Assembly (NCBI GenBank): GCA_963795085.1
Contig: CAWCFX010000006.1
Coordinates: forward strand, 352,001-416,000
Reading direction: 5' to 3'
DNA length: 64,000 nucleotides
Source of the DNA: an uncultured Gemmatimonadales bacterium
GTDB taxonomy: Bacteria; Gemmatimonadota; Gemmatimonadetes; Gemmatimonadales; GWC2-71-9
Numbering within the stretch: position 1 is the first letter of the stretch; the number at the start of each line of letters is the position of its first letter. The notes beneath the pieces were generated by a model, which made no database searches, was not told the origin of the DNA, and saw nothing but the letters and a program-made list of their open reading frames with translations. Made by a program: the position numbers and the translations under genes. Positions 1 to 64,000 of this stretch are shown piece after piece.

Positions 1-175
1 CGAGCATCTCGCTCGCCACCGCCGACTTGAGCCCGTAGATGCGGGCAATACCGTCCTTTACCTCGAGGACAGTCCCAACTTCCTTGACGTCCACCGAGCC
101 CAGGTCGGCGTTTTCGATCTCCCGGAGCAGCACGTCCTTCAGCTCGCCGGGACGGAGAATGGATTCAGTGGCCAT
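1..175 (-). CDS. atpA: F1F0 ATP synthase subunit alpha, 5' part (runs off the window)
   Basis: Manual translation MATESILRPGELKDVLLREIE...EVGTVLEVKDGIARIYGL matches the AtpA N-terminal motif. Confidence 0.92.
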   Translation of the reverse strand, partial: MATESILRPGELKDVLLREIENADLGSVDVKEVGTVLEVKDGIARIYGLKSAVASEML

Positions 176-354
176 AGGTATGCGGTGACGGTTCAGAAGA
201 GGGTTGAGTGCCTAGCTTGTGAAAAATATCACAATCTAGAACGGACCGCAACAGAGGGCTACAAGATACACCGCCTCCCCCGGGGAAGCGACCGCCACGC
301 TCCGGCCGGCATAGTCAGCGTAACCCCATATCTGATCGGGAGATGAGCGGAAGA

Positions 355-1122
355 CTAACCCCGGCTTCTGGTGTTGCCACGGGCGAACAGGCCCAGCACG
401 CCCCGGGGCCCGGCCCGGGGCAGTTGCTGGGCACCCATTCCCGCGACCCGACGGGCGGTCTCGCTCAGGTGGCTCGAGGAAGCGAAGCCGAGGATCCGGG
501 CCACACCGCCAGCGGAGTAGCCGGGATTGCCGAGCAGTTGCGCGGCGCAGGCGATCCGGGTCAGGTCGATCACCCGCTTCAGATTGGGTGCTCCGCCGGC
601 GCCGAACTGCCGGGACAGGTGCTCCCGGCTCACGTTGAAGCGGCGAGCGACGTCCTCGGTGCGGGCCGGCTCCGCGACGTTCACGAGCAGGTACTCCCAC
701 ACGTCGCGCTGCAACGGTTCCGAGAGGCGCAGCACCCGGGGCGCATCGGCCATCAGCCGGCGCCGCTCGGCGCTGAGGGAAACCCGGCCGATCATGCCGC
801 CCAGGGCCGCATCGTCCACCCCCTCGACCGCCACGGCGACACCGGCCCGGCAGCAGCGCTCCAGCACCTCGCCGTCATCGGGCCGGAAGGGCGCGAACAT
901 GAGGCGCGGGATGCCCGGAAACCGGGTGAACAGGCTGGCCATCTCGGAGGCCTGCGCCACCCGGGGGGCGGTCACGATCGCCTCGACCACCCGGGTCTCC
1001 AGCAGCCGGGCGAGTCCGGCGGGCCCCCGGCAGGATGCGACCCGGGGGCCTTCGCGGGGAACCGCCCGCCGCAGCGCGACAATGCCCCGGCGGCTCTCCA
1101 GGAGCGCGGCGATGACGGCCAC
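355..1122 (-). CDS. AraC-family HTH transcriptional regulator
   Basis: C-terminal dual HTH (VARRFNVSREHLSRQF...VARILGFASSSHLS). Confidence 0.8.
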   Translation of the reverse strand: MAVIAALLESRRGIVALRRAVPREGPRVASCRGPAGLARLLETRVVEAIVTAPRVAQASEMASLFTRFPGIPRLMFAPFRPDDGEVLERCCRAGVAVAVEGVDDAALGGMIGRVSLSAERRRLMADAPRVLRLSEPLQRDVWEYLLVNVAEPARTEDVARRFNVSREHLSRQFGAGGAPNLKRVIDLTRIACAAQLLGNPGYSAGGVARILGFASSSHLSETARRVAGMGAQQLPRAGPRGVLGLFARGNTRSRG

Positions 1123-1124
1123 CG

Positions 1125-1625
1125 CTACTCCAGGCGGATTACGGGAGTGGAATCGGGCTCCGGCCGGGGACGGCCGGCGCCCACCGCGACCAGGGTGCGG
1201 GCCATTTCGCCGGCCCGGCGCAGCACCCCCCGGGCATTGTCATAGCTCAGGGTCTGCACCGCCTCCTCGTAGGTGCACCAGGTGCATTCGGTGATGCCCT
1301 CATCCTGCTGCGGCAGCGGGTCTCCCGCCGGGCTCTCGACCAGGAAAAAATGACAGTACTTGTGAATGAACTTGCCGCGGAACCGGAAATACCAATCGAT
1401 GATCCGGATGGGCCCCTGGACCGTCAACTGCTCCAGCCCGGTCTCCTCCCGCGTCTCCCGCAGGGCCGCCTCGGCCGGCGTTTCGTCCGCTTCGAGGTGA
1501 CCCTTGGGGAATCCCCAGTTGCCGTAGGAGTCCCGGATCAGGAGAAAGCGCACGATCCCCTCCGGCGACCGCCGGAAGACGATCCCGCCGGCGCTGACCT
1601 CCCTGACCGCTTTCCGTTTCGCCAT
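1125..1625 (-). CDS. NUDIX hydrolase (Ap4A hydrolase-like)
   Basis: SAGGIV, WGFPKGHLEADETPAEAALRETREETGL Nudix box. Confidence 0.9.
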   Translation of the reverse strand: MAKRKAVREVSAGGIVFRRSPEGIVRFLLIRDSYGNWGFPKGHLEADETPAEAALRETREETGLEQLTVQGPIRIIDWYFRFRGKFIHKYCHFFLVESPAGDPLPQQDEGITECTWCTYEEAVQTLSYDNARGVLRRAGEMARTLVAVGAGRPRPEPDSTPVIRLE

Positions 1626-1635
1626 CAACACCCTC

Positions 1636-1670
1636 TACAGTGGCAGTGAGCAGTGAGCGGTGAGCGGGCT
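1636..1670. repeat. Short intergenic 7-mer tandem repeat (CAGTGAG-like)
   Basis: cagtggcagtgagcagtgagcggtgagcgg; the same unit recurs at 63981-64000. Confidence 0.55.
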
Positions 1671-1735
1671 GAAGGACAGTGCCGTCTCGGGGAGTGCCCG
1701 CCGCGAGGCCGGTTGGCCGCTCATGCCTGCCGCAG

Positions 1736-2743
1736 CTAAAAAACCGAGAACTTGAAATACTTCCGCGGGTTCGCCTGGATGTCGGTCAGCAGCTGCCGCA
1801 TCTGGATGACGGTGGCCGTGGTTTCCCGGTACAGCGTCGAGTCCGCGGTCAGGAGGCCCAGGGTGCCCCGCCCGGACTGCATCCGCCGCAACAGCGTGTC
1901 GGCGGTCGTGAGTACCCGGATGAGGCTGGCTTCGTTGGACCGCACGGCCGCCATGAGGGCGCGCAGGTCGGCGGACGCCTGGCGGAAATCGCCGGTGGCG
2001 TCCCGTCCGGTATTGAGAATGTCGGCCAGCTGGCCGGCGCTGGTGGCCGAATCCACCCGCGCCAGGGTGTTCTCGAGGCTGCGCGAAGCGCCGGTGAAAT
2101 GCCCGCTGGACGTGGCGAGGTTGCCGGTGACCCGGTCCAGCCGGCCGGTCTGCTGGTGGGTGAACTCCTCGAGCTTGGCCACGGTCTGCGCGAAATCGCG
2201 GAGGGTGCCGCGCAGGTCCTGCACCGCGGCGGAGTCGAACGCGGTCTCTACCCGGTCGGCCAGTGCGGCGATGTCGCCGGCGATCCGGCCGGCCTGGGCC
2301 GTCAGTTGCCCCACGTCGGGCAGGGTCGCCCCGGGCCATTCCCCCCCGCCGGGGCCGGCGGCTTCGGCCAGCATCATCCGGAGCGAGGGATCCTCCTGGG
2401 GGATATCCCCGGAGACGATACCGGCCTCCCATTCCCCGAACAGGCTGCTGGACGCCGCGATCACGACGGGCCGCGCGGGCAGCTCCACGTCGGTGCGTAC
2501 CCGGAGATCGGCTTCCACCCAGTTATCGCTGGCCAGCCGGATCTGCTGGACTCGGCCGACCTTGACGCCGCGGAGGGTGACCGGGGCACCCACGCCGAGG
2601 CCGCCAACGGTGCGGAACCGGGCGGTATATACCTGCTCCAGCTTCCCGATGCTGGCGTCGCTCAGCCAGAGCGCCGCGGCGATGACGCCGGCCAGAGCCA
2701 GCAGCACCGCGAGGCCGACGAGAAACTCGTTCTTATGCCTCAT
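1736..2743 (-). CDS. mlaD: MCE/MlaD family protein
   Basis: N-terminal TM helix, GL.VGAPV.LRGV.VG.V MCE motif, helical tail ending NPRKYFKFSVF. Confidence 0.88.
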   Translation of the reverse strand: MRHKNEFLVGLAVLLALAGVIAAALWLSDASIGKLEQVYTARFRTVGGLGVGAPVTLRGVKVGRVQQIRLASDNWVEADLRVRTDVELPARPVVIAASSSLFGEWEAGIVSGDIPQEDPSLRMMLAEAAGPGGGEWPGATLPDVGQLTAQAGRIAGDIAALADRVETAFDSAAVQDLRGTLRDFAQTVAKLEEFTHQQTGRLDRVTGNLATSSGHFTGASRSLENTLARVDSATSAGQLADILNTGRDATGDFRQASADLRALMAAVRSNEASLIRVLTTADTLLRRMQSGRGTLGLLTADSTLYRETTATVIQMRQLLTDIQANPRKYFKFSVF

Positions 2744-3537
2744 GGGATAGCGCGCCGCATCGGAACCTCCGAAGGATCAATGGCGAACGGCTGATGGCTC
2801 ATGGCTGCACCGGGTTCCGGCCGGCCTTCGAGAAACTGCCGCACCACCGGGTCCGCCGACTCCTGCATCTCGGATACCGTCCCCTCCTGCCGGATGGTGC
2901 CCTCGAAGAGCATGGCCATCCGGTTGCCGACGGTGTAGGCGCTGCGGAGATCATGGGTGACCACGACACCGGTGACCCCGAGCTCGCCCTGGGTACGGAG
3001 GATCAGCTGATCGATGATGGCCGAGGTGACCGGGTCGAGACCGGTGGTCGGCTCGTCGTAGAGAATGTAGCGGGGGGACATGGCAATCGCCCGGGCGATG
3101 CCCACCCGTTTTCGCATGCCGCCGGAGAGCTCGGCGGGATACCGTTCCTCCGATCCCTGGAGATCCACCATCCGGAGGCTGTCGCGTACCCGCTGCTCGA
3201 TGGTATCGGGGTCGAGCTTCCGCTTGCGGAGTCCCAGCCGGAGATTGTCGGCCACGGTCATTGAATCGAAGAGGGCGGCGAACTGAAAGACAAAGCCGAT
3301 GTCGCCCCGGAGCGCCACCAGCTCGTCGCGGGAGCGGTCGTCCACCGCCCGCTCGTCCACCAGGACCCGGCCCGCATCCGGCGAGAGCAGACCGCAGATC
3401 AGCTTGAGCGCCACGCTCTTCCCGGTCCCGGAATAGCCGAGGATGACCGTGGTCTGCCCATCGGGGATCACCAGGTCCAGCCCGCGGAGCACTTCCCGGT
3501 CGCCGAATCCCTTGTGGACGGCCTCAAGGCGGATCAC
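2740..3537 (-). CDS. mlaF: MlaF-like ABC ATPase
   Basis: Walker A GYSGTGKS, LSGGMRKRV, YDEPTTGLDP; GTG start overlaps the mlaE stop. Confidence 0.9.
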   Translation of the reverse strand: MIRLEAVHKGFGDREVLRGLDLVIPDGQTTVILGYSGTGKSVALKLICGLLSPDAGRVLVDERAVDDRSRDELVALRGDIGFVFQFAALFDSMTVADNLRLGLRKRKLDPDTIEQRVRDSLRMVDLQGSEERYPAELSGGMRKRVGIARAIAMSPRYILYDEPTTGLDPVTSAIIDQLILRTQGELGVTGVVVTHDLRSAYTVGNRMAMLFEGTIRQEGTVSEMQESADPVVRQFLEGRPEPGAAMSHQPFAIDPSEVPMRRAIP

Positions 3538-4295
3538 AGCAGCACCACGGCCCAGAAGGCATCGAGCACCAGGATGGCCATGCACCCCAGGACCACCGCT
3601 TTGGTGGTGCCCCGGCCCACCCCTTCGGCACCGCCCTCGGTCCGAAGCCCCATGATGCAGCCCATCAGGGTGACGGCCCCGCCGAAACTGGCCGCCTTGA
3701 CCAGGCCAAACCAGATGTCCTTGAACTGGTAGAAAAGCCGGATGCCCTTGGCGAACTCGGGGTTGGACAGGTCCAGCAGGTTGACGGCGGTGATCCAGCC
3801 GGCGGCGATCCCGGTGAGCATCGCGAAGGCGGTGATGATGGGGAACATCAGCACCCCCGCCAGCACCCGGGGCACCACGAGATAGGAGTGGGGGTTGAAG
3901 GCCAGGGTCTCGAGGGCGTCGATCTGCTCGGTCACCTTCATGGTGCCGACTTCCGCGGCGATATTGGCACCGACCCGGCCGGCGAGGGCCAGCCCGGTGA
4001 GCACCGGCCCCAGTTCCATCATGATGGTCTTACCGACCAGGGCGCCGACGAACGACCGGGGCACCGCGCCAGTGAAGATGTAGCTGGACAGCAGGGCGAG
4101 GACGATGCCGGTGAAGACGGCGATGAACAGCGCGATGGGGATGGAATCCACGCCCAGGCGCCTCATCTGGCCGATGAGCAGAGGACCCCAGGTAGAGATG
4201 TCGGAAGCAGCGCGAGCGGAATCCGCCGCGGCCCGCCCAATCCGGCGCACTGCTCCGGACAGGCCGCTCGGCTGCCGAGCCAGGGCGTACGTCAC
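3534..4295 (-). CDS. mlaE: MlaE family ABC permease
   Basis: ELGPVLTGLALAGRVGA...MKVTEQIDALE, GGAEGVGRGTT motifs. Confidence 0.92.
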   Translation of the reverse strand: MTYALARQPSGLSGAVRRIGRAAADSARAASDISTWGPLLIGQMRRLGVDSIPIALFIAVFTGIVLALLSSYIFTGAVPRSFVGALVGKTIMMELGPVLTGLALAGRVGANIAAEVGTMKVTEQIDALETLAFNPHSYLVVPRVLAGVLMFPIITAFAMLTGIAAGWITAVNLLDLSNPEFAKGIRLFYQFKDIWFGLVKAASFGGAVTLMGCIMGLRTEGGAEGVGRGTTKAVVLGCMAILVLDAFWAVVLL

Positions 4296-4330
4296 GGATC
4301 AAAGGTACGGATTGGAGAGAGGAGTGTAAA

Positions 4331-4413
4331 GAGTACTGAGTACTGAGTGCTGAGTGCTGAGTACTGAGCGCTGAGTTCACTACAATGCGCGCTGCACTCT
4401 GCACTCTGCACTC
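4331..4413. repeat. 7-mer tandem repeats (GAGTACT/GAGTGCT) with a partly inverted (GCACTCT)3 arm
   Basis: Read directly between the sigma gene and mlaE. Confidence 0.75.
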
Positions 4414-4417
4414 CCCC

Positions 4418-5442
4418 TCAGGCCGCGAAGCTGGCCAGGGCCCGGCCGACCTCCCCTTCGCGGAGGCGGCGGAGGGCACGGTCGCGGAGCTGCCGCACCC
4501 GTTCCCGGGTCACCCCCAGCATCCCGCCGATCTCTTCGAGCGTGTGCTCCCGCCCCCCGTCCAGCCCGAAATAGAGCCGGAGAACCTTGGCATCGCGGGG
4601 GGGAGGGTGGTCAGGGCGTGCCGGATCTCATCGGACAGGAAGCGGTCCATTGCCGCGTCTTCGACGTTGCCCTGCCCTTCGGCGACGAACCGGTCGATCA
4701 TGGAACGGTCGCCCTCGGGGTCGAGCGGCGCATCCAGCCGGATCTCCGCGGTATTGAGCTGGGCCAGCGACTGGACCACGTCCACCGCCAGCCCGGTGGA
4801 GTTGGCGATCTCCTCTGGGGTGGGCTCCCGTCGGAGTTCTTGCCGAAGGGCTTCCGCGGCGCGCACGATGCGGGAGAGGTCGGCGGTGCGGTTGAGCGGC
4901 ACCCGGACGGTACGGCCCTGCCGGGCCAGCGAGGCGAGGATGGCCTGCCGGATCCACCAGACAGCGTACGAAATGAACTTCACCCCCATGTCCGGGTCGA
5001 ACTTCCGGGCGGCGGTCAGCAGCCCCACGTTGCCCTCGCCGATCAGGTCGATCAGGGCCAATCCGCGGTTCTGGTACTTCTTGGCCACCGAGATCACGAA
5101 CCGGAGGTTACGCTTGACCAACTCCTGCATGGCCTCTTCGTCACCGGCCCGCACCTTGCGCGCGATCGCGATTTCCTGCGGCTGGGAGAGCAGCGGGGTC
5201 TTGCTGACCTCGAAGAGGTACTGGTCCAGGATGTCCTTATCGGCCTCGTACACCCCCAGCGACCTGGCGGTCTCGCGCTTGCGCGCACGCGGCTTCCGGG
5301 CCGGGCCGGACTCCTGGAGGATTTCGTCCAGGGTGAGGTCATCGGCATACCGGAACGGGGCGGCCGCCGAACCGGCGGGTGCCGGGTCGGGAACCACGGA
5401 TTTCGGGGGGACAGGGGTGTCAGCCGGTTTCTTTTTTTTCAT
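4418..5442 (-). CDS. Sigma-70 family (RpoD/SigA-like, lacking region 1.1) RNA polymerase sigma factor, with a frameshift at G7 run 4597-4603
   Basis: NLRFVISVAKKY, DLIGEGNVGL, KFISYAVWWIRQAI; region 4 (RDAKVLRLYFGLDGGREHTLEEIG...TRERVRQ) continues in another frame to TGA at 4418. Confidence 0.9.
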
Positions 5443-5499
5443 GTATCCAGGGGAATCCTCCAGGCCCGCAAAACATCCTGCAAAAAAGCGGCCCAATGC

Positions 5500-5528
5500 T
5501 TGACACTCCTGCGGGCGAGGACTAGCTT
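5500..5528 (+). promoter_or_regulatory. Sigma-70 promoter of the tRNA cluster
   Basis: TTGACA-17 nt-TAGCTT upstream of tRNA-Ala; a second TTGCCA-17-TAGAAT at 5711-5739 precedes tRNA-Gly. Confidence 0.7.
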
Positions 5529-5575
5529 GCCGTGCTGCTTTGCGACCTCATAGTACGGGGGCGCGACAATATAAT

Positions 5576-5648
5576 GGGGGCGTAGCTCAGTTGGGAGAGC
5601 GCGTGAATGGCATTCACGAGGTCAGGGGTTCGATCCCCCTCGCCTCCA
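5576..5648 (+). tRNA. tRNA-Ala(GGC)
   Basis: Cloverleaf, G3-U70 identity pair, anticodon GGC. Confidence 0.95.
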
Positions 5649-5747
5649 TTAGGTCGGACGGGCGGACCGGCACCAGTGCTCACGCTGGTCGCCGAAGGAT
5701 CAGGGCTCAGTTGCCAACGCTCGGGCGGGACGCTAGAATCCCGGCAC

Positions 5748-5820
5748 GCGGGAATAGCTCAGTTGGTAGAGCACAACCTTGCCAAGGTTGGGGTCGCGGG
5801 TTCGAGTCCCGTTTCCCGCT
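5748..5820 (+). tRNA. tRNA-Gly(GCC)
   Basis: GCGGGAA/TTCCCGC acceptor stem, anticodon GCC. Confidence 0.95.
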
Positions 5821-5925
5821 CTTCGTACCGGCGGACAGGCAGCCAGCCTCTCCAGCCGGGCTTGAAAAGTTCAGGGTGTAAAGTCCGTCGGTTCGCCAGT
5901 TCGGCCGTTCAGCTTTAAGAAACGT

Positions 5926-5999
5926 CGCGGGGTGGAGCAGTCTGGTAGCTCGCCGGGCTCATAACCCGGAGGTCGTGGGTTCAAATCCCACCCCCGCTA
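5926..5999 (+). tRNA. tRNA-fMet(CAT), initiator
   Basis: C1 mismatch, GGG/CCC anticodon stem, anticodon CAT. Confidence 0.93.
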
Positions 6000-6006
6000 T
6001 AAAAAG

Positions 6007-6090
6007 AAGTACTGAGTGAGGAGTACTGAGTACTGAGTCGATGCCCGACCCTCAGTACTCAGTACTTTTGTCTCAGTACTTTGTACTTTT
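6007..6090. repeat. Inverted 7-mer tandem repeats (GTACTGA)n...(TCAGTAC)n forming a hairpin between tRNAs
   Basis: gagtactgagtactgag...ctcagtactcagtact. Confidence 0.8.
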
Positions 6091-6091
6091 G

Positions 6092-6165
6092 GGGCGGTTA
6101 GCTCAGTTGGTTAGAGCGCCACGTTGACATCGTGGAGGTCACAAGTTCGAGCCTTGTACCGCCCA
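6092..6165 (+). tRNA. tRNA-Val(GAC)
   Basis: Cloverleaf, anticodon GAC. Confidence 0.95.
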
Positions 6166-6179
6166 TTCCGATTCACCAG

Positions 6180-6253
<74 letters not shown>

Positions 6254-6283
6254 TTGTAATCGAAGGGATTAAGGACCGGCCTG

Positions 6284-6330
6284 CCTCAATTCCTTCAATT
6301 CCTTCAATTCCCTCAATTCCCTCAATTCCC
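6284..6330. repeat. 9-mer tandem repeat (CCYTCAATT)n
   Basis: About 5 units; same family as 36455-36561 and 44346-44572. Confidence 0.8.
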
Positions 6331-6332
6331 CA

Positions 6333-6406
6333 GGGTCCTTAGCTCAATTGGATAGAGCATCTGACTTCGGATCAGAAGGTTGGGGGTTCGAGTCCCTCAG
6401 GGCCCG
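6333..6406 (+). tRNA. tRNA-Arg(TCG)
   Basis: Cloverleaf nearly identical to the Arg(ACG) gene, anticodon TCG. Confidence 0.93.
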
Positions 6407-6439
6407 CTCCATTGCAGATTGGAGATTGCGAAAACTCCT

Positions 6440-8401
6440 TCAGACCAGCCTTCCCAACGCGTCTTCCACCGCCCGCAACAACTGGTCCGGCGTCATCGGC
6501 TTCTTGAGGACCTGGACGTGCCTGTCCCCCGTATCGTCCAGTTGCACCCGGTCATGGAGCCCCGAGACGTAGATCACCCGGGGCGCCAGGTGCTGCTCCC
6601 GGATCCGGGCGCCCAGCTCCTCTCCCCGCATTCCCGGCATGATCAGGTCAGTCACCACCAGGTCGAATGGCCCCCCGGTGCGCAATAGATCCAGGGCCGA
6701 GTCGCCGTCCGATGCCTCCGTCACCCGGTACCCGGCGCTGTCCAGGGCCCGCGCAATGACGGAACGGACGCCCTCGTCGTCATCCACCACCAGAACCGAC
6801 CGGGCCGGCCGGGGCCGCTCCTCGTGCCGGGGCTTCGGGGGAGCCGGAGCCGGGGCCGGGCGGTCCGCCGCCGGAAGCAGTATCCGGAAAGTCGTACCAT
6901 CCAGAGGGACGCTGTCCACCCAGACATACCCGTTTGACTGCTTGATGCTGCCGTGGACCATGGCGAGGCCGAGTCCGGTGCCCTTGCCGACGTCCTTGGT
7001 GGTGAAGAACGGCTCGAACACGCGTTCCATCGTGGCCCGGTCCATGCCGGCGCCGTTGTCGCTCACGGCGACCATGGCATACTCGCCGGGCGCGACCACC
7101 TCCCGGGAACCAGGCGGCAGGTAGGGATCCCCGATGGTGACGTCCTGCGTCGCGATCAACACGTGACCGCCTTCCGCGATCGCGTCGCGGGCGTTGAAGA
7201 CCAGGTTCAGGAGAACCTGTTCCAGCTGGTCCGGATCGGCCAGCACCGGCTTCAGGCGCTGGCCCAGGTGGACATGGAGAGAGCCCTTGTGCTCGAGCGC
7301 CCGTTCCAGGGCGGTCAGCATGTTGCTGACGACCGCGTTCAGGTCCACCTCGCTGGTCCGCAGGACCTGCCGGCGGCTGAAGGCAAGCAGCTGGGTCGTG
7401 ATGCCGGAGGTCCGCTCGGCCGCCCGCCGGAGTTGCTCGACGTCCTCCCTTACCACGGGGGGGAGATCTTTGCGCCGAAGGATGAAATCGGCGCATCCCA
7501 GCACCACCGTCATCTGGTTGTTGGCCTCATGGGCGACGCCCCCCGCCAGGCGTCCCACGGACTCCAGCCGCCGGATTTCCTGCTGCTCCTCTTCGCTGGC
7601 CTTCTGGTCGGTGATATCCATGGTCACCGCGGCCAGCCGGGCACCGGCCTCCCGGGTGCGAAAGGTCTTGACCTGGGTGGAGAGCCAGCGGGGCGAACCG
7701 TCCTCCCGGTTAATCCGGAAACTGATGAAGTGCATGGCCGCGTCGGCACGCGCCCGTTCCAGGGTTTCCTCCAGAACCGGCCGGTACGCGGCATCCACCC
7801 GGCCGAGCAGTTGTCCCAGCCGGTCAATGGGACGCTGCCCCTCCACTCCGAAGAGTTGAAACACATGGGGGTCCCCCGTGACCACGTCGGCTTCGGGGTC
7901 CCACAACCAGGTGCCGACCCCGGTCGCGTGGAGCGCCATCTGCCGGCGCTCTTCGCTTTCCCGGAGGGCGAGGTCGGTCGCCAGCCGGCCCTCGACCTCC
8001 CGCTTGAGGGCATCGAGCTGCTCGTTGAGACGGTGGAACCCCTCCACCCCCGCGGCGCGCGGCCGAAGCCGGAGCAGGATGCCTTGCGGCGGCCCGCCGT
8101 TCGAGCCGGTGATGGCGGCGCCATCGATCCGCAATGGAAGCGGGCTGCTGCCTGGCCGATGAAACGCCAGCTGCCCCGGCAACAGAGATCCGGTCCGTCC
8201 GCACCGTTCCAGGTAGCCCAGGACCTTCTCGGCCGACTCGTCCACCAGCCCGGCCAGCGGCTGGCCCCGGAGTGAGGCGGATGGGCGGCCCAGCAGGGAG
8301 GCCGCCGAGGCGTTTGCCTCCACGATCCGTCCGTCGTATGACACGATGAGGGTGGCTTCCGGCAGGCAGGCAAGCAGGTCCTGATACAGCGATGCGGTCA
8401 C
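6440..8401 (-). CDS. Hybrid sensor histidine kinase (PAS-PAS-HisKA-HATPase-REC)
   Basis: [10 protein letters not shown]-box, [16 protein letters not shown]-terminal receiver; GTG start overlaps the upstream TGA. Confidence 0.92.
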
Positions 8402-8934
8402 GACGCCTGTACGTACACTCGCCCGTTGGCTTGCTGGGCGTCCCGGGTGGGCGCGAGGTACACCACCACCCGGCACCCCGGATGGCCTTCGGCAATCGTC
8501 TCCTGGAGCTCGACCTTGGCGTAGCCCAGGTTGTCCGCCGCGATGGCGCCAAACACGTTGGACGTCATCATGCACATCGAGGGGCGGCCGATCACCTTAT
8601 CCCCGAAGGGGCAACGCCGGTTGCCGAGGACGATTTTCGTCTCGTCCTGCTCGATGACGTAGAAATCGCCCTCGATCCGCCGTTTGAGGTCCACCAGGAC
8701 CTCCGCGACCTGTTCCTGGTCCAGGTGATCCACCCGGAGCGCCGTGCGGTAGGCGGCGTTGATCGAGTCGCCCATGGACTGCCCGACCAGGGCGACAAAC
8801 CCGGCCGCCTCATCCAGGCCGACCACGTCCTCCAGGGTCCCGGCGAGTTCGCGGATCAGGGTCCGCATGAAAACATCCCGGTCCAGCGGCACCGTGGCCC
8901 GCTCGACCGGGGAATGCACAGGCAGGGGAGGCAT
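8398..8934 (-). CDS. Methanogen output domain 1 (MetOD1, V4R-like) protein
   Basis: DLKRRI.GDF...NRRCPFG...[11 protein letters not shown]...GC pattern with three Cys. Confidence 0.75.
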
Positions 8935-8963
8935 GACAGGCTACTTCCGGGTGCCGGTTCGGG

Positions 8964-9740
8964 TCACGCCGCAGTGGCCTGGTAATACGACCGGGCCCGG
9001 TCCAGGATGTCCTCCGCGACCTCCTCGAGGTTCGCCCGCAGCCAGATGACGGTCGCCTCGGCGGAGGGCAGCGAGGCCCAGGCGGGGCGGAAGGTGGACT
9101 TGATCAGGAGCCGGATGCCGTGGGCCCGGTTGCCCAGCACCTCGTCCATCGCCCGGTTCAGGGCCTCACCAAGGTTTTCATCCACCGGGTGCATGTGGGT
9201 ATGGGTGCAGAGCACCGAATCGAGCGTCTCCTGGCTGAAGTCCCGGCTGAACACGTCGATCGGATAGCCGCAGTAGAGGCTGAACGGCGCTGCTTCGATC
9301 AGCCGGTTCCAGTATTCCTCCAGGCGGATCGCGGCGGGAATCCGGTTCTGTTCCCACAGGATGCCGACCATTTCGCCGTAGGCCCGGACCCCGGTGTGGC
9401 CGTTTCGCTGGTGCAGGTCGCGGAGGGCCGACCCGACAACACTCTCGAACCGGAGCCAGTCGGGCTCGCCGTTGACCATGAGCCGGCCCAGGGTTTCGGC
9501 CGCGTCAAGGAACAGGGCCACCCCGTTCTTCCTGGCCTGGGCGAAGCCGGGGCTGGCAGCCAGTTCCCGCATGAGGGCCTGGTTGTGTTCCGGCGTCGCG
9601 ATGACAAGGATGCCTTCGCCCGCCTCCAAACCCTGAGCCAGGTAGCGGCCGACGTTCCGGACCAGTAGATCGCTATCCCCCCCGTACATGTGGACCATGT
9701 GCCTGGGGGCAACGAAGTTGTCGATTTTGAGTGTGGTCAT
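8964..9740 (-). CDS. MEDS (DcmR sensory) domain protein
   Basis: H.VHMY...GL.AGE...VRAYGEMV..LW...AI.LE..WN...LYCGY. Confidence 0.85.
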   Translation of the reverse strand: MTTLKIDNFVAPRHMVHMYGGDSDLLVRNVGRYLAQGLEAGEGILVIATPEHNQALMRELAASPGFAQARKNGVALFLDAAETLGRLMVNGEPDWLRFESVVGSALRDLHQRNGHTGVRAYGEMVGILWEQNRIPAAIRLEEYWNRLIEAAPFSLYCGYPIDVFSRDFSQETLDSVLCTHTHMHPVDENLGEALNRAMDEVLGNRAHGIRLLIKSTFRPAWASLPSAEATVIWLRANLEEVAEDILDRARSYYQATAA

Positions 9741-9927
9741 GGCGGGACCTCCCTGAACCGGCGCCTTCTATGGACTGCATGCGAACCTGCCTTCAATCTA
9801 TCGACTTCGCCGGGCAGGGCAAGAAAGCCGGACCCGCCCCGGCTCCGGGGCCGGAAGTGATTGCAGGTCTTGCAGTAACCGCTTCCCAATGTCGCACGGG
9901 CTGGTTACATTCCCCGCCCTTCCGAGA

Positions 9928-10001
9928 CGGGGCGTAGCGCAGCCTGGTAGCGCGCTTGCTTCGGGAGCAAGAGGTCCCGGGTTCAAATCCCGGCGCCCCG
10001 A
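9928..10001 (+). tRNA. tRNA-Pro(CGG)
   Basis: CGGGGCG/CGCCCCG acceptor stem, anticodon CGG. Confidence 0.95.
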
Positions 10002-13000
10002 TTCTTCACCCTCACCGCACCAGATTCTCGACGGTCCGCCAGTTGTTCTCCCACCGCCGCGACCAGTTGGCCGGCGGTAAACGGCTTGGCCAGGAACGGC
10101 GAGCCTTCTGGCACCAGTCCCCGCATCACGATCTCGTCACCCGCATACCCGGATGTGTAGATCACCGACATCCCGGGATGGCTTGCGCGGAGTTGCTCGC
10201 TCAGCTGGCGTCCGTTCATGCGCGGCATGACCACATCGGTCAGCACCAGGGCCGGCCGGAGGCCTTCCTCGACCAGCCGGAGCGCCTCAGCTCCATCGGT
10301 GGCCGCCACTGCATGGTACCCCTCCATTTCGAGTGCCCGCACCGCCAGCAACCGCACGGCCGGTTCGTCTTCTACGATGAGCACGGTAGTCTGAGGCCGG
10401 GGCGGATGGGCGGCCGGCTCCGGTGCGCCGCCGCTTCCCTGCTCCCCGGCCCCGCTGGCCTCGGGCCAGTAGATCGTCACCGCGGTCCCCTTCCCTGGTT
10501 CGCTCCGGATCTGGATCTCGCCGCCGTGCTGCTTGACGATGCCGTACACCATGGAGAGACCCAGGCCGGTGCCCTGGCCCACCGCCTTGGTGGTATAGAA
10601 CGGCTCGAAGACGCGGGCCACCGTCTCGGAGGACATGCCGTGCCCGGTGTCGGTCACCCGGAGCATGACGTAGTTGCCCCGGGCCGCCGGCTCCCCACTC
10701 GCCGTCGGTTCGCCGCCGCTGAGGGCGACGTCGTCCACTTCGATCGTCACCTTGCCGCCGGTCTCCATGGCATCCCGCGCGTTGGCCACCAGGTTGATCA
10801 GCACCTGCTCGACCTGGGCCGGATCCACCATGGCCCGGCCGATGGAGTGCCGAGGCGGAATTTCCAGCGACTTGTCGCTTCCCAGGAGATGAGCCAGCAC
10901 CGGCCGGAGGTCGTTGGCCAGGCTGTGCAAGGCCACCACCCGGGGCTGCGACACCTGCCGGCGGGAGAACGCGAGCAGCTGCTGGGTGATCCGGGCCGCC
11001 CGTTCCCCCGCCTGGAGCACCAGCTGGAGGTCCGGGGCCTGGGGATGCTGCGAGCCCAGCGCCTGCAGCGCGAAGTTCGCGAACCCCAGCACGGCGGTCA
11101 TCTGGTTGTTGACCTCGTGGGCCACGCCGCCCGCCAGGGTGCCCACGGTCTGCAGCCGCTGGGCATCCCGCAGCTGGCGCTCCCGCCGGCGCTCTTCGGT
11201 GACATCCCAGAGAATGGCGACCCCGGCGGTGATCTCCCCATCGGCGCTCCGGACCGGCGCGGTGTTGGCGACCATTTCCCGCCGCCGCCCATCGGGAAAC
11301 TCGATCCGCAGCACGGCATTGGTCACCGTTTCGCCGCGGGTCAGCGCCCGGGTGAGGGGCCACTCCTCGACCGACAGCGGCTCCCCGTCCTGGGTCACCC
11401 TGAGCCGGCCGGAATCTCCCACTTTGCCGGCGGAAAGAAACTCGTCCCCCAGCACCTCGCCGGCCTTGGCGTTGGCGAAGAGCATCCGGCCGGAGGACGC
11501 CTCGGCAATGAGGATGGCCAGCGGGGATTGCTCCAGCACGGTGAGCAGACGGCTCCGCTCCAGGTCCCGGGCACTGGCCAGGTCCATGGCGGCCCGGCGG
11601 GCGATGACCAGTTCGGTCACGTCCACCCCGGAGACCAGGATCCCGGTGATGGCGCCCGTGGTGTCATGCATCGGGTGGTACACGAAATTGCAAAACCGCT
11701 CCTCGGGTGCCGCCCCCGGTGTGGCTTGCACCATCACCGGCAACTCATTCCCGACAAATGGCTCGCCGGTCTGGTACACCCGGTCCAACAGTTCGAAGAA
11801 CCCCTGGCCCGCGATCTCGGGAAGCGCCTCCCGGACCGGCAAACCCACCAGGTCGCGATTGGCGGTCACCCTGCCGTACGCCGGATTCACCAGGTCGAAG
11901 ACGTGCTCGGGCCCCCGCAGCACGGCGAGGAACGAGGGGGACAACGCAAAGACCCGTTCCAGCTGGTCCCGCTCCGCCCGCTCGGCCTCCCGCCGGCTGC
12001 GGGCCAGCGCCAGGTGGGAGCCTACCCGGGCCAGCAATTCCCGGCCGGTAAACGGCTTGATGAGATAGTCATCGGCCCCTTCGTCCAGCGCCGCCGAACT
12101 GGCCTCCTCTCCCGCGCGGGCGGAGAGCAGGATGACGGGGAGGGCGTGGGTTCGGGGGGCGCCCCGGAGAGCGCGGAGCAACCCGAACCCATCGAGGCGG
12201 GGCATCATGACGTCGGTCAGGACCAGGTCCGGCGGATCGGCAAGCGCCGACTGCAGGGCGGCTTCGCCATCGGCCACCGTCGTGACCCGCCAACGGGTGC
12301 CCAGCAGCCGGGCCACGTATTCCCGCATGTCGGTGTTGTCATCGGCCAGCAGGATGCGTGGCCTGTCCCCGTCCTGGCCGGCGATGGCGCGGTCGGCGGG
12401 CGGCTCCACGCTGCTGATTCCCTCCGGGAGCCACCGGCTGGCCTCTTCGAGGAACGAGGCCGCTCCGTTGCCGGATGGGGCCGAGGCCTCGCCCGCGGCG
12501 ATCCGCTCCGGGGGCAGATGTGCGCGGCCGCGGGGGAGCCGGATGGTGAAGGTGGTTCCGGATCCCAGCTGGCTGGCGACGCTGATCTCGCCACCCTGGA
12601 GTCGCACCAGTTCCTGCACCAGGGCCAGGCCGATGCCGGTGCCCTCCTGGGTTCGGCCCTGCGCCCCCTTGACCCGGTGAAATCGTTCGAACACGTGGGG
12701 AAGGTCCGCGGGGGGAATGCCGGTGCCGGTATCCGCCACCGTAACGACCACGTTGTTGCCTTCGGTCCGCAGCGAGACCGTGATGGACCCCGCCAGCGTG
12801 AACTTGAAGGCATTGGAGATCAGGTTCAGGATCACCTTCTCCCACATGTCGCGGTCCACGAACACCGGCTCGGGGAGGGGATCGGCCGCCACCACCAGCG
12901 AGAGCCCGGCCCGTTCAATGGCCGAGCGGAACGTGCTGGCCAGGTCGGCGGTGACGGCCGCGAGGTCGGTCGGCTGGTAGGTGCCCTCGATCCGGCCGGC

Positions 13001-14258
13001 CTCGATGCGGGAGAAATCGAGCAGGGTGTTGACCAGGCGGAGCAGCCGGAGCCCGTTGCGGTGGGCCATCTCGAGCCGCTCCCGGTGCGCGGCGCCCAGG
13101 GGCACCGCCGTATCGGCCAGGGCATCCTCGACGGGTGCGAGCAGCAGGGTGAGCGGGGTCCGGAACTCGTGGGAAACATTGGAAAAGAAGATGGTCTTGG
13201 CCTGGTCCAGTTCGGCCAGGGCCTGGGCGCGGCGCCGTTCCGCTTCATAGGCTTCGGCATTCGCCACCGCCGTAGCGATATGGCCGGCGGCCAGCTGCAG
13301 GAAGCCGCGATAGTTATCGTCCAGCGCGCGCCGGGAGCTGATGCCCGACACCAGGAACCCGGCCGGCTTCTCCTGCCCGGAGCCGCTGATGGGCAGCACC
13401 ATCGCCTGGTGGGGAGGATCAGGCCACGGACCCCCCGGCAGGCCGGGCTGGACGGAAGGCGGCAATTCCACGACCCGGCTGGCCAGGTCGGCCGCCACCG
13501 CGGCCAGCGGCCAGGGGTTGTCCGGGTTCTGCAGGCCGATGGACGCCCAGGCCGCCGGCGGCTCGGCTGGAGAACCCCACCGATTCGACCAGCTGCACCT
13601 GCTCGCCCGAGTCATCGAACAGATAGAGGAGCGCGAACGGTATATCGGACGGATTCCGGCCCAGGGCCGCCGCCGCCAGCTCGCAGGCCTCCGGTACGGT
13701 CCGGGCCAGGCTGGTGTTGGCGCCCAGTTCCCTGAGGGTCAGCAGCCGCCGCTCGGCCAGCACCCGCTCGGTCGTCTCGGTGCAGGTCACCAGCACACCG
13801 CCGACCACGCCTCCTTCGGCCGGAATGGCGCTGTAGGAGAAGATGAAATAACACTCTTCGACGTAGCCGTTGCGGTCCAGCGGCAGGTGCTGGTCTTCCC
13901 GGGTGGTAGCCTCGCCAAGGCTCATCACCCGGTCGAACATGGGCCCGATGAAGTCCCAGATCTCCGCGAAGGTGGCCCGGGTACTGATACCCAGCGCGGC
14001 CGGGTGCTTGGTGGTACCCAGGATGGGGCGATAGCCGTCATTGTAGATCTGGATGTACTCGGGTCCCCAGGCGATGTACATGGGGAAGCCGGTCGCGAGC
14101 AGTACGCCGACGGCGGTGCGGAGGCTCTGGGGCCAGGATTCAACCGGGCCCAGGGGGGTGGCAGCCCAGTCGTGGGCTCGGATCAGCGCCCCCATGGCGC
14201 CGCCGCCGGCCAGCATCGGGGTGGCGGGTTGCGGAGGCCGGGGACGGTCAGGGGGCAT
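9983..14258 (-). CDS. Large hybrid kinase (PAS-GAF-HK-REC-PAS-PAS-HK-REC), with a frameshift near 13570
   Basis: ORFs 13419-14330 (DWAATPLGP.E.WPQSL PAS/GAF) and 9983-13615 (SNVSHEFRTPL; second H-box AHEVNN) join with one extra base. Confidence 0.85.
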
Positions 14259-14403
14259 GCGAGTCCAGGGAAGCCGGGGAATCGGTGACGACCTGCGCCA
14301 CCCCAACCTAACGCCAGCCGCCGCGGGCACTCAAGTGATCGGGTGATGGCGCATCCGGGCTTGATTCCGGGGGCGCTCGGGGCGACATTCCCACCCCGAA
14401 TTG

Positions 14404-14477
14404 GGGTCCGTAGCTCAGCTGGATAGAGCGCTTGCCTCCGGAGCAAGAGGTCGCGCGTTCGAATCGCGCCGGGCCCA
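14404..14477 (+). tRNA. tRNA-Arg(CCG)
   Basis: Cloverleaf, anticodon CCG. Confidence 0.95.
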
Positions 14478-14482
14478 TGTGC

Positions 14483-14635
14483 GGCAAGGGGGCAAGAGGG
14501 TCAGTGGGTCAGTGGGTCAGTGGGTCAGTGGGTCAGTGGGTCAAGTGGGTCAGTGGGTCAGTGGGTCAGTGGGTCAGTGGGTCAGTGGGTCAGTGGGTCA
14601 GTGGGTCAGTGGGTCAGTGGGTCAGTGGGTCAGTG
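14483..14635. repeat. 8-mer tandem repeat (GGGTCAGT)n preceded by GGCAAGGG units
   Basis: About 17 units read directly. Confidence 0.95.
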
Positions 14636-14722
14636 CGAAGGTAGTGCCCCGGGGAGCTCCGCTCGTCGGGGCATCTTGCCTTCTGCCCGCTCCGATTCCG
14701 CTGTCGGGGAACGAAACCGCGC

Positions 14723-14932
14723 TCACGGCCCCTCGAGAACCAGAAGAAGCACCAGCAGCGCGCTAAAGGCACCGACGACAAGCAGCAGCACCTTCCCCGC
14801 GTGCAGGCCTGAGGACAGGTTGACGCCGTCTTTCGGCGCCGACCCGTTCCCGCCCACCTGATTCACGGCGGAAGTGGCTGCCCGAGTCGTCACTGCCGGC
14901 CGCGCGGCCGGCACGCAGGAGGCCACAAGCAT
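14723..14932 (-). CDS. Hypothetical small membrane/lipoprotein (start uncertain)
   Basis: LVASC lipobox-like segment and C-terminal hydrophobic stretch. Confidence 0.3.
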   Translation of the reverse strand: MLVASCVPAARPAVTTRAATSAVNQVGGNGSAPKDGVNLSSGLHAGKVLLLVVGAFSALLVLLLVLEGP

Positions 14933-14949
14933 AGCCAGGAGAAGAAGTC

Positions 14950-15300
14950 TCAGAACGCGCTTCCGATCAGCGCCCCCAGCCCGCCGCCCACCGCGCCTCC
15001 GATCAGCACCAGCCGTAACGGCGAATCGCTGCACTGGTTGTCCACCGCCTCGCAGAAGACATCGTACAGGAGCCATCCCGCCACGGCCCCGATGGCGGTC
15101 CCGATGACGAGTCCGGTTATGGTGGGCCTGCTGATATCGCCTCGTCCGGCGGCAACATCCTCACCGGGGACGGAGCCGCCGCGCGGAGCCTCCCAGTGGG
15201 ACACCGCCGCCATGCGGGGAAACCCGGCCATCGCCGCCTGACCCAGGAGCGGCTGCGAAACACAAAGGAGGGAGAGCAGCGCGACGGGAATTGTCCTCAT
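14950..15300 (-). CDS. Hypothetical secreted glycine-zipper membrane protein
   Basis: Signal peptide, two GxxxG helices, GAGG RBS. Confidence 0.6.
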   Translation of the reverse strand: MRTIPVALLSLLCVSQPLLGQAAMAGFPRMAAVSHWEAPRGGSVPGEDVAAGRGDISRPTITGLVIGTAIGAVAGWLLYDVFCEAVDNQCSDSPLRLVLIGGAVGGGLGALIGSAF

Positions 15301-15442
15301 GGAGTCCTCGCTCGGGGGAAAGGCCTGGACTGAATCGTACGGCGGCCGGGATCGTGCGGCCACTCCGGCCGCCCGGAGCGTGATCTACTGTCTGCTCGTG
15401 ACCCCGCCGTGACCGCAGGCGGCCGGTGTAGATTGAAACGCG

Positions 15443-17308
15443 ATGCCCGCCCCCGACCCCCCGACTCCGCCGCCTCGCGCCCGCTTCTGGAAGCAGCTGG
15501 GCGGCATGCGCCGCGGCGCCCGCCGCATGGTCCGGGTCCCCACCACCGCCGCCATCGGTACCTGGCACGGCCTGGTGGACCGGTTCAACGGCTTCGGCTT
15601 CAGCGAAAATTCGATTCTCCTGGGGTTCGGGGTCGCGGTGGGCGTGGGCGGCGCGCTCGGGGTCGTCGCCTTCTACAAGCTCATCGACCTGGCCTTCGCG
15701 GTCTTCTACCGCTGGCCGGAAAGCCGCCTCTTCTCCCGCACCGACCTGCTCGCCTACCGGCCGCTCCTGACCGGCGCCGGCCTCTTCACCGCCTGGCTGT
15801 TGATGAAACGCCTGGGTCGAGGCCACGACGGGATGACCGTCCCCGACGTGCAGCTCGCCGTGGCCCGGCGGAACGGCGACCTCCCGGCCCAGCCCGCCCT
15901 GGCGCGCACCGCCGCCAGCGCGATCACTATCGGCAGCGGTGGCTCCGCCGGCAGCGAAGGGCCGGTTGCCGTGCTGGGCGCCGCCATCGGCTCCTGGCTG
16001 GGCCGGGCCTTTCACTTCGAAGGCGGCCGCACCAAGGTCCTGGTCGGCGCCGGCACCGCCGCCGGGATCTCGGCCGCCTTCAATGCACCCCTCGCCGGCG
16101 CCTTCTTCGCGCTGGAAGAGATCATGGGCAACTTCTCCGCCCGCGCCTTCCCCGCAGTCGTGGTGAGCAGCGTCGTGGCGGCGGTGGTCTCCCGCGCCTT
16201 CTTCGGCAACCATCCCGCGTTTCCGATTCCCGACGAGTACGGCTACACCCTGGTCCGCGAAGTGGCCGTCTTCTATCCCCTCCTCGGCGTCGTCGCCGGC
16301 GTGGTCTCGGCCCTGTTCGTCCGGGTCTACTTCCGGTCCGGCGAGTGGATCGAGCGGCTGCGCCTGCCCCCTGCCCTGGTGCCCTGGCTGGGCGGCATCC
16401 TGGTCGGGGTCCTGGTGTACGTCTCCGGCGGGATCCTGGTGGGATACGGCCACCTCGCGGTCCACCTGGAGGTATTCGGGCGGATGGCCTGGTGGGCATT
16501 GGGGCTGCTGGCGCTCGGCAAGATCGCGGCGACCGCGCTGACCCTCAACAGCGGCGGCTCGGGCGGGGTGTTCACCCCCTCCATGTACATCGGGGCGGCC
16601 ACCGGCGGCGCGTTCGGGGTGGCGCTCACCCAGCTGTTCCCGTCCCTCAATCTCCGACCCGAAGCCTATGCCCTGGTCGGCATGGGGGCCCTGATTGCGG
16701 GGGCCACCAACGCCCCGATCACCGGCATCCTGATCGTCTTCGAGATGACCAATGACTACGCCATCGTCCTTCCCCTGATGCTGACGACGGTGATCGCCCA
16801 CTTCGTGGCCCGCCGGCTCGAGCCGGATTCGCTCTACAGCGGCTGGTTGCGCCGCCGGGGCGAGCACCTGCAGCATGGCACCGACCAGGACGTGCTGCGG
16901 GCGCTGCGGGTGAAGGACGCCTTTCAGCGCGATCCGGTCGTCTTCCGGGCCGGTGACACGGTCGCCACCATGCTGGGCCAGCTGGGCTCCGCCGACCAGG
17001 CGACCTTTCCAGTGGTGGATGCCGAGGGAACCCTGCTGGGAATGGTGACGACGCCGGACCTGGGAAGAATCGCGCGGGACCAGCATGAGCTGACCGGTGT
17101 ATTGCTCGCGGTGGATGTGGCCACGCCGACCGAGACGGTGACGCCGGAAGACGACCTGCTGGAGACCATCCGGCGGCTGGGTGTCCGCGGCGCCACGGCG
17201 CTGCCCGTCGTGGATGCCGGCACGGGACGGTTCGTGGGGGTGGTCACCCGGTCCCACATCCTTCGCATCTACGAGCGGGCGCTGACCGGGGCGAGTGCGA
17301 TTCGTTAG
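15443..17308 (+). CDS. ClC-family chloride channel/antiporter with CBS pair
   Basis: GSAGSEGP, AAFNAPLAG, GSGGVFTP motifs; C-terminal CBS domains. Confidence 0.93.
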   Translation: MPAPDPPTPPPRARFWKQLGGMRRGARRMVRVPTTAAIGTWHGLVDRFNGFGFSENSILLGFGVAVGVGGALGVVAFYKLIDLAFAVFYRWPESRLFSRTDLLAYRPLLTGAGLFTAWLLMKRLGRGHDGMTVPDVQLAVARRNGDLPAQPALARTAASAITIGSGGSAGSEGPVAVLGAAIGSWLGRAFHFEGGRTKVLVGAGTAAGISAAFNAPLAGAFFALEEIMGNFSARAFPAVVVSSVVAAVVSRAFFGNHPAFPIPDEYGYTLVREVAVFYPLLGVVAGVVSALFVRVYFRSGEWIERLRLPPALVPWLGGILVGVLVYVSGGILVGYGHLAVHLEVFGRMAWWALGLLALGKIAATALTLNSGGSGGVFTPSMYIGAATGGAFGVALTQLFPSLNLRPEAYALVGMGALIAGATNAPITGILIVFEMTNDYAIVLPLMLTTVIAHFVARRLEPDSLYSGWLRRRGEHLQHGTDQDVLRALRVKDAFQRDPVVFRAGDTVATMLGQLGSADQATFPVVDAEGTLLGMVTTPDLGRIARDQHELTGVLLAVDVATPTETVTPEDDLLETIRRLGVRGATALPVVDAGTGRFVGVVTRSHILRIYERALTGASAIR

Positions 17309-17322
17309 CCGAGAGGATCCGT

Positions 17323-17799
17323 ATGCAACTCTTTGAAAGCTGGTCCAGCATGGGATTTACCCTGCTGGCGGGCAGCATCGCTTACGCAGCACTGGTCATC
17401 TTTCTCCGGGTATCGGGCAAGCGTACCCTGGCCAAGCTCAATGCCTTCGACCTGGTCGTGACCATGGCGCTGGGATCGACCCTGGCCTCGATCCTCACCT
17501 CCGACACCCTTCCCCTCGCCAATGGCATTCTCGCCCTGGCCGTCCTGATCGGCATGCAGTACGGCGTTGCCTGGCTCGGCGTGCGGGCGGAGTGGTTCCG
17601 CCGGCTGGTGCAGAGCGATCCAACGGTGCTGGTGAAAGACGGGCGGTTGCTGGAAGGAGCCCTGCGGAGCGCCCGGATCGGGCCCGAGGAGGTGCGGGCG
17701 GCGGTCCGGCAGGCGGGAATGGCCGACGTCTCCTCGGCTGAACGTGTCGTCCTCGAGACTGACGGATCGCTGAGCGTGGTCCGGGGCCGCCAGGCCTGA
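17323..17799 (+). CDS. DUF421/YetF family membrane protein
   Basis: RVSGKRTLAKLNAFD, VLETDGSLSV. Confidence 0.88.
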   Translation: MQLFESWSSMGFTLLAGSIAYAALVIFLRVSGKRTLAKLNAFDLVVTMALGSTLASILTSDTLPLANGILALAVLIGMQYGVAWLGVRAEWFRRLVQSDPTVLVKDGRLLEGALRSARIGPEEVRAAVRQAGMADVSSAERVVLETDGSLSVVRGRQA

Positions 17800-17804
17800 T
17801 GGAC

Positions 17805-18065
17805 CTACTTCCCTTTTAGCACCATCCATCGGTCCACCGCGGCGTCCACTCGGGCCATGCGATGGGAATAGTCCTCTCCGGGTTCGAACTCGACGGGGAT
17901 ATCCTCGCCGTGGTTGACCTGGATGAGAAACCGGTAGGGCCCGGTGGTGGGGAGGGAGGCGGCCACCGCGCGGTGCGCCGCCATTTCTCCGATACGGGCG
18001 GTCACCCGCAGGCCCTTGAGATCCAGCCCACCGGAGAAAAACGCCAGGAACTCCTTGTCGGTCAT
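17805..18065 (-). CDS. Hypothetical protein
   Basis: Fills the gap between genes; plausible composition (MTDKEFLAFF...). Confidence 0.4.
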   Translation of the reverse strand: MTDKEFLAFFSGGLDLKGLRVTARIGEMAAHRAVAASLPTTGPYRFLIQVNHGEDIPVEFEPGEDYSHRMARVDAAVDRWMVLKGK

Positions 18066-18150
18066 GCCATACAGCCGGGTCAATGGGGAACATGGCCTGC
18101 ACCAGCCAGCAACCGACGGCGCGCCTGCCGGCTCGGCAATCGGGAGAGCC

Positions 18151-19149
18151 CTAAAGGGTAATCGCCTCGCCGCCCAGAGCCACCTCGGTGCCCAAACCCA
18201 TCTCTCCCGCCTTCTCACAGGCATAGCGGGCCGCCGCGATATCCTCAACCGCAATCCCCTGGGACTTGAACAACGTCACGTCCCCGGTTGACCGCCGCCA
18301 CGGGCGGGCTCCACCGGCGATCTCGCCCAGTTCAGCCTCGATATGGCCGGCGGTGATGATCCCTTCCCGAATCGGGATAATGATGTCGCCCGCTTCGTTG
18401 AGCGCAGATTCCCTCAGGTCCACGAACAGCCGGGCCCGGGCCACCAGGGCAGAATCCACCTCCCGATGGCGGGGTATGCTGGAGCCGACCACGTTGAGAT
18501 GGGCACCCTCGGCTACCCACCCGCTTTCGAGGATCGGGTCCCGGGCTGCCGTCGTAGTGCACACAATATCGGCGCCGGCCACCGCCTCCTGGACGGTGCC
18601 GCAACATTCGGCCCGCAGGCCGAACCGGGTTCCGATGATGCCGGCGAGGCGCTCCGCCCGCTCCGCCGTACGATTCCACAACCGAAGCCGGCGAATCGGA
18701 CGCACCGCCAGCATCGCCTCGGCATGGGCCAGGGCCTGGGTGCCGGCTCCCAGAATCGCCAGGTCTCCGGCACCGGCGGGCGCCAGCAGGTCGGTGGCCA
18801 ATCCGGAGACGGCGGCGGTCCGGATGGCGGTGATGGCGGTGGCGTCGAGGACGGCGAGCAGCGTCCCCCGCTCCTCTTCGAAGAGGAGCACGGCGCCCTG
18901 GTGGGAATCCAGCTTCGTCCCCGCATTGGCGGCGAAGATGGTGAGCACCTTGATGCCCAGCGCGCGCGCCGGCCCCAGGTACCCCGGCATGAGCGCGAGA
19001 ATACCTCGGCGGGAAGGGGTGGCAATGTGGGTGCGGAGCGGTTGCACCGCGTCCCCGCGCGCCAGCGCCGCGAGCGTGTCGCGCATCAGCTGGATGCAGG
19101 GGCCCATGGGCAGGGCCCGCACCACGTCCGCCTGAGAGAGAACGATCAC
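18151..19149 (-). CDS. Ornithine cyclodeaminase/mu-crystallin family protein
   Basis: TAIRTAAVS, GAGTQA, FKSQGIAVED. Confidence 0.92.
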   Translation of the reverse strand: MIVLSQADVVRALPMGPCIQLMRDTLAALARGDAVQPLRTHIATPSRRGILALMPGYLGPARALGIKVLTIFAANAGTKLDSHQGAVLLFEEERGTLLAVLDATAITAIRTAAVSGLATDLLAPAGAGDLAILGAGTQALAHAEAMLAVRPIRRLRLWNRTAERAERLAGIIGTRFGLRAECCGTVQEAVAGADIVCTTTAARDPILESGWVAEGAHLNVVGSSIPRHREVDSALVARARLFVDLRESALNEAGDIIIPIREGIITAGHIEAELGEIAGGARPWRRSTGDVTLFKSQGIAVEDIAAARYACEKAGEMGLGTEVALGGEAITL

Positions 19150-19415
19150 ACGGGGGTGTCACCGGTGCCGGTAAAACGAACCAGCAACTGGCTGGCCCGG
19201 GTGTCCACCGTCACCCGCTCCACCGCGATCGGGAAGGTCCGGCCGTCTTCCAGTTCCAGCGTCAGCCGGTCGCCAGGCAGGACGGCCGTGTCGGACGTGA
19301 GGCGCACTTCCCCCCACCACCCGTCGAGACCGTCTTCCCGCCGCTGGTCCGGAGCCAGGCTGACCGCCACCCCGGCCGCGATTGTGTCCGTGAGATGAAA
19401 AATCTTGCCAATCAT
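19146..19415 (-). CDS. Hypothetical protein
   Basis: Stop overlaps the downstream start; beta-rich 89 aa. Confidence 0.6.
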   Translation of the reverse strand: MIGKIFHLTDTIAAGVAVSLAPDQRREDGLDGWWGEVRLTSDTAVLPGDRLTLELEDGRTFPIAVERVTVDTRASQLLVRFTGTGDTPV

Positions 19416-19552
19416 GAATCAGGTCCCGGGTAACTGGACGGGCTCTGGCAGAGTTCACCCGCCGCAAGACCAGCTTACTTAATCGCGGCCGGGAAAAAAT
19501 GCGAGGGCCGGGCCCTCATTGAACGGACGGCTGGGTCGCCTATCTTTCGGGG

Positions 19553-20698
19553 ATGCCCCTTCAATCCCGGGTTCACCCGATCCGGCGCACGGCGCTGGTG
19601 CTCGCGCTGGCCAGTATCGTAACCGGTTCAGGCCTGTCTGCGCAGTCGGGGCTGGACCGGCTGGTGCCGCCGAGCCCGACGCCCGCAGGGTTCATCCACG
19701 ATGGAGGCCCGGTGCTCTCCGCGGCCGACCTTTCCGGTCTCAACGCCCAGGTTACCGCTCACCAGGCGGCCGGGCGAGGCGACATCGGAGTCGCCATTCT
19801 CCGGGACATCGGCGACTACCCGCCCTACGAGGTCGGTCTCGCGATCTACCGCAGCTGGCGGATCGGCTCGGTGGATTCGATCGGATCGGCGAGGCGGGAC
19901 CTGGGCGCCCTGCTACTCGTCGTGCCCAAGGAGCTGGCCCCCGACGGAAAAGGCCAATGCTGGATCACGACCGGGCTCGGCGCCGAGGCCTACCTTACGG
20001 ACGCGGAAGCGGGCGCCATCTGCCGGGAAGCGATCATTCCCCGGCTCCGGGAGCAGGATTATGCCGGGGCGGTTCGCGCCGGTATTGATGAGATCGGCGA
20101 GCGGCTGTCCGGGCTGCCGCCGGGATCGGTCGCCTCCACCTCCGGCCAACCCGGCCCATCCGGCGGGGTGCCGGGCGGCCTGATCGCGCTCCTGTCGGTG
20201 GGGGGCGCGGGTGCCGGCGCCGTCGCGCTGGTGCGCCGCAAGCGGCGCAAACCCCGGCTCTGCCCCAACGGCCACGGCCGCATGACCCGGCTGTCCGAGT
20301 CCAGTGATGATGCCGCGCTGGCCGCCGGCCAGTTGCTGGAGGAACAGATCAAGTCGGTGGACTACGACGTGTGGGAATGCCCGGTGTGCCGGGAGCGGCT
20401 GGTGCTGCGGTACAAGCGCTGGTTCACCAGCTACAGCGAATGTCCCCAGTGCAAGTTCTGGACGGTCAAGAGCACAAACCGCACGGTGGTTCCCGCCACC
20501 CGGCTGGCCGGTGGTCTCGCGGAGGTCACCCGCCGGTGCCGGCAGTGTAAGTTCGAAGATGTCCGCCAGCATGCCACCCCGCGGATCACCTCGTCCAGTT
20601 CCTCCTCGGGGTCGGGCGGTGGTTCGTCGTCCTCCGGCGGCAGTTCTTTTGGCGGGTCGGGCAGTTCGGCGGGCGGCGGCGGCGGTTCGTCATATTGA
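19553..20698 (+). CDS. TPM-domain (YgcG-like) protein with C-terminal Zn-ribbons and Gly/Ser tail
   Basis: ITTGLGAEAYLTD, CxxC pairs, SFGGSGSSAGGGGGSSY. Confidence 0.88.
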   Translation: MPLQSRVHPIRRTALVLALASIVTGSGLSAQSGLDRLVPPSPTPAGFIHDGGPVLSAADLSGLNAQVTAHQAAGRGDIGVAILRDIGDYPPYEVGLAIYRSWRIGSVDSIGSARRDLGALLLVVPKELAPDGKGQCWITTGLGAEAYLTDAEAGAICREAIIPRLREQDYAGAVRAGIDEIGERLSGLPPGSVASTSGQPGPSGGVPGGLIALLSVGGAGAGAVALVRRKRRKPRLCPNGHGRMTRLSESSDDAALAAGQLLEEQIKSVDYDVWECPVCRERLVLRYKRWFTSYSECPQCKFWTVKSTNRTVVPATRLAGGLAEVTRRCRQCKFEDVRQHATPRITSSSSSSGSGGGSSSSGGSSFGGSGSSAGGGGGSSY

Positions 20699-20719
20699 CA
20701 TGGAAAGGATGCAACCCCG

Positions 20720-22144
20720 ATGATCCTCAAGCGCTTCTACGATCCCAAGCTGGCCCAGGCCAGCTACCTCATCGGCTGCGGCAAGACCGGCGAATCGGTG
20801 GTGTTCGACGCCAACCGGGACGTCATGCAGTACATCCAGGCGGCCGCCGCCGAGGGGGTGCGGATCACCCACGTGACCGAGACCCACATCCATGCGGACT
20901 TCGTCTCCGGCAGCCGGGAGCTGGCCTCGCGGACCGGGGCGAAGCTGCTGCTGTCCGATCATGGCGGGGCGGACTGGTCCTACCGGTTCGCCGGGGAGGC
21001 CCATGCCCAGATGCTCCGGGACGGGGGCGAGTTTTTTGTCGGCAAGGTAAGACTCCAGGTCATCCACACGCCGGGGCATACCCCGGAGCATATCACGTTC
21101 CTGGTCACCGATACCGCCGCCGCGGACGCTCCGATCGGGGCGATCACCGGAGACTTTGTGTTCGTGGGGGATGTGGGCCGCCCCGATCTGCTCGAAAAAG
21201 CGGCCAACGTCAAAGGCACCATGGACCAGGCGGCCCGGCAACTGTTCCAGAGCCTGCAGGCCTTCAAGTCCCAGCCCGACTACCTCCAGATCTGGCCCGG
21301 CCACGGCGCCGGCTCGGCCTGCGGAAAGGGGTTGAGCGCCATCCCGCACAGCACCGTGGGCTACGAGCGGATGTTTAACTGGGCCTTTGCCGTCACCGAC
21401 GAGAGCAGGTTCGTGAAGCAGGTTCTGGAGGGCCAGCCGGAGCCACCGACTTATTTCGCCGAGATGAAACGGATCAACCGGGACGGACCCCGGCTGCTGG
21501 GCGACTTTCCCGCCCCGGCCCAGGTCCCCGCGGCCCGGCTGGCCGAGCTGCTGAAGGAGGCCGTGGTGATCGACACCCGCCCGGCCGGAGAATATGCGGC
21601 CGGCCACGTCGCGGGTACGCTCAATCTGCCGCTCAACAAGTCGTTCACCACCTGGGCCGGATGGCTGGTACCGTACGACCGCGACATCTATCTCATCGCC
21701 AAAGATGAAACCAGCCGGGAGAAGCTGGACGAAGCCATTCGCGACCTGGCCATGATCGGGCTGGACCGGGTGGCTGGTTACATGGCACCCGATGAGGTGA
21801 TGGCGTGGGCGCAGCAGAACGGCGGGCTGGCGACCATCAGGGAGGTGGCCACGGCCGAGGCGGCCCGGCTGGCCAACGGCACGGCGACGATCCTCGATGT
21901 GCGGAACGATGCGGAATGGGAAGCCGGCCATGTTCCCGGCGCGACCCACATTCCGCTGGGACATCTCGCTGCGCGGCTGGACGAACTGCCCACCAGCCGG
22001 CCCGTGGTGGTGCATTGCCAGGGCGGCGCCCGGTCGGCTATCGCCGCGAGCGTGCTCCGGGGCCACGGGTTTACCGACGTGGCCAACCTGGTGGGAGGGT
22101 TCCAGGCCTGGGAAAAGGAAGGCCTGCCTACGTCAGGCGGGTGA
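20720..22144 (+). CDS. MBL-fold persulfide dioxygenase-rhodanese fusion (CstB-like)
   Basis: THIHADFVSG, HTPGHT, GDVGRPDL, C-terminal rhodanese CQGGARS. Confidence 0.9.
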   Translation: MILKRFYDPKLAQASYLIGCGKTGESVVFDANRDVMQYIQAAAAEGVRITHVTETHIHADFVSGSRELASRTGAKLLLSDHGGADWSYRFAGEAHAQMLRDGGEFFVGKVRLQVIHTPGHTPEHITFLVTDTAAADAPIGAITGDFVFVGDVGRPDLLEKAANVKGTMDQAARQLFQSLQAFKSQPDYLQIWPGHGAGSACGKGLSAIPHSTVGYERMFNWAFAVTDESRFVKQVLEGQPEPPTYFAEMKRINRDGPRLLGDFPAPAQVPAARLAELLKEAVVIDTRPAGEYAAGHVAGTLNLPLNKSFTTWAGWLVPYDRDIYLIAKDETSREKLDEAIRDLAMIGLDRVAGYMAPDEVMAWAQQNGGLATIREVATAEAARLANGTATILDVRNDAEWEAGHVPGATHIPLGHLAARLDELPTSRPVVVHCQGGARSAIAASVLRGHGFTDVANLVGGFQAWEKEGLPTSGG

Positions 22145-22994
22145 GGATCGCCGCCGCGAACCGCGCCGGCGCCTCCGCATGGTGGCGGAGAAACAGGTCG
22201 GGTTCGATCATCTCCAGCTCCATCAGCCGCACCCCGCTCGCGCCATCTACCAGGTCCACCCGCGCGTAGAGCCAGGGGAACCGCACGACCTCCAGGACGC
22301 GCTCCGCCGCGCCGAGGACCCGCGCAGGAGGCATGCCGGGGGCAGACGTCCCCCCGTACTCCTTCTGCACCCGGAAGTCCCCGCGGGCCGGCAGCTTGAG
22401 GGCGGAGTGGCTGAGCTCGCCCCCCAGAAAGACCACCGACCACTCCCCCCGGACGATGGCCTCCTCGAACTCCTGGACCAGGACCGCCCCCCGCTCCAGC
22501 ATCGCGGTGAACTGCGGCTGATCGGCCGGCGCGGATTCGGGCGTGGTCGTCCAGGTGAGAAACGCGGTGGCCGACATCGCGGGTTTCACCACCGCGCGCC
22601 GCCACCCATGCACGGCGAGCAGGTCCGGCAGGCTCGCGCGCTCGCCCCGCTCGAGCCAGGCCGTCGGCGGTGTCGCGATACCGCGGGTGGCGAGTTCCTG
22701 CAGGTAGTGCTTGTCCATGTTCCAGCGAACCAATGCCGGCGGATTCCACAGCCGGTCGCCGGCCGATTCCCGGGCGGCCAGCCAGGCCGCGAACTCGTCG
22801 GTGCGCTTGTGATAGTCCCAGGTGGAGCGTAGCACCAGGAGATCGAAGTCTCCCCACGCGACCGAAACATCGTCCCAGGCCAGCGGCTCCACGGTATGCC
22901 CGTCTCGGCGGAGCCGCCCGGCGCCGAGCCGGTCGTCCTCGGTGAGCGCGGGCATGCCGGCGTAGGTCACCAGCCCGATGCGCGCGTCAGCCAA
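22128..22994 (-). CDS. ATP-grasp (RimK/GshB-like) ligase
   Basis: RSTWDY, WNMDKHYL, FRVQKEYGG, LMELEMIEP. Confidence 0.85.
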   Translation of the reverse strand: MADARIGLVTYAGMPALTEDDRLGAGRLRRDGHTVEPLAWDDVSVAWGDFDLLVLRSTWDYHKRTDEFAAWLAARESAGDRLWNPPALVRWNMDKHYLQELATRGIATPPTAWLERGERASLPDLLAVHGWRRAVVKPAMSATAFLTWTTTPESAPADQPQFTAMLERGAVLVQEFEEAIVRGEWSVVFLGGELSHSALKLPARGDFRVQKEYGGTSAPGMPPARVLGAAERVLEVVRFPWLYARVDLVDGASGVRLMELEMIEPDLFLRHHAEAPARFAAAILTRLT

Positions 22995-24351
22995 TCCAGA
23001 CGCTCTTGATGTTGACGAATTCGCGGATCCCGAACTCGGACAACTCCCGGCCGTAACCGGACCGCTTGATCCCGCCGAAGGGCAGCCGGGGATCGGACTT
23101 TACCTGGCCGTTGACGTGGACCGCGCCCGCTTCGATGTCCGCCGCCAGCCGCTCGGCCCGGTCCCGGTCTTCCGTCCAGAGCGAACAGCCCAGCCCGAAG
23201 CTGGAAGTGTTGGCCAGCCGGATCGCGTCGGCCTCATCCCGGGCCCGGGTCACCGCGGCGACGGGCCCGAAGGTTTCTTCGTCAAACGCGGTATTCCCCG
23301 GCCCGGTACCCACCAGGATGGTGGGCGGGTAGAAGGCGCCTTTCCCCTCCGGCAACCTCCCACCCAGCGTCAGCGAGGCACCCTCGTTCACCGCGGCCTC
23401 GACCTGCCGGTGCAGGTCGTCCCGGAGGTCGGTACGGGCCTGGGGACCCACGGCCATGCCGCGGTCCAGCGGGTCGCCCATGGTCCGGGTCGCCATTTCC
23501 CGGTGGAACATCTCCAGGAACCGGTCGAAGACCGGCGCCACGGCGATGAACCGCTTGGCGGCGATGCAGCTCTGCCCGCTGTTGACCAGCCGGGCATCGG
23601 CGGCGACCCGGGCCGCCCGCTCCAGGTCGGCGTCCTCGAGCACGATGAACGCGTCGCTTCCGCCTAGTTCAAGGACCGTCTTCTTGAGGTGGCGGCCGGC
23701 CTGCTCTGCGACCTTGATCCCCGCCTGCTCGCTCCCGGTAAGCGTCGCGGCCACGATCCGGGGATCGGCAATGATCCCGGCAACGGCGCCGCTCCCGACA
23801 AGGAGGGTCTGGAACACTCCCCCGGGAAACCCCGCCCGGCGGAACACCTCTTCAATGTCCAGCGCGCACCGGGGTACGTTGGAGGCGTGCTTCAGGATGC
23901 CGGTGTTGCCCGCCATGAGCGCGGGCGCCGCGAAGCGGAGCACTTGCCAGAAGGGAAAGTTCCAGGGCATGACGGCGAGGATGGGGCCCAGCGGATCGAA
24001 CCGGACAAAGCTCCTGGCCGCGTCGGTGTCCTTCACCTGGGGCGCGAGGAACGCTCCGGCTTGATCGGCGTAGTAGTCGCAGACCCAGGCGCACTTCTCC
24101 GCCTCGGCTTCGCCCTGGGCGATGGGCTTCCCCATTTCCAGCGCCATGGTGCGGCCGAAACGGGCCTTGTCCTCCCGGAGGACCGCGGCAGCCTTCCGCA
24201 TCAGGTCGGCTCGGCGGGGCATGCCGGTCCGGCGCCATTCCTGGTACGCCGCCTGGGACCGGGCCAGGGCGGCCTCGATATCGGCGGGGCTGGCCTCGGG
24301 AAACTCCTCGATCAATTCGCCGTTGGCGGGGTTCGTCGATGTAATGGCCAT
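22987..24351 (-). CDS. NAD(P)-dependent succinate-semialdehyde dehydrogenase (Sad-type)
   Basis: MPWNFPFWQ, LELGGSDAF, NSGQSCIAAKR, EETFGPVA. Confidence 0.9.
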   Translation of the reverse strand: MAITSTNPANGELIEEFPEASPADIEAALARSQAAYQEWRRTGMPRRADLMRKAAAVLREDKARFGRTMALEMGKPIAQGEAEAEKCAWVCDYYADQAGAFLAPQVKDTDAARSFVRFDPLGPILAVMPWNFPFWQVLRFAAPALMAGNTGILKHASNVPRCALDIEEVFRRAGFPGGVFQTLLVGSGAVAGIIADPRIVAATLTGSEQAGIKVAEQAGRHLKKTVLELGGSDAFIVLEDADLERAARVAADARLVNSGQSCIAAKRFIAVAPVFDRFLEMFHREMATRTMGDPLDRGMAVGPQARTDLRDDLHRQVEAAVNEGASLTLGGRLPEGKGAFYPPTILVGTGPGNTAFDEETFGPVAAVTRARDEADAIRLANTSSFGLGCSLWTEDRDRAERLAADIEAGAVHVNGQVKSDPRLPFGGIKRSGYGRELSEFGIREFVNIKSVWIG

Positions 24352-24356
24352 GGGCG

Positions 24357-24680
24357 TCAGCTGTGTTGATCGCGCAGTCGCCCGAGAGTACTGTCGATCA
24401 AGCGGGTCAGCTTGTCCGCGGCGCCATCGACCGCCTGGCCCGTGGTCGCAGCCTGGTGGGTGACCGCGACCGGTTGCCGGCCCTGGAGACGTGCTTCCAT
24501 CATGCAACGGATGTCCTCGGTGCCACTCTTCTCGCTGCTGTTCTCATCGCTCAGGTGCACTTCCACCCGCGTGATCTGATCGCTGAACCGGCTCAACACG
24601 CTCTCCACGGTGGCGCCGACCTCGGCGACGAGCGTTGCATGGCCTTCGATATTGTGATCGGTATTGACCTGGATCTGCAT
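24357..24680 (-). CDS. HPF/RaiA family ribosome-associated protein
   Basis: MQIQVNTD...ITRVEVHLSDEN...RCMMEAR. Confidence 0.85.
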   Translation of the reverse strand: MQIQVNTDHNIEGHATLVAEVGATVESVLSRFSDQITRVEVHLSDENSSEKSGTEDIRCMMEARLQGRQPVAVTHQAATTGQAVDGAADKLTRLIDSTLGRLRDQHS

Positions 24681-24818
24681 ATTGGTCTCTGGTTGTGAGA
24701 ATGAGGACTCACTGCCCCCAAGTGGCCACGTCGATGGCCATGGCTGGAAATGACAACCGAAACGTCAGCCATGCAAGGCTGCGTTACACGTGCGGGCTGG
24801 ATGGTCCATCCGCCGGGG

Positions 24819-25283
24819 CTAGCGAGCCTGTTCTCCCCCCGACTCCAGGGCCTGGATCAGCGCTTTCATCTCCCCGATTTCCCGGACCTGGGCTGCCACG
24901 ATGTCATCGGCCAGTTTCCGGACCCGCGGGTCGGAGATATGGGCGCGGGTACTGGTCAGGATCGCGATCGAGTGGTGGGGAATCATCGCTTTCATGTACG
25001 AGACGTCTTCCACCGTCTCCTGGCCGCGCACCAGCCAGAGCGCCAGGAAGAATACGAGCGCGCTGCCGGCGATAATGCCGGTATTTATCCGCCGGTCGGT
25101 GTACATCTTCAGCATGAACAGCAGCATGACCGCCGCCATGACCGCGCCCATCAGGAGCGCCATGTAGGCCCGGGTCTCGCTGAAGAAGATATGGTCCGCG
25201 GAGTACGTGTTGAGGTACATCAGGAGAAACATGATGCCGGTGGCGGTGGCGATCATGGCAAAGAAGCGTGGATAGGGCTTCAT
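24819..25283 (-). CDS. DUF305 (CopM-like ferritin fold) membrane protein
   Basis: MIPHHSIAI...Q.REI.EM; Met-rich TM helices. Confidence 0.85.
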   Translation of the reverse strand: MKPYPRFFAMIATATGIMFLLMYLNTYSADHIFFSETRAYMALLMGAVMAAVMLLFMLKMYTDRRINTGIIAGSALVFFLALWLVRGQETVEDVSYMKAMIPHHSIAILTSTRAHISDPRVRKLADDIVAAQVREIGEMKALIQALESGGEQAR

Positions 25284-25455
25284 CGGACATCCTCTCTCGA
25301 AAAGAAGCTTGGCACGGGAGTGATGGTCCACGGCACTGCCGCGCGACGACGGAGCCGCTGGACCGGAATGGCTCCGAAGGGTTCCATCATGCTCAATGGG
25401 GATATCAGAGTCTGTGCCCCGGGGCACACCGCGGCGTGATTTCTGGACCCGGGTA

Positions 25456-26421
25456 CTACCCCACGCGGCCGCCAGGGACGTCAGGGATCCCGGTCGCGCC
25501 GATGCCCTTCCGGCGGAGTTGACCCAGTCCCTTCATGCCGGTGAGCGCGATCCCGATGGCCAGGACCGGCAGGACCTGGACGGCCTGGAGGGCCAGCCCG
25601 GCTGCCAGCGCGGAGGAGAGTGGAATGCCGAACTGTTCCATCACCAGGATCATCGAGCCCTGGAGTACCCCGACATTGCCGGGGGTGAGGCGAAGGAGTC
25701 CCGCGGCGTTGGCCGCGACGAGGGCGCTCAGCGAAATCGAGATATCGACCGGGATATGGGTCGCCGCGATGGTCCAGTGGAATGCCGCCCACTGCAGGAG
25801 CCAGTTGAGGCAGGCCAGCGCGACCGCGGCCACCATCCCGAAGCGATCGGTCGAGGCCACCATTTCGATCAGGGGGCCGCGCCAGCGGCCCAGGTTCCGG
25901 GAGCGAATGCGGTCCCAGGGCAGTCGCCGGTACCCGAGAAACACGGCACCGGTCGCCAGGCCGAGGCCGAGACCGATGAGACTGGCGGCGGGAAACGGCG
26001 GCGCGACGATCAGGGCCGCCGCCAGGAAAACAAACAGCGAGACAATCTCCACGAACCGGGCCAGAATCAGGGACCCGCCCGCCGCGGCCATCGGGACCTC
26101 GTCCCGCACCGCCACCATTTTCGCGCGCGCCACGTCCCCGCTGACGGATACCGAAATGCAGGACAGGGCGGCGCCGACGAAGGTGGCGAATTGGACCGTG
26201 ACCAACCGGACCGGCGCCAGCCGCCGCAGGAACACGTGCCACTCGGCGCCCTTGATTGCCAGGGAGACGAGGTGGGCCAGCGCCGCGGCGGCGAGGAGCA
26301 GCCAGTTCGAGGTTTCCAGGGCGGCCAGCGTCGCGGCCCAGGGAAAACCTATTCCGAAATGGATGGCGAACCCAAGGGCAGCCAGTACCAGGCCCGCCAG
26401 TGCCCAGCGGCGCCAGCTCAC
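25456..26421 (-). CDS. Lysylphosphatidylglycerol synthase TM/flippase-like protein
   Basis: Multi-TM, GDVARA, TPGNVGVLQ. Confidence 0.8.
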   Translation of the reverse strand: MSWRRWALAGLVLAALGFAIHFGIGFPWAATLAALETSNWLLLAAAALAHLVSLAIKGAEWHVFLRRLAPVRLVTVQFATFVGAALSCISVSVSGDVARAKMVAVRDEVPMAAAGGSLILARFVEIVSLFVFLAAALIVAPPFPAASLIGLGLGLATGAVFLGYRRLPWDRIRSRNLGRWRGPLIEMVASTDRFGMVAAVALACLNWLLQWAAFHWTIAATHIPVDISISLSALVAANAAGLLRLTPGNVGVLQGSMILVMEQFGIPLSSALAAGLALQAVQVLPVLAIGIALTGMKGLGQLRRKGIGATGIPDVPGGRVG

Positions 26422-26486
26422 CGGGTCGAACGCAGTATGGAGATAAGCACCCGGGCAAGATAATCTCGCTCGCCCGGAGCCCGCGT

Positions 26487-27794
26487 CTAGTGTTTCATCG
26501 TGGACTCCGCCGGCATCACCCGGAGGTAGAGCGCCAGGCCGGCGGGGGTGCGGGTTCCGTAGGCCGCTTCCAGGGCGGCGGGGATCCGGCTCACCCCGAC
26601 TCTGCCCCCAAGCCCGAAGCTGGCCTGCCCAATCCGTCCGATCTCGCGGAGCATGCCCGCAGAAATGCTGTAGATGTCAAAGCCGTCCGCTCCGGCGCCG
26701 GCGACCTGGAGATCCTCGGCATCCTTCTGTACGAAGCTGGCCCGGCCGAAGATGTTGTACTTCCCGGTGTGGAGGTTGGCCTCGAGCACGGCGCTGTGCT
26801 CGAAGGCGTCCTCACCCGCGTGCCGGTTGGCGCCGTAGATGAGGGATGCCGAGAGATGGCCGGTCCGGGTCGGCTTGACGTGCATGATGGACGCGCCGAT
26901 CCGGTCCTGGGAGACGTCGGGCTCCAGTTCCTCGGGTGACTTGAGAAACCCGTACGAGGCGCTCATCGCCCAGGTGGACGACGGGTTGACCGTCAGCCGG
27001 CCGCCGTAGGAGTCCAGGGGGCGAAAGTCGAAATTGGTGCGTTCTTCGTCCGGCTCCCGGCCGTTGAATACGGTGCCTTCCAGCTTCCAGGTCCGGGTGA
27101 AGACCCCGGCCGTCACGACGCCGAAGGTGATGTGGGTGGCATCCTGCCAGTGGTGCGCCAGGGTGGCCAGCGGGTCCCCTTCCGCGGAGGCGCGGTGCAT
27201 GAACGCGACCGGGCCGATCGCCGGCTCGCCCACCGGCGCCAGGTAGAGCGAGACTCCGAGGTGCTTCGACACCGGCCTTTCGTACATGGCGGCGATTTCC
27301 ATGAACAGATCGTGGGGATGCTGGCGGTCCACCAGCGGGCGCCCCCGGTAGGCTTCGCCGGACTGCAGCAGCAGGGGATAGCCGCTCCCGCCCAGGGTGT
27401 AGGGTTCCAGGCTGAGCATGCCGTGGAGATGCAGCAGCCCGCCGCCCAGCGGGCGCATCGCCATGACCATGCCCCAGTTGGTGCTGCCGACCTGGGTGTC
27501 ACCGCGGGGCCCGCCCTGGTGATTGTAGATCAGGAAGGCCTGCCCGTGGACCATCATGCTCCATTGCCCGGCCATCCAGTGCCAGGCGTTCATCGGCGAG
27601 GCATCGGGGAGCCAGCTGGTGCCGGACCCCATGCGGGTATGGGGAATGCCGAGGGGCCCGTCCAGGCCGGGCATCGGGGTGGCGGTCTCGCCCGCCATGT
27701 TGTGTTGTTCATGCTGCGCCCGCAGGGAGCCGGGCAGACCTCCCAGGAGCAGCAACAGCGCCGCCATGCGGGCGGGCGTTGGTGAGATTTTCAC
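26487..27794 (-). CDS. Uncharacterised Met/His-rich outer-membrane beta-barrel-like protein
   Basis: Signal peptide, QHEQHNM, GSGTSWLPD, DRQHPHDLFMEI, HHWQDATHI, amphipathic strands. Confidence 0.7.
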   Translation of the reverse strand: MKISPTPARMAALLLLLGGLPGSLRAQHEQHNMAGETATPMPGLDGPLGIPHTRMGSGTSWLPDASPMNAWHWMAGQWSMMVHGQAFLIYNHQGGPRGDTQVGSTNWGMVMAMRPLGGGLLHLHGMLSLEPYTLGGSGYPLLLQSGEAYRGRPLVDRQHPHDLFMEIAAMYERPVSKHLGVSLYLAPVGEPAIGPVAFMHRASAEGDPLATLAHHWQDATHITFGVVTAGVFTRTWKLEGTVFNGREPDEERTNFDFRPLDSYGGRLTVNPSSTWAMSASYGFLKSPEELEPDVSQDRIGASIMHVKPTRTGHLSASLIYGANRHAGEDAFEHSAVLEANLHTGKYNIFGRASFVQKDAEDLQVAGAGADGFDIYSISAGMLREIGRIGQASFGLGGRVGVSRIPAALEAAYGTRTPAGLALYLRVMPAESTMKH

Positions 27795-27796
27795 AG

Positions 27797-27848
27797 GACC
27801 CTCCAGACCGAAGTTGAACGAAGAACGCGAGGCTCGATCAGGAGAGTC
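27797..27848 (-). promoter_or_regulatory. Shine-Dalgarno-sequestering stem-loop
   Basis: mRNA GACUCUCCUGAUCGAG pairs at 15 of 16 positions (incl. G-U) with UUCGGUCUGGAGGGUC, which contains the GGAGG of the 27794 start. Confidence 0.7.
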
Positions 27849-28173
27849 GTTGAGGTGGCGGCGAGAGTGGCGGGATATGGTGGGATATCAGCACCCGGAC
27901 CGGTGTGGCAATCCGGGCTGGCCCCGGCAGGGCTGCCGGGGCCGGCGTCGCAGCACCGACGGCGGGGGAGTGCGCGAGACATCCGGCATGGCCGGCGCAT
28001 TCCACCGGCGGACAGTGCTGGCAGTCATCCGGAGCCGGGGCCACCATGCCCTGGCCGGCGCCGGAGTCCGAATGCCCCGAATGGGGCGATGCCGCCTGGA
28101 CACAATGGTCGGCGGCCGCAGCCGGCAAGGGCGGCCACGAAAGGAGGCTCAGCAGGAGCATGACCAGCTTCAT
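27838..28173 (-). CDS. CutF/CruR (DUF2946)-like Cys/His-rich secreted leader protein with Pro-rich C-terminus
   Basis: Signal peptide, CQHC...CAGHAGC, ends IPPLSPPPQRLS; start overlaps the csoR stop. Confidence 0.6.
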   Translation of the reverse strand: MKLVMLLLSLLSWPPLPAAAADHCVQAASPHSGHSDSGAGQGMVAPAPDDCQHCPPVECAGHAGCLAHSPAVGAATPAPAALPGPARIATPVRVLISHHIPPLSPPPQRLS

Positions 28174-28478
28174 CGGGTGTTCTTGTACATCAGGTCCACC
28201 AGCTCGTCATACATCGACTCGGCTTCCTCGTTCCCGACCCGGATGGCCGAGGTGGCGCAGTGCTTGAGATGGTTGCGCAACAACTCCCGGCCGACCGCCC
28301 GGAGCGCTTCCTGGACCGAGCTGATCTGGGTCAGGATGTCGGCGCAGTAGCGGTCCTCCTCTACCATCTTTTGCAGCCCCCGGACCTGGCCTTCGATCCG
28401 GCGCAGCCGCTTCAGATTCCGGTCGCGGAGATCTGGTTCAACGGCGACGGCATGGCGGGGTTCAGGGGTGCTTTTCAT
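28170..28478 (-). CDS. csoR: CsoR-family copper-sensing repressor
   Basis: RLRRIEGQVRG...RYC.DIL.Q...HLKHC (C-H-C ligands). Confidence 0.92.
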   Translation of the reverse strand: MKSTPEPRHAVAVEPDLRDRNLKRLRRIEGQVRGLQKMVEEDRYCADILTQISSVQEALRAVGRELLRNHLKHCATSAIRVGNEEAESMYDELVDLMYKNTR

Positions 28479-28537
28479 GCAACGCCTCCTGGTGCCCATC
28501 AGGAGCGACGGGCGTTGGTAGTGTCCTTGTTCCTCGT

Positions 28538-28825
28538 TCCGAGGCGCCTGCCCCACCCACCCGGTTTGCGCCCATCTCCATCTCGGCGCCTCGAACTTCG
28601 ACGTCCGACGGCGCCTGACGCTCGCACCCGGTTGTGCGCGCGTATCCACCGCGTCGCCTCAACTCTCCGAGGCGCATTAACGCAGAGGGCGCCGGGGAAA
28701 ATCACGAGATCGCAAGGCTACAAAATCATCTTCTGCCATTCTGCGATCTCTCAGTCGGTTCAGCGCTCTCGGCGTTAAGGCGCCTCGGACTTCGACGGTC
28801 CGGTGGTGCCTGACGCACGCACCCC
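28538..28825. repeat. Two tandem palindromic REP/MITE-like units
   Basis: Inverted arms TCCGAGGCGC...GCGCCTCGGA, each followed by a shared tail CTTCGACG...CCTGACGCWCGCACCC. Confidence 0.65.
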
Positions 28826-28836
28826 GAAGAAAAGCA

Positions 28837-31200
28837 TCAAGCCTGGCTCGCCTTCAACCGCCGCAACCGCAGGCTGTTCCCCACCACGCTGACGCTGCTG
28901 AACGCCATTGCGGCGCTGGCCAGAATGGGACTCAGCAGCAGCCCGAACGCAGGGTAGAGGATACCGGCGGCCACCGGGATCCCCACCACGTTGTAGATGA
29001 AGGCCCAGAACAGGTTCTGCTTCATGGTCCGCATGCTGCGCCGGGACAAGTGAATGGCCCGGACCACGCCGGCCACGTCCGGCCGCATCAGGGTGATGTC
29101 GCTCGCCTCCCGCGCGACGTCCGTCCCGCTGCCCATGGCGATCCCCACGTCCGCCTGGGCCAGCGCGGGCCCATCGTTGATACCGTCGCCCACCATCGCC
29201 ACGACCTCGCCCCGCTCCTGGCGACGCTTGATCTCGGCGACTTTGCCCTCCGGCGTGACCCCGGCCACGACCTGCTCCACTCCGGCTTCCCGGGCGATGG
29301 CGCGGGCCGTTCGCTCGTTGTCTCCGGTGACGATGAGGGTCTTGAGCCCGAGCTGCTGGAGGCGGGCAATGGCCTCCCGGCTACCCGGCTTGATGGGGTC
29401 CGCCACCGCGATGAGCGCGGCCAGCGACCCGTTCAGATTGACGTACATGGGAGTCTTCCCCTCATCCGCCAGCCGTTCCCAGTCCGCCCGTGCCTCCTCC
29501 ACGGCGACGCCGTATTCGGCCATCAGGCCGGCGTTTCCCACCGCCATGGCCACACCGGACACGATGCCGGTGGCTCCCTGCCCGGTGACCGAGTTGAAGT
29601 TCTCCGGTTCCGCCAGCGGCAGGCTCCGCTTCTCAGCCTCCGCCACGACGGCGGACGCAAGCGGGTGCTCGGAACGGGATTCCAGCGAGGCGACCAGCTC
29701 GAGCACCCGGTTCTCGGTCCACGCCGCACCACGCACCAGGATATCGGTGACGGCAGGTTTCCCCTCGGTCACCGTCCCGGTCTTGTCCAGCACGACCGTG
29801 GTCAGGGAACCGGCCCGCTGCAGGGCCTCGCCGCCCTTGATCAGGATGCCCCACTGGGCGCCCTTGCCGGTCGCCACCATGACCGCGGTGGGAACGGCCA
29901 GGCCCATCGCGCAGGGACAGGCGATGATGAGTACCGCCACGGCCGCCGCGAACCCGCGCACCAGCGGCGCTGTGGGGTCGAGCAGGTACCACGCGACGAA
30001 CGTCGCGATGGCGATCGAAATCACCACCGGCACGAACACCGCGCTGATCCGGTCGGCCAGGCCCTGGATCGGGGCCCGGCTGCCCTGGGCTTCCCGCATC
30101 AGCTTCACGATCCGCTGGATGGTGCTGTCGGCGCCGAGGGCGACGACCCGGACCTGGAGCGCCCCGGTGCTGTTCATGGTTCCACCCGCGACCCGGTCGC
30201 CCGGACCCTTGGCCACCGGCATGGACTCCCCGCTCAGCATGCTCTCGTCCACGGCGCTGCCGCCGGTGGTCACCTCGCCGTCCACCGGGACCCGTTCACC
30301 CGGGCGGATCACCACCACGTCCTCCAGGCGGACCTCGTCGATCGGCAGATCGCGCTCCTGCCCGTCCCGGATCACCCGGGCCGTCCCCGGCTGCAGCGCG
30401 ATCAGGCCGCGCAGCGCCACCGAGGTCTGCCGCTTGGCCCGGGCTTCCATCGCGTTGCCCACCAGGATGAGGCCGATAATGATCACGATGGCCTCGTAGT
30501 ACACGTCCGGCGGCACCCCATGGGAGAGAAAGAACCCGGGGAAAAAGGTGGCGGCCAGGGAGAAGACAAAGGCCGCCCCGGTTCCCACCGCGATCAGCGT
30601 GTTCATGTCGGCGGCATGATGGCGGAAGGCGTTCCAAGCACGAGTGTAGAAATGCCGGCCGGCCCAGCCCATGATGACCAGCGTGATCGTAAGCAGGACC
30701 CCCAGGAGGACGCTGCGATCCAGCGCGTAGAGCCAGGGAAGGGCCCGCTCCAGCGGTGGAGTCAGGCTGTGCATGGCCCACCGCATGAAGGGGTCGCTGG
30801 TGGCGGCACCGTGCTCGCCGCCCGCCATGAGCGGCATGGAGAAGAGCATGGCGATGGCTGCCGCCACCAGGCTCACCACCGCCTTCAGCCGGTATTCCCG
30901 GAACTCCTCCTGCTGCGCCAGGTCGTGCGCCTCCTGGTCCTCCACCGCGGTCCGGCCTTCGACCGGCAGCTCGGCACCATACCCGGTGGCCTTCACCGCC
31001 TCTACCAGCCGGTCAGGCGAGGTCGTCTCGGGATCAAAGGTGATGGTGGCGTTGGAGGTCATCAGGTTGACCGTCGCGTCCGCGACCCCGGGCGTGCGGA
31101 CCAGCGCCTGCTGCACGTGAGCCTGGCACCCGGCGCAGGTCATCCCGCTGACGGGGAGCGTCACCGTAGCCGGCGGTTTCTTCGTCTCAGTTGGCATCAT
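28837..31200 (-). CDS. copA: Cu(I)-translocating P1B-type ATPase
   Basis: GMTCAGC HMA domain, CPC, DKTGT, SEHPLA, GDGIND, YN and MAFSS motifs. Confidence 0.95.
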
Positions 31201-31578
31201 TCACTCCACGATGAGCTTGCCCCGCAGCATGCTCATGCCACAGGTAAACTCAAAGGTGCCCGGCGTGTCCGGAGTGAACTCAACGGCGGTCTGCTGGTAT
31301 GCCGGGAGAAACTTGCGGATGCCGAAATCGGGGAAAACGATCTCTTCGCTGCAGCTGGACGTTTCCTGGCGGTCAAAGGTCAGCCGAACCGGCTGGCCCT
31401 GCTTCACGCGGATCACGGCGGGATCGTACCCGCCAAGCACGGCAATCGTGGCGCGCTGGATACCGCGGTCCCCCGCCTCGGCAACCGCCGCCTTGCGCCC
31501 CGCCAGGAAGAAGTACCAGTTGACCCACAGAATGGCGGCGGCGCCGCCGATCAGAACCATCCATTGTATCCCTGTCAT
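31201..31578 (-). CDS. Membrane-anchored cupredoxin (CupA-like copper chaperone)
   Basis: N-terminal TM helix, GGYDP, SSCSEE, FTCGMSM. Confidence 0.9.
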   Translation of the reverse strand: MTGIQWMVLIGGAAAILWVNWYFFLAGRKAAVAEAGDRGIQRATIAVLGGYDPAVIRVKQGQPVRLTFDRQETSSCSEEIVFPDFGIRKFLPAYQQTAVEFTPDTPGTFEFTCGMSMLRGKLIVE

Positions 31579-31588
31579 GGCCTGCTCC

Positions 31589-31636
31589 TATACCCTGGTG
31601 GGGTATATACTACGATACCCCCACCCCCTATGTCAA
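31589..31636 (-). promoter_or_regulatory. Copper-operon sigma-70 promoter with two CsoR operator boxes
   Basis: TTGACA-18-TAGTAT on the minus strand; palindrome TATACCCTGGTGGGGTATA (31589-31607) and a second C-tract box at 31615-31631. Confidence 0.8.
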
Positions 31637-31769
31637 GCCCAGCTTCAAGACCCCGGCCCCGCACCCCACCCAGCGTGAGGAGCGTCACTCCGCTCTGCCG
31701 AGGACTCGTGCATTGTCTGGAACAGCAAGCCCGAACTCCAGATGGCCCTCAACCACTTGGCGAGGCTCT

Positions 31770-32018
31770 ATGCCCAGGAAAGACCAGGACGAGAATACTT
31801 CCGCACCCTTTGTCCGGATGGATCCGGAGCAGCGCAGGCAGTTCGAAGAGGGAGGTCCGCTCAAGCACGAGGACGACCGGGTGACCGAAGTGGAGTTCGA
31901 CGCGGATGACCCCCGGGACGAGGACCGCATGGGCCGCCATGCCCAGCCGGAGAGCGAGGAGTTGCGGGAGGAAAAGGCGGCGGAGGTCGATGAGTCGGGG
32001 CCGCCCAGAGAGAGGTAG
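31770..32018 (+). CDS. Hypothetical acidic small protein
   Basis: GAGG RBS, charged 82-aa ORF. Confidence 0.55.
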   Translation: MPRKDQDENTSAPFVRMDPEQRRQFEEGGPLKHEDDRVTEVEFDADDPRDEDRMGRHAQPESEELREEKAAEVDESGPPRER

Positions 32019-32026
32019 GCGGCGGT

Positions 32027-32563
32027 CTAGCCGGACCGCGCAGTCTTGAGCAACGCACCCACCAGGCCGTCGTGGTCCAGCCGGCCCGGGTAGCGCTGGC
32101 CATTCAAGAATACGGTGGGGGTGCCCTTGACCCCGCTCCGGATCCCGCCCAGCATGTCGGCCCGGACCCGGTCGCGGTGCGCACCGGCGGCCATCTCCCG
32201 GTTGAATTGCTTCAGGTCCAGCCTGGCTTTCTTCGCCAGCCGGGAAAAATCCTCCGCCAACTCGCCTCCGGCCTGGTACAACTGGTCCACCATCTCCCAG
32301 AACCGGCCCTGGCTGGCGGCGGCCTCCGCCGCTTCGGCGGCCCGTTGTGCGTGGGGGTGACCGGGCAGCGGGAAATGCCGGAAGACCACCCGCAGCGAGT
32401 CGCCCAGTTCCCGCGCGATGTCGCTGATGACCGGGTGCGCGAGCGCGCAGTGGGGGCACTGGAAGTCGCCGTACTCCACCAGCGTAAGCGGGGCCTCAGG
32501 CCGCCCCCTGGCGTGGTCCCGCGACGAGACCGGCACCACCAGCTCCGGCCCGGCCACCGTCAC
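32027..32563 (-). CDS. DsbA/thioredoxin-fold protein
   Basis: EYGDFQCPHC, RHFPL, GTPT. Confidence 0.9.
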   Translation of the reverse strand: MTVAGPELVVPVSSRDHARGRPEAPLTLVEYGDFQCPHCALAHPVISDIARELGDSLRVVFRHFPLPGHPHAQRAAEAAEAAASQGRFWEMVDQLYQAGGELAEDFSRLAKKARLDLKQFNREMAAGAHRDRVRADMLGGIRSGVKGTPTVFLNGQRYPGRLDHDGLVGALLKTARSG

Positions 32564-33579
32564 GAACCCCTCACCGGCAGTTCGGCGGCGATGACCCATG
32601 GGGCGGCCCGGTCATGCAGGGCCTCGACCAGCCCGACCATGGGCAGTTTCTTCCGCGGCTTGACTGAATACTCCAAAACCGTCTGCGACCCGCCCTGGTC
32701 CGGGCTGCGGCGCAGCTTGAAGCCCTTGGTGCATTCGCTCAGGACCCGCTCGATCGCGGGCTGCGCCTCCTCCGGGTCCGTCACATAGATCCGGATCCGC
32801 TCGGCCCGCTTTTTCGCCCTGACCGGTTCCGGATCTCCTCCACCCAGTGCCAGCAGCGTGGTGTCTGCGGAGGGGTGCCCGGCCGACGCGTCCCCGCCCG
32901 CCTCGACGGCGGCCTCCCCGGCTGCCGGCATCGGCATACAGAGCATGCCGAAGGTCCGCTCATGGTCGGCGGTCAAGTCCAGCTTCCAGAGCAGCAGTTC
33001 CAGGGCGCTGAAGAAGAGGGAGAGGAAACTTGCGATCGCGAGCTGGCCCACCCCGGCGGCGAACCCGATGCCGACGGCGGCAAAGATATAGACCGCGTCG
33101 CGGGAGTCTTTCAGATTGTTGCGGAACCGGACGGCGGCCACGATGCCGGCCAGGCTGAACGCCAGCGCCAGGCTGTTCTGCACCACGATGAGAATCGCGG
33201 TGATCACCACCGGCAGCATGATGACCGTCTGGACGAGCGATTGGTCGTACTTGAGGCTGTTGCGGGTCCGCACGTACACGAACGCCACCGGCAGCGCGAG
33301 GAGAAACGCGCCCACCACGGCGGCGGCGCCGGCGGCCAGCGGAGGCAGGGTGCGCAGGAGGGGGGCCAGCAGATGCCCCTGGAGGTCGCCGGGCGCCAGG
33401 TCCTGCGCGGCTTCCATGCCTTTCATGCCGCCGGTGAGCACGATCAGGCCGGCCACGATGACCAGTACGACCAGGTAGTAGAGCGACAGCCGGCCCAGCG
33501 TGGTCCGCCCGACCCGGCGGCCGCCCTCGTTCACTCCCAGCCGCCGGGCCAGGCGCTCGATGCGGGTTGAGTCCGCCAC
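32560..33579 (-). CDS. DUF4956 membrane protein
   Basis: NSLALAFSLAGIVAAVRFRNNLKDSRD. Confidence 0.85.
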   Translation of the reverse strand: MADSTRIERLARRLGVNEGGRRVGRTTLGRLSLYYLVVLVIVAGLIVLTGGMKGMEAAQDLAPGDLQGHLLAPLLRTLPPLAAGAAAVVGAFLLALPVAFVYVRTRNSLKYDQSLVQTVIMLPVVITAILIVVQNSLALAFSLAGIVAAVRFRNNLKDSRDAVYIFAAVGIGFAAGVGQLAIASFLSLFFSALELLLWKLDLTADHERTFGMLCMPMPAAGEAAVEAGGDASAGHPSADTTLLALGGGDPEPVRAKKRAERIRIYVTDPEEAQPAIERVLSECTKGFKLRRSPDQGGSQTVLEYSVKPRKKLPMVGLVEALHDRAAPWVIAAELPVRGS

Positions 33580-33619
33580 TGCTGCCTTCCCTGTGGGATA
33601 GGGTACAGCTTAGTGGGAA

Positions 33620-33812
33620 AGTGGGTCAGGGGGGAAGTGGGACAGTGGGTCAGTGGGTCAGTGGGATCAGTGGGTCAGTGGGTCAGTGGGTCAGTGGGTC
33701 AGTGGGTCAGTGGGTCAGTGGGACAGTGGGTCAGTGGGTCAGTGGGTCAGTGGGGCAAGGGGGCAAGGGGGCCAAGGGGGCAAGGGCGCCAAGGGGGCCA
33801 AGGGGGCAAGAG
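33620..33812. repeat. (GGGTCAGT)n followed by (GGGGCAAG)-type repeats
   Basis: Read directly. Confidence 0.92.
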
Positions 33813-33857
33813 TGGCAGCAGCACAGGGGGATACTGGGTCAGGCTGTCAGGGTGCTC

Positions 33858-33936
33858 CCGCCCTGTTCCTACCGCCCTGTTCCTACCGCCCTGTTTCTAC
33901 CGCCCTTCTTACCGCCCAGTTCTCCCGCCCTGTTCT
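33858..33936. repeat. 13-14-mer tandem repeat (CTACCGCCCTGTT)n
   Basis: Same unit as 61270-61525. Confidence 0.85.
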
Positions 33937-36264
33937 TTACATCCGGAACAGGTAGCTCGCCTTGACGAAGAAGTTGTCGCTGGTGCGGCGGAACTGGTAC
34001 CGGTTGGGGACCAGTTCGTCCTCCAGCCGCTGGCGCGTGCTGCCGTAGCCGGCGAAGAACACGGTGCCCGGATTGGGCCGGTAGCTGAACAGCACGTCGG
34101 CCCGGAACCGGCGCTGCTCCTCCACCTGGGTGGGCTGCCCGTTGATCAGGATGGGAAAGCCGGATCGGGTCGCGTCGCGCAGGGCGTCGGTCCACTGGTC
34201 GGCCCATTCGCCGATGAGGCGGACGAAGAAGGGCCGGGAGACCTGGTACTCCAGCTTGACCCGGGGGATCCGCTGCAGGTCCACCAGGCTTCCGTCGGTC
34301 CGGCGGTTGACCTGCTGGTGCTGGTAGCTGACGTCCAGCCGCAACTGGTCGGTGGGGCGGTAGGTCAGGCCGCCATTGATGATGAACAACTCGCCGGAGG
34401 CCCACTCGAAGAAGTTCTCGTCATATCCATAGAGCGAGAAGGCATTGGCCGAGAACTGCGCGAACTGGGGCGTGCTGAAGGAGGCGACCAGGTCGAAATT
34501 CGGAATATCCCGGGTCTGGGGTCCGGTCCAGGGGACAGACGTCCCGGCCGAGTCCAGCGCATAGCCCCGGTAGATGTCGCCATCGTAGCCGAAGGTTTCG
34601 ATCAGCGCCGCGGCGCTGGCGTTCCAGCCGCCGCGCAGGGTGGCCGCCGTGTTGAAATGCAGCTTGTTATCCAGTGACTCCTGCCCGTGGATGAAGTCCT
34701 GGTACTTCCAGGTGCCGTGCAGCTGCACGTCCTGGGTGACCCGCTCGAAGAAGGACCCGGGCCGCCGGTTCCAGGTCAGCGAGTGCACCACCACCGCGTT
34801 GACGATGTTGCGGCGCCCGATGAACCCGCTCTGGGCCGAGAACTGGTCGCCGATGGCGTTGATGGAGTAGCGCATGCCGAACTTCCGACCGTTCCTGGTA
34901 AAGCGTGCGAACCAGAGGGGGCCGTCGGTGGTCGTGCCGAGGAACCGGGTGCGGCTGCCGGCGACCTGGAACTGCGCCTGGTAGATCCCCCGGAAGACGA
35001 ACCGCCCGTCCAGGCCGAGGACCCGGTTGTAGTTGTCGCCGTCCACCTTGTCGGTATAGACGAGGCCGATCCGGGACCGGGCGCCCACGTCCCGCTGGAG
35101 TCGGAGGATGTTGTAGAGGGGGCGGTCGTCGCCGGTGAAGGAGACGTCCCGATCATCCGCCGCGGAGAGCAGGCCGACGTTGGCGCCGAACGCGGTGCCG
35201 GTCAGCTTCACCGCGCCGAGCGGCTGGACCACCCGCCGGGTATAGATGAGGGAATTGGGCGTATTGAACTGCTCGCTCCCGTCCAGGAAGAAAGGCCGCT
35301 TCTCCGAGAAGAAGAGCGCCTGGCGGGGGTCGAAGGTGACCTGCCCCGCGTCCGACTCGATCTGGGCGAAATCGGGATTAGCCGTGCCGTTCAGGGTCAG
35401 GTTGTTGGTGATGCCCCAGCGGACGTTGCCGCCGATCTCGGGATCCTGCCGGTCGTAGTTCCAGTCGCCGTTGGTCCCCGGGGCCCCGTCCACCCGGGCG
35501 GTCAGCTCAGGCTGGAGGTCGAGCACCAGGCCGCGCCGCAGGCCGGTGAGACCGACGAGGTGACCGGACTGGGAAAGGAAAGACGCGTTGTCCCGGCGGG
35601 CGGGCACCCAGGAGTCTTCGTAGCCGGAGTGCTGCACCCGGCGCACGATATTGATGCCCCAGGCCTGCTCGTTTGCGGCCTGGTAGCGAAGGCTCTTGAA
35701 GGGAATTCTGACCTCGACCTCGTATCCATACGGGGTGAGGCGGCCCTTGGACTGAAAGACGAAGTCGGGGTTGAGGTCGGTGGGATCCCGGGACACGCTG
35801 CCGCCGCCGAAAATACCGGTGGTCCCGGCTCGGCCCGTCTCGACCAGGGCCCCGTCAGCCTGCACCCCGAGCGGGTTGACCATGAACACGGTCGCCTGCC
35901 GGCCGTCGTTGAACGTACCGAGCAGCAGCTGGACATGGTCGTCCGCGAAGATGCGGTCCCGGTCCGCCAGGGTGGCGCGGACGGCGCCGTGCGCCTCAAA
36001 CGCGCGAATGCCGAAGTAGATCGCGCTGGGCGAGTACCAGACCAGGACCTCGGTCGAATCGGACGCAGGGGCGCCATCATTGGGAGCAAACTGGGAGAAG
36101 CCCGTCAGCATTCCGGCCCGGCTCCAGGCCAGCTCGTCCAGTGAGCCGTCGATGGTGACCTCGGCGTCGAACCGGGGAATCTGGACCTCGAGCCGGTTAT
36201 CCCGGCCATGGTACACGGAGATGGTATCCTGCAGGGCCAACTGGGCAACCAGGAGGAGCAGCAT
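33937..36264 (-). CDS. CBM9-like/DUF5916 domain outer-membrane protein
   Basis: IDGSLDE..W, NPDFAQIESD, FFSEKRPFFL, C-terminal SYLF. Confidence 0.85.
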   Translation of the reverse strand: MLLLLVAQLALQDTISVYHGRDNRLEVQIPRFDAEVTIDGSLDELAWSRAGMLTGFSQFAPNDGAPASDSTEVLVWYSPSAIYFGIRAFEAHGAVRATLADRDRIFADDHVQLLLGTFNDGRQATVFMVNPLGVQADGALVETGRAGTTGIFGGGSVSRDPTDLNPDFVFQSKGRLTPYGYEVEVRIPFKSLRYQAANEQAWGINIVRRVQHSGYEDSWVPARRDNASFLSQSGHLVGLTGLRRGLVLDLQPELTARVDGAPGTNGDWNYDRQDPEIGGNVRWGITNNLTLNGTANPDFAQIESDAGQVTFDPRQALFFSEKRPFFLDGSEQFNTPNSLIYTRRVVQPLGAVKLTGTAFGANVGLLSAADDRDVSFTGDDRPLYNILRLQRDVGARSRIGLVYTDKVDGDNYNRVLGLDGRFVFRGIYQAQFQVAGSRTRFLGTTTDGPLWFARFTRNGRKFGMRYSINAIGDQFSAQSGFIGRRNIVNAVVVHSLTWNRRPGSFFERVTQDVQLHGTWKYQDFIHGQESLDNKLHFNTAATLRGGWNASAAALIETFGYDGDIYRGYALDSAGTSVPWTGPQTRDIPNFDLVASFSTPQFAQFSANAFSLYGYDENFFEWASGELFIINGGLTYRPTDQLRLDVSYQHQQVNRRTDGSLVDLQRIPRVKLEYQVSRPFFVRLIGEWADQWTDALRDATRSGFPILINGQPTQVEEQRRFRADVLFSYRPNPGTVFFAGYGSTRQRLEDELVPNRYQFRRTSDNFFVKASYLFRM

Positions 36265-36454
36265 GGAAACACGGGGTCAGGGATATCGACTGGCCAGGGG
36301 CGCCGGCAGTCCTTGGACCGCTTACGAACGGGGGCCACACCCGGTTTCGGGCCGCCGGGATGCGTTTCCATTTCGGCATCCGGCACCCAAATCCTGAATC
36401 CCGGCGGCGGGGCCATGCCCGGGAGTGGCGGACGCGGTTGAGGGGACCGAGGCA

Positions 36455-36561
36455 CCAGCCCTCAATCCCCTCAATTCCACAATTCCCTCAATTCCCTCAA
36501 TTCCCTCAATTCCCTCAATTCCCTCAATTCCCTCAATTCCCTCAATTCCCTCAATTCCTAA
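36455..36561. repeat. 9-mer tandem repeat (CCCTCAATT)n
   Basis: About 11 units. Confidence 0.92.
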
Positions 36562-37113
36562 TTACCTCCCGATCAACAATCCCAGCTCCCCCACCTTCTT
36601 GTCCAGCAGTTCCACGCTCCGGAGCACCACGTCCAGGGATTCTTCCGGGAAGCCCGACTCCAGGGTGAACGTGAACTCGGCAAAGACATCGTACACGTCG
36701 TCCATGCCCCAGTGGAAGAAGTCGCCGGCATTATTGGCCAGCAGTTTCCGCATCAGGCCGGTGCTGTTGTTGGCGCGGTCCACGTTGATGTAGCGGTCGC
36801 CCGAGATATGGGGGAACACCCGGACGGTCAGCACGTCGTTCCGCCCGACCATCACGATGATCTCCATGCTCTCCGCCTCATTCAGCCCCTCGGTCATGGA
36901 CCCGGAGAAGTTCCATTGATTCGCCTGCGCCTGCTTGAAGTTGACGCCGATCCGCGGCCCGATCGTCCGCAGGGCGGAGCGCACCTTGTCGCGGGTGGCC
37001 TGCCGTTCGGGGCTGTTCTCGTTCTGGGCCCAGGCGACCGAGACCGATGCGGCCAGCGCCAGGGCGGCCAGGGTGCCAGCGGTCTTTCGGGCGAATCGCA
37101 GCGAACTTGCCAC
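36562..37113 (-). CDS. Hypothetical secreted protein (possibly YbjN-like fold)
   Basis: GAGG RBS, signal peptide ending AWA-Q. Confidence 0.7.
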   Translation of the reverse strand: MASSLRFARKTAGTLAALALAASVSVAWAQNENSPERQATRDKVRSALRTIGPRIGVNFKQAQANQWNFSGSMTEGLNEAESMEIIVMVGRNDVLTVRVFPHISGDRYINVDRANNSTGLMRKLLANNAGDFFHWGMDDVYDVFAEFTFTLESGFPEESLDVVLRSVELLDKKVGELGLLIGR

Positions 37114-37142
37114 AAAGCCTCCTCAGGAATGGGGTGATGACG

Positions 37143-38252
37143 CTACAACCGCTCCTTCTCCTCGACTTCCAGCATGTGCGCCTTGCGGCCGCCCCGGTGG
37201 AGCTCGCCCTGGTGGGCGGCGCCCGTCACCAGCAGGTGGGCCAGGTCCACGGCCCGGTGGACCAGCTCCCGGGCAGCTTCATGAAGTTCAGCGGATTCCC
37301 GCACCACCTGCACGTTTCGCTCCATGTCCTCGGCGCTCCAGCCCCGGGTATGGGCGATGTAGGGAAACTGGGGGAACTGGCACCCGATCTCTCCGAAAAA
37401 CCCCATCATCTGGCCGGCCACCGCCTGGACGTTGTCCTGGCCTCCCACGATGATGAAGCCCGCGACCTTGTTCCTGAGCAGGACCCGGTTGGCGATGGTC
37501 ACCTGGTTCTGCACGCAGTTCATCCGCTCGACCATCTTGTAGTAGAGCGAGCTGGCGTTGCCCCAACGGATCGGCGTGGATACCAGGATGACGTCCCCCC
37601 AGTGCACCACCGCTTCGTAGACCTGGTCCAGCTGGTCGGTGCTGTCCATCTGGGTGATGGAGCAGGGCCAGGTGCAGGCGTGGGCGCTCTTGGAGTAGTA
37701 CCCCTCGCAGTGGCGGAACCGCAGGTCGTTGAGCCGGATGAGTCGTGACTCGACGCCGAGAGAGGTCGCCGCATGGTCGAGGGCCGCTTTCAGCAGGTCG
37801 TCGGAGCCGGAGTAGCGCGGGTTGCCCGCGTCCATGGCGGTCGTCGAAAGGCCCACCACCCGGATGGGGCCCGGGGCCCGATCCACCTTGCGCGCCAGCG
37901 GGTGGGGTTCGTGGGGCCGGCGGCTCCGCCTGGTCTTCGGCTCGAGGTTGACCAGGAGGCGGCCGTTCTCCTGCCGCACCTCGTAGCTGGGCGCGGCATC
38001 GTCCTCGTAGCCCGGCTCGCCCAGGCCGGTCCGGCGGTGGTATTTCCAGTTGTGCCAGGGGCAGACGACATAGTCGCCGTCCATTCTCCCCTCGCCCAGG
38101 GGACCGCCGGCGTGGTTGCAGGTGCCGGAGATGGCTCCCAGTTCCCCGTTCACCCAGGTGATCGCCAGCCGCACCCGGTCGGCCTTGACCGCGGTGATGG
38201 CTTGCCCGGTGAACTGCTCGACCGGGCCGAGGTCGTGCCAGCGATCCGTCAT
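37143..38252 (-). CDS. Rieske [2Fe-2S]-flavodoxin/FMN-reductase fusion
   Basis: CNH...CPWH Rieske motif; HCEGYYS..CTWPC and STPIRWG flavodoxin-like domain. Confidence 0.85.
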   Translation of the reverse strand: MTDRWHDLGPVEQFTGQAITAVKADRVRLAITWVNGELGAISGTCNHAGGPLGEGRMDGDYVVCPWHNWKYHRRTGLGEPGYEDDAAPSYEVRQENGRLLVNLEPKTRRSRRPHEPHPLARKVDRAPGPIRVVGLSTTAMDAGNPRYSGSDDLLKAALDHAATSLGVESRLIRLNDLRFRHCEGYYSKSAHACTWPCSITQMDSTDQLDQVYEAVVHWGDVILVSTPIRWGNASSLYYKMVERMNCVQNQVTIANRVLLRNKVAGFIIVGGQDNVQAVAGQMMGFFGEIGCQFPQFPYIAHTRGWSAEDMERNVQVVRESAELHEAARELVHRAVDLAHLLVTGAAHQGELHRGGRKAHMLEVEEKERL

Positions 38253-39082
38253 GGGAGCGCCTCGCAGGCGGCGATGGACTGGCGAAGAAAGGTGTCCACC
38301 AGCACCTGCTGGCGGTCCGCATCAAGGGCCCGGGCGACCTGGCTCCCGGTCAGCACCGCGCCGACCCAGCCGTTGGTATGCCAGGCACCCTGCCCCAGGT
38401 GCGGCAATGGACCCTTCGGATGGGGATATGGCGAGACATAGTAGTAGGGTTCGGCGTAGCTGCCGTCGCCGGGAGAGAGCCCGGCGCCGACGGTCCGGCC
38501 CGGTGCCAGCGTGATCAGGGTGGCGATATCGAAATGGTGGGGCCAGCAGCGCACGGGGGAGGCGTCCCGCCGGGCGGCCGCGATCTCGGCCAGGGCCCGG
38601 GCGGCGCCGTGATAGTAGCGAGCCAGTTCCCGGCCCCGGGTCGCGTGGCCCTGGAAGGCCGCCCCCTCACCGACGGGGTGAGCGGGGATCTCGTAATGGG
38701 TCTGGCCGGCCAGCCGCCCGGGGTCCATGCCGAAATCCGGCATGCGTTCCCGGAGCCAGCGCAGCGCCTGGAGCAGGGTGCGTCCCTCCAGCCGGTACTC
38801 GTCCAGCACGTCCCCCGATTCGCCCAGCAGCATCAGGATCAGGGGGTCCAGCCGCAGGGCGCCTCGAAAGGACGGAGACCCGGGAATGGGGTGGCCGGCG
38901 AGCGCCTGCCCCGGCATCCACTCCAGGTTGGTGTGGCTGTCGTCGGGGGCGGCCGGCAGGTACGCGATCGAAAGGTGCACGACCAGCTGGGCGGCGTGAT
39001 GGGCCTCCAGCCGGGCGTCGGCCAGGCTGGCAGGGTCCAGGCTGCCCACGAGGGGCCATGGCACGGTGGCGTGCATCGGCAT
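38249..39082 (-). CDS. DUF5996-like hypothetical protein
   Basis: DDSHTNL, CWPHHFDIA, GLSPGD.SY.EPYYYVSPYP. Confidence 0.65.
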   Translation of the reverse strand: MPMHATVPWPLVGSLDPASLADARLEAHHAAQLVVHLSIAYLPAAPDDSHTNLEWMPGQALAGHPIPGSPSFRGALRLDPLILMLLGESGDVLDEYRLEGRTLLQALRWLRERMPDFGMDPGRLAGQTHYEIPAHPVGEGAAFQGHATRGRELARYYHGAARALAEIAAARRDASPVRCWPHHFDIATLITLAPGRTVGAGLSPGDGSYAEPYYYVSPYPHPKGPLPHLGQGAWHTNGWVGAVLTGSQVARALDADRQQVLVDTFLRQSIAACEALP

Positions 39083-39224
39083 CGGCTGAGAAAGTGGCAG
39101 GGAGGATCGGCACAAGGTTACAGGAAAATCCCCGATTGCAACAGGGGCCGTACCCATGGGCCCAGTCCCCAAGTACATTCCATCCCATTGCCGGCTCCCG
39201 TCTTCCATAGTGGAGGTTGATCCC

Positions 39225-39755
39225 ATGTCCAGCCTGATGCCGATCAATCTGAAGGGCTTTATCAACGACCATCGCGACCTCCTGAAGCCCCCGGTGGGCA
39301 ACAAGATGGTCTGGCAGAACGCCGAGTTCATGGTGATGGTGGTCGGCGGCCCCAATCAGCGGAAAGACTTTCACATCGAGGACGGCGAGGAGTTCTTCTA
39401 CCAGGTCGAAGGCGATATCGTCCTCCGGATCATCGAGGACGGCAAGGTGCGGGAGATCCCGATCCGGGAAGGCGAGATGTTCCTGCTCCCCGCCGGCATC
39501 CCCCACTCGCCCCAGCGCCCCGCCAACACGGTCGGCCTGGTGATCGAGCGGCAGCGGGTGGAGGGAGAAAAGGACCACCTCCGCTGGTTCTGCGAGAACT
39601 GCGGCGAAGTCCTCCACGATGACGCCTTCCAGCTGGAAGACCTGGGCAAGCAGCTCAAGCCCATTATCGAAAACTTCTACCAGAGCGAGACCCTCCGCAC
39701 CTGCCGGAACTGCGGCCACGTGATGACCGTGCCGGCCCCGGCGGCGAAGAAGTGA
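39225..39755 (+). CDS. nbaC: 3-hydroxyanthranilate 3,4-dioxygenase
   Basis: LLKPPVGNK, VGGPN.RKDFH, EEFFYQ, PHSPQR, two CxxC. Confidence 0.95.
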   Translation: MSSLMPINLKGFINDHRDLLKPPVGNKMVWQNAEFMVMVVGGPNQRKDFHIEDGEEFFYQVEGDIVLRIIEDGKVREIPIREGEMFLLPAGIPHSPQRPANTVGLVIERQRVEGEKDHLRWFCENCGEVLHDDAFQLEDLGKQLKPIIENFYQSETLRTCRNCGHVMTVPAPAAKK

Positions 39756-39762
39756 CGCCCGC

Positions 39763-39838
39763 CATTTCAGATTGGAGATTTCAGATTTCAGATTGGACCA
39801 CCTTCAGTCTGAAATCTGAAATCTAGAATCTGAAATCC
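39763..39838. repeat. Inverted 7-mer tandem repeats (ATTTCAG)n...(CTGAAAT)n
   Basis: Hairpin-forming, inside the kyn operon. Confidence 0.8.
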
Positions 39839-39840
39839 CC

Positions 39841-40857
39841 ATGCCCCTGAAGATCGACATCCACACCCACATTCTCCCCCACTCTCTCCCCGACCTGAGA
39901 GAGCGGTTCGGTTATGGGGGATTCATCCAGCTGGAGCACCACGAGCCCTGCCGGGCCCGGATGCTGATCGACGGCAAGTTCTTCCGCGAGATCGGCGACA
40001 ACTGCTGGAACCCGGCCGCCCGGATCGCCGAGTGCGACCAGGACGGCGTCTCGGTGCAGGCGCTGTCCACCGTGCCCGTCATGTTCAGCTACTGGGCCAA
40101 GCCGGAACACGCGCACGATCTCTCCCAGATTCTCAACGACGACATCGCCAGGACGGTCCAGGCGCACCCCCGCCGGTTCGTGGGCCTCGGCACCCTGCCG
40201 ATGCAGGCCCCCGACCTCGCGGTCCGGGAGCTGGAGCGCTGCGTGAAGCAACTGGGCTTTCCCGGGGTCCAGATCGGCAGCCACGTCAACCAGTGGAACC
40301 TCGACGACCCGGTGCTGTTCCCCGTCTTCGAGGCCGCCCAGGAACTGAACGCGGCGGTCTTCGTCCATCCCTGGGACATGATGGGCAAGGAGCGGATGCC
40401 GAAGTACTGGCTGCCCTGGCTGGTCGGCATGCCGGCCGAGACCACGCTGGCCATCTGCTCGGTGATCTTCGGCGGGGTGCTGGAGCGGCTGCCCCGCCTC
40501 AAGATCTGCTTCGCCCACGGCGGCGGGAACTTCGCCGGGACCATCGGCCGCATCGAACACGGTTTCCATTCCCGCCCCGACCTGGTCGCCACCGAGAACC
40601 CGGTCAACCCCCGGGCCTACCTGGGCCGCTTCTACGTGGACTCGCTGGTGCATGACAACGACGCCCTCCGCCAGCTGATCAAGCTCATGTCGCCGGAACG
40701 GATCGCCCTCGGCTCCGACTACCCCTTCCCCCTGGGCGAGCAACCCGCGGGCAAGCTGATCGAGTCCATGTACGACCTGGACGCCGGGGTGCGGGACCGG
40801 CTGCTCGCCGGGACGGCGCTGGAGTTCCTGGGGCTGGAGCGGGAGAGGTTTGAGTGA
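39841..40857 (+). CDS. nbaD: 2-amino-3-carboxymuconate-6-semialdehyde decarboxylase (ACMSD)
   Basis: DIHTHILP, VQALSTVPVMFSYW, WLPWLVGMPAET, LGSDYPFPLGE. Confidence 0.93.
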   Translation: MPLKIDIHTHILPHSLPDLRERFGYGGFIQLEHHEPCRARMLIDGKFFREIGDNCWNPAARIAECDQDGVSVQALSTVPVMFSYWAKPEHAHDLSQILNDDIARTVQAHPRRFVGLGTLPMQAPDLAVRELERCVKQLGFPGVQIGSHVNQWNLDDPVLFPVFEAAQELNAAVFVHPWDMMGKERMPKYWLPWLVGMPAETTLAICSVIFGGVLERLPRLKICFAHGGGNFAGTIGRIEHGFHSRPDLVATENPVNPRAYLGRFYVDSLVHDNDALRQLIKLMSPERIALGSDYPFPLGEQPAGKLIESMYDLDAGVRDRLLAGTALEFLGLERERFE

Positions 40858-40938
40858 GAACAGTGGGTCAGTGGGTCAGTGGGTCAGTGGGCCAGTGGGT
40901 CAGTGGGCCAGTGGGCCAGGGGGCCAGGGGGTCAGTGA
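40858..40938. repeat. (CAGTGGGT/CAGTGGGC)n 8-mer repeat
   Basis: Between ACMSD and kynU. Confidence 0.9.
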
Positions 40939-40941
40939 GCC

Positions 40942-42207
40942 ATGACTGAAGCTGAAGCCATTGCCATGGACCGCGCCGATCCGCTCGCCGGCTTCCGGGA
41001 CGAGTTCCACCTGCCGCTCCGGCCCGACGGCACCCCGTGGATCTATTTCGTCGGCAACTCGCTGGGGTTGATGCCCCGGGCGGCGCGGGCCATCGTGGAC
41101 CAGGAACTGGACGACTGGGCGGCGCTCGGCGTGGAAGGCCACTTCCACGGGAAGACGCCGTGGTTTTCCTACCACGAAGTGTTCCGGGAGCAGGGGGCCC
41201 GCCTGGTGGGCGCCCGGCCGGGCGAGGTGGTCATGATGAACTCGCTCACGGTGAACCTCCATTTCATGCTGGCCACGTTCTACCAGCCGGCCACGGGCCG
41301 CAGCATCATCCTGGCCGAAGAGGGCGCCTTTCCCTCCGACACCTACGCGCTGGAAACTCACATCCGGCACCGTGGCTTCGACCCGGCGACCAGCCTGCTG
41401 CCGCTCCGGCCCCGGACCGGCGAGACCCTCCTCCGCACCGGGGACATCGAGGCGCTCCTCGAGGAGCGGGGGCAGGAGATCGCGCTGGTGATGCTGGGCG
41501 GGGTGAACTACTACACCGGGCAGCTCCTGGACCTGGGAAGGATTGCCGAGGCGGCCCGGCGGCAGGGGTGCATGGTGGGGTACGACCTCGCCCACGCCGC
41601 CGGCAACGCGCCGCTCTCGCTGCACGACTGGGACGTGGACTTCGCGGTGTGGTGCTCCTACAAGTACCTGAACGCCGGCCCTGGCGCCATCGCCGGGTGC
41701 TTCGTGCATGAACGGCATGGCCACAACCCGAAGCTGCCGCGGCTGGCCGGCTGGTGGGGCAACCCGCCGGACACCCGGTTTCAGATGCACCTGAACGAGC
41801 ACTTCGAGCCCGCGCCCGGGGCCGACGGGTGGCAGGTCAGTAACCCGCCGATCCTGAGCCTGGCGCCGCTCCAGGCCTCCCTCGAGCAATTCGACCGGGC
41901 CGGAATGCCCGCCCTCCGCAGGAAATCGCTGGCCCTGACCGGCTACCTGGCCACCCTGCTCGGCCGGCTTCCCGCCGGCCGCCTGGAGATCATCACGCCG
42001 GCGGACCCGGAGGCCCGCGGCTGCCAACTCTCGCTCCGAGTGCGGGAAGGGGGCCGCGAACTCTTCAATCGGCTGCAGGAAGCCGGCGTGCTCGGTGACT
42101 TCCGGAACCCCGACGTGATCCGGGTCGCCCCGGTGCCCCTGTACAACACCTTCCACGAAGCCTGGCGTTTCGCCGAGATCCTGCGGGACGCGCTCGACCG
42201 CGCATGA
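40942..42207 (+). CDS. kynU: Kynureninase
   Basis: YF.GNSLGLMP, FPSD.Y, DLAHAAGN, WCSYKYLNAGPG. Confidence 0.95.
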   Translation: MTEAEAIAMDRADPLAGFRDEFHLPLRPDGTPWIYFVGNSLGLMPRAARAIVDQELDDWAALGVEGHFHGKTPWFSYHEVFREQGARLVGARPGEVVMMNSLTVNLHFMLATFYQPATGRSIILAEEGAFPSDTYALETHIRHRGFDPATSLLPLRPRTGETLLRTGDIEALLEERGQEIALVMLGGVNYYTGQLLDLGRIAEAARRQGCMVGYDLAHAAGNAPLSLHDWDVDFAVWCSYKYLNAGPGAIAGCFVHERHGHNPKLPRLAGWWGNPPDTRFQMHLNEHFEPAPGADGWQVSNPPILSLAPLQASLEQFDRAGMPALRRKSLALTGYLATLLGRLPAGRLEIITPADPEARGCQLSLRVREGGRELFNRLQEAGVLGDFRNPDVIRVAPVPLYNTFHEAWRFAEILRDALDRA

Positions 42208-43526
42208 CCGACGAGGCGACCGGGTTCACCGTGATCGGAGCCGGGCTGGCCGGCTCGCTCATGGCCATCCTGCTGGGCCGGGCCGGCCACCGGGTGCAGA
42301 TCTACGAGCGGCGGCCCGATCCCAGGCTGGCGGGGGCCGAAGGCGGACGCAGCATCAACCTCGCCATCTCGACCCGGGGGCTCCACGCGCTCGACCAGGT
42401 AGGATTGAAAGACGCGGTGCTTGCCAGCGCGGTTCCGATGCGGGGCCGGATGATCCACTCCGCGACCGGCCACCTCACCTATCAGCCCTACGGCGAAGCC
42501 GGCCAGGCGATCAACTCGGTGAGCCGGTCCGGGCTCAACCAGCTGCTGCTCGAGGCGGCCGAACGGGAGACCGGCCAGGGGATTCACTTCGGCCACCGGC
42601 TGGGCGGGCTCGATTTCGACCGCGGCAGCCTCTCCTTCACCGGCCCGGACGGCAATCCCCGCGAGGTGCAGGCCGATGCGATCGTCGGCGCCGACGGCGC
42701 CTTCTCGGCGGTGCGCGGCCAGATGCAGGTCCGCGACCGGTTCAGCTATGCGCAGAGCTATCTCGAGCACGGGTACAAGGAGCTGTACATCCCGCCGGGG
42801 CCCGACGGCAGCTTCCAGATGGAGCCCCACGCGCTCCACATCTGGCCCCGGGGCGGCTACATGATGATCGCGCTGCCCAACCAGGACGGCAGCTTCACCT
42901 GCACGCTCTTCTGGGCATTCGACGGCCCCAACAGCTTCGCGCGGATCCAGAACGAAGGCGACCTGCTGCGGTTCTTCCCGGCCACCTATCCGGACGCGGC
43001 GCCATTGATGCCGACACTGGCGCAGGATTTCTTCGCCAACCCCACCGGCTCGCTGGTCACCATTCGCTGCTCGCCCTGGCACGTGGGCGGCCGCGCGGTG
43101 CTGCTGGGCGATGCGGCCCACGCCCTGGTGCCCTTCTACGGCCAGGGCGCCAACGCCGCCTTCGAGGACTGCGCGGTGCTGGACCGCTGCCTCCGGGACG
43201 CGGGACGCGACCGCGCGAAGGCTTTCGCCGCCTTCGAGCGGGCCCGGAAGGTCCACGCCGAGGCGATCGCGGACCTGGCGCTGGCCAACTTCGTCGAAAT
43301 GCGGGACCACGTCGCCTCGCCGCTCTTCCTCTTCAAGAAGAAGGTGGAGAAGCTCCTGCACCGCCTGGCGCCGAACGGCTTTCTCCCGCTCTACACCATG
43401 GTATCCTTCACCACGATCCCCTACGCCGACGCGGTGAACCGCGCCGCCCGGCAGGACCGCTGGCTCAAGGCGGGAGCCATCCTCGCCGTCCTGGCGCTGG
43501 CCTGGGCGGCCTGGTGCCTTGCCTGA
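42204..43526 (+). CDS. kmo: Kynurenine 3-monooxygenase
   Basis: GRSINLAIS.RG, GYKEL, HIWPRG, DAAHA.VPFYGQG. Confidence 0.95.
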   Translation: MTDEATGFTVIGAGLAGSLMAILLGRAGHRVQIYERRPDPRLAGAEGGRSINLAISTRGLHALDQVGLKDAVLASAVPMRGRMIHSATGHLTYQPYGEAGQAINSVSRSGLNQLLLEAAERETGQGIHFGHRLGGLDFDRGSLSFTGPDGNPREVQADAIVGADGAFSAVRGQMQVRDRFSYAQSYLEHGYKELYIPPGPDGSFQMEPHALHIWPRGGYMMIALPNQDGSFTCTLFWAFDGPNSFARIQNEGDLLRFFPATYPDAAPLMPTLAQDFFANPTGSLVTIRCSPWHVGGRAVLLGDAAHALVPFYGQGANAAFEDCAVLDRCLRDAGRDRAKAFAAFERARKVHAEAIADLALANFVEMRDHVASPLFLFKKKVEKLLHRLAPNGFLPLYTMVSFTTIPYADAVNRAARQDRWLKAGAILAVLALAWAAWCLA

Positions 43527-44346
43527 TCATGCCGTTCAGCCGAACCCCGGAGCGCATGCCGTCATGACCCTGACCTACCCGGACTACCTGCAGCTGACCC
43601 GGCTGCTCGACCTGCAGACGCCGCGCTCCGACCCGGCCGAGCATGACGAGATGCTGTTCATCGTCATCCACCAGGTGTACGAGCTGTGGTTCAAGCTGGT
43701 GCTGCATGAACTGGAAAAAGCGCAGCGGGATCTCGAGGCCAATGACCTCTACGGCGCCATCGCCACCTTCAAGCGGGTCCGCACCGTCATGAAGACGCTG
43801 GTCGGCCAGCTCGACATCCTGGAGACCATGACGCCGATGTCCTTCTCGTCCTTCCGGGACCGGCTCGACACGGCGTCCGGCTTCCAGTCGGTGCAGTTCC
43901 GGGAGCTGGAGTTCATCCTGGGGAACAAGAAGGCGCGGGCCCTGGAGATGTTGGAGGAGAATTCCGAGGAGCGGACCCGGCTGGAGCGGCGGTACGGGCA
44001 GCGGACCGTGGTGGACTCGTTCTACCGTTTCCTCGCCCAGCGCGGTGTCACGGTGCCCGGGGCGCTGCTGGAGCGGGATCTCACCCAGCCCAACGAACCC
44101 AGCGAGCCGCTGCAGGAATCGCTCTTCCAGGCCTACCGGACCCAGCCCGACCTGGTGATCCTGCTCGAACTGATGACCGATTTCGACGAAGGCCTGCAGG
44201 AGTGGCGCTACCGGCACGTGAAGCTGGCGGAGCGGACCATCGGCGCCAAGAAGGGGACCGGCGGCTCGGCCGGGGTGGAGTTCCTGAAACAGTCGCTCTT
44301 TCGCCCGGTGTTCCCCGACCTCTGGGCGATAAGGCATAAGATGTAG
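43519..44346 (+). CDS. kynA: Tryptophan 2,3-dioxygenase (start may be 43564)
   Basis: Y.DYLQL, HDEMLFIVIHQ.YELWFK, SGFQS.QFR, GTGGS.GV. Confidence 0.95.
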   Translation: MPDHAVQPNPGAHAVMTLTYPDYLQLTRLLDLQTPRSDPAEHDEMLFIVIHQVYELWFKLVLHELEKAQRDLEANDLYGAIATFKRVRTVMKTLVGQLDILETMTPMSFSSFRDRLDTASGFQSVQFRELEFILGNKKARALEMLEENSEERTRLERRYGQRTVVDSFYRFLAQRGVTVPGALLERDLTQPNEPSEPLQESLFQAYRTQPDLVILLELMTDFDEGLQEWRYRHVKLAERTIGAKKGTGGSAGVEFLKQSLFRPVFPDLWAIRHKM

Positions 44347-44572
44347 GAATTGAGGAAATGGGGGAATTTGTAATTGAGGGAATGGGGGAATTTGTAATTG
44401 AGGGAATGGGGGAATTTGTAATTGAATCCAATTCCACAATTCCCAATTCCCACATTATAAATTCCAACATTCCCTCAATTCCAACATTCCCTCAATTCCA
44501 ACATTCCCTCAATTCCAACATTCCCTCAATTCCAACATTCCCTCAATTCCAACATTCCCTCAATTACAAATT
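44346..44572. repeat. Composite inverted repeat: 24-mer x3 facing 17-mer x6
   Basis: (AATTGAGGGAATGGGGGAATTTGT)3 ... (AATTCCAACATTCCCTC)6 between convergent genes. Confidence 0.9.
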
Positions 44573-44997
44573 CAAATCGTTGCTATCACCTTGAGTTCGA
44601 TCGCGATCGGCGTCGGCAGCCGGCTCACTTCCACGGTGGTGCGGGCCGGCTGGTTCTCCGCGAAGTATTCGCCGTACAGCCGGTTGTAGAGCGGGAAGTC
44701 GGCCTTCATGTCGGTGAGGAAGCTGGTGACGTCCACGATCCGGTCCCACCCGGAGCCGGCGTCTTCCAGCACCATCCGGATGTTCTCGAACACCGCCCGG
44801 CACTGCACCTCGAAATCATAGGCCGTGATGTTCCCCGCCCCGTCGAGGGTGACACCGGGAATCTCCTTGCTGCCCCGCTTGCGCGGCCCTATGCCGCTCA
44901 CGAAGACCAGGTTGCCCACCTGCTTCGCATGGGGAAAGGGCCCGACCGGCTCGGGCGCCCGGGGGCTCACGATGCTCCTGATGATGGGTTGGGTCAC
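44572..44997 (-). CDS. RidA-family protein, probable 2-aminomuconate deaminase
   Basis: P.PVG.FPHA, FVSGIGPR, PARTTVEV..LPTPIAIELK; kyn context. Confidence 0.85.
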   Translation of the reverse strand: MTQPIIRSIVSPRAPEPVGPFPHAKQVGNLVFVSGIGPRKRGSKEIPGVTLDGAGNITAYDFEVQCRAVFENIRMVLEDAGSGWDRIVDVTSFLTDMKADFPLYNRLYGEYFAENQPARTTVEVSRLPTPIAIELKVIATI

Positions 44998-45016
44998 GGG
45001 TCACGCCTCGGTGATG

Positions 45017-46471
45017 TCAGGAAGGGCCGAGCGCCACGCAGACGTTCTTGGGCTCGGTAAAGAATCGGATCGCCTCGTCGCCGCCTTCGCGCCCTACGCC
45101 GCTGTTCTTCATCCCGCCGAACGGCACCCGCAGGTCCCGCATCAGCCAGGTGTTGATCCAGATGGTGCCGCAGGCCACCTGCTCCGCCACCCGGTGCGCG
45201 CGGGTGAGATCCCGGGTCCAGAGCGAGGCCGCCAGCCCGTAGTCGCTGTGGTTGGCCAGCGCCACCGCTTCCGCCTCGTCCTGGAAGGGTTGCACCGTGA
45301 CCACCGGGCCGAAGATCTCCTCCCGGTTGGTCCGGCACTCCGGGCCCAGCCCGGTGATGACGGTGGGTGACACAAAGAACCCGTCTCGACACCGCGCCGG
45401 CAGGTGTTCCGGCACGCCGCCCCCGGTGAGCACCGTCCCCCCCTCCTCGCGCGCCAGCGCGATGTAGCGCAGGACCTTGTCCCGGTGCGCCGCGGAGATG
45501 AGGGCGCCCTGCTCGGTGGCCGGGTCCAGGGGATCACCGATCACCAGCCCGCGGGCTCGCGCCACGAACCGGTCGAGAAAGTCCCGGTACACCGACTGCT
45601 CCACCAGGAGCCGGGACCCGCAGAGGCAGATCTGTCCCTGGTTGCTGAAGGTCGAGCGCACCGTGGCGGCGATCGCCTGCTCCAGGTCCGCGTCGCTGAA
45701 GATGATCGTGGGGTTCTTGCCGCCCATTTCCAGGGTAAGCTTCTTGAAGCGGGGCGCGGCGGCCGCGGCGATCTGGGCCCCGGTGGCCGTGCCGCCGGTA
45801 AACGAAATGGTCCGCACCGCCTCGTGCCCGACCAGGGCCGCCCCCGCCTTTGCCCCCAGCCCATGGACGATGTTCAGCACCCCGGGCGGCAGGCCGGCCT
45901 CCTCGCAGATCTCGCCCAGCTTCCACGCCGTCATCGGCGCCAGCTCCGATGGCTTGGCGATGGCGGTGTTCCCGGTCGCGATGGCCGGGGCCACCTTCCA
46001 TGACAACAGGTAGAGCGGCAGGTTCCACGGTGAGATGAGCCCGGCCACCCCCCGCGGGCGCCGTAGGGTGTAGTTGAGCGCCGAGTAGTCGGTGGAGTGG
46101 GCCTGCGACTCGGTGTGAAGAATCGCGGTGGCGAAGAACCGGAAGTTGCTCACCGCCCGGGGAATGTCCATGCGGGCCGCCAGCGTCACCGGCTTGCCGG
46201 TGTCCTGCGACTCCAGCCGGGCCAGCTGGTCCTGGTCCCGCTCAATCAGGTCGGCGATCCTGCCGATAATCCGGGAGCGCTCGGCCGCCGGCAGATGGGA
46301 CCAGGCCGGAAAGGCGCGTTCGGCCGCGAGAGCGGCCCCGTCCACATCGGCGGCCGTGCTGTCCGGGATCTCAGCCAGCGCCTGACCCGTGGCCGGCTCC
46401 AGGTTGGGCAGGTATTCGCCGGTGGCGGGGGGAACCTGGCAACCGTCTATGTAGTTGGTGAGTCTGGCCAT
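45017..46471 (-). CDS. 2-aminomuconate/2-hydroxymuconate semialdehyde dehydrogenase (ALDH8A1-like)
   Basis: DIPRAVSNFRFFA, SPWNLPLYLL, NQGQICLCGSR, DLRVPFGG. Confidence 0.9.
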   Translation of the reverse strand: MARLTNYIDGCQVPPATGEYLPNLEPATGQALAEIPDSTAADVDGAALAAERAFPAWSHLPAAERSRIIGRIADLIERDQDQLARLESQDTGKPVTLAARMDIPRAVSNFRFFATAILHTESQAHSTDYSALNYTLRRPRGVAGLISPWNLPLYLLSWKVAPAIATGNTAIAKPSELAPMTAWKLGEICEEAGLPPGVLNIVHGLGAKAGAALVGHEAVRTISFTGGTATGAQIAAAAAPRFKKLTLEMGGKNPTIIFSDADLEQAIAATVRSTFSNQGQICLCGSRLLVEQSVYRDFLDRFVARARGLVIGDPLDPATEQGALISAAHRDKVLRYIALAREEGGTVLTGGGVPEHLPARCRDGFFVSPTVITGLGPECRTNREEIFGPVVTVQPFQDEAEAVALANHSDYGLAASLWTRDLTRAHRVAEQVACGTIWINTWLMRDLRVPFGGMKNSGVGREGGDEAIRFFTEPKNVCVALGPS

Positions 46472-46485
46472 GGGCAGAAGCTAGG

Positions 46486-46709
46486 GGGTCAGTGGGCCGG
46501 GGGGCCAGTGGGTCAGTGGGACAGGGGGTCAGTGGGTCAGTGGGACAGTGGGACAGTGGGTCAGTGGGTCAGTGGGACGGTGGGACGGTGGGTCAGTGGG
46601 ACGGTGGGACAGTGGGACAGTGGGACGGTGGGACCGTGGGTCAGTGGGACAGTGGGACGGTGGGACAGTGGGTCAGTGGGACAGTGGGTCAGTGGGACGG
46701 TGGGACGGT
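46486..46709. repeat. Degenerate 8-mer repeat (GGGWCRGT)n
   Basis: About 27 units mixing GGGTCAGT, GGGACAGT and GGGACGGT. Confidence 0.92.
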
Positions 46710-46890
46710 AGGATAGGCTGAATCGGACGGCACGTTTCTCCGTACGGCGATATGGCTACATTTATCTCGCCCATCGGGGCCGGGGGTCAACGGGATCAGG
46801 GCCCCCTTCGTATTAGGCAAGTTGCTGGCCGATCGCTATTTACATCGTGACCATCCGGAGTCCTGTTTGATTCGTTCGATCAAGCGCAGC

Positions 46891-47709
46891 GTGGCCAAAC
46901 GCTCCAATCCGCTTCCCCTGTCCTGGCAAAAGCCCTGGACCGGGGCCGCGGCGAGCATGGTGATGCACGGCCTGGTCGTGGCGGTGTTCATCTTCGGCAC
47001 CCGGCAGGGGTCCGAGGTCATGCCGACCGGCACGCCGGTGAACGGGGCCCAGCAGGTCTCGATGGTGTACCTCCCTCCGCCGCCCAACCAGCGCCGGCTC
47101 GAACAGCCGGTGTCGCGTCCCGCGCCGGACGCCGTGCAGGCGCAGGAAGACCAGATGGCGCAGATCCGCGCCCAGGCGCCCGACCTGGCACCGGTGCCCG
47201 AAGACGCCACGCCCGAGCCGGATCCCGCTCCGGAGAAGCCGCCGGAATCCATGGCCTCGATTCCTCCGCCGCCCGCGGCCGAAGAACCCACCATGGAGTC
47301 GGAGGCCAAGCGGCTGTTTGGCCGGCCCCGGCTCAATGCCCAGCCCGACAACTCCGGCCAGATGGGCGCCCGCCTCGGCAACATCTCCGAACGCGACGAA
47401 CAGGCCCGCCGCAGTTGCGTGCCCAAGGCCCGCGATCCCAACGCCCAGATCGAGATGGCGGAGTTGATCGGCCGAGTCTGGTTCGACGAAGCCCACACCC
47501 GGCCCCTGGGCGGCGCGTACCTGCAGATGATCGGCACGCCCTATTCCACCTACAGCGACAACACCGGCCGCTACCGGCTGGTCTTCGACGCGTCGCTGGT
47601 GGACGAGTGCCGCACCCAGTACGTCCGGGTGGTCGCGGCGGGCTACAGCGGCAAGAACCTGGTCCTCGGCCTGGGACCCGGCGTCAACGACATCGTCATG
47701 GGGCGCTGA
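46891..47709 (+). CDS. Hypothetical membrane-anchored protein (TonB-like Pro-rich linker, carboxypeptidase-regulatory-like C-terminal domain); start uncertain
   Basis: S..MH TM helix, Pro/Glu-rich linker, SD.TGRY..V.A.GY. Confidence 0.6.
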   Translation: MAKRSNPLPLSWQKPWTGAAASMVMHGLVVAVFIFGTRQGSEVMPTGTPVNGAQQVSMVYLPPPPNQRRLEQPVSRPAPDAVQAQEDQMAQIRAQAPDLAPVPEDATPEPDPAPEKPPESMASIPPPPAAEEPTMESEAKRLFGRPRLNAQPDNSGQMGARLGNISERDEQARRSCVPKARDPNAQIEMAELIGRVWFDEAHTRPLGGAYLQMIGTPYSTYSDNTGRYRLVFDASLVDECRTQYVRVVAAGYSGKNLVLGLGPGVNDIVMGR

Positions 47710-48796
47710 GCAGGCTCGCGATCGACCCTCCCGGCACCGCCATCCGTCCTTCCCGGTTCATCGTCAGCTCGATGGTATCCTTCCCCGCGCCAAACCACCG
47801 CTCGCTCGGCTCCAGGTCGGACGGATAGGTAAAGAGCGGGAGACTCGCCGCGGCAAGCGCCGCCTGCGATCCGATGCCAGACTCCGGCATCGTCCCGGCC
47901 CACAGGGTGGCGCCATATTCCCGCGCGATTCGATAGATCCGGCACACCTCGGTGAGTCCGCCCACCCGGTGCACCTTGATGTTCCACACCTTCGGGCCGG
48001 CCAGCTCCACGATCTGGCGGGCGGCGCGGGCATCGCGCAGGGTCTCGTCCAGGCAGATCGGCGTGTGCAGCGCCCGGTCCAGCTTGGCATGGCCCAGCAA
48101 CTCGTCCGGCGGGAGCGGCTGCTCGATATAGAGCAGGCCTAGCTCGTCAATGCTGCGGAGCGCCGCCTCGTGCTCCGGCCACTCGTAGGCCCCGTTGGCA
48201 TCCACGGTGAGCGGCAGCCCGGTTCCCCGGAGCGTATCCGTGACCGCCCGCACCGGTTCCAGGTCCCAGCCCGGCGCGATCTTGATCTTGACCCGCCGGT
48301 AGCCCAGGCTCACCGCATCCCTCACCCAGCGGCAGAGCGTTTCAATAGTGCGGTCCTGCGGAATCCCCAGCGCCACCCCGCAGGGGACCGACCCGGCGCA
48401 CGGCTCTCCCAGCCGTTCACTCAGCAGGTCGGCCAGCCCGACCCCGCGGGAGGCCGCTTCCAGGTCCCACGCGGCCGTCTCCAGCGCCGCCCGGGCGAAG
48501 GGATTGCCCCGCACTCCGGTCCGGAGCGCCGCGTCGAGTGCCTCCGGGTTCTCGAACTCGCGGCCGCTGACGCGGGGAATCAGCACCTGCTCCAGCAGGT
48601 GCCGGGCGCCGGCCAGCGTCTCTTCCGAATAGAAGGGCAGCTCAAACGGGGGACACTCGCCGTAGCCGAGCGCGCCGTCCCGGCCGTGGAGCACGACGAT
48701 CAGCGAGCGCCGCACCGCTATCGTACCGCCGCTGATAATGAACGGCTCCACCAGCGGCAGTGACAGCTCGCGCAGCTCCACCCGGTCAATCTTCAT
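47696..48796 (-). CDS. menC: Enolase-superfamily OSB synthase/N-acyl-amino-acid racemase
   Basis: KIK, VDAN, IEQP, CLDE, NIK.HRVGG, DLEPS.RWF; catabolic context favours the racemase role. Confidence 0.75.
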   Translation of the reverse strand: MKIDRVELRELSLPLVEPFIISGGTIAVRRSLIVVLHGRDGALGYGECPPFELPFYSEETLAGARHLLEQVLIPRVSGREFENPEALDAALRTGVRGNPFARAALETAAWDLEAASRGVGLADLLSERLGEPCAGSVPCGVALGIPQDRTIETLCRWVRDAVSLGYRRVKIKIAPGWDLEPVRAVTDTLRGTGLPLTVDANGAYEWPEHEAALRSIDELGLLYIEQPLPPDELLGHAKLDRALHTPICLDETLRDARAARQIVELAGPKVWNIKVHRVGGLTEVCRIYRIAREYGATLWAGTMPESGIGSQAALAAASLPLFTYPSDLEPSERWFGAGKDTIELTMNREGRMAVPGGSIASLLSAP

Positions 48797-49931
48797 GGGC
48801 CTCCGCGAGGTCGAGGAACCGGAGCACGCCGTCGCGCCGGTGGATGAGTCCTTCGCCCTCGAGATCCAGCATCCCGGCCACCAGTCCGTGCTGGGGATGG
48901 AACACGAGCTGGTGCAGCGCGCGCGCGGTGCGGGACCCCGCGGTGGCCGCGTACTCGCCCAGGGGAAGCTGGAAGAAGGTGTGCAGCTGCACGCTGGCGC
49001 AGCCATGCCGGGCGTAGTCGAGCACCATGCGGCCGGTGTTGATGTTTCCGGTGCCGGCAAGCGGGAGTCCCACCGCCCGGGCCCGCGGGCGCGCCAGCAC
49101 CCGGAGATTCCGGTCGCTCAGGTCCCATCCGCCGTAGGCCACGCCGAGAGCGGGATCGAAGAGCCGGTTGAATACCACGGCGCCCGCGGCTCCACTCGCC
49201 GCGGCGGCCTCCAGCATGCGCAGCTGGAACTCGTCATCGAACCGGGCGTTCATCAGCTTGAGGGCCAGCCTGGTGGACCCGTGCGCGGCGGTGACCAGCC
49301 CCGGCACCTCGCGGATCCAGCGAAGAATCCGCTCCTGCTCGTCCCCCAGCAGGTCGCCGGCCAGGGTGGGCGAGAAATCTTTTTCCAGGAGAAGCGGCTC
49401 GCTCCCCCACGCCGCGGCGATCTGGCCGGTTGTCCACTGGTACTCCTCCTCGCGGAACGGCTCCTCCAGCCGGGGGAGATGGAACTTCACCGACGGCACC
49501 ACCAGCAGCGATCCCGCTCGGGTGAAGTCGCGGCCGACCCGGACCAGCGCGAGGTAGTCCTCCAGCGAGCGGTCCCAGCCCCGCCCCTTCCAGGTCACCG
49601 TCCACCCCGCTCGGCCCGTCGCGGAGAGCCGCGGCTCCACCAGCATCCGGGCCTCGTGAATCGCCCAGGCCACCATGGACTGCGCGCCGCCTTCATCCTC
49701 CGCGATCACCGTCTTGAGCACGGTGTACGCCAGCCCCGCCTCGGCGTCCGCGGCGAGCTGTTCCTCCTTGAGCGAGAGCTGGCCGCTTCCCTTCCCTATC
49801 GGATGGGGGAGCGGGACGCCGAGGTAGGACGCGGTGAGGTCGATCCCGTACTGCTCCCGCACCACCTGGGGCCAGTCGGCGGGAAGACCCTCCCGGAACC
49901 GTTCGAAGTCAGACTTGAGACTGGCGCGCAT
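48786..49931 (-). CDS. Dihydroorotate-dehydrogenase-like FMN TIM-barrel protein
   Basis: YLG..L.HPIG..SG, VLKTV, GTGNI, GC.SVQLHT. Confidence 0.6.
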   Translation of the reverse strand: MRASLKSDFERFREGLPADWPQVVREQYGIDLTASYLGVPLPHPIGKGSGQLSLKEEQLAADAEAGLAYTVLKTVIAEDEGGAQSMVAWAIHEARMLVEPRLSATGRAGWTVTWKGRGWDRSLEDYLALVRVGRDFTRAGSLLVVPSVKFHLPRLEEPFREEEYQWTTGQIAAAWGSEPLLLEKDFSPTLAGDLLGDEQERILRWIREVPGLVTAAHGSTRLALKLMNARFDDEFQLRMLEAAAASGAAGAVVFNRLFDPALGVAYGGWDLSDRNLRVLARPRARAVGLPLAGTGNINTGRMVLDYARHGCASVQLHTFFQLPLGEYAATAGSRTARALHQLVFHPQHGLVAGMLDLEGEGLIHRRDGVLRFLDLAEAHED

Positions 49932-50785
49932 GCTGCACGGCCGCGATCACGCGGGCCCGGTCGGAATCGGGAAGGGACGGCCCCCACGGGTCATCGCAGG
50001 AGTCGTCGGGGATGATACTCTCGGCGGCGAGGGCCCAGAGCATCCGGCGGATGTATCCCTCCATCGGCTCGGTGAAGGTGGCCTGGGCAAACTCGTCGCA
50101 GACGGCGGAGAGCCGGTGGAAGCGGTCCCAGTCGGCGGCGGCGTGGCTCTGGAGCAGGTCCGCCTGGATGTCGGTGAGGGCGGCGCCCATGCCGATGAGC
50201 GCGGTGGTGGCGCCCATCATGATGGAATAACCCAGGAAGCGGTCTTCCCCGGTGATCAGCCGCTTGCCGGGATGCTTCCGCAGCAGGCCCGCGATCCTCT
50301 GAAACGTCATCACCGAGTCCAGCGTGGCGACCTTGATCCCGGCCACTTCGGGCAGGTCGAGCAGCGCGTCGAGCACCTCGTCGCTGTACGACACTCCCCC
50401 GGCGGCGGCATAGAGATGAAAGACGATCGCCGGGCAGCTCGCGGCCCAGCCGGCGATGATACTCGACCGGGCTGTCGGCCTGGGGGAAGACGAGCAGCGC
50501 ATCGGCGCGGCCCCGCCGGGCCTCGATCGCCATGGTGATGTCCCGGGCGCCGGCGACGATCACCCTGTCTGGAAGCGCCTCGCGCCAGATCTCCAGCACC
50601 AGGCGGCGCTGGTCGGCGCTCAGGTGCGGGCCCCGGCCGGTGTGGGCCCACACCGCCACCCCGGCGACCGGCTGCCCAGCCATCCAGGCCGCGTACTTCC
50701 GGAGCGCCGCCTCGTCAATCGTGTTCCCTCGGAAGGGCACCGGTACGGCGGGAATCAATCCGTCGGGGATGGGCCGCGGCGCCAT
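49909..50785 (-). CDS. DHDPS/N-acetylneuraminate lyase family aldolase, with a frameshift near 50433
   Basis: N-half (IPAVPVPF, WAHTGRG) in the 49991-51001 frame; C-half (Y, GIKVAT, TGED) in the 49909-50502 frame; one extra C in CTGCCCGGCG. Confidence 0.8.
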
Positions 50786-50790
50786 GGGCG

Positions 50791-51576
50791 TCAGCTCCGC
50801 TGGCCGAGGGTGGCCGCGTTGCCGCTTTCGATGGAGGCGCGCTGGGCGTCGGTGAGATCGCTCAGGTCCAGCTTGGCGGGGCCATTCTCTGGCAGCCGGA
50901 GCGGCATGCCGGTGCCGAAGACGAACCGCTCGGCGCCGATGGTGCCGACCAGCGTCTTGAGATGGTCCTCCGGTGGTCCCCAGATCCAGGAGATGTCCCA
51001 CCAGATGCGGCCGGCCTCCTCCGGCGTGGACCCGAAATGCACCTCCTCGATGAACCCGCGATCGGCATGGGTGATGATCATGCGGAGCCGGTGGTGCGCC
51101 CGCACCAGCCCGCGCACCGTGGCGGGCGAGAGATCGGGCGCCACGTCGTTGGGATGGCGCTGCCGCAGGTCCTCCAGCTTCACCGCCATCAGGAGCGGCA
51201 ATCCCATCTCTCCAGACGCCGTCGCCAGGGCGTTCATCGCGGCGCCGGCCGGGTCCATGCCGAGGAAGTTGGGATCGCAGCGCACCGCGGGGGCGCGGTG
51301 GCGGCGCGCCTCGTTCATTACGTCACGCCAGTTGGCCAGCTCCGGCTGCACCGAGGGCACCGGGCGGAACCGGGGTTCCTTCTCCGCCGTCTCGTAGAGC
51401 CAGCCATTGCCCTCGGAAGGGTCCTTCCAGAAGAGGCTGGGCAGGTGGCTCACCCAGGCCTGCGCGATGCCGACCCGGTCCATGTCCGCGAGCACGGCGG
51501 CGGGCGTGGTCCCCGGGACTCGCCGGAAGGGATAGGAGCCGAGGAAGACGTTGACGTCGGTGATGGAGGGAGGCAT
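50791..51576 (-). CDS. Amidohydrolase_2 family protein (degenerate metal site)
   Basis: DVNVFLG replaces the HxH motif; RFVFGTGMP. Confidence 0.75.
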   Translation of the reverse strand: MPPSITDVNVFLGSYPFRRVPGTTPAAVLADMDRVGIAQAWVSHLPSLFWKDPSEGNGWLYETAEKEPRFRPVPSVQPELANWRDVMNEARRHRAPAVRCDPNFLGMDPAGAAMNALATASGEMGLPLLMAVKLEDLRQRHPNDVAPDLSPATVRGLVRAHHRLRMIITHADRGFIEEVHFGSTPEEAGRIWWDISWIWGPPEDHLKTLVGTIGAERFVFGTGMPLRLPENGPAKLDLSDLTDAQRASIESGNAATLGQRS

Positions 51577-52376
51577 CAGTCGAGCGGAAAGGCGTTGGGA
51601 GGAAAGATCCCGGCGGCGTTCCGCCAGCGGATCTGTTCGAGCTGTTCCGGCGTCACCAGCGACTCGAGCCGGCGTAGCTTGGCGAGCCCGGTGCAGAGGG
51701 TGATGTCGGCGCCCCAGAGCAGCCGGTTCGCCCCGACGCTCTCCAGGCACTGTTCCAGCATCCCGCCATCCACCCCGCTGCCTGAGAGATCGATGAACAC
51801 GTTCTCGACGCCGCGCGCGACGTGCAGGGTGTGGATCCAGTCGCCGCCGCCCCCGATGTGGGCCAGGATGAACCGGGTCCGGCTGTGCCGGCCGGCCAGC
51901 TCACAGAGCTCGGCGCCGTCGCTGGCTTCCTGCCCCGGCCAGTCCCGGCGGCGGCGCTGCCAGACGTGGTGCAGGATCGGCGCGCCCCGGTCCGCCGCCA
52001 GCTGGCAGATGGGATCGAGCAGGCGGTCGTTGGCCCGCCGGCTGGCGGCCAGCTTGATGCCGATCATTCCCTGGCCCAGCTTGCGCTCGATTTCCCGCAG
52101 CGCGTGATCGAGGTAGTTGGGATTCACCGCGACGTAGCCCCGCACCCGGTCCCCGTGGGCGGCACAGAGCTTCATCATCTCGTCGTTGCCCAGCTCCACG
52201 TCGGCGGGAGACGGAAAATAGACGGGCGAGGTGAGTCCCCAGCTGCCGAGGATGGACGCGACGTGAATGGTGATGCCGATCCGCTCCCCGGCCTCCATCC
52301 GGCTCCGGTTGCGTTCCTGCCAGTCGCCGCGCGGGGTGCGGGCGTGGTAGAAGTGGGCGTGCACGTCAATCAGCAT
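51576..52376 (-). CDS. Amidohydrolase_2 family protein
   Basis: DVHAH, ILHH, AHIGGG, LWGAD. Confidence 0.85.
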   Translation of the reverse strand: MLIDVHAHFYHARTPRGDWQERNRSRMEAGERIGITIHVASILGSWGLTSPVYFPSPADVELGNDEMMKLCAAHGDRVRGYVAVNPNYLDHALREIERKLGQGMIGIKLAASRRANDRLLDPICQLAADRGAPILHHVWQRRRRDWPGQEASDGAELCELAGRHSRTRFILAHIGGGGDWIHTLHVARGVENVFIDLSGSGVDGGMLEQCLESVGANRLLWGADITLCTGLAKLRRLESLVTPEQLEQIRWRNAAGIFPPNAFPLD

Positions 52377-53533
52377 CAGACCATTCCCCCCAGGACTTCG
52401 TCCAGCGTGGAAAGAACGGCGTCAATTTCACCGGGTCCGTGGGCGAGGGAGACGAAATTGTAGGCCGACCGCTTGAACAGCACGCCCCGCTTCGCGCACT
52501 CCCGGGCCGCCTTGAACGAGGCGTCTTCGCTCCGGAACCTGAGATGGCACATCTCGGGGATACCCGCGACGCCGGGCGCGACGGTCGGATACTTCTTCGC
52601 AAGCGATTCGAGCCCTGCCATCAGGCGGGCGCCCGCCTCGCCCAGCCGGCGGGGGACGCCTTCCCGGCGCATGAACCGGATGGTGGCGAGGGCCGCGGCC
52701 AGCGAGGGCATCTCGGTCGCCAGGGTGGAGGAGATCCAGGTGCGCCGGGCGGCCATCATGACCTCGCGGCTCCCGCCTACCGCCGCGATGGGGAACCCGT
52801 TGCCGATCGCCTTGCCCAGCACCATGAGATCGGGATGGACGCCGAACCGCTCCGCCGCACCGCCGATCGCGAGCCGGCACCCGGTCTTGATCTCGTCGAA
52901 GACCAGCACCGCTCCGACTCCGGCGGTCTCCTCGCGGAGCGCGGTGAGCCATTCCATCGAGGGCAGCCGGTCTATCACCGGCTCGATCACGATGGCGGCC
53001 AGCTTGTCGCCGTGCCGGCGTACCTGCTTCCGCAGGTCCTCGATGTTGTCGAACTCGAGGACCCCCAGGGCCGCCATGGTTCCGTCCGGCACGCCGGCGC
53101 CCTGGCTGCACCAGTCCAGCCAGCCATGGTAACCGCACCCCAGCACCATGGTCCGCGCGGTGTGCACCCGGGCGATCCGCACCGCCGCCGCGACCGCTTC
53201 CGCCCCGGTCTTGAGAAAGATCACCTGCTCGATCCAGGGGATGGCGTCGGCCAGTTCTTCGGCCAGCATTTCTTCCAGCTCCGGCGCCAGCGGGCCGACG
53301 ACGCCGGCGGTGATCCCGCCGATGGCGGCCCGGTTCACGTCGGGGTGCCCATATCCCAGCGCGACCGCGCCCAGCGCCATGATGCAGTCCAGGTACGTCC
53401 GCCCCTGGTCATCCCACACCCGGCACCCCTCGGCGCGCATCAGGCGGCCGGGCAGCCCGCTCGGATCGCCGGGGCCGAACAACGCGTCCGGCCGCTTGGA
53501 GCCCGTGGAGGTAACGCCGGGGATGCGGTTCAT
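52376..53533 (-). CDS. Class III PLP aminotransferase (GSA-aminomutase-like)
   Basis: GYHGW, FDEIKTG, LGKAIGNG. Confidence 0.9.
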   Translation of the reverse strand: MNRIPGVTSTGSKRPDALFGPGDPSGLPGRLMRAEGCRVWDDQGRTYLDCIMALGAVALGYGHPDVNRAAIGGITAGVVGPLAPELEEMLAEELADAIPWIEQVIFLKTGAEAVAAAVRIARVHTARTMVLGCGYHGWLDWCSQGAGVPDGTMAALGVLEFDNIEDLRKQVRRHGDKLAAIVIEPVIDRLPSMEWLTALREETAGVGAVLVFDEIKTGCRLAIGGAAERFGVHPDLMVLGKAIGNGFPIAAVGGSREVMMAARRTWISSTLATEMPSLAAALATIRFMRREGVPRRLGEAGARLMAGLESLAKKYPTVAPGVAGIPEMCHLRFRSEDASFKAARECAKRGVLFKRSAYNFVSLAHGPGEIDAVLSTLDEVLGGMV

Positions 53534-56250
53534 GTCGCCAGCCTGAGAAGGCCGAAACGCGCCGGGTCCTGCCGGTCACCCCTGAGATAGACCCAGCCGG
53601 CGCCGCCGCTCCACACCAGCTGCCCGGCGCGGCGCTGGCGGCCGGGGCGCATCTCGTTTACCAGGAGATCGAACTCCAGCGGCACCCGGTCGTCCATGAC
53701 CCACCCGGGCTTGATCGCCAGGGTGACCCGGTAGCCTTCCGGCGTTTCCGCCCAGGCGCCCGTCACCATCGCGGCGTCACCGGCATAGGGCGACGCCAGC
53801 GCCACCCGGACATCGCCGGAGCCGGGGTCGGGTATCACCAGGAAGCCGAGTACCCGGTCGTCCTGCTTGAGGTAGAGCTGCAGCCCATCGCTGTGAATGT
53901 CGTCCACCTCGTTGTCGAGGCCCAGGGGAGCACTGGTGGCGGCACGGAGAACGATGTCCTCCTTCTTCACCTCGGCCAAGAGAAAGAGATCGTCGTCGCA
54001 CCAGTTGACCCAGGCGGTCGCCGAGAAGTAGTCGGCATCGGCGTAGGGCTCCTCGCTCCGGCGGTACTGGAGCTCGGTATCGAGGGTGATCGGCTCCGAG
54101 AGGTCGAACCCTTCGTCCGACCCGTCCAGGGCCGGCGGCTCGCTGACCCAGGCCGCGGTGGCGGCGGGCCGGTCCGTCCCGGGACGGGTGAAGATGGGCT
54201 CCGGCTCCAGCATCCGCCGCTGGACGCCGGCCAGCTTGATCACCGTGTCGCCCCGCTCGACCTGCCAGCCCTCGAGCAGCGGCGTATGCCGGTCGGTGCC
54301 GCCATGTTCAACGGTAACGACATCGCCCTCGAGGGACAGCCCCGTGATCCGCGCATCGGGCGAGGTGTCGATCACCGTCACCATCCGGCTGGAGGCCGCG
54401 GTCGCCCGCGCCAGGTAGAAGACCTGCTCGCCGGTGCCGGGGGGACCGGGAGCCCGGGCCCGGAGCAGGTCCCCGTCGAACCGGAGATGCAGGCGGCAGC
54501 CCCGGCCACCGGCAGCGGACCGGATGATGAATCCTCCCGCCGTCTCCGGGATGAACTGCTCGGCCTCCCGCACGAACTCGCCGGCCACGCTGTCGGCGGC
54601 GATCCGTTCCCAGCGGCCCGGCGTCTCCACCATGCTCTCGCCGGCCAGGTGCCACGGAAGATCCAGCCGGTGGGTCATGGTGTCGGAGTAGGTGAGGATA
54701 TCGAGCAGATATTCGGGACCCGCCACGACGGTCCGGTCGAACTCGCGGAAGCGTCCCCGCATCCAGCCCCAGTCCCCTTCCTGCTGGAACATCTCGCAGT
54801 CACCGCCTTCATAGGGCTGCGAGTGGCCGTCCAGCAGGGGAGCGTTGTGCGCGAGGGTCGAGCGGTACCAGAAGAGATCGGGGCTGACGTAGCTGCCGGT
54901 GCCGAAGTCGGGAAGCCAGTGCACCCCGCCGGCATGCAGGGCCAGGTGCAGCCGGTCGGGGTGGCCATGCCCGCCTCCCGGCTTGCCGCACTCGAGGCTG
55001 GCGTAGCGGTCGCCCTGGCGCAGGATCGCCAGGCCCTGGGTGGGAAAGTGCCGGCCCGATGGCGTCCACGGTTCGCTCGCCTGCAGCTCCGCCGGCATGA
55101 AGAGCAGCGACCACCAGGAGTGATCGCCGCGTCCCCGGTGCACCGGCGCCGTCTCTCCCGCCTCGTGCAGGTAGGACTCCAGCGGCAGCGCGGGTTGCGC
55201 GGGCGCCTGGTAGAGCGCCGCCAGCCACGATTCCAGCGCACCCGGCTCCCCGCCGCCCAGCAGCCCGCGTCCCACCTCCCACGTCTCCAGGTGCATCGGC
55301 TGCGCCAGGGAGACGCCGAAGCGGGAGTCTTTCCGGGCGGGGAAAGTGAAGTCGGGCAGCGCGGTGAGGGCGGGCGCCAGGAGCGCCGCGCGCAAATGAC
55401 CGGCGACGTCCTCGTCCTCCAGCAGGTGGGCGCCGAGGGAGGCTGCCCAGCCGAGTCCGGTGAGGAGGCCGCGCAGCGCGAAGAGATGGTAGTTCTCTCC
55501 CTCGTACCAGGTGCCGTCGTCCCCGAACCCGTCGGCCAGGTGTCCCATCAGTCCGGTGCGCTCTTCTATGGAAGAGCGGGCCAGGTCTTCATCACCGAAC
55601 CAGGCGGCGATCGCGGTGAGCGCGGCGGCGTGCCAGGTCTGCCGGTTGGAGAGCCCCTCGTTGAAGTCGCCGATCACGCTGGCCGCCTCGTCCGCGATGG
55701 CATCCACGGTGGCGGAGAGGTCCTCGGGCATCCGGTCCGATTCCCGGAGCAGCGTCGCGGCGGCCAGGTAGTTGAGGATCCAGAGCGACTCGAGGTAGGT
55801 AGAGAAGAAGAGGTGGGTGGGGCCCAGCACGTTGTCGCGGTTGGGGAGCTCGAAGTAGAGCGGCTGATAGGCGCCCAGGATCCGGGCCGCCTGTTCTCCC
55901 GCGGCGTCGTGGTTTGCCAGCGCGGCCACAGTGGCGAGGTGGGCGGCCCGCTCGCTCAGCCAGAGATGCTGGAACTTGGCCCAGTGCCGGTCGTGGCGCT
56001 CCCCCCGGACCATCTCGCCGCAGGAAGGGCACCGGTGCGCATCGGGCGACCAGGGGTCGAAGGCCAGCGCCGTCCCGTCTTTGGGGCAGGTGCCGCCATC
56101 CCTGGAGAGGAGCGCCTTTACCTTCGGCACCGGCGGCATCTTCTTGAGCACCGGCTCCGCCCGCTCCACCAGCCGCTGCTGCAGCGCCTGCAGGTCGGGC
56201 GACGCCGCGATCAGCACGCGCCGCTCCTCCAGCTGTTCCCGGGTCACCAT
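53530..56250 (-). CDS. Heparinase II/III-family polysaccharide lyase with C-terminal CBM9-like domain
   Basis: WYEG.NYH, GHGHPDRL, STLAHN, C-terminal PPALDG. Confidence 0.8.
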   Translation of the reverse strand: MVTREQLEERRVLIAASPDLQALQQRLVERAEPVLKKMPPVPKVKALLSRDGGTCPKDGTALAFDPWSPDAHRCPSCGEMVRGERHDRHWAKFQHLWLSERAAHLATVAALANHDAAGEQAARILGAYQPLYFELPNRDNVLGPTHLFFSTYLESLWILNYLAAATLLRESDRMPEDLSATVDAIADEAASVIGDFNEGLSNRQTWHAAALTAIAAWFGDEDLARSSIEERTGLMGHLADGFGDDGTWYEGENYHLFALRGLLTGLGWAASLGAHLLEDEDVAGHLRAALLAPALTALPDFTFPARKDSRFGVSLAQPMHLETWEVGRGLLGGGEPGALESWLAALYQAPAQPALPLESYLHEAGETAPVHRGRGDHSWWSLLFMPAELQASEPWTPSGRHFPTQGLAILRQGDRYASLECGKPGGGHGHPDRLHLALHAGGVHWLPDFGTGSYVSPDLFWYRSTLAHNAPLLDGHSQPYEGGDCEMFQQEGDWGWMRGRFREFDRTVVAGPEYLLDILTYSDTMTHRLDLPWHLAGESMVETPGRWERIAADSVAGEFVREAEQFIPETAGGFIIRSAAGGRGCRLHLRFDGDLLRARAPGPPGTGEQVFYLARATAASSRMVTVIDTSPDARITGLSLEGDVVTVEHGGTDRHTPLLEGWQVERGDTVIKLAGVQRRMLEPEPIFTRPGTDRPAATAAWVSEPPALDGSDEGFDLSEPITLDTELQYRRSEEPYADADYFSATAWVNWCDDDLFLLAEVKKEDIVLRAATSAPLGLDNEVDDIHSDGLQLYLKQDDRVLGFLVIPDPGSGDVRVALASPYAGDAAMVTGAWAETPEGYRVTLAIKPGWVMDDRVPLEFDLLVNEMRPGRQRRAGQLVWSGGAGWVYLRGDRQDPARFGLLRLAT

Positions 56251-57257
56251 GCGCGGACACCCGCCGGCGAGAAGGTCACCGGCAGCACCCGGGCTCCTTC
56301 CGCCCGCGCCGCTTCGGCGACCTCCTCCGGCCGCTCCTTCGCGAGGAAGAACATGCATCCGCCCGCCCCGGCGCCCGCCGCCTTGCCGCCGAACACGCCC
56401 GCCGCCCCGACCACCTGCTCCAGCCGAGCCATGGATTCGGTACGCATCCCCGGGTCGAGCCGGCACTGGTGGGCCCAGTTCTCGCTCAGCAGCGTGCCCA
56501 CCCGCGCCGGATCCCCAGCGCGGAGCGCCTCCGCCATCCGGGCCGCGACGTCTTTCATGCCATGAAACGCATCCACGATGTATCGCTCTCCCCGTTCATA
56601 GCCCTGGATGACCCGGCTGATCATCCGTCCCGAGATGCGCGAGGTGCCGGTGTAGCAGAGCACGGTGTGCCGCTCGAGGAATTCCAGGAACCCGGTATCG
56701 AGATCGAGCCGCTCCGTCTCTACCGCCGGGTCCCGAAAGGTAATCCGGCGAAACCCGCCCAACGCCGCCGCCCACTGGTCCTGTTTGCCTCCCGGCATGC
56801 CCGCTTCCACCACCTCCAGCCGCCACGCCGCCTCGGCGACATCCTCCAGGGCCACCTCCTGCCCGGCCGCCCGGCTCAGCGCGCTCACCAGCGCCACGTC
56901 CAGTGCGCCGGAACTGCCGAGCCCGGAGCCGGCCGGCGCGTCCGAGCGGGTCACGACCGTGGCGTTCGTCACCGGGTACATCCGCACGGCGGTCTGCAGC
57001 AGCGGCAAGTCGCCGCTGGACGTCAGGGCACTCACGCCGTCCACTCTGACTTCCTGGCCCAGGTCCTCCGAGCGGAGCAGCAGGCCCTTTCCGCCCCGCG
57101 TCACCGTCACGTGGGCGGAGAGACCGATGGCGGCATTCACCACCAGCCCGCCTTCACGGGCGGAGAAGGGAGGCACATCGGTCCACCCGCCGGCAAAGTC
57201 CAGCCGGAGCGGTGCGGCGGCGTGCCAGACCCGGGGCGCGGCGTTCCTGTCAGTCAT
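56244..57257 (-). CDS. GHMP sugar kinase (HddA/fucokinase-like)
   Basis: PLRLDFAGGWTD, PAGSGLGSSG, GGKQDQ, GAGAGG. Confidence 0.9.
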   Translation of the reverse strand: MTDRNAAPRVWHAAAPLRLDFAGGWTDVPPFSAREGGLVVNAAIGLSAHVTVTRGGKGLLLRSEDLGQEVRVDGVSALTSSGDLPLLQTAVRMYPVTNATVVTRSDAPAGSGLGSSGALDVALVSALSRAAGQEVALEDVAEAAWRLEVVEAGMPGGKQDQWAAALGGFRRITFRDPAVETERLDLDTGFLEFLERHTVLCYTGTSRISGRMISRVIQGYERGERYIVDAFHGMKDVAARMAEALRAGDPARVGTLLSENWAHQCRLDPGMRTESMARLEQVVGAAGVFGGKAAGAGAGGCMFFLAKERPEEVAEAARAEGARVLPVTFSPAGVRAW

Positions 57258-58692
57258 GGCCCGCCGTCCACCGGGTGACGGTGGCCAGCTCGCCGCGCAG
57301 GTCCATTCGCACGTTCCGGACTCTGCGGTTCATCCCCTGGACTCCTCGCGCATGATATAGGAAGGCCACCGGCACCGACCGGGCGAATTCCTGCTGGGCC
57401 AGGGCGGGGTCGGCCGGGATGGCGATGCCGGCGAGATCGGCCAGTTGCCGCAGGTGGCCCAGCCCCAGGTCGCCGGCGGTGCCCAGCACCGCGGCCTGGA
57501 AGTCGGGGCGGCGGCTGTTGACCCGGTCGAGAAAGGCGGTCAGCTCCATCTGCCGGATGGTGATCCGGACTCCTACTGTCGCCAGCTGGGCCTGGATCAT
57601 CTGTTCCAGCGCCGCCTCGCCGCTTCCCACCGTGAGCAGCTCGATCGCGATCTCCCGGCCCGCCAGCGCGGCGCGGGCCGAATCGAGCTGCACCGGAGCC
57701 GGGGGTATCGCAAGATACCCGGGGACATCGGGGGGCACCGGCCCGGTGGCCACGGTGCCGAATCCATAGATATAGCCATCCACGATCTGCTGCCGGTCCA
57801 TGGCCTGGCCGATGGCCCGCCGCACCCGCTCATCGTTGAAGGGAGCGACGCGGGTGTTGAACACCACCCCGTAGGTGAAGAGCAGCGGGTAGGAGAGGAC
57901 GTCCAGTTCCGGGTTCTCTCTCACGAACGACGCGTGGGCCGGCTGGATGCCCGCGAAGTCCAGCTCGCCCGAGGCGAGCGCCGCCAGCTTGGTGGTGGGT
58001 TCATCCACCACCGCGATGACCAGCCGCGCCAGCCGCGGCGGGCCGCCCAGCTCGGCGGGAAAGTCCGGGTTGGCCTCGAACACCCAGCGGCGGTTGGTCT
58101 CGTGCCGCACGAACCGGAAGGGGCCGTTCCCCACCGGCCGGTCATTCCAGCCGGCGGAGCGGATCCGGGCGAGATCCACCGTGTCCAGCAGGTGCGCCGG
58201 CAGGATGGCGAGATCGGTCAGCACGTCGGGCACGCCGGGCTGGGGCGCGGTGAACCGCAGCACCAGCGTCGAGTCGTCGGTGGCATCGGCTCGGGCGAGC
58301 GTGGCAAGATCGGAGAGCCGGGGATAGCCGGTGACCGGGTCCCGGGCGGCGTTCAGCGTCCAGGCCGCGTCCCCCGCGGTGGTGGGGACGCCGTCGTGCC
58401 AGCGAAGCGTCGTGTGGAGGTGGAAGGTGAGCGTGGTTGAATCGGCGGACCACGCCAGGCTGCGCGCCAGGTAGGGCTCGATGGCGAGCGTGGAGTCGCG
58501 GCGGACCAGCGTGGTGAGCAGCACGTAGCGCTGCACCTGCCGGGCCAGCGGATGCACGGTGATGAGCGGGTTGGCGCTCTGCAGGTCGGCGCCGGAGGCG
58601 AACATCACGGTGGCGCCCCGACGGTCGGCGGGGCGGCCGCAGGCGGCGAGGCAGGCGACGAGGGCCAGGAGGCGGGGGGCGGTGAGTCTCAC
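57250..58692 (-). CDS. Opp/Dpp-family ABC substrate-binding lipoprotein
   Basis: Lipobox LAAC, WHDGVP.TA.D, PVGNGPF. Confidence 0.9.
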   Translation of the reverse strand: MRLTAPRLLALVACLAACGRPADRRGATVMFASGADLQSANPLITVHPLARQVQRYVLLTTLVRRDSTLAIEPYLARSLAWSADSTTLTFHLHTTLRWHDGVPTTAGDAAWTLNAARDPVTGYPRLSDLATLARADATDDSTLVLRFTAPQPGVPDVLTDLAILPAHLLDTVDLARIRSAGWNDRPVGNGPFRFVRHETNRRWVFEANPDFPAELGGPPRLARLVIAVVDEPTTKLAALASGELDFAGIQPAHASFVRENPELDVLSYPLLFTYGVVFNTRVAPFNDERVRRAIGQAMDRQQIVDGYIYGFGTVATGPVPPDVPGYLAIPPAPVQLDSARAALAGREIAIELLTVGSGEAALEQMIQAQLATVGVRITIRQMELTAFLDRVNSRRPDFQAAVLGTAGDLGLGHLRQLADLAGIAIPADPALAQQEFARSVPVAFLYHARGVQGMNRRVRNVRMDLRGELATVTRWTAGHD

Positions 58693-58729
58693 GTGAGACA
58701 AATACTATTACATCGCTAGATTGTTTCCC

Positions 58730-59704
58730 ATGCTTCGCCATCTTGCCCGGCGGCTGGTGGTGGGCCTCGCCATCGTGGCCGGCGTGGTCACCCTGACCTT
58801 CTTTCTCCTGCGGCTGGCGCCGGGGGACCCGGTGGAGCAGCTGCTGGGTCCGGCCGCCACCGCCGACCAGGTCGAGGCCCAGCGCCGCGCACTGGGGTTC
58901 GACCGGCCCCTCGCGGTGCAGTACCTGGCCTGGATGGGCCGCTTCGTGCGGGGCGACTGGGGCACCAGCGTCGCCACCGGGCGGTCGGTCGCCGGCATGC
59001 TGGCCGAAGCGTGGCCCGCCACCGCCGTCCTGGTGGTCCTCTCGCTCCTGGCCAGCTATCTCCTCGGCATCCTGGTCGGCGTGGTCCAGGCGGGCACCCG
59101 CTCCCGCCGGCTGGACACCACCCTCTCCGTCACCACCGTCACCCTCTTCGCCATGCCGGGCTACTGGCTCGGCCTCATGCTGGTGATGGTGTTCACCTAC
59201 TGGCTCGGCGTGCTCCCCGCGTTCGGCGCCGAGGGGCTGGATGCCGACTTCCTGTCGGGGTGGGACCGGCTGGCCGACCGGCTGAGCCACCTCGCGCTGC
59301 CGCTGGCCACGCTCACCCTGGTCGGCATCGGCGGGGTCGCGCGGTTCGTGCGGGGCGCGATGCTGGACGTGAAGCAGTCGGCGTTCGTCACGGTGGCACG
59401 GGCGAAGGGCGTGGGCGAGCGGGCCATCAACCTCCGCCACGTACTGGGCAACGCGCTCATCCCGGTCGTCACCCTGCTGGGTCTCTCCCTGCCGGCGCTC
59501 TTCTCCGGCGCGGTGTTCATCGAGGCCATCTTCGCCTGGCCGGGCGTGGGGCGGATCCTGGTCGAGGCGGTGCGGGGGCGGGACTACCCGGTGGTCATGG
59601 CGGCCACCAGTGTCAGCGCCATGCTCGTCGTGATCGGCAACCTGCTGGCGGACTGGCTGGCCACGCGGGTGGACCCGAGGCTCCGGAGCGCCCATGGCGA
59701 CTAG
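58730..59704 (+). CDS. ABC permease DppB-like
   Basis: LAPGDP, ARAKG, FAWPGVG, DYPVV. Confidence 0.92.
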   Translation: MLRHLARRLVVGLAIVAGVVTLTFFLLRLAPGDPVEQLLGPAATADQVEAQRRALGFDRPLAVQYLAWMGRFVRGDWGTSVATGRSVAGMLAEAWPATAVLVVLSLLASYLLGILVGVVQAGTRSRRLDTTLSVTTVTLFAMPGYWLGLMLVMVFTYWLGVLPAFGAEGLDADFLSGWDRLADRLSHLALPLATLTLVGIGGVARFVRGAMLDVKQSAFVTVARAKGVGERAINLRHVLGNALIPVVTLLGLSLPALFSGAVFIEAIFAWPGVGRILVEAVRGRDYPVVMAATSVSAMLVVIGNLLADWLATRVDPRLRSAHGD

Positions 59705-60563
59705 CGCCATTCCGCTCCGCCGGCCCTGGGCGGGCGGGCTCCTGGCCGACGGCCGCGCGCGGTTCGGCCTCGCCGTGCTCGGCCTGGTCGTGCTCACCGC
59801 GCTGTTTGCTCCGCTCCTCTCCACCGGCGACCCCAACGCCCAGGTGAACGTCGTGGCCACCCGGTTCCTGGCGCCGTTCGCCACCGACCTCAACGGCGTG
59901 TTCCATCTATTGGGCACCGACCGGTTCGGGCGGGACGTGTGGAGCCGGCTGCTCTACGGCGGGCGGATCTCGCTGGCGGTCGGTGTGCTCGCCATGGCGA
60001 TCTCGGTGGCGCTGGGCCTGCTGGCCGGCGCGATGGCGGGGGTCTTTCAGCGCCGGCTCGGTGCCGGCGTCATGGGATTCACCGACTTTGCGCTCGCCCT
60101 GCCCCGGGTCGTGCTGCTGCTGCTGCTCACCGCCCTCTGGCCGCCCAGCGCGGTGCTGGTGGTGCTGGTGCTGGGGTTCACCGGGTGGATGAGCATCGCG
60201 CGGCTGGTCTATGGCGAGACCCGGGCGCTGGTGGCGCGACCGTTCGTCGAAGGCGCCTACGCGCTGGGCGCCCGGCGGTTCCGGGTGCTGTTCCACCACG
60301 TGGTGCCCAACGTGCTCACCCCGGTCATCGCGGCCGCGGCGCTGGGGGTGGGCAACGCCATCATGCTGGAGGCGGGGCTCTCGTTCCTCGGCCTCGGCGT
60401 CCAGCCGCCGGCGGCCTCCTGGGGCAACATGATCGCGTCGGGGCGGGACACCCTGGTGAACGCGCCCTGGGTGGCGGCGGCGCCGGGGGTGATGCTGGTG
60501 CTGGTGGTGGTGGCGTTGACCCTGCTGGGGGACGCGATTCAGCAGAGGCTCAGTAAGCAGTAA
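59694..60563 (+). CDS. ABC permease DppC-like
   Basis: HLLGTD.FGRD..SR, EAGLSFLGLG, SWG.MI. Confidence 0.92.
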   Translation: MATSAIPLRRPWAGGLLADGRARFGLAVLGLVVLTALFAPLLSTGDPNAQVNVVATRFLAPFATDLNGVFHLLGTDRFGRDVWSRLLYGGRISLAVGVLAMAISVALGLLAGAMAGVFQRRLGAGVMGFTDFALALPRVVLLLLLTALWPPSAVLVVLVLGFTGWMSIARLVYGETRALVARPFVEGAYALGARRFRVLFHHVVPNVLTPVIAAAALGVGNAIMLEAGLSFLGLGVQPPAASWGNMIASGRDTLVNAPWVAAAPGVMLVLVVVALTLLGDAIQQRLSKQ

Positions 60564-60735
60564 GAAGTGAGACGTAAGAGGTAAGAGGGATGCCAGTGAG
60601 AAGTGAGCCGTACGAAGTGAGGGGGACTGGCGGTAACATTGGGTGTTGTTCCCTCTGAGGCCGAGAAGACAGGGGCTTCGTAGATCGCCCAGCGCTGACC
60701 TGTTCACCTCTTACTGCTTGCTGCTTACTGCTCAC
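60552..60735. repeat. Degenerate 7-mer repeats (AGTRAGM) with an inverted arm (CTTACTG)
   Basis: cagtaagcagtaagaagtgag...cttactgcttgctgcttactgctcac. Confidence 0.55.
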
Positions 60736-60838
60736 GTTCATGGCTCTCGGTTGTCATTCGCCGTTCGCGGTTTTAGCATGCGAGGGTCGGGGCTTCACCT
60801 TGTGAGCCCGGACTTCCCGAGTGCACGGAGGAGAGAGC

Positions 60839-61123
60839 ATGGATCTGGGTGTCCTGATTCCCATCGTTTCCATTGCGCTTGGCATTCCCGCGGGGGTCGC
60901 CTTCATGGCCCTGGCGATGAACCATGCGCGGAAGACGCAGGAAATGAAACTGCGGGAGAAAGAGCTCGACAAGGGTGGGGACCTGGGTCCGGTGGTGGAT
61001 GCGCTGAGCCACGACCTCCACGAGACCCGGGTGCAGGTGGCGGAACTGCAGGAACGCCTCGATTTCGCGGAGCGTATGCTTACCGCCGGGAGACCGCCGG
61101 AGACTGGCCGTGCGATGCAGTGA
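60839..61123 (+). CDS. Hypothetical membrane-anchored coiled-coil protein
   Basis: GGAG RBS, TM helix, ELQERLDFAERML. Confidence 0.75.
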   Translation: MDLGVLIPIVSIALGIPAGVAFMALAMNHARKTQEMKLREKELDKGGDLGPVVDALSHDLHETRVQVAELQERLDFAERMLTAGRPPETGRAMQ

Positions 61124-61404
61124 CAGGGCAGGCTGAAGCCTGCGACCGCAGGAAGTCTCTCAGGGCCGTCGGCCGTACTGTCACTGAAGCGACAGTAGAA
61201 TTCCAATCGGCGGCGGGTCAATAATCACGAAGGCACGAACGAGACGTCGGAAAGCGCGACAATTGACGGCCTTACCGCCCTGTCTTACCGCCCCGATCTA
61301 CCGCCATGTTCTACCGCCTGGCACCAATGTGAGAGGACAGGCTAAAGCCTGCGACCGCAGGAAGTCCTTTAGGGCCCTCGGCTGTACTGTCGCTGAAGCG
61401 ACAG
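61120..61404. repeat. Two direct copies of a 76-bp REP/BIME-like unit (61120-61195, 61329-61404)
   Basis: Each has hairpins CAGGCTRAAGCCTG and CTGTCRCTGAAGCGACAG. Confidence 0.8.
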
Positions 61405-61525
61405 CATGAATCCGAGCGGGACCGCCCTGTTCTACCGCCCTGTTCTACCGCCCTGTTCTACCGCCCTGTTCTACCGCCCTGTTCGTCTTACCGCCCTGTT
61501 CTACCGCCCTTTTCTACCGCCCTGT
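61270..61525. repeat. 13-mer tandem repeats (CTACCGCCCTGTT)n in two blocks
   Basis: 61270-61320 and 61420-61525. Confidence 0.9.
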
Positions 61526-61978
61526 CAGTTCCTCGGCGTCCGGCCGCTCGAAGCTGGCCGACCACTGCGCCAGGTCGGCCGCGCTGACATCGAACGTGTC
61601 CTTTGAGCGCGCCCTGGCCCGCGCGGCCAGCCGGGCGGCGAGGACCTCGGGGGCGGCATCCACGAAATGCACCACGCTGCCCGCGCCAAGGGCCGCGGCG
61701 CGGGCGCGGTAGTCCTCCCGCTCGGCCCGGGACCAGAACCCGAAATCCAGGATCACGTCCACGCCCAGTTCCAGCGTGCGCCGGGCCAACTGCCAGAGCG
61801 CCCGCTCGACCGGATCCCGCGCCGCGTCCAGCTCGTCCCTGGCCGGCGAAGGACCGAGCACCGCAGTGATCCACTCGTCCGGGGAGAGCCGGAGCGCGGG
61901 GAGAGAGGCTTCCAGCTCCCGGGCCCGGGTGGTCTTCCCCGCGCCGGGCAGGCCGACCATGAGGTGGAGGGTGGGCAT
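61514..61978 (-). CDS. AAA_33-type P-loop predicted kinase
   Basis: GLPGAGKTT, LSPDEW, DVILDFGFW.R.ER, FERP. Confidence 0.88.
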   Translation of the reverse strand: MPTLHLMVGLPGAGKTTRARELEASLPALRLSPDEWITAVLGPSPARDELDAARDPVERALWQLARRTLELGVDVILDFGFWSRAEREDYRARAAALGAGSVVHFVDAAPEVLAARLAARARARSKDTFDVSAADLAQWSASFERPDAEELTGR

Positions 61979-62139
61979 ATATCAAGAGTAAAACAGTAAG
62001 CGGCGCGACGTGAGCGGGGGGCGGGTGTCGGGCGTCGGCGCTGGAGACCAGCGGGGGGGTCTGGCGGAAACAGCCGGCGGGGGCATACTGGTGAAGACAG
62101 CCGGACAAGCAGCCTCACACCCACCTAGAAGGGATACCG

Positions 62140-62577
62140 ATGTCACGGACTCCAGCTTACCTCACAATACTGCTTCTAACCGTCGTCAGCACCGGGTGTT
62201 TCCACGCCACCATTGAGACGGGAGCGACCCCTTCAACTACCGTGATTCGGAAGGGCTTTGCGTCCGGCTGGATCTATGGACTCGTGCCGCCCAGCACCGT
62301 GTCGACAGCCAACCAGTGCCCCAACGGGGTCGCCCGTGTCGAAACCCAACTCAGCTTCGTGAATCAGCTCGTCGGTTTCCTGACCCTTGGCATCTACACG
62401 CCCATGGAGATCGTGGTGACCTGCGCCGCCTCGGGCTCGGCGTCCGCCAATGCTCCCGGCGAGGCCGAGGTCGTCGAGTTCGACGCAGGATCACCGGGCG
62501 GCCTCACGGAAGCCCTCGCCCTGGCGATCACCCGGTCACACGACGAAGCCCGGGCCATCTACATCCGGGCCAGGTAG
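62140..62577 (+). CDS. Bor/Iss-family lipoprotein
   Basis: Lipobox STGC, CPNGVA.VETQ.SF.N, TLGIYTP. Confidence 0.8.
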   Translation: MSRTPAYLTILLLTVVSTGCFHATIETGATPSTTVIRKGFASGWIYGLVPPSTVSTANQCPNGVARVETQLSFVNQLVGFLTLGIYTPMEIVVTCAASGSASANAPGEAEVVEFDAGSPGGLTEALALAITRSHDEARAIYIRAR

Positions 62578-62783
62578 CCGGATCAGCGCGCGCAGCTTCA
62601 GCCACTCGTTGCCGGCCGGAACGGAGCGGCCGTCGCCTTCGACACCCGGCGAACGGTGGTGCAATGGCGGGTCCACGGGCGACCTGCAGTTCGCGACCTG
62701 TGGAGCGGGACGGCCACCCTGGCAGGAATCAGCAAGCCCGAGGGGCAATAGGACGACGACGGGGCATCCTCACCGCGGAGATG

Positions 62784-63252
62784 TCACGGAGCCAGGCGGG
62801 GACGCAGTTCCCCCGCGTCCGGCGGCTCGAAGGCGGCGACCACCGGGCCGGTCGGCTCGCGCTGACATCGAACGTGTCCTTGGGGCGCGTCGTGGCCCGC
62901 TCGACCAGGCGGACGGCAGTACCTCGGGGGCCGTGTCCACAAATGCACCACGCTGCCGGCGCCGAGGGCCGCGGCGCGGGCGCGGTAATCCTCTGCTCCA
63001 CCCGGGACCAGAACCCGAAATCGAGAATCACGTCGAGCCCCACCTCCAGGGTGCGTTTGGGGATCTCCCAGAGCATCCGTTCGACCGGATCCGCGCCGCG
63101 TCCAGCTCGTCTCTGGCCGGCGAAGGACCGAGCACCGCCGTGATCCACTCGTCCGGGGTGAGCCGGAGCGCGGGGAGAGAGGCTTCCAGCTCCCGGGCCC
63201 GGGTGGTCTTCCCCACGCCGGGCAGGCCGACCATGAGGTGGAGGGTGGGCAT
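62784..63252 (-). pseudogene. Degraded duplicate of the AAA_33 kinase (61514-61978)
   Basis: Near-identical 5' half; at least three single-base deletions relative to the intact copy. Confidence 0.8.
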
Positions 63253-63392
63253 GTAGGAAAATAGCGGGGAGGGTTGGGGGTGGGGGCCGGGATGGAGGAG
63301 GGGGGTCTGGCGGAAATGGTTGGTGGAGGCATACTGGTAGGGGCGGTTTGAACAGCAGGACAAGCCCAGTTAGACACACTCCGAAAGGCCTC

Positions 63393-64000
63393 ATGCGGCT
63401 CACGGCAGTTTATCTCACCAGGCTCCTTATGAACGGTGACCCGTGCCAACCGTGCACTTGCATCGTTCCGAATGATCCTTGAGCGCTGAGCGAAGCCGAC
63501 GTAGTGTTCGAGGGCACCGTTCTGTGGCGCCGCACTTCAATCCTCGAGGGCAAGGACACTGTGGGGGGCAGGCTTCAGACGAGCCTCGATCCCGCCAAGG
63601 TGCCGGCCGGCGCGCAGCGGGCCACGCCGCTGCCGGCACGGGGCCACTATCAGCATCAACGCCATTTCCGCACCGAAACCGATGCCGCCTCCGGCCTTAC
63701 CCGGGTATCGGTGACCACCCATCCGGGCCGCTACTTCCTCTGGATCCAGCGGCCCCGCCTCACGTTCTTCTTTACCTACCCCACCGCACAGCCCGCCGAG
63801 GCTCCCGGGTTTATCTCCCTCGTCTACCGGACGCAGACGCCGCAGAACTTCGATATGCCGCTCCGGGTCTTCGCCGACCTCGTGGCCTGTTCGGCCGTGG
63901 CCCTCGACGTTGGCGGGATCCGGGTGGATTTCGCCCCGGATCAACTCGAAGCGCTGCAGGCCCTGGGAAGCCGTCTGACGACAGTGAGCAGTGAACAGTG
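63393..64000 (+). pseudogene. Interrupted ORF (CTC...ADVVFEGTV TIMP-like start) with in-frame TGA at 63480, open to the window end
   Basis: Manual translation MRLTAV...PCTCIVPNDP*ALSEADVVFEGTV...; the frame stays open to 64000. Confidence 0.35.

Follow-up and report, generated by a model that had tools for sequence, protein, structure and literature searches.

A putative CutF-type leader ORF precedes a porin-fold outer-membrane protein gene in a Gemmatimonadales copper locus

Introduction

The closest described counterparts of the locus analyzed here are two leader proteins of bacterial copper genes, CutF of Rhodobacter capsulatus and CruR of Bordetella pertussis. CutF is exported and rapidly degraded and has 45 residues from its motif to its proline run (PMC9973294), with a carboxy-terminus reading P109-EPEGPPPRL-118 (bioRxiv 10.1101/2025.02.05.636593). 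CruR (Bp2923), the DUF2946 prototype, heads a copper-uptake operon; its CXXC motif and carboxy-terminal RAPP motif lie ~45 residues apart, and a 162-nt intergenic region, Rho-dependent termination and a stall relieved by copper have been described (PMC9426467). Both the CruR and the CutF papers describe a stretch of constant length and variable sequence that separates a metal-type motif from a carboxy-terminal proline run.

We analyzed a locus within a 64,000-nt stretch of DNA from an uncultured Gemmatimonadales bacterium, hereafter the window, for which an earlier interpretation of the DNA letters and open reading frames (the sequence-only reading) had proposed a CutF/CruR-like leader gating the translation of an outer-membrane protein (OMP). 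Its description of CutF and CruR as secreted Cys-motif leaders with Pro-rich arrest tails, controlling the translation of downstream copper genes, agrees with PMC9973294, PMC9426467 and bioRxiv 10.1101/2025.02.05.636593. The strings 'Gemmatimon' and 'Acidobacter' are absent from the main text and the checked supplements of PMC9973294 (File S1 list excluded) and from the supplements of PMC9426467. A literature search on Gemmatimonadetes, copper, CsoR and outer membrane found no paper.

Results

Organization of the locus

The locus comprises the following features, listed from 5' to 3' of the minus strand.

31607–31636, minus strand: promoter-like site, hexamers TTGACA and TAGTAT separated by 18 nt, on the 5' side of the cupredoxin and copA genes
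31589–31607, minus strand: perfect 7+7 palindrome TATACCC-N5-GGGTATA, abutting the −10 hexamer, read from the sequence
31201–31578, minus strand: cupredoxin-like protein, 125 aa (Pfam Cupredoxin_1, 6e-20)
28837–31200, minus strand: CopA-type P1B ATPase, 787 aa (CAGC at 22, CPC at 428, DKTGT at 472)
28170–28478, minus strand: csoR, 102 aa (Pfam Trns_repr_metal, PF02583, 2.8e-29)
27838–28173, minus strand: CutF-like leader ORF, 111 aa, coordinates including the stop codon (ORF list, alignment, profile search)
28111–28173, minus strand: hydrophobic amino-terminal segment of the leader, residues 1–21, a putative Sec signal peptide, judged by eye
28102–28104, minus strand: C24 codon of the leader, the third invariant Cys (40-member alignment)
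27979–28023, minus strand: Cys/His motif of the leader, C51-x-H-C54-P-x3-C59-x5-C65 (translation, alignment)
27853–27861, minus strand: PPP codons, leader residues 105–107, 4 codons ahead of the stop, invariant in the family
27833–27848, minus strand: hairpin 5' arm (anti-Shine-Dalgarno), the last 2 nt of an Arg codon, the Leu and Ser codons, TGA and 5 nt
27797–27812, minus strand: hairpin 3' arm with the GGAGG Shine-Dalgarno at 27800–27804 (folding)
26487–27794, minus strand: target OMP gene, 435 aa, GTG start, signal peptide, porin fold (translation, AlphaFold2 model)
25456–26421, minus strand: LPG_synthase_TM-family membrane protein gene (Pfam 1.9e-23), 3' of the OMP gene
24819–25427, minus strand: DUF305-domain gene (Pfam 3.9e-10), 3' of the OMP gene

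A promoter scan of positions 26300–31800 revealed no second promoter-like site beyond 31607–31636; likewise, a sigma-70-like promoter was looked for in the spacer between copA and csoR (28479–28836, 358 nt) and none was found. The palindrome TATACCC-N5-GGGTATA, which we take to resemble known CsoR operators, is a candidate CsoR operator, and the unit is probably transcribed under CsoR. The translated CsoR contains Cys45, His70 and Cys74, the Cys-His-Cys Cu(I) ligand set, at a spacing that is presumably that of the ligand pattern of M. tuberculosis CsoR. The copA–csoR spacer is rich in repeats, with a unit of ~27 nt occurring three times (at 28536, 28603 and 28798), direct repeats of 19–37 nt and an inverted repeat of 27 nt with 89% complementarity and 70 nt between its arms (28666–28692 and 28763–28789). 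On the 3' side, the LPG_synthase_TM gene may or may not be part of the same unit as the OMP gene, and neither its product nor the DUF305 protein had a tblastn match in the other OMP loci. An Rfam scan of positions 26000–32000 yielded nothing meaningful, with two sub-threshold sRNA matches at E 0.3–0.4.

The leader ORF

The ATG of the 111-aa ORF overlaps the stop codon of csoR as ATGA, in line with the coupling of the two genes that the sequence-only reading had claimed, and 43 nt separate the ORF from the GTG of the OMP gene at 27794. Its cysteines are located at positions 24, 51, 54, 59 and 65 and its histidines at 23, 31, 34, 53, 62, 68, 98 and 99. The segments HSGHS, CQHC, CAGHAGC and IPPLSPPPQRLS that had been pointed out before are all present in the translation, the last one forming the carboxy-terminus (...IPPLSPPPQRLS), where the tail SPPPQRLS carries the prolines 105–107 followed by QRLS and the stop codon. 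Inspection by eye showed Lys2 at the amino-terminus together with a hydrophobic run and an end rich in Ala, and every row of a 40-leader alignment contains a comparable segment; of the signal peptide claimed earlier, the hydrophobic amino-terminus was thus seen by eye, and its role in export is putative.

The leader ORF alone matched no Pfam or NCBIfam family, and against ~60 related genomes the leader protein gave weak matches at most, the best at 2.8e-4. Two of these weak matches adjoined OMP homologues on their upstream side, and we therefore followed the synteny. A second leader-like ORF is found in the same genome (L108:1483–1833; G000 contig C2:241264–241614, plus strand): it encodes 116 aa with a hydrophobic amino-terminus, a Cys/His motif (...HDCHCIGSC...) and the tail ...LPPATAPPQL, lies 25 nt ahead of a TonB-dependent-receptor-like ORF and matches the leader profile weakly (E 0.11).

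The leader family

We collected 97 OMP-homologue loci, 9 and 11 of them from OMP scans of sequence collections, and examined their upstream regions by script for a small same-strand ORF with a hydrophobic amino-terminus, a Cys motif and a Pro-rich end. Such a leader immediately precedes the OMP homologue in 45 of the 73 genome-search loci with at least 450 nt of upstream sequence, which bears out the expected conservation of the leader next to homologues of 26487–27794, as well as in 3/9 genome-contig and 5/9 metagenome loci, several of which are near-duplicates of each other. The 45 include one locus of an unpublished genome (L051, G095), which was excluded from the alignments and the RNA statistics. 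The starts of leaders and OMPs in other loci are script heuristics, a few leader starts being visibly truncated; tails, spacing and RNA tests are unaffected.

In 28 of the 73 loci the OMP gene has no leader, and the genes upstream are unrelated, encoding for example a substrate-binding, an Ada-like or an ArsR-like protein. Hence the OMP gene often has a leader beside it but is independent of it. In four leaderless loci (L069, L071, L074 and L086) the upstream gene recurs as a periplasmic substrate-binding-type protein of ~283–296 aa (...ILATTTSTRDAGLLDSL...). Acidobacteriota loci contain ORFs ahead of OMP homologues (L004:3292–3837, L009:3236–3682, L006:3532–3891 and L003:3378–3908) that are Cys-rich, with a signal-like amino-terminus and ends reading ...SLRI, ...PLRI or ...ELRV and no PPP run; they may represent a Pro-poor variant of the leader.

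Based on motif and tail, the leaders fall into the following types.

Type A (n=14, window included): motif C-x-H-C-P-x3-C-x5-C; tail TPPPQ plus 3 residues
Type B (n=16): motif C-H-x-D ... C ... C; tail APPLSPPPQA
Type C (n=14): motif C-C-x-A-x3-C; tail PE-x-PPP-K/R-A/V
Other (n=9): various Cys motifs; various tails

Across 40 aligned leaders the mean column identity is 29% and just C24, C59, C65 and P105–P107 are invariant. The CQHC segment occupies residues 51–54 of the window's leader, whereas the family-invariant cysteines are 59 and 65. Counting from the last Cys of the motif to the Pro that opens the terminal run gives a distance of 39–43 for 44 of 53 leaders. Types A and B mostly have exactly 42 and type C has 39 or 40; the value for the window is 40, with 39 residues between C65 and P105 (family mode 41). 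Three more leaders have a shorter value owing to an extra Cys within the spacer, and two of them, recounted by hand, give 42; the distance differs in six leaders of the 'other' class, the Acidobacteriota ones among them.

The same architecture was obtained when a profile of the leader alignment was searched against 1.84 billion representative proteins, yielding 1146 representatives at E<=1e-3, of which 141 reached E<=1e-10. Among the best 150, PPP falls within the last 12 residues in 147; all of these (147/147) have a Cys 38–43 residues upstream of the Pro run, and in 136 of the 147 only 2–4 residues follow PPP. As judged from the sequences, a spacer of fixed length and free sequence between the Cys motif and PPP would suit a nascent-chain sensor better than a folded protein.

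Relation to DUF2946

The search with the DUF2946 model (Pfam PF11162) that had been suggested as a check did not detect the window ORF, either directly at E<=10 or in a six-frame search of the window's genome. At E<=10, 6 of 40 leaders match, all of type C or nearby; the best two score 23.5 bits (L001, type C, positions 6–112) and 22.7 bits, with almost the entire profile covered, and stay below the gathering cut-off of 23.7 bits. Among 151 genomes of this bacterial family, a single one contains a DUF2946 match above the cut-off; the 25 matches listed for these genomes all lie on contigs other than the leader–OMP ones. Types A and C are linked to each other by hhalign, which aligned their profiles at 80.5% probability (E 1.3e-5) over 51 columns extending from the Cys motif to PPP.

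We next compared the window ORF with the operational definition of CutF-like proteins in PMC9973294. With 111 aa the ORF is below the limit of 150 aa, PPP at 105–107 of 111 provides the PP tail, the intergenic distance of 43 nt falls within the definition, and a stem-loop shielding the Shine-Dalgarno (SD) as in CutF is predicted between leader and target. Of the CruR-type pattern, the ORF has a CQHC at 51–54; RAPP is absent, with PPP instead, 4 residues before the end. We file the window leader as one that would work like CutF and as a distant relative of CutF outside Pfam DUF2946, an assignment made at the level of sequence.

The outer-membrane protein

The 435-aa OMP contains 21 His, 21 Met and no Cys, with many invariant His, Asp and Met residues, and matched no Pfam or NCBIfam family. 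It has >7900 database relatives, every one unnamed or hypothetical, the closest sharing 77–79% identity; homologues were found in 10 of the 61 related genomes searched and in 78 of the 401 genomes searched from the same family. Those database relatives of leader and OMP whose lineage is named belong to Gemmatimonadota.

The AlphaFold2 model resulted in a 16-stranded porin barrel (pLDDT 69.9, pTM 0.73). Aligned with VIA-align, the model matched BpsOmp38 best (Z 22.2, rmsd 3.3 Å over 286 residues), followed by Omp32, OprP and PorB, and Foldseek gave E ~1e-7 to OmpF and OprD-type porins. The predicted structure thus has the general, 16-stranded porin fold; the invariant His-rich stretches 157–162, 199–201 and 214–221, with the invariant residues His159, His161, His200, His214, His215 and His221, fall into loops modeled at low confidence. 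In the Atlas, the OMP neighbors are hypothetical clusters; the closest with a name are a 559-aa Verrucomicrobiota cluster with a heavy-metal-binding domain (HMBD, score 0.92) and BBP2 (0.91), leads at most.

In the window, the copper context consists of csoR, copA, the cupredoxin and DUF305 genes. A CopA-like ATPase is present in 21 other OMP loci. It is located downstream on the same strand in 15 of the 54 loci with at least 900 nt past the OMP gene, 7 of them type A, and upstream, as in the window, in L058 and the unpublished L051. The order OMP then same-strand CopA-like ATPase was seen in L019, L030, L041–L043, L045, L048–L050, L052, L054, L059, L060 and L064, three of which (L045, L049 and L064) are leaderless. 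No csoR match was found in the other loci, most of which spanned <1 kb upstream of the leader; the coupling to csoR was thus seen in the window alone.

The Shine-Dalgarno hairpin in the window

Folding confirmed the claimed pairing that buries the GGAGG: the arms 27848–27833 and 27812–27797 pair at 15 of 16 positions, with 12 Watson-Crick pairs, 3 G-U pairs and one U-U mismatch, and the GGAGG (27804–27800) lies 5 nt ahead of the GTG start at 27794. The hairpin is the minimum-free-energy structure in both contexts that were folded. In 61 nt it has −23.8 kcal/mol and a z-score of −3.02, with 0/200 dinucleotide shuffles as good; in 111 nt the values are −26.2 kcal/mol and −1.44, with 17/200 shuffles as good. 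None of 100 versions with a shuffled intergenic region attained the native 14 tail-to-SD pairs, and 9 of 100 versions with synonymously recoded last codons did, so that part of the pairing simply comes from Pro, Leu and Ser codons facing a G-rich SD. With the amino-acid sequence held fixed, the window's stem is not individually significant (0.18 by duplex energy, 0.09 by pair count). A role of the hairpin as a terminator was rejected, as no T-run follows it and a terminator scan lists none at 27797–27848.

The position at which a ribosome halts determines how much of this stem would open. A ribosome with the second Pro codon in its P site reaches ~15 nt downstream by its usual footprint. By this footprint, a ribosome held on PPP would open just the outer 4–5 pairs here and free two of the five SD bases, whereas one at the last codons or the stop would cover the whole 5' arm and open the entire stem. 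The earlier claim that a ribosome stalled on PPP melts the stem would thus hold for the outer 4–5 pairs and fail for the remaining ones.

The helix across relatives

For each relative we folded the segment from 33 nt before the leader end to 6 nt into the OMP gene. In the minimum-free-energy folds of types A, B and C, the last codons and the stop codon of the leader pair with the SD window of the OMP, so that the stem, whose presence in homologous loci had been named as a check, recurs with different sequences in all three types.

For type A (11 intergenic regions), the MAFFT alignment misplaced the 3' arms, so that RNAalifold found no consensus structure; the per-sequence folds, with the stop and start codons as anchors, took the place of this analysis. 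With the stop as anchor, every position from −8 to +4 is paired in 10–12 of the 14 type A sequences, with several pair types per position. At base +1 of the stop codon the pair is G-C in 4 and A-U in 6 of the 14, and at base +2 it is A-U in 4, G-C in 7 and G-U in 1; UGA/UAG switches are compensated in the partner arm. As each fold reports just standard pairs, this table of pair types describes a helix recurring with different sequences and does not amount to a formal statistic of covariation. In type B, a 9-pair core joins the codons of the third Pro, the Gln and the Ala to the SD region, and RNAalifold yielded a 13-pair helix with compensatory changes at 2 pairs. The anti-SD of types B and C lies within the Pro-Gln/Lys-Ala codons, so a PPP-stalled ribosome would open their helix fully.

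Over 45 distinct sequences, the mean number of tail-to-SD pairs is 9.6 for the native sequences, 5.5 after synonymous recoding and 2.7 after shuffling of the intergenic region. The mean duplex energy of these sequences (n=45) is −22.6 kcal/mol for native partners, −20.0 kcal/mol for other members of the same type and −16.3 kcal/mol for partners from other types. Individually, the recoding test gave p<0.05 in 17 of 45 sequences, and one sequence (L091) has zero tail-to-SD pairs. The class-level helix is real; a share of its pairing arises automatically from Pro codons lying opposite a G-rich SD. In type C, 6 of 14 leaders lie >200 nt from the called OMP start, so this type may work differently.

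Discussion

A CutF-type copper-responsive regulatory leader that gates translation of the OMP is the best explanation of the 111-aa ORF, and we consider it fairly probable. The CutF/CruR-like interpretation offered by the sequence-only reading is supported by the recurring sequence features of CutF, and from these and the neighboring genes we infer copper as the ligand, export, stalling and a copper-on direction of control. In such a switch, the leader would be translated after csoR and exported co-translationally by means of its amino-terminal signal, with a Cys/His metal site (C24, C59 and C65) on the nascent chain ~40 residues upstream of PPP. Given this distance, when PPP occupies the peptidyl-transferase center the site would have just emerged from the ribosome or would lie in the translocon. 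Copper bound there would prolong a pause on PPP or on the last codons, and the held ribosome would keep the 5' arm (27848–27833) out of the hairpin, leaving the GGAGG (27804–27800) free for translation of the porin-like OMP; any prolonged pause from PPP to the stop would be expected to expose the SD. Without the pause, the leader would be completed, the hairpin would re-form and the start of the OMP would be masked. As the neighbors are detoxification genes, copper would turn the OMP on, as with CutF.

The small protein could instead function in the periplasm, as a copper-binding partner or a chaperone for the channel, with the hairpin coupling the two translations and setting their ratio and no metal-dependent stalling being involved. 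Its signal-like amino-terminus, three invariant Cys, many His and tight gene pairing with the OMP are what such a partner would have, and since any ribosome reaching the stop codon opens the stem, plain translational coupling would explain the helix. We nevertheless consider this reading rather unlikely: the length from the Cys motif to PPP is fixed (mostly 42) and the sequence between them unconserved, which suits an exit-tunnel spacer better than a folded domain, and PPP lies 2–4 residues from the stop in 136/147 relatives. Moreover, the small protein is lacking from 28 of 73 OMP loci, and CutF itself is exported and rapidly degraded (PMC9973294).

The leader might also respond in the opposite sense, stalling without copper and being relieved by it, so that the downstream gene is switched off, possibly by Rho-dependent termination, and the channel is made at low copper like an importer. 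CruR, a leader of the same broad family that heads a copper-uptake operon (PMC9426467), provides the precedent, the predicted porin fold of the target could serve uptake, and some type C intergenic regions measure 136–708 nt, with 162 nt in CruR. Against this, the 43-nt intergenic region of the window is almost entirely taken up by the SD-masking hairpin, which is the arrangement of CutF, and the RAPP motif is absent; the neighbors are export and detoxification genes (csoR and copA here, and in 15/54 loci a same-strand CopA-like ATPase on the downstream side) and should therefore be copper-induced, all of which leaves a CruR-like response quite improbable. That a chance ORF met a chance hairpin in G+C-rich DNA appears hardly tenable. 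The region does contain many overlapping spurious ORFs, and the z-score of the stem is −1.44 in the 111-nt context, but 53 loci and 147/150 database representatives share the frame, the invariant residues, the spacing and the tail, and the helix recurs with different sequences.

If the CutF-type reading holds, a metal-sensing nascent-peptide switch of the CutF/CruR type would extend to soil phyla, in a sequence branch beyond the Pfam DUF2946 model that comprises at least 1146 clusters at 50% identity. The rules of this leader are unusually clean, with three Cys, PPP, a 42-residue spacer and 2–4 residues before the stop, and could be used to find more. The locus would also provide a first functional handle on a large unnamed family of porin-fold proteins: since gene order ties this family to copper ATPases and copper-type leaders, a copper role is directly testable. 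It is possible, if doubtful, that the 435-aa OMP founds a new widespread class of copper channels in Gemmatimonadota and Acidobacteriota, clearing periplasmic copper together with CopA, and that CsoR and the leader form a two-compartment AND gate. In such a gate, cytoplasmic CsoR would act on transcription and the exported leader, reporting periplasmic copper, on translation, both on one mRNA through the ATGA overlap.

Most likely, what is new here is a leader variant of the CutF/CruR sort with a new target, and what is known is the CutF/CruR switch itself. With CutF of the R. capsulatus cutFOG operon (PMC9973294, PMC8456105), the window shares a small leader, Sec-exported in CutF and putatively so here, that has its Cys motif beyond the signal segment and ends in PPP plus a few residues, ~40–45 residues from motif to Pro run, a short intergenic region with an SD-shielding stem-loop (predicted here) and a context of copper detoxification. 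The CutF tail ...GPPPRL is very close to ...PEAPPPRV of type C and similar to SPPPQRLS of the window. In contrast, the motif of CutF is CxxxC, whereas it is C-x-H-C-P-x3-C-x5-C plus an amino-proximal Cys here, with TPPPQ-x3 as the type A tail. Lineage and target differ from the known examples, as had been stated before: CutF is from Rhodobacter and its target a multicopper oxidase, whereas the present leader is from Gemmatimonadales, with relatives in Acidobacteriota, and precedes a porin-fold outer-membrane protein, its start overlapping the csoR stop codon. CruR has RAPP and a 162-nt intergenic region, in contrast to PPP without Arg-Ala, 43 nt and an SD-masking hairpin here. SecM, VemP and MifM (cited in PMC9973294) are, as the leader here would be, exported nascent chains whose carboxy-terminal arrest keeps a downstream SD-masking helix open; they sense export force and regulate Sec/YidC components, whereas a metal is the proposed signal here.

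Follow-up and report, generated by a model that had tools for sequence, protein, structure and literature searches.

A conserved Gemmatimonadales gene cluster predicted to take up and break down an acidic, uronate-containing oligosaccharide

The 64,000-nucleotide stretch of Gemmatimonadales DNA analysed here (the window) carries a gene cluster that many soil Gemmatimonadales share and whose synteny is conserved in this order only. On balance, we favor the view that this cluster serves to import an acidic oligosaccharide containing uronate and to degrade it in the cytoplasm along a non-canonical route; which class of substrate is involved, in what order the steps run, and what each enzyme catalyzes are all inferred. 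If this reading is true, an acidic sugar would be dismantled by a route so far undescribed, centered on a lyase-like enzyme and a two-part amidohydrolase-family enzyme (Amh1 and Amh2). The first-pass annotation of this DNA recognized no described pathway with this combination of genes and, in agreement with it, our full-text literature search found no description of a pathway with this gene set.

The cluster comprises nine minus-strand genes (47696-58701) and two divergent Opp/Dpp-type permease genes on the plus strand (58730-60563; Table 1). According to the ORF listing and start-codon analysis, neighbors among the nine genes share between 1 and 23 bases or lie 5 bases apart. Because third-position GC is high in all cluster ORFs (0.83-0.95), all of them can be regarded as coding. 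Thus, the tightly overlapping genes and divergent ABC permeases initially described were upheld by the ORF and start analysis and by Pfam and NCBIfam searches. The reported lack of a regulator was also confirmed, as family searches found no match to regulator families among the ORFs between 46.8 and 61.5 kb. A consensus promoter scan of the divergent spacer was negative. The initial family calls were mostly right, but needed corrections for a frameshift in the DHDPS-like gene, the two amidohydrolases, the DHODH-like protein, and the absence of an adjacent ATPase gene.

Table 1. Features of the cluster in the window
Feature	Position	Strand	Evidence or remark
ABC permease, OppC/DppC type, 289 aa	59694..60563	+	BPD_transp_1 and OppC_N (Pfam)
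ABC permease, OppB/DppB type, 324 aa	58730..59704	+	BPD_transp_1 and BPD_transp_1_N; start taken as ATG 58730, TTG 58721 possible
AT-rich divergent intergenic spacer, ~28 bp	58702..58729	.	Separates the SBP and permease starts
Family-5 solute-binding lipoprotein (SBP), 483 aa	57250..58701	-	SBP_bac_5, 226 bits; LAAC motif with Cys21, presumed lipobox
GHMP kinase, HddA/fucokinase type, 337 aa	56244..57257	-	GHMP_kinases_N/C
PL17-like heparinase II/III protein, 906 aa	53530..56250	-	Hepar_II_III_C and Alginate_lyase (Pfam)
Class III aminotransferase, GSA-aminomutase-like, 385 aa	52376..53533	-	Aminotran_3, 163 bits
Amh1, first Amidohydro_2 protein, metal site complete	51576..52376	-	Amidohydro_2 (Pfam)
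Amh2, second Amidohydro_2 protein, degenerate paralog	50791..51576	-	Amidohydro_2 (Pfam)
DHDPS/NAL-like class I aldolase-fold gene, frameshifted	49909..50785	-	Ortholog profile against PDB
Divergent DHODH-like protein, 381 aa	48786..49931	-	Partial PRK07565 match (NCBIfam)
OSBS/N-succinylamino-acid racemase-type enolase-superfamily protein, 366 aa	47696..48796	-	MR_MLE; TIGR01928

The best 80 loci from 185,579 species genomes all belong to Gemmatimonadota. Their core consists of the permease pair (permBC), the SBP, the PL17-like protein, the aminotransferase, and the two amidohydrolases, and the kinase is usually present. Among loci with enough flanking sequence, the kinase and SBP genes lie directly upstream of the lyase-like gene in 54/62 and the permeases diverge from the SBP gene in 43/47; the aminotransferase, Amh1, and Amh2 genes follow the lyase-like gene in 50 of 62 loci. 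Since the cluster neighbors are conserved across related loci, the objection that synteny is not conserved fails, and the proposed conserved uptake-plus-processing cluster holds. The lyase-like and Amh1 genes were found in 144 and 145, respectively, of 301 sampled genomes of the phylum, a set that, like the DHODH-like tallies given below, includes three unpublished genomes (G056, G181, and G156). By family, the lyase-like gene is present in 95/125 (f1), 45/70 (f2), 3/3 (f3), and 0/102 (other families), and Amh1 differs only in f2 (46/70). Several exceptions count against the oligosaccharide reading: the aminotransferase is not followed by Amh1 and Amh2 in four loci (L032, L049, L078, and L079), two opposite-strand genes separate the lyase-like gene from the rest in seven, the G135 locus lacks the kinase gene, and GH38 mannosidase genes, whose place beside the cluster in 35/80 loci speaks for this reading, are represented in the window's genome by a copy ~68 kb away.

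Such a wide presence within one order could also mean that the cluster serves to recycle or remodel an acidic exopolysaccharide or envelope glycan made by the cell itself, and not to feed on foreign polymers. The embedding of the housekeeping gene trmJ in the operon in some lineages, the absence of a dedicated regulator or ATPase, and the predicted cytoplasmic location of the lyase-like protein would fit this scenario. We nevertheless regard it as improbable, because the cluster is missing in about a quarter of the sampled f1 and a third of the f2 genomes, each more than 90% complete, and no glycosyltransferase or export gene adjoins it in the window. Moreover, related haloarchaeal contexts resemble catabolic islands, with IclR regulators and sulfatases.

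Among the substrates initially suggested, a uronate-containing oligomer opened by lyase cleavage is the best-supported class. When a profile of the lyase-like protein was compared with the PDB, PL17 alginate lyases were the only lyase matches (6.7e-14). Like the PL17 oligo-alginate lyases of Saccharophagus degradans (Alg17c, PDB 4nei/4ojz) and Zobellia galactanivorans (AlyA3, 7bjt), the protein has a two-domain build of Alginate_lyase and Hepar_II_III_C. N201, Y258, and Y450 of Alg17c pair with the invariant N202, Y254, and Y454, and H413/H415/H464 with H428/H430/H468; hence, the neutralizing asparagine, both catalytic tyrosines, and the inter-domain metal-site histidines are kept. The catalytic roles in Alg17c (neutralizing Asn/His and catalytic Tyr) are as described in an excerpt of PMC8600288, where both enzymes are reported to be exolytic. 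On the other hand, the similarity is remote, weak, and confined to two stretches, and the neutralizing His202 of Alg17c is replaced by an invariant arginine, all of which counts against a uronate substrate. Unlike the PL17 lyases, the protein also has an N-terminal C-H-C-C zinc-ribbon-like insert (C55, H72, C74, and C77) and a CBM9-like C-terminus (profile match to the CBM9 of xylanase 1i82, 1.4e-4), and its gene has no KdgF, DEH reductase, KdgK, or Eda neighbor in the window. No signal peptide was seen by eye, so the protein is predicted to be cytoplasmic and, by analogy with its relatives, would act on oligomers once taken up, cleaving the imported compound by beta-elimination.

The unsaturated uronate released would then be converted by a heterodimeric PF04909 enzyme formed by a catalytic Amh1 and a degenerate Amh2. 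Deacylation by two amidohydrolases, as first proposed, is not supported: both proteins fall in the ACMSD-like branch of PF04909, and the closest solved relatives of Amh1 are ACMSD (2hbv, 4ifk) and other non-oxidative decarboxylases of the amidohydrolase-2 family acting on aromatic or muconate acids, including the gamma-resorcylate and LigW enzymes. This kinship also argues against an acidic oligosaccharide. Amh1 keeps the HxH, His, and Asp metal ligands of this family (D4, H6, H8, H137, H173, and D224, all invariant), but it resembles these relatives only weakly and over part of its length (E 3e-7, residues 60-140), and the gene context is one of carbohydrates, not aromatics. Amh2 has D-x-N in place of HxH and has lost the strand-8 Asp. 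The two proteins align with each other (hhalign probability 96.5%, 21% identity) and, as judged from these sequences, are distant paralogs, Amh2 being devoid of the metal site. In haloarchaea, five megaplasmids encode the two as one fused protein of ~560 aa. A model of the Amh1-Amh2 complex scored 0.93, a value that may in part mirror the known homodimers of the amidohydrolase fold; the best of three controls scored 0.01, and 116/157 solved complexes and 2/215 mismatched pairs reach the 0.93 mark. Partner pLDDT was at least 93 and contact agreement at least 89%. The fusion and the model indicate that Amh2 is probably a partner subunit of Amh1. ACMSD is a homodimer, and dimerization would thus be a shared trait, although the Amh dimer would be hetero, with one subunit lacking metal ligands.

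The Amh pair recurs with non-orthologous partners in very distant microbes. On a metagenome contig of 44-47% GC, Amh1-like and Amh2-like genes (hhalign 99.5%) follow, with overlap, the gene of a Hepar_II_III_C protein of 1315 aa; BLAST shows no similarity between that protein and the lyase-like protein of the window. In Nonomuraea, two Amh pairs adjoin genes for two DegT aminotransferases and a DHDPS-like gene that shares 44% identity with that of the window. A plasmid island of Halomontanus encodes a heparinase II/III protein, sulfatases, an Opp-type ABC system, two Amh fusions, and an enolase-like protein; 20 kb away lies the gene of a class III aminotransferase with 34% identity to that of the window. 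Hence, aminotransferase genes are found near the Amh pair in both haloarchaea and Nonomuraea.

The window's aminotransferase reaches 179 bits with the hemL model (cut-off 527), and a stronger HemL candidate (350 bits) is encoded elsewhere in the genome. GSAM as well as two sugar C-6' aminotransferases, 7lld and NeoN, are among its solved relatives, and it may act on a carbonyl of the unsaturated uronate product. However, we know of no uronate pathway with a place for an aminotransferase, which weighs against our reading. The GHMP kinase, with a GSGLGSSGA motif at residue 110, is closest to 3k85, 4n3o, and WcbL (4usk) among solved structures and scores 136.9 bits with the HddA model (cut-off 600); it could phosphorylate a neutral sugar set free on the way.

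Import would rely on the SBP, whose LAAC motif we take to be a lipobox, and the two permeases. No ABC ATPase gene adjoins the cluster; the permeases presumably borrow the OppD/F-type pair of a complete Opp operon ~150 kb away, the only oligo_HPY-type pair of the genome. The SBP reaches no NCBIfam equivalog cut-off, and for the SBP and permeases NikA/Opp/Dpp models match best, although every score falls far short of its cut-off (Opp4C, 232 bits, for the OppC-type permease). Peptides, nickel, or opines are the usual cargo of family-5 SBPs and Opp permeases, a further point against an acidic oligosaccharide.

The last three genes are an add-on to the core in one sub-lineage, and the nine-gene operon first put forward is not supported as one unit: the DHODH-like gene was found in 28/121 genomes, among them only in family f1 (27/55 f1 genomes, 0/28 f2 genomes), and at least one f2 genome lacks the kinase. 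Where present, the DHDPS/NAL-like enzyme, the DHODH-like protein, and the NSAR-type racemase may extend the route. The DHDPS-like gene, in one frame in 33/33 orthologous loci, is split in the window assembly over two ORFs (49991..51001 and 49909..50502) by one extra base near 50430-50434. Its N-terminal part scores 18.4 (Pfam cut-off 22.1), and the ortholog profile matches DHDPS/NAL structures (5.6e-14) with a conserved Schiff-base Lys column. The DHODH-like protein has no Pfam match at E<=0.01, no PDB sequence match, and only a partial match to PRK07565 (23.7 bits, cut-off 303); in the atlas it neighbors Gemmatimonadota clusters, 11-19% of whose members carry DHO_dh. These genes might instead form an independent pathway downstream of the sugar cluster, making the operon two units. 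The patchy distribution of the DHODH-like gene, the presence of the module in 28/47 loci with enough flank, its absence from G135 and G068, and a frameshift that spares the neighboring genes lend this idea some weight. We still find it unlikely, since every DHODH-like gene found sits within a few kb of the cluster (e.g., G067, G019, and G045), the window module is joined to Amh2 by the 5-base gap and has internal overlaps, and the Nonomuraea DHDPS-like gene adjoins Amh pairs.

The racemase exceeds the TIGR01928 cut-off (236 bits vs 200.65), matches solved NAAAR/NSAR enzymes at 1e-64 to 1e-83, and, like the family members of Amycolatopsis (1sja), Deinococcus (1r0m), and Thermus (2zc8), has the motif positions K170-x-K172, D199, E225, D250, and K274. 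Unlike in typical NSAR/OSBS systems, no succinyltransferase or desuccinylase gene adjoins it, no menaquinone context emerged (MenD was not found in the genome), and it was found only in a sub-lineage of cluster hosts. Such a racemase in a genome that yielded no MenD, the class III aminotransferase, and the transporter type would suit the import and conversion of a small nitrogen-containing molecule (be it a peptide or glycopeptide, an N-acyl or D-amino acid, or an opine/Amadori-type conjugate), with the lyase-like protein not being a uronate lyase. So would two insertions seen in some orthologous loci, RidA and a sarcosine/N-methyltryptophan-oxidase-like gene (229 bits, cut-off 257), and the M14 peptidases and C-N hydrolases near haloarchaeal Amh fusion genes. 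This explanation seems doubtful to us: no gene accompanies the cluster more faithfully than the lyase-like one, whose product retains the PL17 catalytic tyrosines; the Amh pair recurs beside an unrelated heparinase II/III gene; related contexts mostly feature sulfatases, GH38, and sugar-type oxidoreductases; and the racemase module was found in only part of family f1.

An acidic oligosaccharide is our preferred substrate class, and the proposed route can be compared with the canonical one of alginate, pectin, and glycosaminoglycan loci, where unsaturated uronates pass through KduI/KduD or DEH reductase, KDG kinase, and KDPG aldolase. This outline is consistent with an excerpt of PMC13260240. 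Both routes would share ABC import of lyase-type substrates followed by cytoplasmic processing, and a kinase and an aldolase-fold enzyme are also present in the cluster. However, the cluster encodes none of the canonical enzymes, and the unsaturated uronate product would bypass the usual KduI/KduD or DEH-reductase steps. Instead, the cluster offers a PF04909 enzyme predicted to be a heterodimer, a class III aminotransferase, a GHMP rather than a PfkB kinase, and a DHDPS-fold enzyme in place of Eda.

In this uncultured Gemmatimonadales genome (3.9 Mb in 6 contigs, 93.4% complete, DNA of about 70% G+C), real genes were told from spurious ORFs by third-position GC and family searches. We found nine minus-strand genes in a single tight run, as the first-pass annotation had described; neighbouring genes either share 1 to 23 bases or are set 5 bases apart. 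In order of transcription, they code for a family-5 solute-binding lipoprotein (SBP), a GHMP kinase, a 906-aa protein with heparinase II/III and alginate-lyase domains (hereafter, the lyase-like protein), a class III aminotransferase, the intact and the degenerate amidohydrolases Amh1 and Amh2, a DHDPS-like protein, a DHODH-like protein and an OSBS/NAAAR-type member of the enolase superfamily. Two Opp/Dpp-type permease genes, permB and permC, are divergent from the SBP gene. The AT-rich spacer between the divergent starts is about 28 bp long, and hence either the promoters must overlap coding regions or the mRNAs must be leaderless. A scan of this spacer for consensus promoters found nothing, and the promoter and terminator scan did not rise above chance (one promoter-like site against 0.6 expected, four terminator-like sites against 4.0 expected). 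Family searches at the locus likewise found no regulator, in keeping with the earlier reading.

The transport genes at this locus comprise the SBP and the permeases. No ABC ATPase gene was found adjoining the cluster, so that the five components of a complete Opp/Dpp-type importer (SBP, two permeases and two ATPases) do not occur together. The only oligo_HPY-type ATPase pair of the genome belongs to a complete Opp operon some 150 kb away. As for the surroundings, a kynurenine-pathway gene set is separate from the sugar cluster, tandem repeats lie on both sides of the cluster, and further ORFs lie downstream (see table).

Coordinates of the cluster, its surroundings and features of related loci (plain numbers, window positions; C6, host contig; L, orthologous loci; G124, a sampled genome)
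Feature	Position	Strand	Details
Nine-gene run	47696-58701	-
SBP/permease spacer	58702-58729
Permease genes	58730-60563	+
DHDPS-like frame break	near 50430-50434	-	one extra base
Kynurenine-pathway set	39156-46471		3-hydroxyanthranilate dioxygenase, ACMSD-type Amidohydro_2, kynureninase, FAD monooxygenase, tryptophan 2,3-dioxygenase, RidA, aldehyde dehydrogenase
Octamer GGGACAGT tandem array	46486-46706		27.6 copies; bounded by the aldehyde dehydrogenase gene and a family-less 295-aa ORF
36-base repeat	60558-60626		1.9 copies, directly 3' of the permC stop
13-base-unit arrays	61271-61318; 61421-61525		3.7 and 7.8 copies, non-coding stretch 3' of permC
ORFs downstream of the cluster	61514-61978; 62140-62577; 63028-63363		two AAA_33 kinase-like, one lambda Bor-like lipoprotein
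Oligo_HPY-type ATPase pair	C6:244-246 kb
TrmJ-type genes (examples)	L045:12784-13527; L035:5868-6626; L082:16317-17210
Sarcosine/N-methyltryptophan-oxidase-like FAD enzyme	L045:17768-18976		229 bits, cut-off 257; between DHDPS-like and DHODH-like genes
Sulfatase, OPT transporter, class II amidotransferase	L027:1718-6046		between permB and SBP genes
DAHP synthase/chorismate mutase	L027:8464-9546		between SBP and kinase genes
Lyase-like gene in two adjoining pieces	G124:C3:1136455-1139170		residues 5-401 and 403-905
Fused-Amh island, Halomontanus rarus plasmid	NZ_CP119797.1:784-865 kb		five fused double-amidohydrolase genes, heparinase II/III gene, sulfatases, Opp-type ABC
Three further ~1250-aa Hepar_II_III_C ORFs	NZ_CP119797.1:361-387 kb

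A profile search of one-genome-per-species contigs returned 581 relatives of the lyase-like protein, and the best 80 loci all belong to Gemmatimonadota. Counting only loci with enough flank, the kinase and SBP genes lie directly upstream of the lyase-like gene in 54/62 loci, the divergent permeases are found in 43/47, and the aminotransferase, Amh1 and Amh2 genes follow downstream in 50/62 (53/62 anywhere in the locus). Thus, the synteny in related genomes on which the first-pass annotation had staked its reading does exist. The DHDPS/DHODH/enolase module is present in 28 of 47 loci. In seven loci, two genes on the opposite strand, another DHDPS-like gene and an SDR/epimerase, cut the lyase-like gene off from the other cluster genes, and in four the aminotransferase is not followed by Amh genes. 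Across 301 genomes drawn evenly from the phylum, the lyase-like gene was detected in 144 and Amh1 in 145. Both occur in 95 of 125 genomes of family f1 and in 3/3 of f3; in f2 they occur in 45 and 46 of 70, respectively, and in nine other families in 0/102. The DHODH-like gene was restricted to f1 (28/121 genomes). The unpublished genomes G056, G181 and G156 are included in these three tallies. The complete f2 genome G135 carries permC-permB divergent from SBP, lyase-like, TrmJ, aminotransferase, Amh1 and Amh2 genes, with neither kinase nor add-on module, and an f3 genome (G068) has the kinase and lacks the module. Based on these counts, tallies and layouts, the core consists of the transporter, the lyase-like protein, the aminotransferase and the Amh pair, usually with the kinase, and the final three genes form an add-on of a sub-lineage. 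The nine-gene operon proposed at first is therefore accurate as a contiguous run in this genome, but not as a conserved unit. Gemmatimonadales abound in soils, and little is known of the carbon sources they use; the presence of the cluster in about three quarters of the f1 genomes and two thirds of those of f2 suggests that its substrate matters to these bacteria.

Related loci also show insertions. In a subset of f1 loci, as in G135, the lyase-like and aminotransferase genes have a gene for a TrmJ-type SpoU tRNA methyltransferase between them; it is absent from the equivalent spot in the window. Other insertions were found in L027 and L045, and the lyase-like gene of G124, another genome of the family, matches in two parts, which suggests that it is frameshifted or split. 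In 35 of 80 loci the cluster has GH38 mannosidase genes at its flanks, but in this genome GH38 lies about 68 kb off. That the cluster recycles a glycan of the organism itself is a less likely rival explanation.

The add-on enzymes differ in how firmly they can be assigned. In the window, the N-terminal 119 and C-terminal 173 residues of the DHDPS-like protein lie in different frames, and the N-terminal part falls below the Pfam cut-off. Orthologs form one open frame of about 293 aa in all 33 loci holding both halves. No public sequencing run contains the frameshifted stretch (best share 0.12), and the break is either an assembly indel or a true pseudogene. The orthologs match DHDPS/NAL (profile E 5.6e-14) and conserve the Schiff-base Lys column (K152). 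The aldolase family named by the first-pass annotation fits these orthologs; the copy in the window is frameshifted. The resemblance of the next protein to DHODH is partial: PRK07565 of NCBIfam matches residues 30-93 only (23.7 bits, cut-off 303) and its language-model neighbours are clusters with DHO_dh in 11-19% of members, but neither a Pfam match at E<=0.01, PF01180 included, nor a PDB sequence match was found. The OSBS/N-acyl-amino-acid racemase assignment is sound. The protein scores 236 bits with TIGR01928 (cut-off 200.65) and has K170, K172, D199, E225, D250 and K274, which we take to be the KxK, D-E-D and K catalytic set of OSBS/NSAR. MenD (TIGR00173) was not found in this 93.4%-complete genome by a search that was positive in 14/14 control genomes; we thus discarded a MenC (menaquinone OSBS) reading, and a menaquinone role is unlikely. 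That the last three genes act independently of the sugar cluster is a less likely alternative.

The kinase has the GHMP N and C domains and the motif GSGLGSSGA, as anticipated for a GHMP sugar kinase. It scores 136.9 bits with the NCBIfam model of HddA, the D-glycero-D-manno-heptose 7-phosphate kinase, whose cut-off is 600; it is therefore a member of the HddA/fucokinase branch and not an HddA ortholog. The class III assignment of the aminotransferase was likewise correct (Aminotran_3, 163 bits), and the protein resembles GSA aminomutases and sugar C-6' aminotransferases. HemL, the glutamate-1-semialdehyde aminomutase, was rejected as its identity (179 bits, cut-off 527.3; another locus in the genome reaches 350.6 bits). 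A nitrogenous small molecule as the substrate of the cluster is a less likely rival reading.

Amh1 and Amh2 are distant paralogs (hhalign 96.5%, 21% identity). The metal ligands of Amh1 (D4, H6, H8, H137, H173 and D224) do not vary among 29 sequences; in terms of the fold, they supply the strand-1 HxH, the histidines of strands 5 and 6 and the strand-8 Asp. Amh2 still matches PF04909 (37.1 bits), but in the hhalign alignment D-x-N-x-F takes the place of its HxH, and Thr or Gly that of the strand-8 Asp. The nearest solved relatives of Amh1 are ACMSD and aromatic-acid decarboxylases, albeit weakly (3e-7). In view of these relatives and of the ligands lost from Amh2, the deacylation that had been ascribed to both amidohydrolases is not supported, and we abandoned it. 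A model of the Amh1-Amh2 complex scored 0.93, with a best control of 0.01, partner pLDDT of at least 93 and contact agreement of at least 89%. Of 157 solved complexes, 116 attain this mark, as do two of 215 mismatched pairs. The model supports the binding of Amh1 to Amh2, although known homodimers of the same fold may contribute to its score. Moreover, a fused protein of about 560 aa, Amh1-like in its first half and Amh2-like in its second, is encoded on five haloarchaeal megaplasmids, one of which has five such genes.

The Amh1 family is large, with 3461 representatives at E<=0.001 of split and fused lengths. A metagenome scan, with a single protein as query, recovered a distant member (29% identical) on a contig of 44-47% GC. 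Its gene lies directly 3' of that of a 1315-aa Hepar_II_III_C protein without BLAST similarity to the lyase-like protein of the window, and is followed by an overlapping Amh2-type gene (hhalign 99.5%). Nonomuraea gerenzanensis has two Amh2/Amh1 pairs and, alongside them, genes for two DegT aminotransferases and an ABC permease, as well as a DHDPS-like gene that shares 44% identity with that of the window. In Halomontanus rarus, an island combines fused Amh genes with a heparinase II/III gene, sulfatases, an Opp-type ABC system, a C-N hydrolase, enolase-like genes and a class III aminotransferase that is 34% identical to ours over its full length. RidA and Yip1 genes are common to some Gemmatimonadales loci and the haloarchaeal contexts. 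The best case that the Amh pair and an aminotransferase act on the product of a heparinase II/III-type enzyme comes from these independent associations with non-orthologous partners. The Chlorohelix gene context of one Amh1 relative was not informative, looking up the clusters of ten distant Amh1 relatives yielded neither taxa nor useful names, and an atlas search with Amh1 returned Gemmatimonadota PF04909 clusters only.

Altogether, we lean, by a narrow balance of probability, towards the cluster importing an acidic oligosaccharide that would be broken down in the cytoplasm by a route replacing the KduI/KduD or DEH-reductase steps; we infer both the substrate and every reaction. A bolder proposal, which we consider improbable, is that the Amh1/Amh2 heterodimer and an aminotransferase form a route, so far unrecognised and scattered widely, which deals with the 4,5-unsaturated uronates that heparinase II/III-type enzymes release, in place of KduI/KduD. 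Its distribution over Gemmatimonadota, Actinomycetota, Halobacteria and an unknown organism of 45% GC is part of the same doubtful proposal. In such a route, the ACMSD-like enzyme would first decarboxylate or hydrate the keto-aldehyde acid, and amination would follow. The resulting amino-aldehyde acid would cyclise to a hydroxylated cyclic imino acid, which would be handled by the DHDPS-fold, DHODH-like and NSAR-type add-on enzymes and, in some genomes, also by a sarcosine/pipecolate-oxidase-like enzyme and RidA. No account of this gene set turned up in full-text literature searches, in line with the first impression that no described pathway combines these genes. A paper on haloarchaeal glycosaminoglycans reports PL8/GH88 loci with a canonical downstream route (PMC13260240), and the available part of its text contains 0 occurrences of the word "amidohydrolase". 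The recurring trio of a heparinase II/III-type enzyme, a split or fused double amidohydrolase and an aminotransferase is without a described function. If unsaturated uronates were indeed handled in this way, a gap would be filled for lyase-carrying organisms without KduI/KduD or DEH reductase, and a nitrogen-linked branch would be added to uronate catabolism. The pair of catalytic and degenerate subunits, fused in archaea, lends itself well to structural and enzymological study.

Finally, the lyase-like protein has the two-domain build of PL17, an N-terminal alpha/alpha toroid (Alginate_lyase, PF05426, 22.3 bits, cut-off 22.2, in agreement with the precomputed Pfam of homologs) and a C-terminal Hepar_II_III beta-sandwich (PF07940, 50.3 bits). 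Its PDB profile matches are PL17 alginate lyases only (6.7e-14, remote, in two stretches), plus, at its C-terminus, the CBM9 of a xylanase, and tblastn against plasmids gave weak partial matches only. In the PL17 oligo-alginate lyase Alg17c, the carboxylate is neutralised by N201 and H202, with Y450 acting as base and Y258 as acid (PMC8600288). An HMM alignment puts N202, R203, Y454 and Y254 at these positions, and none of them varies across 16 sequences. Histidines close to the PL17 metal site are retained, an additional set (C55/H72/C74/C77) is invariant, and no signal peptide is evident. The aligned catalytic residues, the kept metal-site histidines and the lack of an evident signal peptide suggest that the protein works like a cytoplasmic exo-type uronate lyase, a putative role. 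The heparinase II/III assignment of the first-pass annotation is confirmed at the level of domains. Compared with Alg17c, the protein keeps the tyrosine pair and the neutralising asparagine and departs from PL17 in a single defining feature, the neutralising histidine being replaced by an arginine that could still neutralise the carboxylate.
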